A stretch of 56,589 bases of DNA, filler included, from Jimgerdemannia flammicorona (lineage: Eukaryota), in assembly GCA_003990765.1 (NCBI GenBank). It is 3 parts of 3 records of this genome, joined end to end, with 100 filler letters (N's around TTAATTAATTAA, not from the genome) between each part and the next. Parts side by side here need not be neighbours in the genome. Positions count along the whole stretch, not along the records: positions 18,900 to 37,695 come from RBNJ01002114.1; 2 more parts are not named here. One strand, written 5' to 3'. Each line of letters begins with the position of its first letter. Position 1 is the first letter of the stretch. The notes under the pieces are model-generated. The model made no database searches. It saw only the letters and a list, made by a program, of their open reading frames with translations, and was not told the DNA's origin. This document shows, piece after piece, positions 1 through 56,589 of this stretch. Made by a program: the position numbers and the translations under genes.

Positions 1-39
1 AATAAAGGGCAGTCCAAGAGACTATAAAAAAAAAAAAAA
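1..39 (+). mobile_element. 3' end and poly(A) tail of a LINE inserted into the Harbinger Myb/SANT gene
   Basis: AATAAA-GGGC-AGTCCAAGAGACTAT-poly(A) matches the 3' end of the LINE at 13553-13610 read on the minus strand (AATAAAGGCGGAGTCCAAGTGACTAT-polyA). Similarity to Harbinger copy 2 starts only at about 39. Confidence 0.75.
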
Positions 40-977
40 GAGATGTGGGTCTCAATAGCTAAACAATACTCAGAACACTTTGACTAGCCAATCAATATCA
101 GCTAGATCAAGTCAAAGTTTCACCAGTCATTTAAGTCAGACTATGACACATTCAACTACCTGAAGAACAGGAGCAGGTTTGGTTGGAATGAGGAGGTGCA
201 AACAGTGGAGGCTCCTTCAAAAGTGTGGGATGATTACTTAAAGGTGCAAATACTCATTATTCAGGCTTTCTGCAAGCTGGATATCACCTTTTCTAATTTG
301 TTCTATGTTTACAGGAGTACCCCCAGGCAAAAAAGTTCCAGAATAGGGCCTTTTCTCAGTATAATAACTTTAATGAGCTGTTTGGGACAATTGAGGCAAC
401 TGGCCATCATGCTACTACACAAGGCCAGGCCATGCAGTATCACACTCAGACCAAGATGCCCTCCGAAGATGAAGACAAGCACCAATCATCAATCCCCTCT
501 CAAACCTCTTCCAACACCAACAAGTATTAAATTTAAAATGAGATGCTCTCCAAAGATGAAGACAAGCTTTAAGATATCTCTCAAAATATCTCTAACACCA
601 ACAAACCTTCCTCTACCACCACTTCCTCTACCACCACTTCCTCCCACAACACTACTCCCTCTCACAACACTACTCTCAAAAAACATGAGCGAACCAACCC
701 TAGCTTGGCAATTGCCTCTGCCATCAACCAGCTGACTGATATTGCAAAGGTACTGCCACCAATAAGCCCCAGTATCTATCAAGATGCCATCCTTGCTCTC
801 CATAAAGAGTACAGTAATATATTAAACAGTACAGATATGGCCAAAGCTTATAGTATTATGAAGTCTGAAGTAAATGCGATAATATTCTATATAATGCCTG
901 CTGGGGAGGTGTATGATATTTGATTGAAAGAGGAGATTAACAATATAAATAAAGATACTTCAGGACAATTACAATAG
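39..977 (+). pseudogene. Harbinger Myb/SANT-like DNA-binding protein, partial and decayed
   Basis: FGWNEEVQTVEAPSKVWDDYLK, intron at about 244-314, then EYPQAKKF...ELFG. Internal stops. Confidence 0.85.
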
Positions 978-1009
978 TCATGCACATGATTTAATAAAAA
1001 AGTACAATC

Positions 1010-2200
1010 AATGTGACATACCTATTATTATTGGTATTGCCAATAATTTTCCCACATTTGATGGGCAATTTTATCTTGCCATTCACTTGTACCATCATCC
1101 TCTTCAACCCAATATTCTTTCCTATTTTCATACTCCTCTAAGTCTCATGCAAATTCTTTCTGGAAGAACATATCATCCTGGCTATTTTGTCACATGATAA
1201 AGTTATGCAGGCAAGCCAATGTGTGTGGGAGGTCTGCTTGTATTTCCAGCAAATATATAATCTATATGTTCAGATCAGAAAGCAGTGTTTTAGCACCCCA
1301 AAGGTCTGCTCTATCACATTTCTCAGGCTTACATGTCTGAGGTTGAAGAGCTCCTCCTTCGTTTATGGTCACAAATTGGCAGTTGCCTAGTAAAAAATAA
1401 AAAAAATAAAATAAAATTAAACTTCTGACAGTCTGTCCTCTGCCCTCCCTTGATGCAAGTACTTTCCTATTCACAAAGGTGGTATCAAATGCATTGGTAG
1501 GAAGTAAGGACTTGATAAAATAGTCCATAGCCAGCATCTTCCAGATAGAACCTACCTTCCCAAATAAAAAGGTCTTTACTGAGTGTATCTTTAAGGACTC
1601 ACCCATCATGTGTAGAACTCTCCCAGCTGCTCAGAATATAAGAAAATGTCATGTCAAAATTATAGACTGCCAGTATATTCTGTGAAGTGAACCCCTTTCT
1701 GTTCCTATATACTATAACTAAGTTAGCAGGCATCAAAGTAGGAATGTGGGAACTATCAAGTATGCTAATACAGTCCTTGAAGTAAGGAAAAAACTTTGAG
1801 TTTTCCCTCACTTTGGGAGGCCAGCTGCTTGAATGTGGCAGATATATAAAGTCAGGAGCAAGACACACCAATGCCTTGAGAACTAAGTGGAATATTGTGC
1901 TGATTGTATCCCTACTATGCTGGAAGCACTCCATTATCTGTCTATTGGATATGTTGTATCTGATAATCCAAAGAAAGATCGCAATCTGTTCGGCAATACC
2001 CATGATCTGATGCTCCTTAAGGAGTCCATAGGTCTCCAGAAGATAACATAGGTGCTGAAATGTGGTAAAGGGTATCTGCAAAATACTATCAATATGTCAC
2101 ATGTTTCCTATCAACAACTCTTTCACATAGCGAGCACCTAATGGTAGTGTGTTAATTGGTAAGTTTTCTTATTAAAAATAGCAACTTGAAAAATAAAGAA
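1010..2200 (-). pseudogene. Harbinger DDE transposase (HARBI1-like), decayed
   Basis: EQIAIFLW, FPYFKDCISILDSSHIP, YRNRKGFTSQN, WESSTHD, YLEDAGYGL, ELFNLRHVSLRNVIEQTFGVLK. Ends approximate. Confidence 0.9.
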
Positions 2201-3282
2201 TACCTGATAGAGGAGATGTATTATATGGCCACTTTCTATATAGTAGTAGTGCATACTCAGCAGCAATGTAGACAAGAAGCATGAGGAAATGTGGTGAGTA
2301 AATGAGTTTATAGAGGCCAGGCTAGATGTTATGGAGGACAGCAGTAAATTACTGTAGAAGAGGTGGTGGTGCATTTGGAGAAAACATGGTAGCAAGGTTG
2401 TGGCTGACTCAAAATAACACCATAATTTTATTATTAGTGTTCAGTAATAGCATAATCTTTTGAGCATTAGAATTATTTTGATCCAGAAATAATTCTCATG
2501 CCATATAACTCAAAATAATGTTATTTTGAACCAAACAGGCTCTAATATATTATTATTATTATAAAACTCTATATAAAATAGATAAAAGTAGGATCTCTCA
2601 AAGAGACCAATGTTTAGTTAATTATCTATCAATTTAAGATATTGAAGTAAGTAATAATAGATAGAGAAATGAAATTTATAAATCAACTCTTTAAGGTTCT
2701 TTGTATGAAGTATAAAATTTAGTATATTTAGATTATCTTAAAGAAATAAATAGACAGAAAGAACTAATAAATCTCTCAAGAATGTTATTACTAAGATTTG
2801 TAATAATTACAAAAACTGAGATCACTATCTATTAATAATATTATCCACTCTTCAGAATATATAATTATAAAGTATCTATTTTATCTCTTAAGAATTAATA
2901 TTTAGAGAAGAAAGATCTAAAAAAAAAAGTCTATTATCTAATAGAGATATATAGAGATTATATCAAATAAGAAAAAGTCTGAGAATTATACATATAACTA
3001 AGATATAGATATTATAATAGAATAATATAAAAAAGATCTATAAGGGTCTGTTCAGTTGCATTAGTTTAGAAAATAATACCTGTATTTTGAAATAATGTTA
3101 TTTTTGAATATCATGGCAAAATTATGATATATTCAGTACAACATCACTGTTAGAACACAATATCACACAAAATCACATATAACCCCTTATTTTGAAATAT
3201 AGGTCCGGACCTATATTTTGACTGTTATTTCCACTACCTCTACTACCTCCTGTTATATTTGTCTTTGTCTCTACGAATTCAT

Positions 3283-4377
3283 TATCTCCATAAACCCCAC
3301 TACCCCTGCTAAAGAAAACTCCAAAGGAAAGAAGAAGGCACTGTACCTCCAATGGGACTTGATAATGGAAAACTACCTGATCTCTCAGCTGCTTGATGTA
3401 GTTCAATGTGGAAAAAGAACTGAAAATAGTTTCAAGCCAGAGATGTGGGTCTCGATAGCTAAACAATGCTCAGAACACTTTGACCAGCTGATCAATGTCA
3501 GCCAGATCAAGTCAAAGTTTCACCAGTCATTTAAGTCAGACTATGACACATTCAACCACCTGAAGAACAAGAGTGAGTTTGGTTGGAATGAGGAGGTGCA
3601 AACAGTGGAGGCTTCTTCAAAAGTGTGGGATGATTACTTAAAGATACAAATACTCATTATTCAGGCTTTCTGCAAGCTGGATATCATCTTTTCTAATTTG
3701 TTCTATGTTTACAGGAGTACCCCCAGGCAAAAAAGTTCCATAATAGGGCCTTTTCTCAGTACAATGACTTTAATGAGCTGTTTGGGACAATAGGGGCAAC
3801 TAGCTGTCATGCCACTACATAAGGCCAGGCTGTACAGCATCATACTCAGACCAAGATACCCTCTGAAGATGAAGATGAGTACCAATTATCAATCCTCTCT
3901 CAAACCTCTTCCAATACTAACAAGCATTAAATTTGAAATGAGATGCTCTCTGAAGATGAAGATGAGCTTCAAGATATCTCTCAAAACATCTTCAACACCA
4001 ACAAACCTTTCTCTACCACCACTTTCTCTACCACCACTTCCTCCCACAATATTACTCTCTCCCACAATACCACTTCCAAAAAACATAAGTGAACCAACCC
4101 TGGCTTGGCAATTGTCTCTGCCATCAACCAGCTGACTGATATTGCAAAGGCACTGCTACTGACAAGCCCCAGTATTCATCGAGATGCCATCCTTGCTCTC
4201 CATAAAGAGTACAGTAATATATTAAACAGTATAGACATAGCCAAAGCTTATAGTGTTATGAAGTCTGAAGTAAATGCGATGATATTCTGTGCAATACCTA
4301 CTGAGGAGGTGTGTGATATTTGGTTGAAAGAGGAGATTAACAATATAAATAAAGACACTTCGGGACAATTACAATAG
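3283..4377 (+). pseudogene. Harbinger Myb/SANT-like DNA-binding protein
   Basis: LQWDLIMENYLISQLL...FKPEMWVSIA...QIKSKF...FGWNEEVQTVEAS..VWDDYLK. Intron at about 3644-3714 with a mutated donor. Start approximate. Confidence 0.87.
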
Positions 4378-4409
4378 TCATGCATGCAATTCAATAAAAA
4401 AGTACAACC

Positions 4410-5460
4410 AATGTGATATATCTATTATTGTCAGTATTGCTGATAATTTTCTCATATTTGATATCTGCTTATATTTCCAGCAAATATATGATCTGTATGT
4501 TCAAGATTGGAAAGCAGTGTTTTAGTACCCCAAAGGTCTACTCCACCACATTTCTCAGACTTGTATGTCTGAGGTTGAAGAGCTCCTCCTTCATTTATTG
4601 CTACAAATTGGCAGTTATCTAGTAAAAAATAAAAAAATAAAATAAAATTAAACTTCTGACAGTCTGTTCTCTGCTCTCTCTTGATGCAAGTACTTCCCTA
4701 TTCATGAAGGTGGTATCGAATGTATCAGTAGGGAGTAAGGACTTAATACAACAGTCCATAGCCAGCATCTCCCAGATAGAACCTGCTTTCTGGAATAAAA
4801 AGGTCTTTGCTGAGTATATTTTTAAAGACTCACCCATTATGTGCAGAACCCTCTCAGCCACTCAGAATGTAAGAAAATATCATGTCAAAATTACAGACTA
4901 CCAGTATATTCTGTGAAGTGAATCCCTTTCTGTTCCTATATACTGTAACTAAGTTGGCAGGCACTAAAGTGGGAATGTGGGAACCATCAAGCATGTCAAT
5001 GCAGTCCTTGAAGTAAGGAAAAAACTTTGAGTTTTCCCTCACTTTAGGAGGCCAGCTGTTTGAATGTGGCAGATATACAAAGTCAGGAGCAAGACACACC
5101 AATGCCTTGAGAACCAAGTGGAAGATTGTGCTGATTATGTCCCCACTGTACTGGAAGTACTCCATTGTCTGTCTGTTGGATATATTGTATCTGACAACCT
5201 AAAGGAAGATCACAATCTGTTTGGCAATACCCATGATCTAATACTCCTTAAGGAGTCTATGGGTCTCTAGAAGATAATATAGGTACTGAAATATGGTAAG
5301 GAGCATCTGCAAAACACTATCAATATGTCGCACATTTCCCATCAGTAACTCCTTCATGTAGTGAGCACCTGATGGTGGTGTATTAATTGGCAAGTTTTCT
5401 TATTAAAAATAGCAACTTGAAAAATAAAGAGTATCTGATAGAGGAGATGTATTATATGGT
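4410..5460 (-). pseudogene. Harbinger DDE transposase, decayed, with an approximately 170-bp C-terminal deletion relative to copy 1
   Basis: FKDCIDMLDGSHIP, YRNRKGFTSQNILVVCNFDM, SG*EGSAH. Sequence equivalent to about 1063-1233 is missing near 4462. Confidence 0.88.
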
Positions 5461-6585
5461 CACTTTCCATATAGTAGCAGTACATACTCAGCAGCAATGT
5501 AGGCAAAAAGTATAAGAAAATGTGGTGAGTGAATGAGTTTACAGAGACCAGGCTGGATGTCATGGAGGATAGCAGTGAATTGCTGCAGAAGAGGTGGTGG
5601 CACATTTAGAGAAGATATGGCAGCAAGGTTGTGACTGACTCAAAATAACACCATAATTTTATTATTAGTATTTAGTAACAGTGTGATCTTTTGAGTATTC
5701 GAATTATTTTAATCCAGAAATAATTCTCACACTATATAACCCAAAATAACATTATTTTGAACTGAACAGGCCCCAAGTCTCTGAAGATTATTAAGATAAA
5801 GGATAAAGTTCTAATATATTAGAATATAGTAGAAGTTTTATAGTTATAAAAACTAAAGTCTAAGTAAAAGATCCTTATCTTATATAAGATATAAAAGTAA
5901 TTATCTTTTGACTATAAAACTTTAAAGTATAATTATCTCTACTACTATCTATTAAAACTAACTCAAGAAATATTATAACTGATAAATAAAATACTACTAC
6001 TACTCTCAATATTGTAAGTTCTATCTAATGAGCTATTGAAAGAGAATAATATACTAGAAAAGCTTTAATTATAGAAAAATTATATAAAGATATCTCTAGC
6101 AAAGTATAGATAGTATATCTAATCCAAATCTCTCACTTTGATACCTATTAATATTAAGTAAAATTTATAAAATATTTTAATTAAGATAGTTCTTTAAATA
6201 GTATCCAAACAATAAGAAATACTACTAGATTATTATATATTAGATCTTAAATATATAGATCACTATTATTGGATAAATATATCAGTTATTTTAAAATAAA
6301 AATAATATTATTATATTTTAAATATATAATCTTAACTAATTTTAGTTTGATAAATAAAGACTATTAAGAAAGTATAAAAAGTAGATATGTAAAATAACAT
6401 AAAGTTATTAGAGATATAGAAGTTTAAAGTTTAAATAGATACTTTAGAGATGAGATTATCTATTTAGAAAGAAGTTATATATAATAGTTAATCTGAATTA
6501 AAAATAAAAATCAGAAAATAAATATTTGATCATAATATCAGAATTTAATTTTTAAATATAGTATAGCATAAATTATAGTTAGTAG

Positions 6586-8347
6586 TATCACATAGTGGTC
6601 GCTGAGTCCTTCAAATATATCAGATTCTCTTCAAGGTATATTCTCTTAGACTAACTATAAGTTTGTTATAAGCAAGTTCTTATTAGAGTGCCTTTCTAAG
6701 GTCTTATAGTCCTCAAACTTCTTATCTTTAAACTGTCTTGTTATCTCTTAGATTACTTACAAGAAATTGAGAATAAGTGAACTTGACTGACTTTATTTCA
6801 AAGGAAATAAGAGGGGTATTTATATAAAATATAATTTAATAGTTACTAAGATATAAAGCTAAAAATAAATTCCAATAACCAAATAAAATACTAAAATACA
6901 AAAACTGCCAAGTTTCAGTATTAGAACAGATGGTTGCACAGGTTCAGGATGCTGGTATAATTTTAGTGATACAGAAAAAGAGTGCTAGAATAATTCTGAG
7001 TCACATAAGATCAGAATACCAGTGGAGAAATAGCTGTTATACAGAAAAAGAATGACAGCATAATTTAGTATAACTAAGGAACTTAGAGCAGAATGTTTAA
7101 GACTATAGAGGCTTCATCCTCATTATTGCTAAAGGAGATAAGATCTGCAAATGTTTCAGTCTTATTATATAGATTGCATGTTTCACATATATTATATGAG
7201 ATGACATCATCACCAATGATGTCATCATGTTCAGTAGTGGGGAAATCAGGAGCTCTCCAATCTATAAGGTTCTCTTCTATAAAATAGGGAACAAATGTGG
7301 GGTCTTGGGGAGGTCTGATCTGGATGCTGGGATCTTGGAATATAGAGATCAATCTTTACAGGAATTAATCTGGGTTGTATGTTTCATATATGTCATATAG
7401 AATGACATCATTGCTGATGATGTCATCATGTTTGGCAGTAGGAAAATCAGGGGCTCTCTAATCTATGAGGTTCTTTTCTACAAAATAGGGAATAAATGTA
7501 GGGTCTTGGAGAGGTCTGACCTAGATGCTGGGGTCTTGGAATATGGAGATCAATCCTTGCAGGAATTAATCTGGGTTGTACTGGAGGATGGAATATCAGA
7601 AGTCTTCTACTTTATCACTATTGAGAGTGATAGTGGACTGGGCTTCTGTAGCCACCCTGGCTTCTAGTGTATTGATATGGTAGACTGACAGATCTCTGAA
7701 GTCTGTAACTCTAATATACTCTAAGTTGGGAATTGACCATGGTGTATGTCTGAAGATCTGATGAATCTTCTTAGCTATCTTTGTTTTATATATATCTATA
7801 AGAGTGACATCTTGTAACTCTTGAGGGCTGGCCTGTGGGAACTCTCAGTAGAGAAGATTTTCTATTTCATATTTCTACCACATTTGGAGACATTTGGTAG
7901 CAATGGTGATCCTTGTTTCCATTTCATGACAGTAGAGGATAAAGTGATAAAGATCTTCAGTACCTAGGTTGAGACTAGGAGTTCTTCTTGTGTGTGTCCT
8001 CATGGCTCTTCTGATGTCTTGGAACATCCTTTTTTCAACTAAGAGACCTTGGTAGTTCCTTGACCTTGAGGTTTGGTGAGCAGCAGATATTTCATTTGTA
8101 GTAAGTCTTTGAGCTATTTTAGAATTGGTGGATCTTATTGAGTTACTGCTACTATGGTTTCTTGATCCTTCTTTTATATTCCTCAAAATGCCTGTATTGT
8201 GGTCATAATGACTTACAGTTGGTCATCATTACTCATCTCATAGCCTGGATGAGTCATGCTATATGATCTTCTTATACTCCAATCTGGTAGCTTACAAGAA
8301 ATTACTATCTCTTGTGCTGATGTCATCATTCTGAGGTCACTATTACA
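6586..8347 (-). repeat. Long LTR of element D, containing a decayed ORF
   Basis: Starts TGTAA right after the PPT. Ends at a decayed TGTGACA-type terminus (tatcaca on + at 6586). TATAAATACCCC box at about 6825-6813. Confidence 0.7.
7178..7580. repeat. Tandem duplication with an approximately 200-bp unit inside LTR D
   Basis: 7178-7378 is repeated at 7379-7580 (atgtttca.atat...atgacatcat...gatgtcatcatg...ggaattaatctgggttgta). Confidence 0.9.
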
Positions 8348-9463
8348 TCTTCCTTCTGAATAAGGATCTTCTTGAACATCCTTATTTATTAGTCTAGTTC
8401 TGAAAAATTTACTGATCTCATAACCTCTAGCAGGGGATAGAAAAGTAGTATTTATGGGCTGGTATCTTCTCTATGTATTTTGATATAATGGTGAAGAGTT
8501 GCTTCCTTCATATAGAGCAAGGGCCTGATTCTGATCTTGACCAATCAGTTGATGGTTCAAACTCCTCTGGCTTCAAAAGTCTCATGGATAAGTAGTTGCT
8601 AGTATCATATCTCTTAAAAAATAGTCCAGACAGATTGCCTGCTGGTCATGGGACATGCTGTTATGATTTATGGACTAGAACCTTATGGGCAGTCATTACG
8701 TTTTACTTCTCTTATATAGGTTCATGGTACTTCTTGAGTCTACTCCTATGTACTATAGTAAGTAGTATGGTTCCTAAGAGTTTTCTAAGCCAGAAGGTAG
8801 TTCCCTTAATATCTTGCACATAGAAGAGTTCTTTTCATTTGAACTCTAGTTTTTGTGACCATAAGACTTCTACCATATTTTGATACAGTAGAACCTTTTC
8901 TCTGATTTGGATGAGTTTTAGAGTTTTGTGATTCTTTTCTGCTCAGTACTTGTGACTTGATGATATGATCTTCAGCCTTCTTTCTGATTTGGTGTAGTCT
9001 CCAGATTTCTGAGTCAACCCATCTCCAAGTTAGGTCTAGATTTGTAGCTGAGGTTCCATCAGAATCTTCTTCTCCAAAGAGCAGTTCTCTTGGGGTAAAG
9101 TGTATACTCTGTGACCATATGTCTCATAGGACAGAGAGGGCAGTTGAGAGGTAGTTATCCCAATTCTCATATATATTTGAGATCTTTGTCAGAATGTTCT
9201 TGAGAGTCTTGTTGGTTCTCTCTGTCTGTCCATTTTCTTAAGAGTGGTATATAGTGGTCTTGATGTGCTGAATCTTGTACGTATTTCTGATATATTATCT
9301 TGTAGAATCTATTGACAAATTCTGTACCATAGTCTGTAGTGATTTGCTTTGGTATCTTGTAGTAGTGGATGATTTCTCAGTGCAGGAAGTCAGCTATAGA
9401 GAGGACATTGGCTTTTTGTAATACTTCTACTTCTATCTATTTAGTAAAGAGGTCTACAATAAC

Positions 9464-10958
9464 TATAAGTGCACAACCTCCAAACCACCAAAATTGTATG
9501 TTATCCTCAGAACTAATTTGGAAACTATATGCAAGACTACAAAATAAGTTACTGAAGAGATCACCTGGTTACACAAAATATGCCAGCAAGCACAAGAACC
9601 TACTGCCAAGATATAAGAATACTAGAAGAAGTACTACAACCATAAGACCAACCCTAAACCTCTATAACTAGTTTGGTATATTATACTATTATAAAAGGAA
9701 ACTGAAAGTACTAAACTCAAACTGAGATAAGAAGAATCTCTCTTATCTACCAAAGGTTCATGAACTGCACTTATCAACTCAAGACTAAGATATACCACAA
9801 CTATACAAGACCTCATTACTTAGCAGAAATAAAATGCATTTGAACAACTTCATTCACTCTATCTATGTCACCTCTATTGAAGAATAATAGATACTTCATC
9901 TAAACTCAAGAAAGTTGACATTGTTGAAACCAATCTCAAGTCCATCTATGTGACAGATATTACTACTAGAAATTACCTCAGATTATAGAAAATATCATTT
10001 CTGAGAGATTTGAACCCCCAGCTACAACATTGGGAGCCCTTGTCCTAAATAAGGATGGCCAGTCCTCGCAAATGTGCCAGCAGTCCAAAAAAAAAGAGAA
10101 CCAAGACCTGTTATTCATATACAACTACTGCCACCAAGAATAGCCTTAATCTTACAAGAGATAGAGATAATGACACCTTTGAAACTGATGATGTCAGAAG
10201 TCAGAAAACTACTCAGACTTTGCCAGAGATAATATTATCAATAGTGATATTATCAAAGACTAATCAGACAGCATCTAAATCTATAAATAGCTTAGCAGTC
10301 ATAGTATAGTTAGATTAGCCTTATACAACGTAACTGTGAACTCACTCAGCAGTCAGGCAATCTCTTGACATATCAGATCACACTTGTACTATATAACTAT
10401 ATTCTGACTCAGCAAGGTACTAAAGTGCTATATCTATATTCAGCATAGTCCAGATAGCCCCTCACTAGTATAAATACCCCCTCTCTCAGACCTCAGAATC
10501 TTAGACTTAAACAGACTTGAACACTCCTGAACACTTCTCCACAATATCCCTTCATACAAACTACTTCTAGTATAGCAATATCATGAATAGCAAATAAACC
10601 TATTTAATAACCTACAAACTACTCTTAAGTAAATCTGTTCTCCATTAGATCCCACTCCTAACCCCATTATGAAATTTCCTAATTGGATATTGTCTGCAGT
10701 GATACACCAATTCAACTAAGCTGGTCTTAGTTTCTTAAACTTTCTGAAATACAGAAAATCCTGAACATTCAGAATTAGTCCAAATAAGGACTTTGATTGA
10801 GATATTAACCCAATCTTGAAATCAATATACATAGAGGACATACTCTATACAAAATTAATTTTGATCTTATGAAAACAGTCTTTCAGAATATCCAGAACTT
10901 CTAAAAAAAACCCTTCCAGAACTACATAATGGTTACTCTAACAAGTAATCCTCTTACA
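9464..10958 (+). repeat. 5' LTR of element A (1.5-kb variant of the family-B LTR)
   Basis: TATAAGTGCACAACC (decayed TGTAAG) ... CCTCTTACA. Shares the first ~80 bp and last ~730 bp with the LTR at 19140-21199. Followed by PBS TGGTAACAG. Confidence 0.9.
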
Positions 10959-13353
10959 ACTTGGTAACAGTGGTTTACAATCCAATTCTGCTTCAAGATG
11001 CTTCCTCACCCTACTACAAACACCTCTGAGAATTCCTATAAGTTGGTATAAAGCCCAATCTCTGAACTGGAATTTATCCTGAACCATCTGACAATCTGGA
11101 GAAAATTAAACCTGATGTATAAGGTCCACACCTATAACAAGTGGGACAAACTTTATTTGAAGAAAGAAATACTCTAGTTAAATTAGCAGATAGGTGAAAT
11201 CCTATATACTGAACTCCTTGTACTACACCCAACAAGTCAAAATAAAGAAGGTCTTATAGAAGCCTTCTTTACTCTTCTCAATAAGAGTTTTGTCAGCTCT
11301 ACAAATCTGAGCAACCTAGGACAACTAGCAGCAGTCTTTCTAGCCTTAGTTCCTCACAAAGTCCAAGCCTCTATAGCTAAGTGGCTCAACTCTACTAACT
11401 TTCACTATACCAGGACCAAGACTGCATTATACTACTGATTCCAAAATAGCAAGGCCCACTATATTCTTAAGAAAGAAGTAAGAGAAACTCTTTGTCAATA
11501 ACCTGACCCTAAACAAGAAGCAGGTCTAGCTATAGCTCTACCTGAACCTGAAACTAATACTAAACCAGAACTTGACTTTGAATTAAGTCTATCTGAAATC
11601 AGATATACAACTGACTCTGTCTACTTCAATGCTGAGCAAACCCAACTACATGGAGACCAAGCTGAAGAGGAGGAGGAGTATCTCAGTGAATTCAATCCCA
11701 GATATACTACTGAAGAAGACATACCTCCATCAGGACAGAATACACCTACACAGCAACAAACAGCTATTTATTGAGCCCTTACTCCAGACCCACAACTACT
11801 ACTCCAGCAACTTACACAGACTCAAAGAACACTCTCACATTCTGTATTAGTACCTCAAGTAGTATCAGTAACATCACTATCAGTAGTCCAACTGCCTCCA
11901 GTAAACAATATAGCAAACCAACAGATTCTAGACCTTATAGTCCAGATAGCAATAATGGTAGCAACCATTACTGCCTTAACTAAACAGATCTGATCTACCA
12001 AAAATATGAGCCAACCCACCTTCAATGGTACTATACAAGAAGTCCAAAGCTTTATTAGTATAGTTGACACCAACTTTGAAGCCAATCAATGGACCAATGA
12101 GTGAGTTGCTGAATACCTTCTGACAAACAATCAAGACCACACTCTGGAACAACTCTTTGCTACTACTACAGTCTATGTCTGTTGAGTTGTTACATTCTTC
12201 CAAGGACCTGCTGAAGAATAGTGATGAATCCTTCCTAAAAAACCCCTCACATGGGACACCAAACCTACAGTTATTGCCCAGAATGCAGCAAATAATACCC
12301 TAGGATATGGAGCCCATCCTGCAGCCCCTGGACTCAAACAACTCATAATTGCTCAATACCACAGTGAAACCATGATTGCCAAATCTCAAGTTAATCTCTG
12401 CAATCTCAAATTTGATGTATATGGCAAGGAGGAATTTGAAACCTTCTGTACAAAACTCAAGTCACTTCTGAACACTGTTGGCCTAGGATATATTGCCAAT
12501 GATGAAGCATGAAATAGTACAAGAGCAGACCATCTATTCGATGCACTATCTGAATAACTTACAAGAAAAATCCAAGAACAAGGATGCCTGGTTGGTTGTA
12601 ATTACCAACAATGGTGCCTGGTAAGAATCAAGACTATGGTTAAGTGAATCCTAATAGCTGAACCAATTCTGCTCTAAAGACAATTCAATAATAAGGAAAA
12701 GACTTGGACCAAGAAAGAAGAACTCAAGCATGAAGCATCCCAAGCTCCCTCTATATCCACCTCATAGATACCCAGAAATCATAAATTCACCCAGCTGAGT
12801 ACCTTTAAGAAACTCACCAAAGGAGAAAAAAATGAACTTTGAAGAAGCAGAGCATACTGCTATTGCCAAAAGATAGGATACATAGCCAGTGTCTGCCTTA
12901 ACTAAAAACTCTGAACAGCAATATGAGTAACTGTTACTACTCTGTACTACCTCAATAACCTGACTACCAGAATACTGGACTTTATTAAGTTAAGGCAAAC
13001 TACCAAGGCCCCAACTAAAGGAAGTCAAAAGGCAGCTAGATATGACCTGTATATAGTGGAAGAAGCTATAGTTTCCAACCAAGAAGTCAAGCAAGTTTAC
13101 ACAGAAATCAGTATCCAAATCCCTAAAGGACATGTTGGAAGAATATGCTATTACAGTAGCCTAATATTGAAAGGACTCTCAGTAGAAGGAGGAGTCATTG
13201 ACAAAGATTATATAGGGGAAATTATTATCCTCATCTGAAACTACAGTTGGATACTCTTCAAGATCTCCATTGATTTTTACATTGCCCAAATCCTATTTGA
13301 GAAAATTGAGTCAACCCTGATAGTCAAGGAAGTCCCTGAACTACTACCCACTA
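10959..13353 (+). pseudogene. Element A internal region: gag with zinc knuckle plus dUTPase, truncated
   Basis: Colinear with 21200-23593. dUTPase motifs (AARYDL, SSLILKGLSVEGGVIDKDYIGEI). Homology stops abruptly at 13353. Confidence 0.9.
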
Positions 13354-13547
13354 TGTAATATTTTAGCATAGTTTACTTCTTTTCTTTATCTTTCTTCAAT
13401 ATTCTATAACCTTCCAGTACTTTTCAAATACTTAGAAATCCTCTCTTGGTACCAAGCATCCACTAGTACTTATTTAGCTAGTCACTGAATGTCTTGGAAA
13501 CTTGTAGAACTTTATTTGTCATCATTTGTCATCTTTGCCAAGAACTT

Positions 13548-13552
<5 letters not shown>
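13354..13552. other. Unrelated insert starting TGTAA, possibly the end of another LTR
   Basis: Begins with TGTAATA exactly where homology to family B breaks and is cut by a LINE tail. No partner in the window. Confidence 0.35.
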
Positions 13553-13587
<35 letters not shown>

Positions 13588-13711
13588 GTCACTTGGACTC
13601 CGCCTTTATTACCGATCTATGAATAAGTATACATCATCACCACCCACTACCCAATCCCCATAGGGGGGCCCCTTCCCACCTCCTCATGAATAAAAATCAC
13701 TCTTTCACCAA

Positions 13712-16700
13712 CTACTCCAACTCTCCCCCACTCTGTCCACAAATTTTCTCCACTAAACAGTACCTCTGACCACCCTGCAGCCCCCAACCAAGCCACCAGC
13801 CTGTTAAGGTGTCTTCCATAAGCCTATGCCACCACAACAACCGGTCCCCCAAGCCCTGTCTCCTCCTATCCTCAAAAACAAATAGCCAGTGACTGGCCAG
13901 CCCCACTCAGATAGCCAAAGCCCAGCCCAAAGTATGCTACTCCTTCCCTATCTCCCCTACCAATCTATCCCTCAAGTTCTCCCACCTCCCCCATACTTCA
14001 TCTCCCCTATGCTGTACCCCCAAGTGTTCTCCAATTGCCTGCCAAAAATCCCCCAACATCTCACACTCTCCTAGCCAATGTTCAGGTATCTGTACATAAC
14101 CCCCCTCCTGCCCTACATTATGGCACTCCTTACAGTCGAAGCAACCCCCTATGATAAGGTGCCCCAAGCAAAAGTTGAGCATTATATTCCTCCGCAGCAT
14201 GTGCCACTAGACCACCCAGTACTTTGGTGGTATCCACTTTCTCACTGTGGCACTCCAGGTCCAAACACCATGCTAGTTCCACTCTTCGCCAATTCCAACT
14301 CCTTGCCAACTGCTAGGCCACAGATCCTGGCCCGGTCCCCTTTGGCATTCCATTCCATCACCAATGTCAAACTCAATTAAAGGAGCGCCACCCAGCAGTA
14401 TACAATCCCATCTCCACATCGCTGGGTCCCAAGCCACCTCTCCTTCATTCCCCTGTCAATGAATTCCAATGCAGTGCACCCCCTCTGCTATCCCCCACCA
14501 AAATCTCTTATATTGCAGTTGTTCAGTGTTCTGAAGTCCAACCAATGAGAGGAGATCACCAGTTGAGCCTCTTGGTGATGACCGCCTCTCCCAGATCTTC
14601 TGTAGCAGAGAAACCCAACCACCTCCTCTCAATTCCACTGCCCTCTTTAGCCACCATGCTCTCAAGCAGTGTAACTATTTTGGAAAGTCAACCAGCCCAA
14701 GACCACCTCTCACCACTGGTAGGGACAAGGTCTCCCAACCAATCTGACTCTGCCTGCCAGCCCAAATCCATCCCTTCACTGACTTCATCAATCTCTTCAC
14801 CACCCAGGCTGGGAAGTCCAGATGATACACCAGATACCACAACTTCGGCAGCCAGTAGACATTCAAAATCAAGACCTGCCCTGCCAGAGAAAATTGTCTT
14901 CCCCCCCAACTCTGCAGAGCCTCCTCCCAGATTCCAATCCTCTGCTCCCACCAAAGCCTGGGCAGAACTGACCTATAGACTGACAAATAGATGCCCAAGT
15001 ACTGCACTGCTTCACCGGTGGGGACAATTGTTCCTATAACCTCCCCTCCCATCAGGCCATTACCTAGCACCATTGTTTCACACTTATGCCAATTCAGCTT
15101 AGCTCCAGAGTTCTCCTCATATCACTCCACAGTCTTCTTGAGCTCTTCAACATTGGCAATCAAACCCAAACCAACTACCATGTCATCTGCAAAGGCCCCA
15201 ACTTTCTATCCAATGCCAAAGACAGAGAGCCCTGCTATCCTCCGCCTAATTCTGTCCATAAGGGGTTCCAGGGAAAGAGCATACAAAATGGGGGACAGTG
15301 GGTCCCCCTGGGGCACCCCCCTACCCAAGGAGAATGCTACCCCTCTATGTCCATTACATATGAGTGCAGCCCTACTCTCTTCCAGTAGGCTGACCATTGC
15401 TGACCGGAATTGGGATGGAACCCCCATTCTATCCAAAACTTTCACCAGCCAGACTCTTCGCACCCAGTCGTAAGCCTTCTCCTGGTCCAAGAAGACTAGA
15501 TGCCCATCCAGTCCACAGGCCCTTGCCTCTTCAATAACTCCATATACCAAGGCAGTGCCATCCCTGATGAGCCAACCACCCACAAATCCCCTCTGCTCAA
15601 CACCCATGACTTGCTGGGCCACCTTCCATAGTCTTGCCACCACCACCTTAGTCACCAACTTTCTGTCCATATCTAGCAACATTATCGGCTGCCAGTTCTT
15701 CCAATTCTCCCACCTTCCTTTGTTTTTATAAAGCAGCATCACTAGCCCAAGGTCCTGCTCCCCCACCTACCTCCCTGTCTGTAGAATAAAGTCACACAAT
15801 GCTGTCATCTCTCCCATCACCCCTGGGACTCCAACCATTCGCTTCCAAAAGTCCCAGGGCAGACCATCCTCCCCAGGTGCCATATCTGGTGTTGTCGCAG
15901 CAAGAACCTGGTGGATCTCATCCTCCTGTATAGGCATCACCAGGTCACCTAGCCCCTCGACTTGTGGTGGGTACCAATCCTCCAATGTTCAGTCAATGGT
16001 AGCAACATCTGCCCCCCCCTCCTCCTCACTCCACAATCCACTCTATCGCTCCTTCAGCAATCCAAGAATATTCTGTACACCATGCACCAGTATACCATCT
16101 GAGTCCAACACCCCTTCCCACTATTGCTGTATCTGTCTTGCCCTAAGGGCCCTTGTAAGAAACTTGGAAGGCCTCTCTCCTTCCTCCAGATCCTGCCAGC
16201 AAAACCATGCCGCCAAGCTCTGTACCCTTGCCTCTTCCTCTTCCTGCAGCACCTGTTGTAGTTCCCCAACCTCCATTTTCGCCCTCATTAATCTCCAATC
16301 TTCTTCTCCCTCTAACATTGTCAGCCTCACCCACTCCTCCAGGAGCCTAGTCAATCTAGTAGAAGCCCAACACACTCTTCACCTTCTCTGCTTCCCTGCC
16401 TCCTTGCCAGCCTTACTTCAGTAAATCTTGGCCATCTCCTTCATCCTCATCCACTGAACCCCAACTGAGGCACCTTCCTACCGCCATTTCTCCACTCTCA
16501 GCTGAATGTCCTTAGCCCACTCATCCCACCAGGTCTTGTCATCTAACAAAGAGGAATTGAGGCGCCAATGTCCAGGCCCATCCCCACTTCCCCCAAAGTA
16601 CCCCTGTCCCAAAAACCCCCAGTGATCTGACCATGGACACCATTCCACCTCCAGTGACTTCCAGACATCTAGGCCCCAGCAGCTGGCCATCAAAATCCAG

Positions 16701-17302
16701 TCGATTCTTGTCCCCAGACCCCCTGCCCAATGTGTATAAACCCTCCTATTTCCCCAGCACTCCCTACCAGTATCTACCAGTGTACTTAGTCTTTCTACTT
16801 CCTCCCACGCCACCAGTCCTCCACTCCTGCTCTCAGCACCTCATCCTCCATCTGTTCTATCCAACAGTATGTCCTAAACCATATTGAAATCTCCCCCAAG
16901 CATATCCACCCCAGCCTCTGTAAGGATCCCACTCTCCTGTAAACCTTTCACCCAATCTACTTGCTCACCCTGTACTGCAGGGCAGTAACAGGAGCCAACC
17001 ATAACTAGCTCCAAGCCTGCATGAATCCACTCACCCCAGACCAGTCTCTCCCCTCAGCTCCTCACATTCTGTATCTCCCCTCTGCCTTTCCGAACCAAAA
17101 TCCCAACCTTGCCCTTCCAAATCACCACACCTCCCCATTCCTTCATCTATTCCATCTTATCAGAATCATCCTCACACCTGACATCCTGCAAGAGGAAGAG
17201 ATCAGCCTCCAATTCCTTCATCCAAGTAAAAATGTTCCTATGTCAAGCAGTGCCCCATAACCCATTCACATTTAAAGAAAAAATGTTGGTTGTACTGTTC
17301 AT
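13712..17302 (-). pseudogene. LINE ORF2: AP endonuclease, reverse transcriptase, C-terminal zinc finger
   Basis: MNSTTNIFSLNVNGL, FLQDVR, LGGDFN, TRIDWI, SDH, WRLN, APGEDGLP, DQEKAYD, GVPQGDPLSP, FADD, YLGI, GGLGL, CKEC...EHWLGEC. Stops and frameshifts. Confidence 0.93.
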
Positions 17303-17332
17303 AATGAAATATGTTATGTTGTCAATTGATCT

Positions 17333-18799
17333 CTACTGCTCTATGCTCATCTCCTCCTGCGCTGTGTCCAGATTGTGTTCTGCAGCCACCTCCTCCTCTT
17401 CTGCCCTCTGAGCCTCCAATCCAGCCAGCAGTTCATTCATCTCTCTATCTGCCTTCTCCTTGAACTCCTCTCGGTATTCTAGGCATGCCTCTTGCCAGAG
17501 CTACAGTCCATGATGCTTGTTCCAGCAGTATTCAGCCCTCTCTCCAGCAATGACTACCATCTCTGCCTCTCTCTCCTTATCCACCTCATACCCTTTCTCC
17601 TCCAGGTACACCGCAAGAATTTCCACCTTCAGTGCCTTCATTACTCCATCTCCCTACAGTATTCTTGCCCAATGCTCATCACTCATCACTTACAAGTCCA
17701 CCTCCCCCAACTCTTCTGCCGCTAGGTTATTCATCATCTGGCACATCCAAAGTAAGTTCCCCACCTCCTTCCCCCCCGGAGTCACTGGTCTCCCTCCATC
17801 CAATATTGTGGTGTCAGCTCCTGCACTTGCAGACTCATCCCATACCTCTGGGACATCCACCAGTTCCTCCTCTCTAGCTGCCACCACCTGTCTCCCATAT
17901 GCTACCTCTGGAACTCCAAATTGCACCCTCTGGGTCTCTTGCATTGGCACATCTTCTACCACCCTATTTTGGGAAGCCGGGCCATGCCTAATAAGAGGGG
18001 TAGGAGTAGGGAAGCCCTCTCAGTCCTCCTCCCAAACCTCTAGCATACCATCAGCATATGGGTCATTACTAGACTTCTCCTTCTCCTCTCCTGCCTCCTT
18101 CTTGTCCTTTCCCTCCCCCTCACTGGCCCAGACACTCACTTCAGCTCCCCCTGTGCCCTTCACCTTGCTTGCATCTCCCAGTGGTCTGTTATCCAGCTTG
18201 GCCAGCAGCTCTTTCTGTCTCTTATGCCCCTGAGCCCTTTTCCACTGCTCCTTGGTTACTCGAATCTGTTTTCCATCCACCACCTCCAAGTGCGTCGACT
18301 CCACAAAAGTCTCTTAAGCCTTCGCTCGCCTCTCTACAGTACCACCCAACTCTTCTAGTACTTCCAATAAATCCTCCTCCTCCTTCTCACTTCCCTTCAC
18401 TCTTGTTACCTTACACAAGATCGCTCCCCAGACTATTGCCAAAGGCCAGTCCCTCGCCTTCCTAGTAGCTTCCTTCCCAGCCAGCCGAATCCTCACATCC
18501 ATGTCACCAGTCCTGAGCGAGGTCCCTTCCCAGACCCTGAATCCAATATCCACCACCTCTCCATATTCTGCCATGAAATCCTCAACTCTCTTTCTCATCT
18601 CCATCACCATCACTGTCAGCACTCCTTTCACCAGCAGTTGGACCACCCTGGGATCCCACTTCAGGCAATGCACCATCGGAACACACACTTCCCCAACCAC
18701 CAATCCAATCTTCAGTGCCTCCTCCAGCAGTGCCGTCTCCTCAAAACCAACCTCCACTCCCTCCAGTCTCTTCAAAAACTTCATAGATACAGCTCTTTT
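17333..18799 (-). pseudogene. LINE ORF1 (RRM-like region and acidic coiled-coil), partial
   Basis: YGEVVDIGFRVWEGTSLRTGDMDVRIRL, homologous to ORF1 at 41204-43064. Lies directly upstream of ORF2. Confidence 0.8.
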
Positions 18800-18899
18800 N
18801 NNNNNNNNNNNNNNNNNNNNNNNNNNNNNNNNNNNNNNNNNNNTTAATTAATTAANNNNNNNNNNNNNNNNNNNNNNNNNNNNNNNNNNNNNNNNNNNN
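18800..18899. other. Assembly gap with artificial TTAATTAATTAA spacer
   Basis: N-run with a stop-rich linker; same as 37696-37795. Confidence 0.97.
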
Positions 18900-19139
18900 C
18901 AATCTAAGCCAGATTGCAATTGAGAATTTATCACGAGCTCAAGAACAACAGTCACAGTATGTTAACCAACACCGCCGAGAAGAAACCTTTGATATTGGAG
19001 AAAAAGTTCTACTGGACATCAGAGGATACCGAGTTGACAACCTCAAGTACAGACCATCCACAAAGCTGAACAGCAAGTTCATTGGACCATTTGAAGTTAT
19101 TGCACAAGTCTCTCCAACCTCCTACAAATTGGTGCTACC
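18900..19139 (+). pseudogene. Integrase C-terminal fragment of another family-B copy, abutted by LTR 19140
   Basis: Near-identical to about 26754-26993 (KLNSKFIGPFEVI). Confidence 0.9.
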
Positions 19140-21199
19140 TGTAAGTGCACAACCTCCAAGCCACCGAAATTACATGTCACCCTCTGAACAAGCCACTGAA
19201 ATCACATGCGACCTCTGAACAAATCTGGAAATCACCTGCTTGATCACGAAGCTGAGTCAAACCAAAGTCACAGTGCACAAAGCTGAGTCAATACAAAGTT
19301 ACAGAACACAAGGTTTATACAAACGGAATCTTACTAATCAGGACCAAATACATATATACCAAGTACCGAGATGCATCAAATCAGAGAACCAACACAAACA
19401 ACAACCATAACTTCTAAATATACAAACATGACCACTGAGATCTACAACCATATCCGCACTGACATTTGGAATACCATTATCAACTGAGCTACACCCCCTC
19501 TGCCCCTCATAAATATCCATAGCCTAGCACCCCTCTACTTTGTGGAAGCCCGATGGAACACTCTGAACATACTTAGCGAGGCCCACCAAATCGGACAAAT
19601 CTCAAGCTACTACCAGATCGGCTGCCTCCTGGAAGATATAGTCGAACACCACTATGACACAGACATTACCCAGATGTCTCAACACCAGAAGCTCATCGCC
19701 CATAAACATCGAGAACTCTTCTACGAGTATAGTACCATTATTTTCTGCCTCCAAGTTACTACTAGCAAAATGGTTGCTACTCTGTCCTATGGCCAAATCG
19801 ATGACATGATACAAGAACTCAACCACAAGTACCTCAAGTATGTCAAAACCACAGACAGAACCTTCCCACACCCCAATGATCAAATCCTACAAATGCCCCA
19901 AGTTGGATATATCATAAAGGACATCTATGATATAATCCACTTCGATGAAGATGAAGCAGAAGACAATGATCCCTCTGATGCCGACATGACCTCTAGCCAA
20001 GGATCACTGCCAACCCTGATCACCCCGCTAACCTTGCTGATGAACTTACAACAGTTCATATATAACTACATATGAGACTTATTGGGACAATGACCACTGG
20101 CACGAATACCAACCCGCATTCACCCCTGATTACTTCAACTACAATGAAGAAACCAGAGAACACAACCTGTACCTTCAGACAACCCTCGAGATTGAACCAA
20201 CCACTTCACCACCCAAGTACGAGCGACAGGAACCACAGCCACCAGCATACTATAACCCTGCCATAACCTATAGAAGGTATGCAGACAGCGAATCCAATGA
20301 AAGCAAAGACAATATACTCCTCCTTCGCCCACTAATACCTTATCCAGCATACAAGACAGACGATGCTATCCTATAGGATGGAGACAAAGTTCCAATGCAC
20401 TATTATCTCAGTGAATAAGGAGAAGTAATCCATGAACCATTATTCCTAGACAACTACTTCATCAGAGATGATGCAATTGATGGTGATGTCATCGAAGACT
20501 ACCCAGACAGCGCCTAAACCTATAAATAGCCTAGCAGTCATAGTATAGTTAGATTAGCCTTATACAATATGACTGTGAACTGACTCAGCAGTCAGACAAT
20601 CTCTTAACATGTCAGATCACACTTGTCCTACGTAACTGTATTCTGACTCAGCAAAGCACTTAGTGCTACATCCATATTTAGCATAGTCCAGATAGCCCCT
20701 CACTAGTATAAATACCCCCTCCCCCAGACCTCAGAATCTCAGACTCAAATACACAAGAACATTCCTGAATACTTCTCCACAATATCCCTTCATACAAATA
20801 CTCCTAGTATAGCAATATCATGAATAGCAAATAAACCTATTCCATAACCCACAAACCACTCTTAAGTAAATCTGCTCCCACTCCTTATTAGGTCCCACTC
20901 CTAACCCTGTCACGAAATTTCCTAATTGGGTACTGTCTGCAGCAATACACCAATTCAACTAAGCTGGTCTTAGTTTCTTAAACTTCCTGAAATACGGAAA
21001 ATCCTGAACATCCAGAACTAGTCTGAAAAAGGATTTTGGTTGAGACATCAATCCAATCTTGAAATCAATAAGCATAGAGGACATACTCTATACGAAATTG
21101 ATCTTGACCATAAGAAAATGGTCTTCCAGAATATCCTGAACCTCCAGAAAACTCTTTCAGAACTACATAAAGGTTGCCCTAAAAAGCAACCCTCTTACA
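19140..21199 (+). repeat. 5' LTR of element B (2060 bp)
   Basis: TGTAAG...CTTACA termini. Matches 27709-27843 plus 34189-36122. TATAAATA box at about 20707. Confidence 0.95.
19428..20517 (+). pseudogene. Uncharacterised ORF inside LTR U3 (5' copy)
   Basis: MTTEIYNHIRTDIW...EARWNTLNILSEAHQIGQISSYYQIG...DDAIDGDVIEDYPDSA*. One 2-bp insertion near 20060 and a few transition-type stops. Confidence 0.75.
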
Positions 21200-21202
21200 A
21201 CT

Positions 21203-21215
21203 TGGTAGCAGCAGT
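21203..21215 (+). promoter_or_regulatory. Primer-binding site, probably tRNA-iMet
   Basis: TGGTAGCAG, 3 nt after the LTR, is complementary to the CUGCUACCA 3' end found in many eukaryotic initiator tRNAs. Confidence 0.75.
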
Positions 21216-21239
21216 TTACAATCCAATTCTGCTTTAAGA

Positions 21240-23154
21240 CGCTTTCTCACCCTGCTATAAACCCCTCTACAAATTCCTACAAGTTGGTATAAAGCCCAAT
21301 CTCTGAACTGAAATTTATCCGAACTGTCTGACAATCTGGAGAGAATTGAACCTGACATATAAGGACAATTTGACCTCCACATCTGCAACAAGTGGGACAA
21401 ACTTCATTCAAAGAAAGAAGTCCTCAGGTTAAACCAGCAAATAGGTGAAACCCTATTCACCAAACTCCTTGTACTATACCCAGCAAGTCAAGATGAAGAA
21501 GGTCTTATTGAAGCCTTCTTTACTCTTCTCAATAAGAGTTTTGTCAGCTCCACAAATCCAAGTGACCTAGGACAACCAGCAGCAGTCTTTCTAGCCTTAG
21601 TTCCTCACAAAGCCCAAGCCTCTGTAGCCAAGTGGCTCAACTCTACCGACTTTCACCACACCAGGACCAAGACTGCCTTATACTACCGATTCCAGAATAG
21701 CAAGGCCCGCCATATCCTTAAGGAAGAAGCAAGAGAAACCCTTCATCAACTACCTGACCCCGAACCTGAAGCAGGCCCTGCTACAGCCCTACCTGAATCT
21801 GAAACCAATACCAAACCTGAACTTGACTTTGAATTAAGTCTGTCTGAAATCAGATATACAACTGATTCTGTCTACTTTAACGCCAAGCAAACCCAATTAT
21901 ACAGGGACCAAACTGAAGAAGAGGAGGAGTATCTCAGTGAATTCAATCCCAGATATACCACTGAAGGAGAAGTACCTCCATCAGGACAGAATACACCTAT
22001 ACAGCAACAAACAGTTACCTATCAAGCCCTCACTCCAGATCCACAACTACTACTCCAGCAACTTACACAGACTCAAAAAACCCCATCACACTCTGCACCA
22101 GTACCTCAAGTAGTACCAGTAACACCACTACCAGCCTCCAGTAAACAACATGGCAAACCAACAGATTCTAGACCTCACAGCCCAGGTAGTCATAATGATA
22201 GCAACTATTACTATCTTAGCTGAACAGACCCGACCTACTAAAAATCTGAGTCTACCTACCTTCAATGGTACTGCATAAGAAGTCCAAAGCTTCATTAGTG
22301 TAGTTGACACCAACTTCGAAGCCAATTAATGGACTAATGAGCGAGTTGCTGACTGCGTTCTGATAAACAATCAAGACCACACCCTGGAACAACTCTTTGC
22401 TACCACTACAGCCTATATTTGCTGAGTTGTTACATTCTTCCGAGGACCTGCCAAAGAATGGTGGCGAACCCTTCCTGAAAAACCCCTTACATGGGATACC
22501 CGACCTGCAGTAGTTGCCCAGAATGCAGCAAACAATGCCCCAGGATATGGAGCCCATCCTGCAGCCCCTGGACTCAAACAACTCATGATTGCCCAATACC
22601 ACAGTAAAACCATGATTGCTGAATCTCAAGTAAAACTCCGCAACCTCAAATTTGATGTATATGACAAAGAAGAATTCAAAACCTTCTATACAAAACTCGA
22701 GTCACTCCTGAACACTGTTGGCCTAGGATACATCGCCAATGATGAAGCACGAAATGGTACAAGAGCAGACCATTTATTCGATGCACTGCCTGAATGGCTT
22801 ACTAGAAAAATCCAAGAACAAGGCTGCCCAGTTGGTTGTGACCACCAACAATGGTGCCTGGCGAGAATCAAGACCATGGTCAAGCGAATCCTAATAGCTG
22901 GACCCATTCTGCCCCAAAGGCAATTTAACAACAAGGAAAAGACTTGGACCAGGAAAGAAGAACCCAAGCATGAAGCATCCCGAGCTCCCTCCACATCTAC
23001 CTCTTGGACACCCAGAAATTCTAAACCCACCCAGCCCAGTACCTTCAAGAAACTTACTAAAGATGAAAGGAATGAACTTCGAAGAAGCAGAGCATGCTTC
23101 TATTGCCGAAAGACAGGATATATGGCCAGTGCCTACCCTAACCGAAAACCCTGA
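21240..23154 (+). pseudogene. gag of element B
   Basis: Capsid-like region and a degenerate CCHC knuckle (CFYCRKTGYMASAYP). Start approximate. Confidence 0.8.
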
Positions 23155-23199
23155 ACAGCAATATGAGCAACTGTTACCGCTCTTCACCACCTCAACAAC

Positions 23200-23625
23200 C
23201 TGACCACCAGAACACTGGACTTTATTAAGTTAAGACAAACTGCTAAGGCTCCAACCAAAGGAAGTCAAAAAGCTGCTGGATATGACCTGTATGCAGCTGA
23301 AGAAGCTACAGTTTCCAACTGAGAAGTCAAACAAGTCTATACAGGAATCAGTATCCAAATCCCTGAAGGACATGTCAGAAGAATATACTGTCGCAGCAGC
23401 CTAGCATTGAAAGGACTCTCAGTAGAAAGAGGAGTCATTGATGAGGATTACACAGGCGAAATTATTGTCCTCATTCAAAACCACAGTTGGACACCCTTCA
23501 AGATCCCTATTGGCTTCTGTATTGTACAGATCCTATTCGAAAAAATCGAGTCAACCCTGACAGTCAAGGAAGTCCCTGAACTACTGCCTACCATCTGAGG
23601 ATCCAAAGGATTTGGCTCATCAAAC
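23200..23625 (+). pseudogene. dUTPase domain of element B, between gag and protease
   Basis: AAGYDLYA, CRSSLALKGL, GVIDEDYTGEI, IVQILF, *GSKGFGSS (trimeric dUTPase motifs 1-5). In frame with gag through CGA>TGA-type stops. Confidence 0.93.
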
Positions 23626-23829
23626 AAGGCCCCAGCCCAATCTATCATGAGCAAAGAAGAACAATTCTACAAGAAGATTGAAGATAGATATGTGCCAAGT
23701 GGCTGATGCCCTCTTGGCATTGGAATGTATGTACTCTTCCTAAATGATTGATGATTGCTTCTCTTGCATCAACGAACTGGCTCAAAGAAGAACCAATAGA
23801 AGGAAAGCTCCTACAACTGAAATTACCAC

Positions 23830-26800
23830 CATTGGATCAGACAAACTGCTCACCCTTAAGGCTTTTGTCAATGGAGCACCTGTCAAGATTATGATAGACA
23901 GTAGTGCCTCAGGCAACTTCATCAATGAAGAGACAGCCAACAGACTCAAGGTCTTCACCTCTCCAGTACAGCAAACTCAAGCAGTTGCCACAGCTGATGG
24001 AACCTCACATGTTATTAGCAAAGAAGTCCACAATCTACCCTTCTGAATTGGCAACTACTGAGTACATGTTACCCTCTAAATCGTACCACTTCCTGACAAT
24101 GAAATCATCCTTGGAACTCCATGGTTAAAACAAGAGAACCCAATGATTGATTGGGTAAACCATTCTCTGACCATCAAGAAAGGATGCCACAACTTAAACT
24201 ACAAGGCAAAAAGGACCCACTCAACTCTAGTGACTCTGGACCAAAGATCACCCACATCAATAAGCTACAACTCAAAAAATTGGCCAAGAAATGCCCTCTC
24301 TTTGCTATCTCCATCCGCCCATCCAAAGGAGAACCTGAGAACTCTGAAGAAGATTTTTCCAAAGTTGACAGCCATGTCAGACCACTACTCCAGAAATTCT
24401 GGGACATATTCCCAAAAAAGCTCCCGAAAGGCCTACCTCCCAAACGAGCAGTAGACCATGCAATCAAGACTATCCCAGATACCAAACCAGCCTTCAAGTC
24501 AATCTACCACATGTCTCCGAGAGAAATCAATGCACTCAAGAAAGAAATTGATGAACTCCTAGAACAAGGATTCATCAGACCCAGTGTATCACCCTATGGT
24601 ACACCAGTCCTCTTTGTTGTCAAAAAAGGAGGAGACCTGTGAATGTGCATTGACTACCGTGATCTCAATAAACAGACCATCAAGAACTGTTGCCCACTAC
24701 CGAGGATTGATAAAATATTTGATAGGCTCACTAACACACAATTCATGAGCTCTTTTGACCTGCGAAACGGTTACTGGCAAATTGCCATGAAAGAAGAAGA
24801 TATCTACAAGACAGCTTTCCGAACTCGCTATGGACACTTTGAGTTCCTGGTTATGCCCTTTGGCTTAACTAATGCTCCAGCAATCTTCCAGACACTGATG
24901 AATACCATTCTGCATCCATACTTGGACAAATTCATTATTGTCTATATTGACAACATCCTAGTCTTCAGCAAAACCCTGGAGGAACATCTTGAACACCTTG
25001 AACTAGTACTACTGAAACTCTGAGAAAACCGACTCTTTGCAAAACTCAGCAAGTGTGAATTTCTTCTAAAAGAGATTCAATTCCTTGGACACATTGTCAC
25101 TCCAAATAGAATCAAAGTGGACCCCAGCAAAATCTCTGCAATCAAGGATTGGCCCACACTCAAGAAGCTAAAAGACCTCCAGTCATTCCTGGGATTAGCA
25201 AATTATTACAGGTGATTTGTTGCCAACTTTGCTAAAATCGCTACTGCCTTCACCCAAATGACCAAGCACAGCAAGAAACAAGAACAACTCTGGACCATGA
25301 AACAAGAGAAAGACTTCAACAATCTTGTAAATTGGGGACATGAGCAAGATACCGCCTTTCAAGCACTGAAAGATACCTTGATAACCACTCCAGTACTTCA
25401 AGCAGCAAACCCTGCCCTACCATATGAAGTCACTACTGATGCCTCTGACCTAGCTCTCGGAGCAGTGCTCATGTAAGAAGGACACCCTGTGGCCTACCAC
25501 TCCCACAAGTTCAATGATGCCGAAATCAACTACGCAACTCATGAGAAGGAAATGCTAGCCATCATAGACACTCTGATCAAATGGCAACCATACCTAGAAG
25601 GAGCACACTTCACTGTATTAACTGACCACAAGTCATTAGTCAACATCAAGACACAGGCTACCCTTTCCCGAAAGCAAGCCAGATGGATGAAAGTCCTCAC
25701 CAACTTTGACTATGAAATCCAGTACCACCCTGGTAAGGAAAATATTGTTGCTGATGCAATCTCCAGACCACCAATCAAAGAGATTATCCAAACTCTGACC
25801 TTGGTTACCAACACTATCATGGAACAAATCATTGCAGCATGTATTGATGATAAGGAAGCTCAAGTACTCTGAGAAATCCTGAACAATGATAATGCTGACA
25901 AGCATACCCAGTACAATCAATACCAACTCAAGGACAATACTATCTACTACAAGAACAGATTGTATGTTCTGAACAACCGAGACCTCTGAAGGACTATCCT
26001 ATTCAAATGTCATGATGCCCCTATAGCTGGACATTTAGGATTTGACAAATGCTATAAAGTTATCTTCTGGAACTTCTATTGGCCCTGCATAACAGATCAG
26101 CTCAAAACCTACATCACTTCCTGTGATGTCTGCCAACAAAACAAGTCCTCAATACTAGCAAAACCTGGCTTACTCTACCCTATTCTGGTACCATCTGCAA
26201 ATTGGGAACAAATCTCTATGGACTTTATTATACAACTACCCCGAACTAAGAATGGGAAAGATGCAATTGTTGTCTTTGTAGACTATCTCAGCAAACAAGC
26301 CCACTTTGTACCTACTACTACTACTGCAACAGTACCAGATATAGCCACACTCTTATTTGACAATATTTTCTGCTATCATGGTCTTCTTAAGATCATTGTT
26401 AGTGACTGAGATCTGAAATTCACCAGCCACTTTTGGAAAGCCCTCCATACATACCTTGGAACAAAACTTGCACTATCCACAGCCTTTTACCCAGAAACTG
26501 ATGGTCAAACTGAAAGAATGAACCGAACTCTGGAACAAATGCTAAGGAACTATGTTTCCTACAGACAAGATGACTGGCATGAATACCTCACCACAGTTGA
26601 ATTTGCCTACAACAATAGCAAGCAAGCCTCTCTTGGAATAACCCCATTCTTCGCCAACACTGGACAAAATCCAAACACCCCTTTGACACTTATCCGAACC
26701 ACTGAAGAACCCTCTACAGTCAAAGCTGTTGAAGAATTCTTACTCCGAATGTGCAATTTAAGCCAGATTGCTATCGAGAATTTATTACGAGCTCAAGAAC

Positions 26801-27285
26801 AACAATCACAGTATGTTAACCAACACTGCCGAGAAGAAACTTTTGATATTGGAGAAAAAGTTCTACTGGACATCAGAGGATATCGAGTTGACAACCTCAA
26901 GCACAGACTATCTACAAAGCTGAACAGCAAGTTCATTGGACCATTTGAAGTTATTGTACAAGTCTCTCCAACCTCCTACAAACTGGTGCTACCAGACACC
27001 ATTAAGATTCACCCAGTCTTTAATGTTCAATGTCTCAAGCGATACAATGACAATGATGATGAGCTATTTCCAAATCAGACCACCAAACCACCTGCACCTG
27101 TCATCATTAATGACCAAGAAGAGTATGAAGTTGAACAAATCCTCAATAAATGTAGCAACAAGAGCCACCCTGAGTATCTTATCAAATGGAAAGATTACCT
27201 GATCTATGATGCAACCTGGGAACCCAAGACCAACCTTCAGAATGTTACCGATCTAGTTCAGGAATATGATTCCTTGAACAACTAG
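23830..27285 (+). pseudogene. pol of element B: protease, RT, RNase H, integrase, chromodomain
   Basis: [99 protein letters not shown]...YLIKWKDY..YDATWEP. Confidence 0.96.
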
Positions 27286-27694
27286 AACCAAATATTCCGC
27301 ACCCATCTACACATACTATATTATCCTCCTGAACATTATAATTATTGTGAACCAAACCAAGAACTCAGCAAAACAAGACAAGAATACTGAATTCCTGGAA
27401 AAATAGCAAAACTGAAAGCAAGCCTATTCTCTCTATACCACTGGTGGGAAACAAGGCATAGACATTTAAGAAGATTCCTTAGAGGAAATTCTCCAGCAGT
27501 GAATGACGTCAGAATCACTTCTGGTATACAGCATTGAACATACAACTCTTTAACATGTGAATCCAACGTATTAGGCAACTGTACTACGAGCATGCCACTT
27601 TCTGAGAAAATAGACCTTACCAGACTTTTGACCTCCCAAATGGTGTAACAACACTAGAACAAATTAAAAGGCCCCAACAAGGACATTGAAAGCT

Positions 27695-27707
27695 AAGAAG
27701 GGGAGAG
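27695..27707 (+). promoter_or_regulatory. Polypurine tract of element B
   Basis: AAGAAGGGGAGAG just before the 3' LTR start TGTAAG at 27709. Confidence 0.85.
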
Positions 27708-27899
27708 TTGTAAGTACACAATCTCCAAGCCACCGAAATTACATATCACCCTCTGAACAAGCCACTAAAATTACACGTGACCTCCGAACAAATCTGGAAA
27801 TCACCTGCTTGATCATGAAGCTGAGTCAAACCAAAGTTACAGCTAGTGCTCCGAACAAATGGAGTTGATCCGGATGAGATTTGATTCAGATTCGTCATG

Positions 27900-28066
27900 T
27901 GATGGATTCGAATCAACTCAGATTGGTCTCGTGATCTGATCCGGATTGATCCAGATTGATCCAGATTGATCCATCTGGATTGATCCATCCAGATTGATCC
28001 ATCTGGATGATCCATCCAGATGATCCATCCGGATTGACTCATCCGGATTGATCCATTCGGATTGAA
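27900..28066. repeat. hAT left subterminal repeats (GATTGATCC(A/G)G-like)
   Basis: Direct short repeats next to the TIR. Confidence 0.85.
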
Positions 28067-28266
28067 ATCTTTGGTGACGTCACTCTTTCTTTTGTTTATT
28101 TCGCTCTTGTTTTTTTTTCTGCCATACTTTGGTGATATCACCCTTTCCTTTGTTCTCTCTCTTTTCTTTGTTCTTTTTCTTTGTTCTTTCCTGCCGCATC
28201 ATGAGCAAATAAAACAGCAGCCCTTAATTCATATATTAGTCCAGTCTACTCATTTTTCACCCTACA

Positions 28267-30325
28267 ATGATTGTCAAAAGAGGGAGTATTCAAGGTGGAA
28301 ACGCACTCTCTGCTGACAATGTTAGATTCTTTCTCATATGGACAGCACACAAGCTGCTCATCGAGAGCCAAAGGGGTGATGGCAGTGGCAGTGGCAATGG
28401 CGATGGTGGGGATGAGAGAGAATTCCAGCAACAACTCATGGTGGCCCTTTCAACCTTAGAATTCACAGACCTCACAGCTATGTATGCAGCAGCCTTTTTG
28501 GAGCAGCCGATAGTAGATGTAGGTTGCTCACTCAGCTGCCACTTATTTACTTATATTTATTTATTTAAACTTCTCCAGCATGATCCAATTCATCTCATGC
28601 TTTTCTTAGGGTCTACAGCTCTACGGCGAGATCTGCCAACTTTATTCGCAACATCTGGTCAAGATGAAGAAAGGCTGGTGGACATTGCAGGGCATGCCTT
28701 TGGTGGCTGAGCTGTTGAGTCAATGCATCACGTGGTGGAGGTCTCAAAAGGAACAGAAGCAAGCCTTCATGAGCAATTCTTGTGCAACTTGTCGGCATGC
28801 AACTTGTCAGCATGCAACTCATCGGCATATAGCTCACTCACTCATGCTCTTTTTCTGAAATACCCATCTCCGTGTTTTATTTAATTTCATTTTTACATGG
28901 TCTCCCCCTAAAAAACACCCACACCCACACACAACCTGTATGCAATCCATCCGCATGCAACCCACCCACCCGCATGCAACCCGCCCACCCGCATGTAACC
29001 CGCCCACACACAACCCACCCACAACCCGCCTGCATGCAACCTGCCTGCATGCAACCTGTCCACATACTTATCTCGGTCCCTCAGATCAGGGCTCAGTTCT
29101 ATTGGAAAGGAGAGTTCAAAGTTACCTGAGTTCAACCACGTCTGGTGTCTGATCAAATAGAGAAATTTGAGGGCAAGATATTCAGCATGAGCAGTACCAG
29201 CATCATTATCAAGGCTTGGGGGTCTACATTCGAATCAGAGCCAATTGTACTCAACCAAGGGATCCATTGGCCAGCAGGAGTAACCAACGACAAAGAGAAC
29301 TATATCTTTATTAACGAACATAGAGAGGTGGTTGCAATGGTGGTAAAGAACCTCTACAGTGACGAGCTTCGCCACCATATCAATGAGATTTGCGAGAATT
29401 GCGTCAAATACCAGGTAGCAGGGAAGAGGGGGTGAAAAAAGCAAGGAGGGGGGGTTTGGACAGGAATTGGGTATACTGCAATACTGGCGAAGGGTGGGTT
29501 CCGAAATCCCCCACACTCGTCTCCCTTTTTTTTTAACCCCTTCCCAGATAAATCACACTCTTCACTGACATACTCTTTTTGATACAATTCTAGAGATGCA
29601 CAAGATTCTGTACCCCTACCGGAACTTTAGAAGTACTGTCAAAGAGCAAACTATGCGCAAGCACAACACGGTCTATGCGGTGATGGCGGCTATGATCTGG
29701 GGTTCTTTGAGCAGATTGGTAGAGCATACGGCAGGCCAGCTTGGTGGTGATCTCGGCACAGCTGTACATACGTTCTTGGCACAATTTAACATGCCGTATG
29801 AGGTGAGGAGCTCCGCTTTTTTGGGGTACTGCAGCCTGGGGGGTTTCTGCAGCCTGGGGGGTTTCTGCTCCCTGAACGCAAAAAGGACTGACCAGTTGCC
29901 ATCCGTTTTAGCAGGTTTCCAAGCCGGGGCTCCTGGGGCTGGACTAAGGGCAGGCATCCACCAGCACAGCCTGGCAGTATGAGGTCCTGGGCCAAGGGTT
30001 CACCTAACCATATGCTCGCATCACATCAGGATATGTTGGGCGCAACCTTTCTCTGCCCATACACACAGATAACAATGTCACCCTGGTAATGTTTTATGTC
30101 CTGGAAAGGAAGGGCCCAACCTGGGAGGATAGCGGCAGAGTTTGGTACAACCTCACCTATGGTTTCGGAGTCCCGTTTGTGGCCAACACAGCTGTCCTAT
30201 TCCAACCACATGACCACCATGGTACTGTCGCCTTCGAGGAGAGCTCGGACACAACAGTCATCGCACTCACAATGGATGACAGGCTCATCAAGGCCTGGGA
30301 CCGGCGGGTGGAGCAGTTTTTGTGA
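28267..30325 (+). pseudogene. Spliced cargo gene, putative TET/JBP-like Fe(II) dioxygenase
   Basis: Exons 29085-29493, 29594-29802 and 29912-30325 join in frame via GT-AG introns. They give ...KRG(R)KKQGGGVWTGIGY...SGYVGRNLSLPIHTDNN...GRVWYNLTYGFGVPFVANTAVLFQPHDHHGT...VIALTMDDRL. HxD at 30062-30070, distal His at 30218. The link to upstream exons (28267 to about 28760) is inferred. Confidence 0.7.
28930..29060. repeat. Intronic minisatellite (GCATGCAACCCGCCC-like)
   Basis: Degenerate direct repeats upstream of the acceptor at 29084; related CATGCAACT units at about 28780-28825. Confidence 0.7.
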
Positions 30326-30610
30326 GGGTTAGGCAATCTTTCATAAGGGTTAGGCAGCCATTTTGTACAGGTTGGGCAGTCTTATGTGGGGGGGTGGGGC
30401 CGGGCGCCTCTTATGTAGCACTAGCTTAGCCATTATATAGGGCCCTATCGGCCCCTCGGCCCTGCTCTATAGTGCTGCTGGTGCAGCACTACAGCGCAGG
30501 GCTGGGGTGCCCATGGGACCCGAACCGGCAACTTCGACCACCGGAAATGCCCTCTGACTGCCAGAAGCACCCTCTGACCACCAGAAGCACCCTCCACCCT
30601 GGACTCCTTA

Positions 30611-30925
30611 GTGGCTTGGGGCTGCCCCTATACCACTAGTGGAGGGCCGCAAATTTTGCGTGCTCCCTCTGCCTGCCCCGCCTGCCAACTGACCCCGCCC
30701 ACTGACCCAGGCACTGACAGCTTGGGGCTGCCCCTTGCTGCTGGTGGAGGGCTGCAAATTTTGTGCACTCCCTCTGCCTCCCCCCCCAACCTGGACACTT
30801 GTGGCTTGGGGCTGCCCCTTGCTGCTGACGGAGGGCCGCAAATTTTGTGCGCTCCCTCCGCTGACCCGCCTACTGACCCGCCCACCAACCCAGGCACTGG
30901 CAGCTTGGGGCTGCCCCTTGCACGC
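30611..30925. repeat. GC-rich tandem repeat between the convergent cargo and transposase genes
   Basis: GCTTGGGGCTGCCCCT at 30614, 30720, 30804 and 30903; the first three are followed by GGAGGGC(C/T)GCAAATTTTG. Confidence 0.9.
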
Positions 30926-31072
30926 CCCCTCTGCTGCCGCCGCCACCAACTCTGCTCCACTTTGGCTGCAAACTCTGGGCCGAGTCCTCAGGTTTTTTTT
31001 TCCTTTTTATTAATTTGAAAGGTATTAAATATTCCACAAGGCCAACCAACTTATCCACAGACCCGCCAAATT

Positions 31073-33615
31073 TTAGCGGCCCGAGCCCCACCAAGACTTC
31101 AGACACATACATGCCCAGATTGTCTCAGCATTCAGCACATACCTCTTTGGGGCAATGAGGTCCACCCCACCTGAGAACACCTGCTCGATGAGAGCGCTGG
31201 AGACAGGAATCGCCAGGTAGTCCCAAGCCATACCACACAGGCTGGGGAAGTCTGTTTGACACAGCTGCATGCCTCAGTGGATAGAGTGGTGGTTAGATTG
31301 GTGGGTTAAATTGGCCCAACGCCTGCCTGACAACCCACCTTCCACCAGTTGAGCACCTCCATGCCCTCCAGCAGGACCACATGGTCGCTGGCAAGGTAAA
31401 TGGTAAGTTCGTCTATTGATGGCAGCTCTTCCACTGATGGCTCCCTCTTCCTCTTTCTGCTAAAGTAAATGTGAGACAGGAGAAATCCCTTGGTATATTC
31501 GTCTGGACTTTGGCCAGAACCTTGCGGCGGTGCATAGTTTTTCCGGTACACTTCAATTACGGCCTGCTTGGTTCTCTCAATGAAGTACTACTCCCAGCCC
31601 TGATCTTTATGGTATTGTAGCTTTAAGCGTGGGTCCAGCACTGTTTGAAGAAAGGAGAGTGAGTTTTTGTGGGGTTTCCTCTGTTTTGGAAGGGGCAACG
31701 GCCACACGCCAACATCGACATATCTGTACTGATTGAGTATATGGTAGTATCTGTTTGGGTGTAGTATTTTCTAAGCTTGCTTAGAGCAACAACCATGGTG
31801 TCTCTCTGATCCGGGCTTAACTGTAAATCACTGCAACCCTCCAGCCTGTCCTCGAGCTTGTCCTCTAGCTGGTCAATCAGAAGGTTGTATACCAGTATCG
31901 CAGAGCTTATTGTTGAGGTCATTTATTTGACTATATCCTTTATACAATCGTCAAAACACTGGCAGTTATATGTGGTGAGATATTGCACTGTGCGGAGGCA
32001 GACAAAATGAGTATAGAGCCAGGGCAACCACCACTTACTTCCAAAACTCTGACAATATTCCTAAGTATGTCTCACTCGCTTTCACCTAGAGCTTCGGCCC
32101 GTATTTCCTTATCAGCAGCCATCGTTGAATCTATTAGCTTTTTTTTTTTTTTAAAAATAAATCTTCCATCATCTAAAATAGTTGCTTCAGCTGACCAAAG
32201 AAAAAAAGGATACATACCACAGCAAACTCCAGTGTGCGCTGGATCATTGCAAATGTTGAGTTCCAATGTATACAGACGTCCAATATAAGCTCTTTCAGGG
32301 CTAAACTGATTGCTCTATACTGCGCAGCGAATTTGTCTCGTCATTGTGGGGATGATCGGACCGACACAACCAGTTTGCGCAGCTTGGAAATTATACTCAG
32401 GGCCCCTCCTCTCTTGGATGTTTTGTCTATGTGCATAAGATAGTCCTGAATAGCGAGGTTCAGTACGTGGGCCTGGCATTGCACATGGCAGCTTTCTGTA
32501 CTGAAGGCCATGTTTTCCTGTTTGAGGCTGGCTGCTAAATCTTGGAAAAATATTGAGTTATTTGTGGCATTGTCCATCGTAATGGCCAAAATCTGTACTT
32601 GAAATATTTGGTTGACAAATTTATATGAAAATAAGTAACCAATAAAATCTGGTTTGGTTTAGGACCTCTCTCAAAATGCCGACCTGACGGCAAGCCCCCC
32701 TTTTTTACCTTGGTGGTGATCCCAAGCTCCCGGATACAACTAATAAAAGCATCTATGATATTGTCTCCAGAATGAGGGCCAGCAAGTTTGACGAAGTCAA
32801 GGGTGAGAGATTTAAGCTGCCAATCGAGGTCAATCTAATGACCGGTAATGCCCAGAAATGAAATTGCATTGGGGGATGTCCATGTGTCGATCGTAAACGA
32901 AATTTTGCCTGCCAAATTCTGCTTATTGAATGTAAGGTTAAATTGGTGAGCTCTTTTGTATAATTCAGCTTGCAAAGGTCATGGTGCTGCCCTTATTTTA
33001 CCTGAAGTGTCTGGCAGAGATTGTCATACTCCTTCCTATAGGCCTCCAGGACATCTTTGCAAATAGTATCGGCACTTGGCAAATATAAATCATGCTTGAG
33101 GAGGCCAAAGATACTATGCAATTAATCACTCTCGATGGTTGTGAATGGCTGGTCTGTGCACACAATCCAGTGAATGAGCCGATTTCGAAATTCTGCCAAA
33201 GAGTATGGCTAAAATTTTTGATTAAATGGCGTTATTGGTACAGAAATGGTCAGGCAATCAGATAAACGTACCCACCATAGCTTAGATGTCGATTTTATTT
33301 GTCTCTGTGTTCTTTTTGATTTTGTCAGAGTACTTGTCTTTTATGTGTCGATTTATGTTTGAAGTCGTACCCCCAAGCATTTTGAACTTCTGGCTGGTAC
33401 AGTTCATGGGGGTGGATGAAACAATATCATGTATGTGTCAAAACAATATCATGTGTGTGTCAAAACAAAGTGTCAATAGGTGTGTCTTAATTTTTTACCT
33501 GCAATAATTACAAACAACATCATCTCCTATCTTAGTACAATGCTGCCAGATTTCAGAGCAAGGATTGCGTGGAAGGTGTGGAACTATCAGGGATGTTTGA
33601 CTTGAAGCATCATTG
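31073..33615 (-). pseudogene. hAT transposase with BED zinc finger, multi-intron, with stops
   Basis: SEIWQHC...VVCNYC...GTTSNINRHIK (BED); DQPFTTIES; SFTIDTWTS..AISFLGITGH; HSGDNI; ITMDNATNN; CQAHVLNLAIQ; LDVCIHWNST; VLNWWK; FPSLCGMAWDYLAIPVSSALIEQVFS (dimerisation). Start approximate. Confidence 0.95.
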
Positions 33616-33744
33616 GTACTGTGAACTGTTGAAGACTGATCTGTCGATATGTGTGTTTGCGTATTTGCGTGTGCATATGTATGTGTGTGTGTGTATGCAT
33701 GTGTGTGTGTTATGTTATAGATGCATCTAGCATATGAGTCATGT

Positions 33745-34110
33745 GGAGGATTTGGATTGGAGGATTTGGTTGAAGGATTCGGATGAGGATTCGGATTGAA
33801 GGATTTGAATTGGAGGATTTGAATTAGAGGATTCGAATTGGAGGATTCGAATTGAGTGATTCAGATTGAGTGATTCAGATTGAGTGATTCGGATTGAGTG
33901 ATTCAGATTGAGTGGTTTGGATTGGAGTGGTTCGGATGGGTGATTCAGATGGGTGATTCGGATGGGGCAATTCAGATGAGGCGATTCAGATTGAGTGATT
34001 TGGATTGAGTGATTCGGATTGGGGTGGTTCGGATGGGTGATTCGGATGGGGTGATTCAGATGGGGTGATTCAGATTAAATCTGAGTTGATTCGGATGGCT
34101 TCAGATTTGA
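33745..34110. repeat. hAT right subterminal repeats (GATTC(G/A)GATTGAGT-like)
   Basis: Many degenerate 13-15-bp direct repeats near the TIR, preceded by a (TG)n microsatellite at about 33650-33710. Confidence 0.88.
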
Positions 34111-34341
34111 GATTTGAATCAAACCGTCATGTGATGAATCAAATCCGGATTTGATTTGAATTGACTCATTCGGAGCACTAGTCACAGCATACAAAGCTGA
34201 GTCAATATGAAGTCACAGAACACAAGGTTTACATAAATGAAATCTTACTAATCAGGACCAAATACATATATACCAAGTACCGAGACATGTCAAATCAGAG
34301 AACCAACACAAACAACAACCACAACTTCTAAACACACAAAC

Positions 34342-35439
34342 ATGACCACTGAGATCTACAACTGTATCCGTGCTGACATTTGGAATGCTATTGTCAACCG
34401 AGCCACACCCCTTCTGCCCCTCATGAATATCCATAGCCTAGCACCCCTCTACTTTGTGGAAGCCTGATGGAATGCTCTGAACATGCTTAGCGAGGCCCAC
34501 CGAATCGGACAAATCTCAAGCTACTACCAGATTGGCCATCTCCTGGAAGACATGGTCGAACACTACCATGATACAGACATTACCCAGATGTCTCAACACC
34601 AGAAGCTCATCGCCCACAAACATTGAGAACTCTTCTATGAGTATAGTACCATTATTCCCTGCCTCCAAGTTACTACTAGTGAAATGATTGCTATCCTGTC
34701 CTATGGCCAAATCGATGACATGATATAAGAACTCAACCACAAGTACCTCGAGTACATCGAAACTACAGACAGAACCTTCCCACACCCCAATGATCAAATC
34801 CTGCAAATGCCCCAAGTTGGATATGACATGAAGGACATCTACGATATAATCCACTTCAATGAAGATAAAGCAGAAGACAATGATCCCTCTGATGCCAACA
34901 TGACCTCTAGCCAAGGATCACTGCCAACCCTGATCACCCCGTCAACCTTGCCGATAAACTTACAACAGTTCATAACTGCATACAAGACTTATTGGGACAA
35001 TGACCACTGGCATGAATACTAATCTGCATTCACCCCCAATTACTTCAACTACAAAGAAGAAACCAGAGAACACAACCTGTACCTTCAGACAACCCTCGAG
35101 ATTGAACCAACCACTTCACCACCCGAGTACGAGTGATAGGAACCACAGCCGCCAGCATACTATAACCCTGCAACTCACAGTGCCATAACCTATAGAAGGT
35201 ATGCAGACAGCGAATCCAATGAAAGCGAAGACAATATACCCATCCTTTGCCCACCAACATCTTATCCAGCATACAAGACAGACGATGCTATCCTATAGGA
35301 TGGAGACGAAGTTCCAATGTACTATTACCTCAGTGAACAAGGAGAAGTAATCCGCGAACTATTATTCCTAAACAACTACTTCATCAGAGATGATGCAATC
35401 AATGATGATGTCATCGAAGACTACCCAGACAGTGCCTAA
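34342..35439 (+). pseudogene. Uncharacterised 365-codon ORF inside LTR U3 (3' copy)
   Basis: ATG 34342 to TAA 35439 is 1098 nt with no net frameshift. Most internal stops are sense codons in the 5' LTR copy. Confidence 0.78.
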
Positions 35440-36122
35440 ACCCATAAATAGCCTAGCAGTCATAGTATAGTTAGATTAGCCTTGTACGACGTAACTGTAA
35501 ACTGATTCAGTAGTCAGACAATCTCTTGACATATCAGATCACACTTGTCCTACGTAACTGCATTCCGACTCAGCAAAGCACTTAGTGCTACATCCATATT
35601 TAGCATAGTCCAGATAGCCCCTCACTAGTATAAATACCCCCTCCCCCAGACCTCAGAATCTCAGACTCGAATATACAAGAACATTCCTGAATACTTCCCT
35701 ACAATATCCCTTCATACAAATACTTCTAGTATAGCAATATCATGAATAGCAAATAAAACCTATTCCATAACCCACAAATCACTCTTAAGTAAATCTGCTC
35801 CCACTCCTTGTTAGGTCCCACTCCTAACCCTGTCATGAAATTTCCTAATTGGGTACTGTCTGCAGCAATACACCAATTCAACTAAGCTGGTCTTAGTTTT
35901 TTGAACTTCCTAAAATACAGAAAATCCTGAATATCCAGAACTAGTCCGAAAAAGAACTTTGGTTGAGATGTCAACCCAATCTTGAAATCAATAAGCGTAG
36001 AGGATGTACTCTATACGAAATTGATCTTGACCATAAGAAAACAGTCTTCCAGAATATCCTGAACCTCCAGAAAACCCTTCCAGAACTATATAAAGGTTGC
36101 CCTAAAAAGTAACCCTCTTACA

Positions 36123-36885
36123 CATGAACCATTATTCCTAGACGACTACTTTATCAGAGATGATGCAATTGATGGTGATATCATTGAGGACTACCCAGAC
36201 AGCACCTATACCCATAATTAGCCTAGCAGTCATAATATAGTTAGATTAGCCTTGTACGATGTGACTGTGAACTGACTTAGTAGTCAGATAATCTCTTGAT
36301 ATATCAGATCACACTTGTACTATGTGACTGCATTCTGACTCAGCAAGACACTTAGTACTACATCCATATCTAGCATAGTCCAGATAGCCCCTCACTAGTA
36401 TAAATACCCCCTCCCCCAGACCTCAGAATCTCAGACTTGAACACATAAGAATATTCCTGAATACTTCCCCCACAATATCCCTTTACATAACCACTCCTAG
36501 TATAGCAATATCATGAATAGCAAATAAACCTATTTAATAACCCACAAACCACTCTTAAGTAAATCTGCTCCCTGTTAGGTCCCACTCCTAACCCTGTCAC
36601 GAAATTTCCTAATTGGGTATTGTCTGCAGCAATACACCAATTCAACTAAGCTGGTCTTAGTTTCTTGAACTTCCTGAAATATGGAAATCCTGAATATCCA
36701 GAACTAGTCCGAAAAAGGACTTTGGTTGAGACATCAATCTGATCTAGAAATCAATAAGCATAGAGGACGTACTCCATATGAAATTGATCTTGACCATAAG
36801 AAAACGGTCTTCCAGAATATCCAGAACTTCCAGAAAACCCTTCCAGAACTACGTAACGGTTACCCTAAAAAGTAACCCTCTTATA
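36123..36885 (+). repeat. 3' portion of a further family-B LTR
   Basis: Matches 20431-21199; ends CTCTTATA (decayed TTACA); no PBS follows. Confidence 0.92.
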
Positions 36886-37695
36886 CTGCAGGTCCTCGGT
36901 GCCTGTAGTGGGGCCCTCTGGCTTTGGCGAGCTTCCTGGTGAGTACAGTTCTGGCATAGGTAACTGCTTTTCAGGTGTTATTGGGATGGGAGGGGAGATA
37001 GCCATCATGGATAGGAGGAAGGGTGATAATGGTGAACCAGTAGGGTGCCAGGCTGGGGGCAGTCATTGGGGCTAGGGCAGATACTGCTTTGGTGGGGCCT
37101 TTTGATTGGTGTGGCACAGTTAGGTAGTAGGTGTCACTATCAGCTTCTTTTGGCAGTCAGCAGGGTTGGGCCCCAGTTGTCAGGGGGTCAGGAGGCCCGA
37201 GGCTACCCATTTTAGATGTCTTGGCTATACTCAACTGGAACTGGGAGCTGATATGGCAATGTGATCGAGGTCCACAGGCTTGAGTAGTGGGGTATTGGGA
37301 GTTTCCTCCTGCCTCACGTGTAAGTCCTTTACTCACCTTGACTGGGAGAACCAGGCCCTACCCACTATGTTGTACTTTGATGAGGGTTTTTTCTTTATCT
37401 GTCATTCTCTTTGGGGTGGCAGGGACTTTTCTATTCAGCTCGGGTATGGTGTTGGGTTCTCAGGCATATGCTTTCAGTCATTGGCATATGGTTGGGTTTC
37501 CCCTGGTGGTAGGGAGAGCATGGTATGCAGAATGAGGTATGGGCCTATCAGCCCTGCTGTACCTAGCATGGTTGAGCTGCTGGACAATGGCTAGCCTAGG
37601 TTAATGGGGGGACAGTGCTTGGTGGGTGGTGGGGGAGGGTTTTGGCCTATATAGTCTAGGTTCTCTTCCAATAAAAATCCATGGGACATGAGTCC
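36886..37695 (+). mobile_element. Possible 3' end of a plus-strand LINE
   Basis: G-rich sense strand with WNWELIW and a degenerate Cys/His finger-like stretch. Ends AATAAA...GAGTCC at the gap, like the other LINE tails. Confidence 0.4.
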
Positions 37696-37795
37696 NNNNN
37701 NNNNNNNNNNNNNNNNNNNNNNNNNNNNNNNNNNNNNNNTTAATTAATTAANNNNNNNNNNNNNNNNNNNNNNNNNNNNNNNNNNNNNNNNNNNN
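37696..37795. other. Assembly gap with artificial spacer
   Basis: N-run with TTAATTAATTAA. Confidence 0.97.
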
Positions 37796-40700
37796 AAAAA
37801 AGTGTACTGCCATCAGCACCCAGATGCCGATAATCCGATCCAGGCCTCCCCAGATGTCCCCAATTTCACCCACCAGTCAACACTTGATCACCCGACAAGT
37901 GGGGCCTCCTGCCTGCTCACTCTCTACTCCCCAATAACCTTCTAATGTCTGCCAAAATCCTTCAACCCCTGGGCAATCTGCCAGAACATGCTCCAGTGTC
38001 TGTACTACTCCCCCATCTAGCTCACAACACCACTCACACTCCTTTACACCTTCATCCACCATCCACCCCATCCTGTACCCCAACATGACATTCCTCTGCA
38101 AAAATCGCCACCATACCACCCAGAACTTAGGTGGGGCTATCGTGAGTAGAGAGGTCCCCCAACCCCAAATCCGGCCCCACTCCCACTCTTCTCCAAACCC
38201 AGCCTTCTGCCAACCAACTGGCCACCTCTCGAGCAGTCTCATCCATATCCACTCCATCACCCCAGTTAAAGAATATTCTGCCAATGGGTGGCCGCCAATA
38301 CAAACTATACCAAATTGCCACCATTGTTGTTCTGGGTCCTCCTCTTCACCGCCAGGCTCTGGGCCCATAAGCTCCATTGCTAACCAAGCTTCTACAATAC
38401 CCCACCAGAATCCCCAATAGCACAACCTGCCAACCTTTCCAACCTGGAGCAAACCTTGCATATCCTTCTGAATCTCACTCCAGTGGCAGAACCTAACTTC
38501 CCAATTATCCATAGCCAGTTTGCTCCAACCCTCCCCTCCTAGTTCTGCCATTTGATGACCCTACCAGCCCCGAAGTACCTTCAGCTGCCTTCGAAAGTCC
38601 ACCAACCCCAGCCCTCCATTTGCCTTCGGTATCACCATTATCTCCCAACTAATCTGTGATCTCCTTCCCTGCCATAGTCATCCTTCGACCACCTTCCTCA
38701 GTTTCTGTACCACCTACCCTGGAAAGTCCAGGTGGTACCCCAAGTACCACAGCTTCAGCAACCAATATACATTCAAGACTACAATCCTCCCAATCAAGGA
38801 GAATCCCCTCCCAGACCAGCCCACCAAGGCATTCTCTCACTTCTGTATCAATCCACACCACCACTCTTTTGGCAGCACCATCCCATATACTGAGAACCAG
38901 ATACCCAAATATCAAACTGCCTCCCCAACATCAACTAAATGTCCAAAATATCCATGCTCCCCCAAGCCTGCTCCAAGCTCCATGGTCTCACACTTGCCCC
39001 AGTTCAATTTCGCCCCTACCAGCATCTCATACTGTCCTACCCCTTCCTGTAAGCTCGCCACATCTTCCACACTGCCTAACCCTACCACCATGTCATCCAC
39101 AAATGCCCCCAGCTTCCAGACCACCTCCCCCATCTTCAACTCAGTAAGCCTCCCCTTCAGCCATACCAACAAGGGCTCCAAGGATAAAATATAAAGCAGG
39201 GGTGAGAGAGGATCCCCCTGCAGCACTCCTTGCCCTAAGAAAAACTCCAGGCCACTCCACCCATTCATCAGCACTGCAGCCCAGAAACCTCACACCAGAT
39301 CCATCAGTTTTTGAGCCTCCCCATGCCAAACCCAGCTTTCCATAGGACCGCCTCCAAGTAATTCCACCTCACCCTGTTGTAAGCCTTTTCCTGGTCCAAA
39401 AATACCATTCTTCCATCTACTTGCCAGCTTCTACAACCCTCCAAAACATTTTGCACCCAAGTAGTGCTATCTCTAATCTATCTCCCCTTCACAAACCCTC
39501 ACTGTTCCTCACCAACCAATCTGCCAATCCATTGTTGCATTCTCTCTACCAGAATCTTGGAGATCAGCTTCCTATCCACATTCAGTAATATGATGGGCCT
39601 CCAGTTCTGCCACACACATCTATCCCCTTTCTCCTTATAGAGCAGAGAGACTAGCCCCAAGGAGCCATTACCTATCCAGCAGCCTTCCCCTAGTATGAAG
39701 TTCACCATTTCTATGAGCCATACCCCAAACTCAGTTTGAAACTCCTTCCAGAACTCCCAGGGCAGTCCATCCTCCCCTGGTGACAAGCCCACCTGCACTT
39801 TCCTCAGAACCTCCAACACCTCTTCAAGGGTCACCCCAATTGCAGGCTCTGCCACCACTGGCCAGCTACCAACCAAATTGTTGTTATCCTCCAGTACCGC
39901 CTCTCCCTCTACTAGCCCTCCATCATCCTGCCATAGGGAGCACCATCAACCAGAGATCTCCCCAAGCATATCTGTGATATCAGTCACCTCTGTTCCATCC
40001 TCTTGCAACACCGAAGCCCAGCTGTGCTACACTCTCCTAGTCTTCAAGATTCTGGATAAGTATTTGGTGGGTCGCTCCCCTTCTTCCAACCACTTTGCTC
40101 TTAATCTTGCCAGCAATCCATCCACCACCCTATCTTCTGCTGCCTTCAAATCTGACTGCAACTCTGCCACCTCCTTGATCAATAGGGAGCATTGCTCCCC
40201 GAGGTGTTCTCTCCTTCTAGAAGTTTTAGCCACCAGTGAAGCCCCTGCTCTACTCTCCTTTCTCTATCCTTCTGCTCCCTTCCAGCTACCTCTCCTACGT
40301 CACACCAGTATGCACCTGCTAGATGTTTAAATTTCCCCCACCACTGTGCTATTGACTGGCCACTGTTCTTCCACCGTGCTACTTCCTGTCTTGCAATTTT
40401 AACAAACTTTTCCTGCTCCACCTGTCTCTTGAGTAGTGCCACATTAAGTCACCATCTGCCTCCGCCACCACTGGTAGCCTGGAATCTCCCACACACCTCT
40501 ACACCCCAGTGATCTGACCAGGGACACCACCATATCTCTGATGAATCCAAAATATTGCCCCAGCATTCTGCTACTAGGATCCAGTCAATCCTTGTCCCAA
40601 CCAAATTCTCACCAATTGAATGCCACCTAGTAAATGGCCCTAACTTTTCACCTCAATATTGTCATACTCCATCAACCAATCCCATTTCCTTCTCAGCATG

Positions 40701-41191
40701 AAGCCATCATAAGAACCCAGTGGATACTGCCACACCGACTCCACCATCCAACCTATCTAATGTCCTATCACGCACCATATTGAAGTCCCCTCCCAGAATG
40801 TCCAGCCCAATCTCATCTCAGCCTCCCCAATCCAGCCAACCTTCCACCCATTGGTTTCACTCCCTGCCAACTACTGGCATATACACAGAGCCAACCACCA
40901 ATCCATCGCCAGCTCCTCCTTTCAATCTCCCCCAGACCAATTGATCACCATATATCTCAACCTCCTTCAACTCTCCTCTCCCCAAGCCAACCAAGATGCC
41001 CACCTGCTCATTCCACCATACCATTCCTTGCTCCACTCCTCATAGTCTTGCTCCCCATAGACCCGAATGTCCTGCAAAAATACCACATCATACTTCCTGT
41101 TCTTCAACCACCGAAACAAATGCCTTTACTTCACTCCATCACGCATACCATTGACATTTAGTGATAATATATATAGACTGTTCATCATCAT
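37796..41191 (-). pseudogene. LINE ORF2 (APE-RT-zinc finger)
   Basis: MMMNSLYILSLNVNGMR, LGGDFNM, TRIDWIL, SDHWG, SPGEDGLP, NWRPIILLNVDRK, DQEKAYN, QGDPLSPLLY, AFVDD, CEWC...EHVLADC. Confidence 0.93.
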
Positions 41192-41203
41192 GAATATAAA
41201 TGT

Positions 41204-43064
41204 TTAAAGCTCAGCTGGAGCCGCCACCGCCTTTTCAGCCCTACCATAGATTATTGTCTTCCATTCCTCGCAGATAGCCCTCCAGATGTGGGCTCCATTC
41301 ACACCACTACAGAAGGCATCCACTCGCTCCGATGCCACCTTCCTGATATCAGCCATGTGGTCCTCATCAGCCTCATAACCTTCATCATCCAGAAGTGCCA
41401 CCACCATCACTGTCACCAACTTTGGCCCCTGCAACACCACATTGAGAAACCCTTCCCAGGCCTCCTGCGATCTATTAAATACATCCACTTCCTTGATATC
41501 CTCCTCTGCAAGTTCCTCAAGCACTGCCTGATACCAGTCATCTGCCATCATCACCATGGGCCCAGGAGTGGCCAGCCTTGGGGTCCTGCTCAGCTCCTGC
41601 AGCATCTCTCTATCCACTGACACATCAGAAGCCACATCCACCAGGTCATCCTCCTCAGTGCTTTTCTCCAGCCAGACTACTTCACCTGCTTCTGGGCATT
41701 TCCAATGAACATTCGCCACTCTGGCCATGCGAACATCCTCCAACTGGGTCTCTGGTACCACCTTGATAACCTCCTCAAAGCCCCCCATGTTTGCCTCCTC
41801 CTTATCAGCCCACTTCCCCTTTACTGGTACATGAGTAGAGTTCTCCACTCCCCCTAGTTGCGAAAAGGACACCTCTGTCATCTCCACCTCTTCCATCTGA
41901 TTTTTGGCCAACTCTGCTCTTTCCTTTTCCTCCTTTTCTGAGTCCTGGAGGACCATCTGCAGGCACTCCCAGTTTGCCCTCCACCACCTCTTCCTCCTCC
42001 CATCTGTTGGGATCCAGATCCAGTCCTTGGTGAACTCCTCCCATCTCCTCTTCTGCAATTCCTTTGCAGCCTCTCTCTCTTCAAGGGCGACTAGCAATTC
42101 CTCCTCCTCCTGTTCAGAACCCTTCCTTCTCCACACTTTGCACTCCTGCCCTCTGACACGAATCACTTCTGGCCAGTCCCTCTCTTGCCCTGTGGCCTCC
42201 TTGCCCTCCAGTCTCACCATCACCTCGCAATTACCATTCCTCAGCTTGGTCTCCTCTCAGAACATGAATCCGAAGTCAACCATCTTGCCAAATGCCCCCA
42301 GTGCCTCTACCACTATTCCTTTGGTCTCCTGTCTCTCCAATGTTGGCAGCCCTTCAACCACCAGACATACTGCCTGCGGGTCCCACCTCAGGCACCTTGC
42401 CATGCCAACCTTGATGCTCTTGACAACCAGCTCTTTCTCCAGGGCCTTCACCATCTCCTCCTCCTCAACAAATCCTATCTCAACCACTTCTGCTGATGGG
42501 ATGAACTTCAGTGACTCTGTCTCTGCAATCTCCTCCCCTGCTAGCCACAAGACCTCTCTTGCAGACATCTCCAGCCCCAAAAAATTTGCAGAAATGGCCC
42601 ACGTAGACACTAACTTGTAGAAGAAGAGATGCACCACCAGTTCCCAGAACCTGCTGCCATTGTCACCTTCTTCTTGTTCTCCGACACTCCTGCAGTCACC
42701 CAGCCACCAGCCCAGCCCCAGGAATACCAGTCTCAGCCACACCACTTCCAGACCCCTGGCCCCTGGCAGGCACCTGACCAGTCGCCTGACCAGTCACCTG
42801 GCCAGTCACCTGACTCCTACCCCTGTCAACACTACGTCCCCCCTGCCCTGCCCCCATGGGCCTAGTAGCCACCCTCCTGCCCTCCATCACCATGTGCCAA
42901 CTCTCAATGCCAGCCTGCCTCCCTAGACCACCTGCTCCTCTAGCCCCTACACCAGCCCCTACACCTCCACCAGCCCCAACCATCACCACAAAACTCTTAG
43001 GGAGACCCAGACTAGGCCTCCTTCTCTCCAAATGCTCAGAGCTTGATGAACCCTGAGTTGCCAT
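41204..43064 (-). pseudogene. LINE ORF1
   Basis: MATQGSSS... Gly-rich N-terminus, LRWDPQAV, FGKMVDFGF, acidic C-terminus. Stops and a frameshift. Confidence 0.8.
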
Positions 43065-44357
43065 CCAACCAAAACTCCACCAAAACAGGTGAGACTTGTT
43101 GTATGCTATAGCTAGACTCCTGCTGCACCTTGTATATCAGAATAGATGATGGGAAAACTTGAAAATGTGTTGCTTGTCATGAAAAGATATCCGTGTGACT
43201 TAGCTTACTCTGAATGGTTCGAGCAAAAGGAGTCATACTTCAGCATAGCTCACATGGTCAGATCATTACTGCTATCTTGGGCTCACTAGTATGTTTCAAT
43301 AACTTCCTAAGTCAGAACAAGTTTCTCAGTGAGTATTGAATTGTTTTTATACTTATTTATCCTTCATGAAGAATTTCTCATTACTAGAGATTTTTCTTTA
43401 TCTTCATCTTTGATCTCTATTATTCTTGACTCAGGTAACTTTGGCATAGGTATATATAGTAGTTGAAAATAATTTTAATTAACTACTGGAAAGGTTGGTG
43501 ATAGTTGCTTTGATTGCTATATTTATACTAGCTGAAATATAGAGATCTCTACTAGTACATCTATGTGGGATTCTTGAATTCCTTTTTCTCTAAATATATA
43601 TTATATGAAATAACTATATACTATTTGTGTAGATCCCAGAGTCTATGTCTTGCTGAAATATTCAAGAAATATATATTAGCTAGCTTTTAGCTCAAATATA
43701 TATTGATTGGTATTACTCTTATTGAGAATATATATTGTATCCAAAGTTTATAGATGAGATATATCTGGCTTGGATATGCTTTATAATTCTTCAGTAGTAA
43801 GATCATTATCTCTGAAATACTTATTATTGCAGAATCCTTACTTAACAATTAAGAAATGTATCAATTACAGATATATACTACTATATTAATAGCTTTGACC
43901 TAATAAGAATATGATAATCCTGCCATATTAATCATCATTCAAGCTATTTCAATGAATATATACTTAAATCACTTAGTTATACCATTTGCTGAGATATATA
44001 GAGAGCAATTATTTGATAAGATATACAACATTTTCTCAGAAACTGCTTGAATATATTATTGATATATTTATATCTATTATCTAATTATATAGTATATACT
44101 CTATATCCTATCTCATTCTCAGTGATCCCTTTGAATTCTTTGAATTTTTCTAAGATTTTGCTCTTTATTGATAGGAAATACATATATATTTTAAGTATAT
44201 AGTATCAATAAATATAATGAAATACTTCTTTCCAGAGTATGATGGCATATATATGGGGCCATATATATATATTAGTATACATAGATAAGATGCAGGATCT
44301 CTAAGACATACTTCAATCATTCTTTAAATAGATATTGAGATGTCTTATTTTCTGTAT

Positions 44358-44823
44358 TGTAACGTAGCAGATACTTACTCTTGAAAGTATGTCAGATTTC
44401 TGTATCTTGAAAACTTGATCTTCTATGACTTCTCAGAGTCCTTTGAGTTGCAGGGGAGGGTGGGTAAGTTCAAAGTGTATCTGCCCACAGGCTTACTAGT
44501 TCCTTTGCTATCTCTTTGCTTTGAACTATTTCGATCTCAGGTTTATTCACTCAAAGATACTGGGTTATTTATACAAGTTTGCTAGCTATGAGATGGTTAC
44601 TGAATTATGTAGCTAAGTTATGAGTCATTTAACACTTTGTGAAATATTTCGCCAGTTGCGAAATACTGTACTATATTGAGAAGCTCAATCTCGCACCTTG
44701 CGAAATATTTAGTAAGTGGCAAAATTGAGGACTGCTAACTATGTGGCTATACTACTTTGGGACTGGGTGTGATCAAGTGTCTGTTCCCTATTTCCTTCTT
44801 CCAAATCTGGCTATACCATCATA
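44358..44823 (-). repeat. 3' LTR of element C
   Basis: Direct repeat of 50579-51044; adjacent PPT. Confidence 0.95.
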
Positions 44824-44849
44824 ACTTCCTCCTGAATAGATGATCTCAT

Positions 44850-45322
44850 CCCTAAAGTATCTATTCAAACTCCCAGGCTTCAATGGTCTGTATGGTCTTG
44901 TACTGTGCAATTTGTTGCATTACTGTTTCCCAATGATCTCGCCTGACTTGGTCAAAGTCTGAGGGAGTCTCTCCTCACAGGTGGGCTAGTGCCAGTTCAT
45001 CCTCTCAGAATAGCTTGTGGATTCTCTTAGCAATAGTGATCTGAGAATAGGAGAGCTGGCATTCTGTGATCCAATTTTCTTTGGTCATTTCTGGGTCTTG
45101 GTTGAGTATTTGGCAAAGTTTGAAGTACTCTTGAAATTCATTTTGATGCTGATAGGCCTTGAAGTGTGAGATCCAAGAGAGATGAGTCTGCAAGATGCTT
45201 TGGATACTGTCATAAGACTCCTCTATGGTTGGAGGCTCGGTGGTGCACCATTGTCTCTCAATGGCTCTTTGGGCAGCACTAGTGATCTTGAGTGCCATTG
45301 CAGTACTTCTGTTATTGGCCAT
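44850..45322 (-). pseudogene. Extra ORF downstream of integrase in element C, function unknown
   Basis: MANNRSTAMALKITSAAQRAIERQW...ITIAKRIHKLF; also retained in the relic at about 5985-6430. Confidence 0.6.
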
Positions 45323-45329
45323 GGTATTT

Positions 45330-48300
45330 CTTGAGTCACTTTCAGTAAATGGTGGTGGGGATTATTGTGTCTGAGGGCCTTCGTAGCTGGAAAGTAGTTT
45401 CTTTTATATCTTATACCAGGTAAGGTCCTTCCCACTTGGGCTTCAGTTTTTGTAACCAAGAAGCTTCTACCATGTTTTGATATACCAGGACTTCATCTCC
45501 TATCTTGATAATCTCCAGTGGCTTGTGGATCTTTTCTACATTGCTCCATTGTAGTGCCTGTACCTTGATTGTGTAATCCTCTGCCTTTTTCCTAATTTGA
45601 TGCAATCTCCATATCTCCATATCCATATGCTGCCAGACTGCATCATTTTTTGCTAACAAACTTCCACTAGAACTTTCTTCTCTGAATAGCATCTCCTGGG
45701 GGGTAAAGTGGGTACTTTGTGATCTGATATCTCAGAGAGCAGATAATGCTATTGGCAGATAGTGATCTCAGTTTTCATTGTTATTACAGATATTGGTGAT
45801 AACATTCTTGAGAGTCTTGTTAGTCCTTTCTACTTGTCAGTTTTCTTGGTGGTGATAGGCTGTGGTCTGAATGTGCTGGATCTTGTACTTCTTGTAGAGA
45901 ACCTCAAAGAGCTGGTTCACGAATTCTGTTCCTCTACCTATAGTTACTTGTGTTGGGGTCTTGAACCAGCAGATGATTTCCTTATAGAAGAAATCAGTAA
46001 TTGACTGTGCATTGGCTTCCTTGAGGGGTCCTGCTTCTATCCACTTTGTAAAAAGGTCTATGATGACAATGATATATCGGTTACCAGTCAGGGTCAAGGG
46101 TAGAGGGCCGATTACATCCATTGCTATATAGGCAAATGGTACTGGTTCTATGTGTGCTGATCCCGGGGCCTGGTTTTGTTGGTCTTGTTTCTGTTTCTGG
46201 CATTTGTCACAGGTTCTGGTGAAGTCTGATATCTTCTTCCATTCCAGGCCACCACATGGTTCTTCTTGCTTTGTCATATGTATTTGTTCCTCCTATGTGG
46301 CCTTGTTCATGTACTTCTTTCATTACTTGATTCTTCTGGTACTCAGAGATAACTAATTGTTGTCCTTTCTTGAGTATTTCTCCATCAGTTTCGAATTGTT
46401 TCCATGTCTGATTAATAATTGTTTTTATCCATTCTTCCAGATGTGGGGGCATCTTTCGCTACCCCAGATAGCTGATGATTCCATAGTACAGCTCTCTATT
46501 CATGGTGATTTTGTGGGGGTAGGGTCCTTCAGGGTGTCTGTGAGAGGGCATTGGCATTGGCATTGGTTCTTCCAGGGCAGTGAGTGATTGTGGCATCATA
46601 TGCTTGCAGCTTCATGATCCACCGGACATAGATTCCTTTGGATTCACTGGTGGTGAGCAACCAGGTGAGTGCTGAGTGGTCTGTCTGGATGGTGAAGTGT
46701 CTTCCTGCCAAGTAATAGTGGAACTTCTCTATAGCCCAGATGACTGCAAGACATTCTAGCTTGTATGACTCATAGGACTGCTCTGCTCTACAAGTACCTT
46801 GGCTAAGATAGGCTACTACATACTTGGTATCATTCTTCTTCTGTGCAAGGACAGCTCCAAGTCCCATTACACTGGCATCTGTCTGTAGAATAAATTCTCG
46901 TGTCCAGTCACATCTTCTCAAGATTGGGGCCTGGGTCAGCCTGATCTTGAGTTCATCAAAGGCTAGTTGCTGTTGTTGTGTCTACTGGAACTTGACCACT
47001 TTTCTGAACAGATCATAGATAGGGCTGGTAATGTGGGAGAATCTTCAAATAAATCTCCTGTAATAGGATGCTAGTCCCATGAAGGCATGGGCTTCAGTGA
47101 CACTAGTAGGTACTGGGTATGCTGCTACTGCCTTGATCTTTGTTGGATCTGTGTGTGTTCCTTCATGGTTAATGATGTGTCCGAGGTATGTAATTTCTTC
47201 TTCTCCAAATTTGCATTTCTTGGGCTTGATGTAGAGGCCATTTTTGTGAAGCCTTCTAAGGATTTCCTTGATATGTTCCAAGTACTCCTTGGCTGTTCAG
47301 CTGAAGATGATCACATCATCCACATATACCATCATTCATTTTTCCATAACATCTCTGAAGATACTATTCATCATTCACTGGAAGCTTGCTGGTACATTGC
47401 ACATTCCAAAGGGCATGCAGAGATAGACATAGGTTCCATCAGGAGTAATGAAGGCTGATCTTTTGTTGGCTTCAGGTGTAAGGCCAATTTGGTAGAATCC
47501 TGAGAACAGATCCAGAGTGGTGTAAAATTGTGATTCATTCCCCAGCATAATAAGAATGTCACCAATGTTGGGCAATGGTTATCTATCCTTCTCTGTGACC
47601 TTGTTGAGTTTTCTATAGTCTGTGCAGAGTCTTGGTGCAAATTCTCCTGGTCAGCTTCCTTTCTTTGATGCAAGGACAATAGGTAAAGACCAAGGGCTGC
47701 TGACTTCCTTGATGATACCAGATTCCTCCATCTCCTTGATTTCAGTCTTGAGCCATTCCCTGTATGCTGGTGGAATAGGGCAGGCTTTTTGATAGATTGG
47801 TTTTGCATCTCCAGTATTGATATCATGATAGTATAAGGGTTTCTTGGTCTTGATGTCCTTGAAATCTGTGGTCAGTATATCTTCAAATGTATGCAAGAGA
47901 TTCTGCAACTCCTTCCTGAGGGAAAAGTTCTTTCCAATTACATAAGTGTGTTTGTCTTGTCTTTTCTCCTTCTTGTGCTCCAATTCTGTAATCTTGGTTG
48001 CTGTGAGGACTCCTCTTCCGGTAGAGCCGAATCCAGCTCTTCCTCGCTGAGTTTGTCTGATGTTTGCAACTTCCTTAATTCTTGGGTTAAGGACAGGTAG
48101 GATGAGCATTTGTGCTAGCTGATCCTTCTTCTTTACTTCAAATGGGATTGTTGGATTATGATTCCTGGTGAGGAGTAGGATTTCTCCTGTATAGTCTGAA
48201 TTAATGACTCCTCCTTCTATGGATATTTCACTTTTTGCCAAGCTGCTCCTTGTTTTGAGGATTCCAACATAATTTGGTGGGATGGTTACTTCGATTCCTG

Positions 48301-49130
48301 TTCTCAGCATAGTAGTGGTTTGCAGTTCGAGGATTGTGTGTATTGTGGTAGATAGGTCCATTCCTGCTGCATTCTCTAATTTGTACTGTAGCAAGACTGC
48401 ATCAGGGTGGATCCTTCATATCTTGACTGTGATGTCTTCTTCATCATCACTGTCATTCAATAGCTCTGGTGGTCCATCTTCTGGTTCCTCCTGGTTCTTC
48501 TTTGGCTTGTTGGAGATCTTTTTCACTTCGATGATGCAGGAGTAGCAGCAATCCAAGTACTGGGCACAGTACATTCTTTCACTATGAGGGCACCTTCCTA
48601 GTGGGGCATACATATCTGTCTGTGATCCTTTTGTACTATTCTTCCTCTGTCCACTGCTTATATTTTCCTTTCTTCATGGTAACCATGTAGGCTTCTTCTT
48701 CTTGCTCTTCCTCCATCTCAGGATGGACTCCTTTGTGGACATTGATGGGAATTCTGATCTTCTTTTCCTGATAGATGATTTACATCTTCTGTATACTGAG
48801 ATCGATCATTGCCTTGGCTTTGTGAAGCCATTGATTGCCAATGAGGATATCATAGTTGGTTGCATTGGTGACAATGACATCTACCAGGATGGTGGCTTCT
48901 CCAAACTTGATGGGTGTATCTTGGATCTTTCCCAGAGGTATTGCTCATGTTCTATCAGCTGTAACAAACACCAATTTGGTGGCTTCTTCTATCTTCCAGT
49001 CTAGGCAGTCTACTGCTTTCTTAGTGATGAGACATCCTCCTGCTCCTGTATCAATGATGGCTTCAAAGACTCAGTCCTTGATCTGGCAGGTATGTAGCAT
49101 AGGCGGAGGTTTTGCGATTGTCTTCACTTT
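45330..49130 (-). pseudogene. pol of element C: protease, dUTPase, RT, RNase H, integrase
   Basis: AIIDTGAGGCLIT; AAGMDL, TRSSLAK, GGVINSDYTGEI, RGRAGFGSTG; LDLFSGFYQI, MPFGMCNVPASFQ, VYVDD; QTDASVMGLGAVL, KLECLAVIWA; MDVIGPLP, KWEGPY. Confidence 0.95.
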
Positions 49131-49199
49131 CTTCTCCTGAGTCCTCTTGAATGTTATTGGCCTCAGTTATCTTCCATCCTTACTCCTTGGTTGTTTCAG

Positions 49200-50500
49200 C
49201 AAGTCCAAACCTCATTTGTTGTCTGAATGTTGGGATTTCTGTGAGCTGACCAAAGGTTGCATTGACCTTTTGTTGGCTAAGGTCCTTAAAGATATGTATT
49301 GTACTTGAAAGTCTTGGTCTTGCGAAGTTTCTTTTCTTTTTCTCCTTCACTGGCTGGGGTAGTTCCTCAGATAATATCTTGAACTGCTTGTTCCAGCTCC
49401 ATATCTTGGTCCATCTCTTTAGCTTGGCTTTCGGTGGCTGTTTCCATCTGCTTTTCTACTGGATTCTTCTTGGGTCTTTCTGGTGGTCTCTTGTAGGGTT
49501 CCTTGCGAACATTCTTCTTGATAGTCTGAGCAGGATAGGCCTCTCATTCTTCTTTGTCAGAATCTCCAATTTCCTTGAAGATAATTGTATTAGCCTACTC
49601 CTTGTTTCATGTAGCATTGCTTGGTTGAGCCTTGTACTTAGTTTCACTCATATATTCATAGGAGTAGTGGCCTTCTTCTCTGCAAGTATAGCAGGTGCCT
49701 TTCTTCTTATCTGAGGTGGCAGCAAACTTCTGGATGGGGCAGCAGTCTCTTCCTCTGATCTCCTTTACTATATCCCCCAAGTGAGCAGTAATTTCTGTGA
49801 ACCTCTTGGTAAGTTCCTCCAAAGGGTCACTGTTCTTTTGCTGCTCTGTAGCTTTAGGCTGAGGTGTGTTTCGATTGATCATTGTGGTGGGGATCACACT
49901 GGTTGACTTAGGTGCCTCAATTCTGACTTCTGTAACTCTCTCCATTATATGGTCTTGTGGGTGTCTGGCTATTCAGTATCACTGAGTATAGGTGACCTTT
50001 TGTGGCAGATCCAGAATTACTGGTGAAGGGCGGATGGCCATGGCTATTTCTGGATGGACTCCTTTCATGAAGGTTGCTTTGGCTACTTGATCTCAGATAG
50101 CAGCAGCATAATCTGCAAGGACTATCTGATATCAAATTCTGGTATAGAATGTGTTTGGATCCTCACTCATTTCTTAGCATGTTGTATTGAGTTGATTCTT
50201 CAGGGCTTGCTTGATCTCATCTGTATAATATATATTTCGGAGCCAGGTCTTCTGTGCTGTCAGTATAGCATCGGCATCATTTCCTGCATAGGTTGCAGCT
50301 GTAAATAGTGCTCTGGCAGAACCTCATAGGCTGAAGAGTATGAGGGCTACTTGCTGTGCTGCTGTCAGGGTCCTTACAGCAGCATACTGCTCAAAATCAT
50401 CAATGAAGGTGATGATTGATTCATCTGAGGTATATCTATGGAATACTGGTGGTCTCATATCCATCTTGTCTGGGTATTGGGGCTCGGTTTGTATGGTTGT
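49200..50500 (-). pseudogene. gag of element C
   Basis: RPPVFHRY..ESIITFIDDFEQY capsid-like start; knuckle CYTCREEGHYSYEY at about 49700-49655. Ends approximate. Confidence 0.8.
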
Positions 50501-50578
50501 TCAGATAGGGATGATTGTTTGTTGTTCAGCTTGAAAGTGAGAGATTCGTCTTGAATCACCAGCCAATAGGCACCAAGT

Positions 50579-51044
50579 TGTAACATAGTGAATGCTTACT
50601 CTTGAAAGTATGTTGGATTTCTGTATCTTGAAAACTTGATCTTCTCTGACTCCTCAGAGTCCTTTGAGTTGCAGGGGAGAGTGGGTGAGTTCGAAGTATA
50701 TCTGCCTGCAGGCTTACTAGTTCCTTTGCTATCTCTTTGCTTTGAACTATTTCAATCTCAGGTTTATTCACTCAAAGATACTGGGTTATTTATACAAGTT
50801 TGCTAGCTATGAGATGGTTACTGGATTATGTGGCTAAGTTATGAGTCATTTAACACTTTGCGAAATATTTTGCCAGTTGTAAAATGCTATACTATATCAA
50901 GAAGCTTGATCTCACACTTTGTGAAATATTTAGCAAGTGGCAAAATCGAGGACTGCTAACTATGTGGCTATACTACTTTGGGACTGGGTGTGATCAAGTA
51001 TCTGTTCCCTATTTCCTTCTTCCAAATCTGGCTATACTGTCACA
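50579..51044 (-). repeat. 5' LTR of element C
   Basis: TGTGACA...GTTACA on the minus strand, followed by the PBS. Confidence 0.95.
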
Positions 51045-52549
51045 GTATATACCTTACAAAAATTATCCTCCAGATATATATATATATATATTTATAGTTA
51101 TATAGACTCTGCTATTTATTATCTCTAGATATATATATATTGGTAGTCTATTTACTAAGCTAGATTGGATCATTCTTTTAAGGCTTGATTTACCATATAT
51201 CCTAAGCATTGATATATATATTGGATGTGTCAGAGGTAGTTGTCATATATATAGAGGCTTTTGTGCTATTTGATATCCTATTGATTGTATAAAGATTACC
51301 ATATTTCAAAGCTGTCATTATCTTGTTGTTATATGAATTGTATATTTTTATACTCTTTGATCAATATATATCTCTTTATTACTGTGAGACATTATTTTTC
51401 TCATTGAAAAGAGATTTTTACTAATTGCTAAAGTATATAGCATATCAAGAAAGATACTAGTGAGTTCTATGATGTTACCATAGAGAGGTATCCTGACATT
51501 TCCCTTTTCTTAAGTATAGATAATATTGTTATCTTCTAGTTTGATAGATATAGAGTATTTGAATGACTCATATATATATAGAGAACTATTCTCTGTATAG
51601 TATCATATATTATATGGCTCCAGAATATATTATCCAGACATCATTATTATCAGCTATATTTGTGATATATTTCTTGACTGATGTTATTGCTACTATTTAT
51701 TTAGTAAAAAGTATTATACTATTGACTGGAATTTATAGATGATAGATTGGTAAATTTGACAGTAGAACTGTAATCTCTATATATTACTAATATAAAGAAT
51801 ATATGTATCACTGCTTTCATCAGTTTCAGCAGTGTTTGCATTGTCATGCTTTTCTTTGCCTTAATAGGTCTTTCTGTTACCTTTATATTACCAATGCTGG
51901 TCTCTATATTATTGCTTATTATTTTTACTACTTTTTTTGTCATTTTCCCAGTAATAGCAATTATACTTCCTATATCTATACTTACTATAGTATTCATAGT
52001 AACCATCATATTTAGATGATTGGGTGGACTGGTTGTTATCACATTGTTGAGCTTGAGTTTGAGTTCATTGGTCTTATTATTGTCTATACTTTTGACCTTA
52101 TTTGGTACTATATCTGTGAGATCAATAGAATGTATTTTTATCATCATATGCAGTATAATTTCCCTGGCACATTTCCTCATTGATAAAGCTCATTATGATA
52201 TAGATATAATCTGCAAGTTTGCCACTCTTCTGAATGACTGCTACTCTGATGTGATATATTTTGGAGAAGTTCCTTATAAGAGCCAAGACCTTGTCTTTAT
52301 TATTTATATACTATACTAACATGCTTAGAGAATTCATCTTATTCACTAGATCATTAATATGACTGACATATATATTAATGGTCTTCTTAGGCTTCATTTA
52401 TATGTATAATTAATATATATAGGATCTTATTTCTTATAGAGAATCTCAAAAAGCTAATTTATATATTTTGTTCCTCTCTCTATGATTACTTACTTTAAAG
52501 ACTTAAATTGATAGATTATTTCTCTATTAAAGAAATTAACAATTTATAG

Positions 52550-53620
52550 AAGAGAAGAAAGATATTCTGGAAATCATGAGGAGGGGGGGGTAAAGAGAAT
52601 AAATCTGAAGCTAGAGTGAAAGTAGTGAGATATGAGAAAAAAGGAGATAATAATAAGAATAAATAAAGAATAGGATATAATTTGCATCAGTCTATTTATT
52701 ACTATACAAAAGTATAGTTCTTATATATAAATATGAAGTACCAAAAAGGAATAATATATCACTATATAGAGTTAATCAAATTAGAAACCAAATATTACAT
52801 AAGGAGCCAATCTCAGAGTAAGAATAAAAAACAAAATAAAAAAAATCTAAATCAGGAAATAGAAGAGAAGAAAGATATATCAGGAGTCAAGAAGATAGTA
52901 AGAGGAATAAATCTAAAGCCAGAGTTAAAGAGGTGAGATATGAGAAAAAAAGAGATAGTAATAAAGATAAATAAAGAACTAGAAAGAATTTGTATCAGCC
53001 TGTTTATTGCTATACAAAAGTATAGTTCTTATATATAAATATGAAGTTCCAAAAAAAGATAATATATCAAAATATATAGTTAACAAAATTAGAAATCAAA
53101 TATCATACAAAGAGCTAATTCCAGAGTAAAAATAAAAAAATTAAAAAACATTTTTACTTACTATAGAGTCTCATATTTAATCTAGGATATTTATTCCTCA
53201 CTTTACTCTCTTCTACTATCTTCAGCTTCTTAGCTTCATCTCAGGCTCACTGTGGCTCACTTTACTCAATCTCTATCCCTCACTCTTGTTCACTCCTTTA
53301 GGGTCTGTAGATGATTTTTGATCTCAATTGAGATATGTTTTATTTTGTTTTTTATTCTTACTCTAGATTTAGCTACTTATATAATATTTGGTTCCTACTT
53401 CAGTTAACTCTATATTACAATATATCATTTCTTTTTAGAACTTTATATTTATATATAAGAACTATGTTTTATATAATAATAAATAGACTGATGTAAATTA
53501 TGTTCTATTCTTTATTACTGTTATCTTTTTTCTAATATCTTACTCCTTTGACTCTAACTTTAGATTCATTCTGCTCTGCTCACTCTTCCTATAACTCTCA
53601 GTGTGTCTTCTTTCTCTTTT
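52550..53620. repeat. Three copies of an approximately 300-bp AT-rich unit: two tandem direct, one inverted
   Basis: About 52550-52860 and 52860-53150 share tatacaaaagtatagttcttatatataaatatgaagt; about 53330-53620 is the reverse complement. Confidence 0.85.
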
Positions 53621-53623
53621 ACT

Positions 53624-55479
53624 TATAAGTATACAACCTCTAAATCATCAAAATTATATATCACCCTTAGAACAAATCTGGAAATCATATGTAAGATTAT
53701 AAAGCTGATTCAAATTAAAGTCACAGATCACAAAGCTGAGTCAACTCAAAGTTACAGAATATAAGCTATATGAAAATGTAATCTTACTAATTAGGATTAA
53801 AAGTATATATACCAAACATATAATATATCAAAATAGAGAACTATAATAAACCAAAACAATAACTATAACTTTTAAATATATACTGAAGTCTACAATTATA
53901 TCTATGCTGACATTTACAATACTATTGTTTACCAGGCTATAGTACTTCTACTCTTTAGAAATATCCATAGCTTAGCATCTCTCTATTTTGTAAAAGTCTA
54001 ATGAAATATTCTGAACATACTTAGTAAGGTCCACTAAATTGTACAAATCTTAAGCTACTATCAGATTGGCTGTCTTCTGGAAGATATGATTAACCATCAC
54101 TATAATATAAATATTACAGAAATATCTCAATACTAGAAACTTATTACTAGTAAATACTGAGAACTCTTTTATAAGTATAATACCTTTATTCTCTACCTCT
54201 AGATTATTAGTGATAAAATAGTTATCACTCTGACCTATAGCCAAATTAATGATATAGTACAAGAACTCAATCATAAATATATTATGTATATCCAAACTAC
54301 AAACAGACCCTTTCTATATTCAGATAAATATATCCTACAAATGTCTTAAGTTGAATATATATACTATGAAGAATATCTATAATATAATCTAGTTTGATAA
54401 TAATGAAGTAAAAGTCAATGATCCCTCTCATATAACATGATCTCTAGCCAAGGATTCCAGCCAATACTGATCACTCTACCAGTCTTGCTAATAAACTTAC
54501 AATAGCTTATATCCATATATGAGATCTACTGAGATAATGATTACTGACATGATTACTAATCTTTATTCATACCTGACTACTTCAACTATAATAAAAAAAC
54601 TGGAGAATATAACCAATCTATACCTTCAGATAACTCTTGAGATAGAATTAGCAATTCTACCTCTTTAGTATAAGTGATATAAAGAATAGCCATCAGCTTA
54701 CTATAACTCTATAATATATAGTACTATAACTTACCAAAGATATGCTGATAGTGAATCTGATGAAAGTGAAGATAATATATCCCTTTTTTACTCACTAATA
54801 CTATATCTAGTATATAAGATAGATGACACTATTCTGTGGGATAGTGATCTGATTTTAATATATTACTATATAAATGAATAGAGAGATATAATCTAAGACC
54901 CCTTCTTAAATGACTACATTATCAAAGATGATATCATTGATAGTGATCTCATTGATGAGTATCCAGATAGCCTCCCATTAGTATAAATATTCTCTCTCTC
55001 AGATCTCAGACAATTAGACATAAACAGATAAGTATACTGATAAGAATACTTCTCTATATAAATATCTCTTCACACATTACTCTTAGTATTAGCTAATAGC
55101 AATATTATGAATAGTGAATAAACCTATTTAATAATCTATAAACCACTCTTAAATAAACTCATACTATATTAGGTCCCACTCCTAACTAGATCCAGAAATT
55201 TCTTAATTGAGTATTATCAGTAGTAATATGATAATTCAACTAAGCTTGTCTTAGTTTCTTAAACTTTCGGAAATAAGAAAAATTCTGAATATCTAGAATA
55301 GGTCTGAAAAAGAACTTTGGTTAAGACATTAATTCAATCTTAAAATCAATAAGTATAGAGGATATACTCTATATGGAATTAATCTTGATCTTAAAAAAAT
55401 AGTCTTCCAGAATATCTAGAAATACCTAAAAACCCTTCCAGAACTATGTAATAGTACTCTAACAAAGTATCCTCTTATA
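53624..55479 (+). repeat. Decayed solo LTR of family B, including the U3 ORF remnant
   Basis: TATAAGTATACAACCTC...CCTCTTATA, colinear with 19140-21199; possible 4-bp TSD TACT/TGCT. Confidence 0.88.
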
Positions 55480-56565
55480 TGCTACTCTGCCTACCTCTGG
55501 AACCCCAACAGCTTTTATAATTATAGATGATTATTTCTTTCTCCTCTGCTTCCCCTGCCTTTGTTCTTACTATTGACTAATTTAACATCTGTATATATTA
55601 TCCACTATCCTCTCTCTCACTCTTGATCTCTATTTCTCCATATATCCTCTTCTCTAAGAAGGCTTGACTTTATTATAATATTAATACTATAGCTCTACCT
55701 GCTATTAAGATTTTTATCCTCACTAAGAAATAATGTCAAGTCTTTTCTAAGGAAATTTATACTACTTCTGTTGCTACTAAGACTACTATTATCATTGCTA
55801 CATATAACTCTACCTCTACTAATTCTCTCTCCTTTCACTAGTTCTATACTACTTTTATGGTCTTTGCTATCTTCCTCCTCACTGATACTGCCCCCTTTTA
55901 TAGTTTTATCATCAATGAGATTCCCTCTACTAATACTGATATTTATGTTATTTATTATTTTTTACTTACCAGTAATTTTTTTCCCACTTATCTCTATAAG
56001 TCTGAGGCCTCTTATGCTACTTCTATAGTCTACTCTGTCTTTACTACTTCTATTCTGGTCACTTCTGAGATCTTGGTCTCTGAGGCCATTCATACTAAAG
56101 CTTATACTACTATATATACTAAGGTCTACATTATCTTTATTACTGCTACTGCCAAGAATACCAGGTCCTTATCAGTTTCTATATCTATCAAGATCTTATT
56201 GACCTCTTCTCTCTTACCATTACTTATCTCTAAGATCTCTTCTATCTCTAAACATAGCTATACTCTTAATATCTATCCTGTTAGCTCCTAGTTCTATACT
56301 ATCTGCTCTGATCACCTCTATTATACTTACTGATACTCTATCAAGACTACTTGTCTACAAGTGATCTCTCTCACTCTATCACTCCCATCTACTTCTCTAA
56401 GGTCTTGATGTACTCTTGCTCCTACCTCTCTCTCCTTAGTATACTCTACCTTCTCTGAGTCTTATTATCTCTTCATTTATATCTCTGAGTATAAGGCCTA
56501 CACTAAGGTCTGCTGTCAGAAAATCTGACATTCTGATAGTATATACTCATTTATCTATATTATCT

Positions 56566-56589
56566 CTTTTTTTTTTTTTTTTTTTTTTT
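56566..56589 (-). other. Poly(T) run, probably the poly(A) tail of a minus-strand LINE beyond the window
   Basis: T-run at the window edge, similar to 13553-13584. Confidence 0.4.

Follow-up and report, generated by a model that had tools for sequence, protein, structure and literature searches.

A dead hAT transposon with a passenger gene for a candidate, very divergent TET/JBP-like dioxygenase

RESULTS

The element and its insertion site

A hAT element of 6,337 bp (27844-34180) was delimited by sequence analysis in the window, by which we mean the whole 56,589-nt stretch of DNA analysed. Its features, and those of the insertion site, are as follows (positions, strand, feature and basis of the assignment).

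19267-19274, no strand: empty paralogous site GTCACAGT (the neighbouring retroelement copy, which lacks the insertion)
27836-27843, no strand: left target-site duplication copy GTTACAGC (empty-site comparison; contigs skipping 6,345 = 6,337 + 8 bases)
27844-27855, plus strand: left terminal inverted repeat TAGTGCTCCGAA (2 matches against 0.06 expected; starts of X3 contigs)
27937-28065, no strand: left subterminal region of short repeats, with units of 10 and 14 bp (ATCCGGATTGATCC type; repeat reading)
28694-28780, plus strand: putative coding exon 1 of the passenger, starting MPLVAELLSQCITWW (weak tblastn block; 3' boundary approximate)
29130-29493, plus strand: passenger exon 2 (29271-29495 matches P0005 residues 92-167; 5' boundary approximate)
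29594-29802, plus strand: passenger exon 3 (tblastn; bounded by two GT..AG introns)
29912-30325, plus strand: passenger exon 4 (tblastn; P0001 match, 83% identity, E = 1.6e-51)
30440-30960, no strand: G+C-rich repeats separating the two convergent genes (repeat reading and contig joints)
31073-33620, minus strand: decayed hAT transposase (Pfam match and motifs in translations)
33744-34076, no strand: right subterminal array in which a 14-bp unit of the GATTCGGAT type recurs about 24 times (repeat reading)
34169-34180, minus strand: right terminal inverted repeat (repeat search)
34181-34188, no strand: right target-site duplication copy GTCACAGC (empty-site comparison)

The perfect 12-bp terminal inverted repeat TAGTGCTCCGAA has exactly two matches in the window, at 27844-27855 (plus) and 34169-34180 (minus); 0.06 matches are expected by chance, and two were reached in 0/100 shuffles. 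The 8-bp flanks GTTACAGC and GTCACAGC are identical at 7/8 positions, with a single transition between them, and GTCACAGT is present once, uninterrupted, at 19267-19274 in a neighbouring retroelement copy. Three contigs from public runs span the element and each skips 6,345 bases (6,337 + 8), with joints at 27834>34180 (one contig in X1, one in X2) and 27838>34184 (one in X2). Because two X3 contigs match from 27844 on, their flank being unrelated to the window, the left end was placed at the T of TAGTG. With C..G adjoining the terminal repeats, a duplication of 6 or 7 bp is formally possible. The best reading is 8 bp, on the basis of the loose end of the X3 contigs at 27844 and the fit of the termini (TAGTG...CACTA; the element starts TAGTGC) to YARNG, the motif of hAT terminal repeat ends.

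The bounded hAT described in the first-pass annotation, with terminal repeats, an 8-bp duplication and an empty site, is thus borne out by the repeats, the flanks and the spanning contigs. The insertion interrupts an LTR retroelement copy. The same annotation had put the empty site in a 'sister LTR'. The empty site stands, but the repeated block so called also contains an integrase C-terminus, and 'neighbouring copy of the same retroelement sequence' is for that reason the better name.

Inside the ends, the left subterminal repeats (27937-28065) are probably transposase-binding sites. The G+C-rich repeats at 30440-30960 differ in length between copies of the family, and contig joints fall within 30594-30946.

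A decayed transposase

The C-terminal hAT dimerisation domain was matched on the minus strand (Dimer_Tnp_hAT, PF05699, at 31073-31273; E = 8e-12, 45.2 bits versus a cut-off of 21.4). The transposase is split into many stop-to-stop pieces over three frames, and in the Pfam scan of these fragments 10 of the 11 pieces had no meaningful match, and no model scored for a DDE core or a BED finger. Their translations contain MDNATNN..CQAHVLNL (within 32341-32658), SFTIDTWTS...GITGH*IDLDW (within 32838-32960, with an in-frame stop inside) and a BED-like CxxC...H region (33282-33560), motif-like strings which we take to be hAT hallmarks (DDE core, BED-type zinc finger). Compared with other copies represented in public-run contigs, the transposase has single-base insertions or deletions at 31650, 33213 and 33440.

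With canonical (Ac/Tam3-like) hAT transposons the element has in common the length of its duplication (8 bp), its short terminal and subterminal repeats, the C-terminal dimerisation domain and, putatively, a BED-like finger, but it differs from them in having a second, unrelated protein-coding gene. We read it as a canonical hAT DNA transposon, making 8-bp target duplications, of which the window copy is dead.

A spliced passenger gene facing the transposase

The second gene (plus strand, roughly 28694-30325) is convergent with the transposase, spliced, and interrupted by three in-frame stops (TGA at 29433-29435, TAA at 29945-29947 and TAA at 30005-30007; the terminal TGA is at 30323-30325). 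A tblastn search with an intact relative, P0005, gave collinear blocks at 29271-29495, 29596-29802 and 29924-30304 (E = 2e-24). These blocks and the GT..AG boundaries agree with the two introns of the first-pass model of a spliced gene facing the transposase, 29494-29593 (phase 1) and 29803-29911 (phase 0). Exon 2 encodes an N-terminal strand, NYIFIN..EVVAMV, and GGGVWTGIGYT; exon 4 encodes R-x6-HTD (HTD at 30062-30070) and, farther on, HGT. The His of HTD (30062-30064) and that of HGT (30218-30220) are 52 residues apart, exactly as first annotated.

Judging from a further tblastn block (28709-28771 versus P0005 residues 7-27; E = 4.2 alone, weak but collinear) and an ATG at 28694, the gene probably starts farther upstream than in the first-pass model, and an upstream open frame at 28267-28518 may be an extra exon.

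Both genes of the window copy have been inactivated, mostly by transitions, and this passenger is a pseudogene without a function of its own. The heavy cytosine loss reported earlier is supported: the window has a CpG observed/expected ratio of 0.20, and repeat copies in the window differ by 1,095 transitions versus 127 transversions. The contexts of the transitions (NCA 406/762, NCG 112/762) form a pattern that fits both RIP-like mutation and decay after CpG loss.

Relatives of the passenger protein

An exhaustive search of 1.84 billion proteins returned 7 matches at E ≤ 1e-3, of which 4 are true relatives (E-values include 1.6e-51 and 5.9e-33). The other three (P0003, P0006 and P0007), which match only query residues 69-102, with 3 to 9 stretches per protein, were dropped as repeat artefacts of the kind also represented by the WD40 matches obtained in the PDB. 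Word-index protein searches contributed P0008 only. Six distinct relatives were found in all, four proteins and two metagenome loci (L001 and L002). P0005 is an intact protein of 374 residues that aligns across three of the window exons, and both metagenome loci have the same two intron positions as the window passenger.

With a frame broken by three stops and readable only after splicing, the passenger could in principle amount to chance open frames in transposon DNA. This reading is refuted by the E-values of the relatives, by the alignment of P0005 over three exons and by the intron positions kept in L001 and L002; we give it a negligible probability. Four relatives, a three-block tblastn match and two loci that share its intron positions show the passenger to be a real gene, and it belongs to a small unannotated protein family.

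Members of this family are only 31-47% identical to P0005, yet both His residues (H283 and H335 in P0005 numbering) are invariant in 6/6 alignment rows, and the Asp of HxD is kept in 5/6. The exception is P0004; an exon in L001 that is near-identical to P0004 carries the Asp. The first motif reads H[VT]D across the family, and an Arg lies 7 residues before HxD in 5/6 rows. The family displays a conserved HxD...H pair with the spacing of about 50 residues that is characteristic of TET/JBP enzymes.

Linkage of the passenger to the element

In contigs of four public runs from two studies, 30/30 bins of the stretch were covered in three runs and 27/30 in the fourth. Because these short contigs cover bins including the passenger region, the element family must have many copies. 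The passenger region is covered at 85-99% identity in 4/4 runs, and among the joints listed for the four runs none skips it; linkage of gene and transposase in other copies is thereby read from overlapping short contigs of different runs rather than from one spanning record. As for the more distant relatives, the L001 contig, whose 1.7 kb of sequence 3' of the gene showed no transposase, ends in short repeats of the GATTTGA type and has a 28-nt match (86%, E = 0.003 in a small search) to the right end of the window element, which hints that a distant relative of the passenger may also sit in a related element.

These data bear on the possibility of a one-off capture, in which a host gene fragment was taken up by a hAT lineage and has no role in the life cycle of the element. 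hAT elements can capture host sequence, and the pseudogene state of the window passenger and the L001 gene without a visible transposase would be in keeping with such an event; on the other hand, the coverage of the passenger in 4/4 runs, the want of a passenger-skipping joint among those listed, the retention of a full exon-intron structure and the terminal features of L001 all speak against it, and we consider it distinctly improbable. The notion of a mobile unit put forward in the first-pass annotation is retained for the family and given up for the window copy, which is dead.

Is the passenger a TET/JBP-like enzyme?

Pfam scans gave no match to the TET/JBP profiles in the pieces or relatives scanned: PF12851 (Tet_JBP) and PF20515 (2OG-FeII_Oxy_6) were absent at E ≤ 10 from P0005, P0001, P0002 and P0004 (0/4) and at E ≤ 1 from the L001 pieces (0/6; one noise match) and the window pieces (0/7; one piece with noise at E > 0.2). 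A PDB search with the family profile (HMMER) had 0 matches at E ≤ 10, and a PHROGs search produced only noise (E > 0.03) and nothing relevant. Single-sequence PDB matches were rejected as WD40 repeat artefacts on query residues 74-100. AlphaFold2 models of full-length P0005 (6 rows; mean pLDDT 37.8) and of its residues 86-374 (11 rows; mean pLDDT 36.3) scored too low for a fold to be read.

Indirect support was obtained from protein language model neighbours (Atlas). The top match of P0005 (0.96, 209/256 features in common) is a cluster of Basidiomycota, 15% of whose members have PF20515, and a PF12851 cluster (16% of members) is found at rank 11. For P0008 (recognition 2506), PF20515 and PF12851 are again the sole named families.

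None of the 6 members of the passenger family has Arg or Lys 10 to 15 residues beyond its distal His, an offset that for HsTET2 and NgTET1 we presume in part from His numbering. The Arg that contacts the C5-carboxylate of 2-oxoglutarate after the distal His is Arg1896 in HsTET2 and Arg289 in NgTET1, according to the available part of PMC7854593.

Two interpretations have to be weighed here. The passenger may be a conserved accessory protein other than a TET/JBP DNA-base oxygenase, either another cupin/2OG-type enzyme acting on something other than DNA or a factor without catalytic activity; its HxD...H would then have nothing to do with iron binding. The blank results from Pfam, the PDB and PHROGs, the empty C5-carboxylate Arg position in 6/6 members and the low pLDDT of both models are what such a protein would give; retention of the His (6/6) and Asp (5/6) residues at 31-47% identity and the recurrence of PF20515 and PF12851 as sole named families for two members are harder to accommodate, and we regard this interpretation as unlikely, though far from negligible. 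The preferred one, to which we assign a probability of roughly 0.6, is that the product of the passenger, carried here by a dead hAT, is an Fe(II) dioxygenase of a very divergent TET/JBP-like kind. The TET/JBP identity proposed at first pass is to that extent plausible: the conserved HxD...H, the Atlas neighbours and the motifs described below support it, and Pfam and the PDB do not.

Comparison with transposon-borne and structurally solved TET homologues

Judged from sequence motifs, the nearest published relatives of the passenger appear to be the PE-type enzymes, whose carriers, in the accessible part of PMC12730594, are Helitron, IS3EU, Zisupton, EnSpm and Plavaka elements of Pezizomycetes and some Agaricales, with no hAT among them. 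By-eye comparison with sequences of its Table S1 revealed short motifs that are collinear over the full length of the domain: E[VI]VAMV.[KR]N, common to the window protein and the Tuber borchii Helitron enzyme; NYI..D..T.EIV, common to P0005 and the Morchella enzyme; and ..SAG, LPR[LM]D, R-x(3-6)-H-x-[DE] and GG.F[FY]...YG.x[IV]...HG[ST]. The PE sequences compared likewise have no Arg at the usual site past the distal His (they have Gln). PE-type enzymes are described as structurally similar to CMD1, NgTET and CcTET (PMC12730594), and the collinear likeness to them also counts against a protein outside the TET/JBP group. They are nearly invisible to sequence profiles (HHpred E = 1.4 to CMD1; PMC12730594), and the passenger family, too, escapes such profiles fully or nearly. 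The two differ in that HxE is the hallmark of the PE type (PMC12730594), whereas the passenger family has HxD.

The first-pass annotation knew of no hAT carrier of a TET/JBP gene. This no longer holds, as twenty TET+ hAT7 families have been reported in six Puccinia species (Kojima 2025, Biology 14:1741, PMC12730594). hAT7 resembles our element in being a hAT-superfamily transposon with a TET/JBP-type gene beside the transposase, in a fungal-type genome with C-to-T decay of repeats. In the available part of that source, however, hAT7 has target-site duplications of 7 bp, as against 8 bp in the window; the seven P. graminis consensus sequences compared start with CAACGG or CAGCGA (Table S1), not TAGTGC; and the seven hAT7 enzymes compared are of the PU type (motifs GG.MW..GWRK and H.D, with [TS]R.G.S farther on), while the window protein has neither the GWRK Arg nor the R.G.S Arg and looks like a PE-type enzyme with HxD. 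hAT carriers of TET/JBP genes are thus already known (2025); our element differs from them in its 8-bp duplication, TAGTG termini and PE-like enzyme with HxD.

The HxD...H arrangement of the passenger is that of CMD1, NgTET1, HsTET2 and CcTET, to none of which it has sequence similarity detectable by HMMER. As in NgTET1, an Arg lies shortly upstream of the HxD His; its counterpart there is presumably Arg224, a residue number that we assume in part. The two His of the passenger are as far apart, 52 residues, as His345 and His397 of CMD1 (PMC7854593, available part). CMD1 employs vitamin C and also functionally lacks an Arg contact to the C5-carboxylate (PMC7854593, same part); it differs from the passenger family in that an alignable Arg410 is present, basic residues being absent from +10 to +15 in the family.

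DISCUSSION

The data establish the boundaries of the element, its hAT identity, and the reality, splicing pattern and conserved HxD...H of the passenger gene; from them we infer the fold, the substrate and an anti-silencing role of the passenger protein. In active copies the targets of the enzyme would be methylated bases, most likely 5mC, in the DNA of the element itself; by oxidising these or changing them in some other way it would counter both methylation-based silencing and C-to-T decay. A more far-reaching proposal is that of a fourth transposon-borne TET/JBP-like type, PE-like with HxD and borne by canonical hATs, which would lack a working contact to the C5-carboxylate of 2-oxoglutarate, as CMD1 does, and hence would rely on a different co-substrate or produce a DNA base modification that is not 5hmC; we rate this as improbable.

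Transposons with a TET/JBP enzyme of their own are thought to erase or rewrite silencing methylation marks. If the TET/JBP assignment is true, a canonical hAT lineage with 8-bp duplications joins their carriers, together with a protein family missed by standard profiles, and the published survey would understate both how often such anti-silencing passengers have been captured and how divergent they are. The absence of the co-substrate Arg would then make the passenger family a candidate for unusual chemistry.

Boundaries and copies of the hAT element

The 56.6-kb window contains exactly two matches to the 12-mer TAGTGCTCCGAA, one at 27844-27855 and its inverted counterpart at 34169-34180 (chance expectation 0.06; two matches were reached in 0 of 100 shuffles), and the 8 bases flanking the hAT ends are GTTACAGC and GTCACAGC. 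The neighbouring copy of the same retroelement, which lies 14.9 kb upstream, holds a single GTCACAGT at 19267-19274 without insertion. The hAT region was compared with Logan contigs from four public sequencing runs of two studies (X1-X4): three contigs join across it and omit 6,345 bases, equal to the 6,337-bp element and 8 more. In X3, two contigs match from 27844 on and have an unrelated flank before 27844; they therefore represent a different insertion of the same hAT family. A C precedes the left repeat and a G follows the right one, so that a 6- or 7-bp duplication is formally allowed too; 8 bp is favoured on the basis of the X3 boundary and of the end motif that is usual for hAT elements. 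Within both ends, units of 10-14 bp are arranged in subterminal arrays. The anatomy noted in the first-pass annotation (a bounded hAT with terminal inverted repeats, an 8-bp target duplication and an empty site) is thus confirmed.

The surrounding LTR-retroelement sequence is present as several copies in series with 85-92% identity (10241-13345/20480-23585, 19266-21199/34180-36122 and 35356-36120/36126-36883), and within the copy holding the hAT a segment of 0.77 kb is tandemly duplicated. Since the integrase C-terminus lies within the repeat, the copies may together form an array, tandem or recombined, instead of one simple element.

With the stretch divided into 30 bins, contigs at 85-99% identity covered every bin in X1, X2 and X3, and 27 in X4. 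Coverage included the passenger region, which is skipped by none of the joints listed; no single record among the contigs of the four runs spanned the whole hAT. The interval 30440-30960, between the two convergent genes, consists of G+C-rich repeats of variable length among family copies, and joints there skip or repeat 85-176 bases in three runs.

Differences between copies are nearly all transitions (in X1, 581 versus 20 transversions by the tool's tally). Comparison of repeat copies within the window gave 1,095 transitions and 127 transversions, mostly in an NCA context (406 of 762 classified), then NCG (112). The CpG observed/expected ratio is 0.20 over the window versus 0.47 inside the hAT; the weaker depletion may only mean that the hAT is younger than its surroundings. 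The heavy cytosine loss previously ascribed to the repeats is supported, and CpG depletion together with the transition excess indicates a methylation-linked C-to-T decay regime, which fits the role proposed for a TET/JBP-like passenger.

Transposase and passenger genes

One of the 11 stop-to-stop pieces of the transposase has a clear domain match; the other 10 gave no meaningful Pfam match.

31073-31273, minus strand: hAT C-terminal dimerisation domain (PF05699), E=8e-12, score 45.2 bits (cut-off 21.4)

The translation also contains SFTIDTWTS...GITGH*IDLDW (with a stop in frame), MDNATNN...CQAHVLNL and, near the N-terminus, a CxxC...NRHIKDKY region, strings that are presumably hAT hallmarks. 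The reading frame of the window copy is split into many pieces, and single-base insertions or deletions relative to other copies are located at 31650, 33213 and 33440.

An exhaustive HMMER search of 1.84 billion proteins with the 105-residue last-exon piece of the passenger (E<=1e-3) matched seven proteins, four of which are true relatives:

P0001: E=1.6e-51, 83% identity
P0002: E=5.9e-33
P0004: E=4.4e-10
P0005: E=1.9e-9, intact, 374 residues

Further protein searches added only P0008 to the family. P0003, P0006 and P0007 were dropped: they match query residues 69-102 only, with 3-9 matching stretches in each protein, a repeat artefact of the same kind as the WD40 matches in the PDB search.

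In a tblastn comparison, P0005 aligned with the window in three collinear blocks (29271-29495, 29596-29802 and 29924-30304; joint E=2e-24), and a weak fourth block was seen at 28709-28771. Both introns (29494-29593 and 29803-29911) are GT..AG, and a pattern scan located introns at the same two positions in two metagenome loci, L001, which is open, and L002, which has stops. Three stops interrupt the frame of the window copy; judged by its relatives, two of them appear to be C-to-T changes, namely the TGA (Arg in L001) and the second TAA (Gln in P0001). The passenger is therefore a real, spliced gene, as had been proposed, which is dead in the window copy. An open frame at 28267-28518 (MIVKRGSIQGG...EQPIVD) is followed by GT, with an AG at 28608-28609 in phase with the frame of the first matched exon; it has no Pfam match and may be a further 5' exon.

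With 34% G+C, L001 is A+T-rich; its source is a different organism. No transposase was found within 1.7 kb downstream of its intact relative of the passenger gene. The sequence 3' of this gene (L001:2320-2945 and L001:3480-3640) has two open frames, 93 and 94 residues long and without Pfam family, followed by the GATTTGA-type short repeats in which L001 ends and by a 28-nt match (86%, E=0.003) to the right end of the window hAT; repeats and match together amount to a hint.

Comparison with published carriers

Fungal DNA transposons of 11 lineages have been reported to carry TET/JBP genes, among them twenty hAT7 families from six species of Puccinia (Kojima 2025, PMC12730594). The claim that no hAT carrier had been described therefore falls, and this kind of system, hAT carriers included, is already in print; a literature search for other descriptions of JBP-type dioxygenase genes with a hAT transposase in fungi returned this paper only. 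The window hAT is not among the hAT7 families, because duplication length, consensus starts and enzyme type all differ: hAT7 elements have 7-bp duplications (8 bp here), those of P. graminis start with CAACGG or CAGCGA, unlike the window element, and the seven hAT7 enzymes examined belong to the PU-type, carrying GG.MW..GWRK and, further on, an R.G.S motif, from which the window family differs.

By eye, the window family looks closest to the PE-type of the same paper (unscored comparison with sequences as printed in its Table S1). E[VI]VAMV.[KR]N is common to the window protein and the Tuber borchii Helitron enzyme, and NYI..D..T.EIV to P0005 and the Morchella enzyme, both PE-type. The passenger family and PE-type also share, collinearly, ..SAG, LPR[LM]D and GG.F[FY]...YG.x[IV]...HG[ST], as well as an Arg shortly ahead of the first His and the lack of an Arg at the usual place past the distal His. 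However, the stated PE-type hallmark is HxE, whereas the passenger family has HxD, and hAT is not listed among PE-type carriers in the paper. According to the same source, HHpred barely detects PE-type proteins (E=1.4 to CMD1), and the AlphaFold-database models of these proteins are similar to those of CMD1, NgTET and CcTET (E<1e-5; PMC12730594). What is new here is a canonical 8-bp-duplication hAT with a PE-like, HxD-type, profile-invisible enzyme family.

Proposed assignment of the passenger protein

HMMER comparison with Tet_JBP and Tet-like 2OG profiles, suggested in the first-pass annotation, did not support its assignment: none of the passenger pieces and relatives scanned matched Tet_JBP, 2OG-FeII_Oxy_6 or any other oxygenase in Pfam. 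A PDB search with the family profile gave no match at E<=10, a PHROGs search gave noise only, and two AlphaFold2 runs on the family had mean pLDDT of 37.8 and 36.3. In the ESM Atlas feature search, where by the tool's statement about 1 in 100 shuffled proteins reach 0.95, P0005 adjoins a Basidiomycota cluster (0.96; 209 of 256 features shared) with PF20515 on 15% of its members, and a cluster with PF12851 on 16% ranks 11th; these are also the only named families for P0008. Such neighbours are leads; family shares among them are low.

The HxD...H motif, with its His residues 52 apart, held up and speaks for an active site of the iron-dioxygenase kind: both His are invariant in 6/6 family rows and the Asp is present in 5/6, P0004 being the exception; the nearly identical L001 exon has the Asp. 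P0004 and the final L001 exon (L001:1537-1953) are almost identical, but HVD in L001 is HVN in P0004, which probably derives from a decayed copy. At the DNA level L002 is 99% identical to L001, and it carries in-frame stops. An Arg lies 7 residues ahead of the first His in 5/6 rows. The motif, the ESM Atlas neighbours and the PE-type resemblances are indirect evidence, on which a TET/JBP-like function is probable (about 0.6).

CMD1 has the same His-His distance of 52 residues (His345 to His397; PMC7854593). In HsTET2 and NgTET1 the 2-oxoglutarate C5-carboxylate is held by an Arg 10-15 residues past the distal His, whereas CMD1 is described as lacking this contact and using vitamin C instead (PMC7854593). 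Unlike HsTET2 and NgTET1, all six members of the family lack both Arg and Lys at +10 to +15, which weakens strict TET/JBP membership; the empty position leaves room for unusual co-substrate chemistry in the passenger family.

Follow-up and report, generated by a model that had tools for sequence, protein, structure and literature searches.

A selected open reading frame inside the long terminal repeats of a Ty3/gypsy chromovirus of Jimgerdemannia flammicorona

Introduction

The long terminal repeats (LTRs) of retrotransposons are usually considered to have no coding function, and a solo LTR is seen as an exhausted promoter. In the 56,589-nucleotide stretch of Jimgerdemannia flammicorona DNA analysed here (assembly GCA_003990765.1; three parts joined end to end with filler, hereafter the window), a sense frame of 365 codons lies inside LTR sequence of a gypsy element, referred to as element B. 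A preliminary description had taken this frame for an accessory gene copied into both LTRs and left behind in solo LTRs. The locus raises the questions of whether such a frame is a gene at all, how it might be expressed from within an LTR, and what its product might do.

Results and discussion

Host element and LTR anatomy

Element B and its relatives displayed the features of Ty3/gypsy chromoviruses (Table 1). These included TG...CA LTRs, a primer-binding site (PBS), a polypurine tract (PPT) and a 5-bp target duplication, which was clear at solo LTRs L004, L005, L008, L009, L042 and L044 and not clean at element B. Pfam domains in the element comprised asp protease, RVT_1, RNase H, integrase, SH3_Tf2-1 and Chromo, in the order PR-RT-RH-IN with a C-terminal chromodomain, and the dUTPase preceded PR. 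The best RT-RH relatives among the matches listed were mostly 40-57% identical over full length. The idea of a separate "ORF0" upstream of gag was rejected, since this stretch is in frame with gag across copies.

The 5' and 3' LTRs of element B were 91.7% identical. The 3' LTR is not contiguous. A 6.3-kb insertion, bounded by terminal inverted repeats of 12 bp, splits it upstream of the ORF, between the two upstream TGAGTCA sites, and the ORF is in the second part of the LTR. The ORF follows the PPT, which places it within the LTR rather than in the position of env. It showed neither of the marks of env-like additional ORFs (aORFs), namely a place in the interval between pol and the 3' LTR and a transmembrane domain.

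Table 1. Coordinates of the ORF copies and of the elements that carry them in the window.
Feature	Position	Strand	Remarks
365-codon LTR ORF, 3' LTR copy	34342..35439	+	7 internal stops; start ATG 34342, end TAA 35437-35439
ORF copy in 5' LTR	19428..20517	+	3 internal stops, frameshifting 4-bp insertion, 12-bp deletion
ORF copy in older-subfamily solo LTR	53877..54986	+	start approximate; heavily decayed
5' LTR, TGTAAG...CTTACA, 2060 bp	19140..21199	+	window self-comparison and LTR ends
PBS-like site TTGGTAGCAGC	21202..21212	+	recurs after 5' LTRs of other copies
Broken gag - dUTPase - protease - RT - RNase H - integrase - SH3 - chromodomain	21283..27290	+	start approximate
Polypurine tract (PPT) AAGAAGGGGAGAGT	27695..27708	+	
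3' LTR, first part, with first TGAGTCA (27822-27828)	27709..27843	+	
Nested hAT-like insertion, not LTR	27844..34180	.	terminal inverted repeats TAGTGCTCCGAA, 8-bp target duplication
3' LTR, remainder	34181..36122	+	
Promoter-like block near ORF	34198..34272	+	TGAGTCA 34198-34204, CCAAT position decayed, TATATA 34267-34272
Main TATA box TATAAATA	35629..35636	+	
AATAAA polyadenylation-type signal	35752..35757	+	
Tandem duplication, last ~760 bp of LTR	36123..36885	+	begins with the ORF's last 26 codons
Solo LTR, older subfamily	53624..55479	+	~70% to young LTR

Several rearrangements were encountered in the family. LTR fragments repeatedly started near LTR position ~1290-1330, in the last ORF codons (the tandem duplication of Table 1, 10217-10956 and L003), and the fragment at 10217-10956 is a truncated 5' LTR, with gag and dUTPase behind it at 10957-13355. 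Directly before the 5' LTR of element B, 18900-19139 holds a same-family integrase end, 94.6% identical to 26754-26993, with no clean target duplication; this junction may have arisen by nested insertion or recombination, or in the assembly. Two deletions that recur among copies, each removing ~210-270 bp of the untranslated region from pol to the PPT, marked young-family sublineages (L003, L014-L016, L019, L023, L028, L103 and L105). Tandem elements with one common LTR (PPT before, PBS after) and back-to-back LTRs were found at L050 and L027. In old-subfamily LTRs L073, L083 and L084, and in the solo LTR of the window, ~175 bp are missing between the ORF end and the main TATA box, so that both downstream TGACTCA sites are absent.

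Other mobile elements shared the window. A second dUTPase-bearing gypsy element on the minus strand (44357-51037), with 460-bp LTRs and a pol ~35% identical, showed no trace of the LTR ORF, and further copies of it were present at L118, L130, L137 and L141. Two copies of an ORF with a Myb/SANT-like domain (PF12776), which we take to be typical of PIF/Harbinger transposons, occupy 106-735 and 3203-3793 within a segment duplicated at ~90%.

The frame is broken in the window and open elsewhere in the genome

The same ORF was found in both LTRs of element B and in the solo LTR, as the preliminary description had it, and all three window copies (3/3) are broken. The solo LTR is just ~70% alike and belongs to an older subfamily. 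The solo copy had accumulated 16 stops and several indels, and its ORF frame terminates within the main TATA box, ~175 bp being missing. In the 3' LTR copy the ORF frame held fewer stops (7) than the other two sense frames (15 and 27).

Genome searches returned 4292, 4465 and 5172 first-look hits, which are candidates and not copy counts. Two samples were drawn from the family, the young one consisting of the 30 best DNA matches to the 3' LTR ORF copy, of 40 scored, and the old one of the 30 best DNA matches to the solo LTR, of 42 matches. Copies picked by protein score were excluded from the selection tests on the LTR ORF, since such picks favour intact frames. Transversion divergence by codon position was 0.3-1.3% in young and 1.6-4.2% in old copies. 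Among the 45 full LTRs listed, six were solos flanked by a matching 5-bp target duplication.

Two of the 30 young copies, selected on DNA, had neither an internal stop nor a frameshift; the frame, whose ancestor was suspected from the outset to have been open, is open in natural copies. Stops per copy averaged 3.2 in the ORF frame, whereas the five remaining frames averaged 14.8, 30.1, 6.1, 24.9 and 23.1. The LTR downstream of the ORF held 12-18 stops per ~224 codons. The terminal TAA was kept in all 31 covered copies. Internal stops had been said to differ mostly between copies: none was fixed, in agreement with this, but they recurred at a few codons, chiefly 42 (17/32 copies), 20 (12/32) and 265 (11/32).

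The ORF evolved under purifying selection

The repeats were strongly CpG-depleted (observed/expected 0.06-0.37 over the whole window). In young copies there were about 10 C/T or G/A changes for every transversion, and most of them affected CA and CG. Because the repeats are riddled with C-to-T changes, selection was measured on transversions. The net transversion dN/dS between subfamilies was 0.29 in the ORF frame (95% bootstrap 0.16-0.60), well below 1, and 0.45-3.3 in the other five frames; the antisense frame with the same third positions gave 0.45, as overlap predicts. In the non-coding LTR downstream, net dN/dS reached 0.59-0.80 with intervals spanning 1.

Changes shared between copies differed in kind from those private to one copy. 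Singletons, private to one copy, represent decay after insertion, while changes shared by at least three copies represent those fixed in transposing lineages. Over 60 copies and two subfamilies, shared transversions comprised 33 synonymous and 37 non-synonymous changes versus 23 and 184 for singletons (Fisher p 1.1e-9), the singleton ratio matching neutral expectation. The contrast was significant in each ORF half (p 0.044 and 7e-10), and absent in every frame of the downstream LTR; it was not significant in young copies alone (p 0.49). For codons 1-170 alone, where the shared/singleton test gave the p of 0.044, the net transversion omega was uninformative (1.35, 0.45-12). Codons 195-255 were the most constrained (net omega 0.01). 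In control regions of 26 copies, shared transversions were 16/6 at the pol 3' end (omega 0.06) and 2/15 in the 3' UTR, which indicates that the ORF is constrained, but less than pol.

None of the 20 indels common to at least four copies fell in the ORF, though it makes up 53% of the LTR (shared indels were counted against one copy and are not all independent), while 54 of the 58 singleton indels within the ORF were frameshifts. The frame lies between the LTR 5' end and the main TATA/AATAAA, in both LTRs and in solo LTRs, and purifying selection acted on it in the transposing lineages of both subfamilies. The LTR ORF is almost certainly a real selected gene, and its description as an accessory gene that each element carries twice and that persists in solo LTRs agrees with the selection on the ORF and with the six solos bearing target duplications.

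Promoter motifs and RNA hints

A block of promoter motifs was conserved upstream of the ORF. In samples of 30 young and 30 old copies, TGASTCA occurred at LTR position 113 in 25 and 15, respectively, and at 144 in 28 and 17, CCAAT at 194 (27 of 30 young) and TATAWA at 213 (28 young and 26 old, of 30 each), and the ATG at LTR 288 is the first conserved ATG after this TATA. In the 3' LTR of the window, the upstream TATA block stands 75 bp before the ATG. TGASTCA is the motif of AP-1/Gcn4-type sites. A downstream block comprised TGASTCA at 1449 and 1512, TATAWA at 1575, the sole other conserved TATAWA in young copies, and AATAAA at 1701. Three TGASTCA sites in one LTR had a p of ~0.02 by Markov resampling, which is moderate. 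The ORF precedes the main TATA box, as originally described, and the TGASTCA x2/CCAAT/TATA block before it, separate from the main TATA/AATAAA, is a new observation.

The simplest reading of the two blocks, by analogy with P1 and P2 of mouse mammary tumour virus (MMTV), would be that the downstream block drives genomic RNA and the upstream block drives the ORF. From these motifs, the ORF probably has its own LTR promoter. A place for the ORF in U3 is suggested by where the motifs stand and, weakly, by RNA; should genomic RNA instead begin at the upstream TATA, the ORF would be part of R.

No RNA run on record was listed as containing the LTR. For two runs presumed to be RNA, the depth of contigs was ~450-2700 over LTR ~1490-2064 (TATA, R, U5) and <20 over most of the ORF; contig depth cannot rank genes, and these values weakly hint at a downstream start while giving no support for ORF expression. 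No GT-AG splice joint was present among the contig joints listed. On L101 the deep contigs of these two runs covered only the TATA-R-U5 part (L101:203-776, LTR ~1490-2064), a hint of abundant short LTR transcripts.

The product is an acidic orphan protein

Searches of 5.8 and 1.84 billion proteins returned just two relatives and one spurious repeat protein. P0001, a metagenome (soil-type) protein, is open over 247 aa with 68-69% identity and conservative changes, and P0002 is a metagenome fragment of 128 aa with 92% identity. P0003 (E 2.6e-6) was rejected as a relative, being a tandem-repeat protein whose match spans 38 residues. The DNA context of P0001 was sought through 74 + 25 metagenome-contig and 20 viral-contig pattern matches, none of which was confirmed. 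The ORF did not resemble gag or pol: the best E was 0.57 against three internal regions of the family and the neighbouring element, and none of the 3 matches among 1.84 billion representatives was annotated as gag/pol.

Known families and structures gave no match either. Pfam returned 0 families for the window copy and the first of 22 alignment members, and a PDB sequence search returned none at E 10. Four weak single-member Pfam matches (E 0.04-0.19) and a lone PHROGs match (E 0.22) were discarded. A 22-sequence profile was run against 148 stretches of unmasked DNA, 590 kb in all and with the window among them. No match scored higher than reversed-sequence decoys, the profile being shallow and the sample ~0.25% of the genome, such that distant versions in other gypsy families may escape.

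The N-terminal half was predicted to be helical. AlphaFold models of the full length (pLDDT 31) and of the N-terminal 150 aa (pLDDT 45), both of low confidence, contained five or six helices in residues ~1-145, the remainder being mostly disordered, in line with the helical N-half proposed earlier. Fold searches brought no information (BFVD best E 1.1; PDB best Z 7.6, among helical bundles). In the Atlas, the look-alike Closter_coat (PF01785) scored 0.82 and 0.89, under the trusted 0.9, with 110 and 137 of 256 features in common where true members typically have 170, and no member (0/22) matched Closter_coat in Pfam. Unnamed Mucoromycota clusters in the Atlas were also below 0.9 and are leads only.

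The protein is strongly acidic (pI 4.4), with 63 D/E versus 20 K/R in the tail, while the N-half is near neutral (net -1, -3 and +2 per 40 aa). By a rule for activation domains that scores 39-aa tiles as acidic and aromatic, several tiles in the second half qualified, having a charge of -8 to -13 and at least 7 W/F/Y/L; this acidic-aromatic composition was also present in L018, L022 and P0001. No hydrophobic or transmembrane segment was found (maximum 19-aa hydropathy 0.86), nor a clear nuclear signal by eye, nor an Arg-rich RNA-binding stretch. A basic DNA-binding domain of the Tas-like kind was lacking, with the N-half net charge about zero.

Proposed mechanism and alternatives

The best explanation overall, held tentatively at somewhat less than even confidence, is an LTR accessory gene with its own promoter that encodes a soluble nuclear trans-acting regulator. 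As the conserved motifs suggest, an RNA polymerase II promoter within the first ~250 bp of the LTR would serve the ORF alone, and its transcript would end at the LTR's own poly(A) signal, such that any intact LTR could be a small expression cassette requiring no splicing. Judged by composition, the product would be a soluble, strongly acidic protein whose N-domain (~1-145) is predicted to be helical. An aromatic block under strong constraint (~195-255) would follow, and the tail, acidic, aromatic and rich in Pro, would resemble an activation domain. It may act in trans in the nucleus, raising or protecting transcription of the element in a genome that methylates and mutates repeats. The role as trans-activator or anti-silencing factor is more tentative still, and trans-activation is weakened because the protein has no basic DNA-binding stretch.

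A frame that is no gene at all, i.e., a compositional open frame, a captured host gene or a gag/pol remnant drifting neutrally, would fit the broken window copies and the lack of a family match and of RNA evidence. It conflicts with the avoidance of indels, the constraint in both subfamilies, the open distant relative and the lack of similarity to the internal region of the element; the shared/singleton contrast largely refutes it, leaving it very improbable. If the gene is real, its tail could instead serve as an adaptor that recruits a Rsp5/Nedd4-type ligase via WW domains, for trafficking, particle handling, or turnover of its own protein or of a host restriction factor. The two motifs noted at the outset, PPEY and PPAY, were both present in the 34342-35439 copy, and were found in 22 and 23 of 30 young copies, respectively. 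The tail is very rich in P and Y, and shuffling it yielded one PPxY in 23% of cases and two in just 2.5%; the first Pro codon differed synonymously between subfamilies, and variants in old copies were mostly of the C-to-T/G-to-A decay type. The form LPAY, likewise bound by WW domains, was the commonest at site 2 in old copies (8/30). Conservation of the motifs is nevertheless blurred by the heavy C-to-T decay of C-rich codons: PPEY was kept in 3/30 and PPAY in 1/30 old copies, mostly with L at the first position of the latter, and P0001 has neither. The most constrained block (195-255) lies outside the motifs, and the element has no env and the protein no membrane segment. While site 1 may be genuine, the ligase link drawn in the preliminary description is possible, weakly supported and not favoured, as the older subfamily and P0001 do not retain the second motif; the adaptor as a whole is improbable.

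Two further alternatives keep the gene and assign it another role. It could be a negative regulator made from LTRs in trans, a dose-dependent brake on copy number protecting the host and thus the element. Ty1 p22, a copy-number control factor, is an analogue. The U3 ORF of MMTV, in the part of the source available, also encodes a repressor (Naf) and offers a precedent (PMC9412291), and a place in every LTR couples dose to copy number over ~4300-5200 candidate places. However, selection for a brake acting in trans should be weak in its own lineage, whereas the selection observed is clear, and the family reached very high copy number, so that we regard this role as a poor candidate. Alternatively, the protein could be a post-transcriptional helper in RNA export or translation, like Rev/Rem and Cer1 CERV, or a structural cofactor associated with particles, and its message would be spliced or come from the 3' LTR. 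CERV gives a precedent in a Ty3/gypsy element according to the available part of PMC10309623, and the helical N-domain and the Closter_coat look-alike (a lead only, at 0.82 and 0.89) point the same way. This role is unlikely for an acidic protein without an Arg-rich RNA-binding stretch, with no GT-AG joint among the contig joints listed and with Closter_coat unmatched in Pfam and short of the Atlas level of true members. The nuclear trans-acting regulator remains the preferred reading.

Comparison with known systems

The closest layout is that of MMTV. In the accessible part of PMC9412291, its sag/naf ORF lies in U3 and is driven by a second promoter, P2, within U3; as here, the ORF is within the LTR and in both LTRs, and both elements carry a dUTPase. 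The likeness is a parallel in layout, not homology: the sequences do not match (0 Pfam families, and no PDB match at E 10), and the present element is a retrotransposon of the non-enveloped chromovirus type in a non-vertebrate host. MMTV Sag is a membrane glycoprotein, whereas the LTR ORF product lacks a transmembrane segment.

Additional ORFs of LTR retrotransposons include env-like ones and the antisense ORFs of Grande, RIRE2, Retand and Boty (PMC7264820), as well as, in the portions of the sources available, Retrosat2 ORF0 (PMC3485330) and bdelloid ORF3 (PMC5408684). Like the ORF here, aORFs are orphan, family-specific and conserved, and that of Grande has its own promoter and a nuclear product. 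In the available text of these three sources they are internal, located before gag or between pol and the 3' LTR, unlike the present ORF, which is wholly in the LTR, duplicated in each element and surviving in solo LTRs. The fungal dUTPase-bearing chromoviruses PcMetavir, Tmt1 and PosPlaTy3 are, in the accessible part of PMC2864245, likewise Ty3/gypsy elements that carry both a dUTPase and a chromodomain; the legend of one figure refers to a further ORF of unknown function, but that text places no ORF in the LTR. The accessible part of PMC3601003 has no mention of ORFs in LTRs.

Foamy virus Tas/Bel1 can serve as a model for the tail, being, in the part of the source available, a ~300-aa accessory protein that trans-activates the LTR and is itself expressed from a second promoter, at the 3' end. 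No homology to it was found, and the protein here has no evident basic DNA-binding region. Tas has an acidic activation domain and is encoded mainly outside the LTR. A literature search with subscription papers mostly outside it found no retrotransposon with a gene wholly inside the LTR, which is not proof of absence; to our knowledge, the gene-in-LTR layout is known solely from vertebrate retroviruses.

Significance

The LTR ORF is a real, selected, orphan accessory gene in an unusual place. Annotation pipelines would miss such a gene. As a small soluble orphan with naturally intact copies, its product could easily be tested in yeast, and it could provide a new tool for transposon counter-silencing, whose factors form a class that, as far as we know, is little known in fungi. 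At its widest, and more doubtfully, each LTR would be an autonomous gene, with hundreds of open copies, solos included, forming a dispersed source, scaling with dose, of a protein of a new kind. Acting in trans against silencing or as an activator, this protein may have let the element reach thousands of copies in a repeat-methylating genome. If this were true, the family would be the non-enveloped retrotransposon counterpart of the MMTV U3 cassette, and its solo LTRs could still yield protein.
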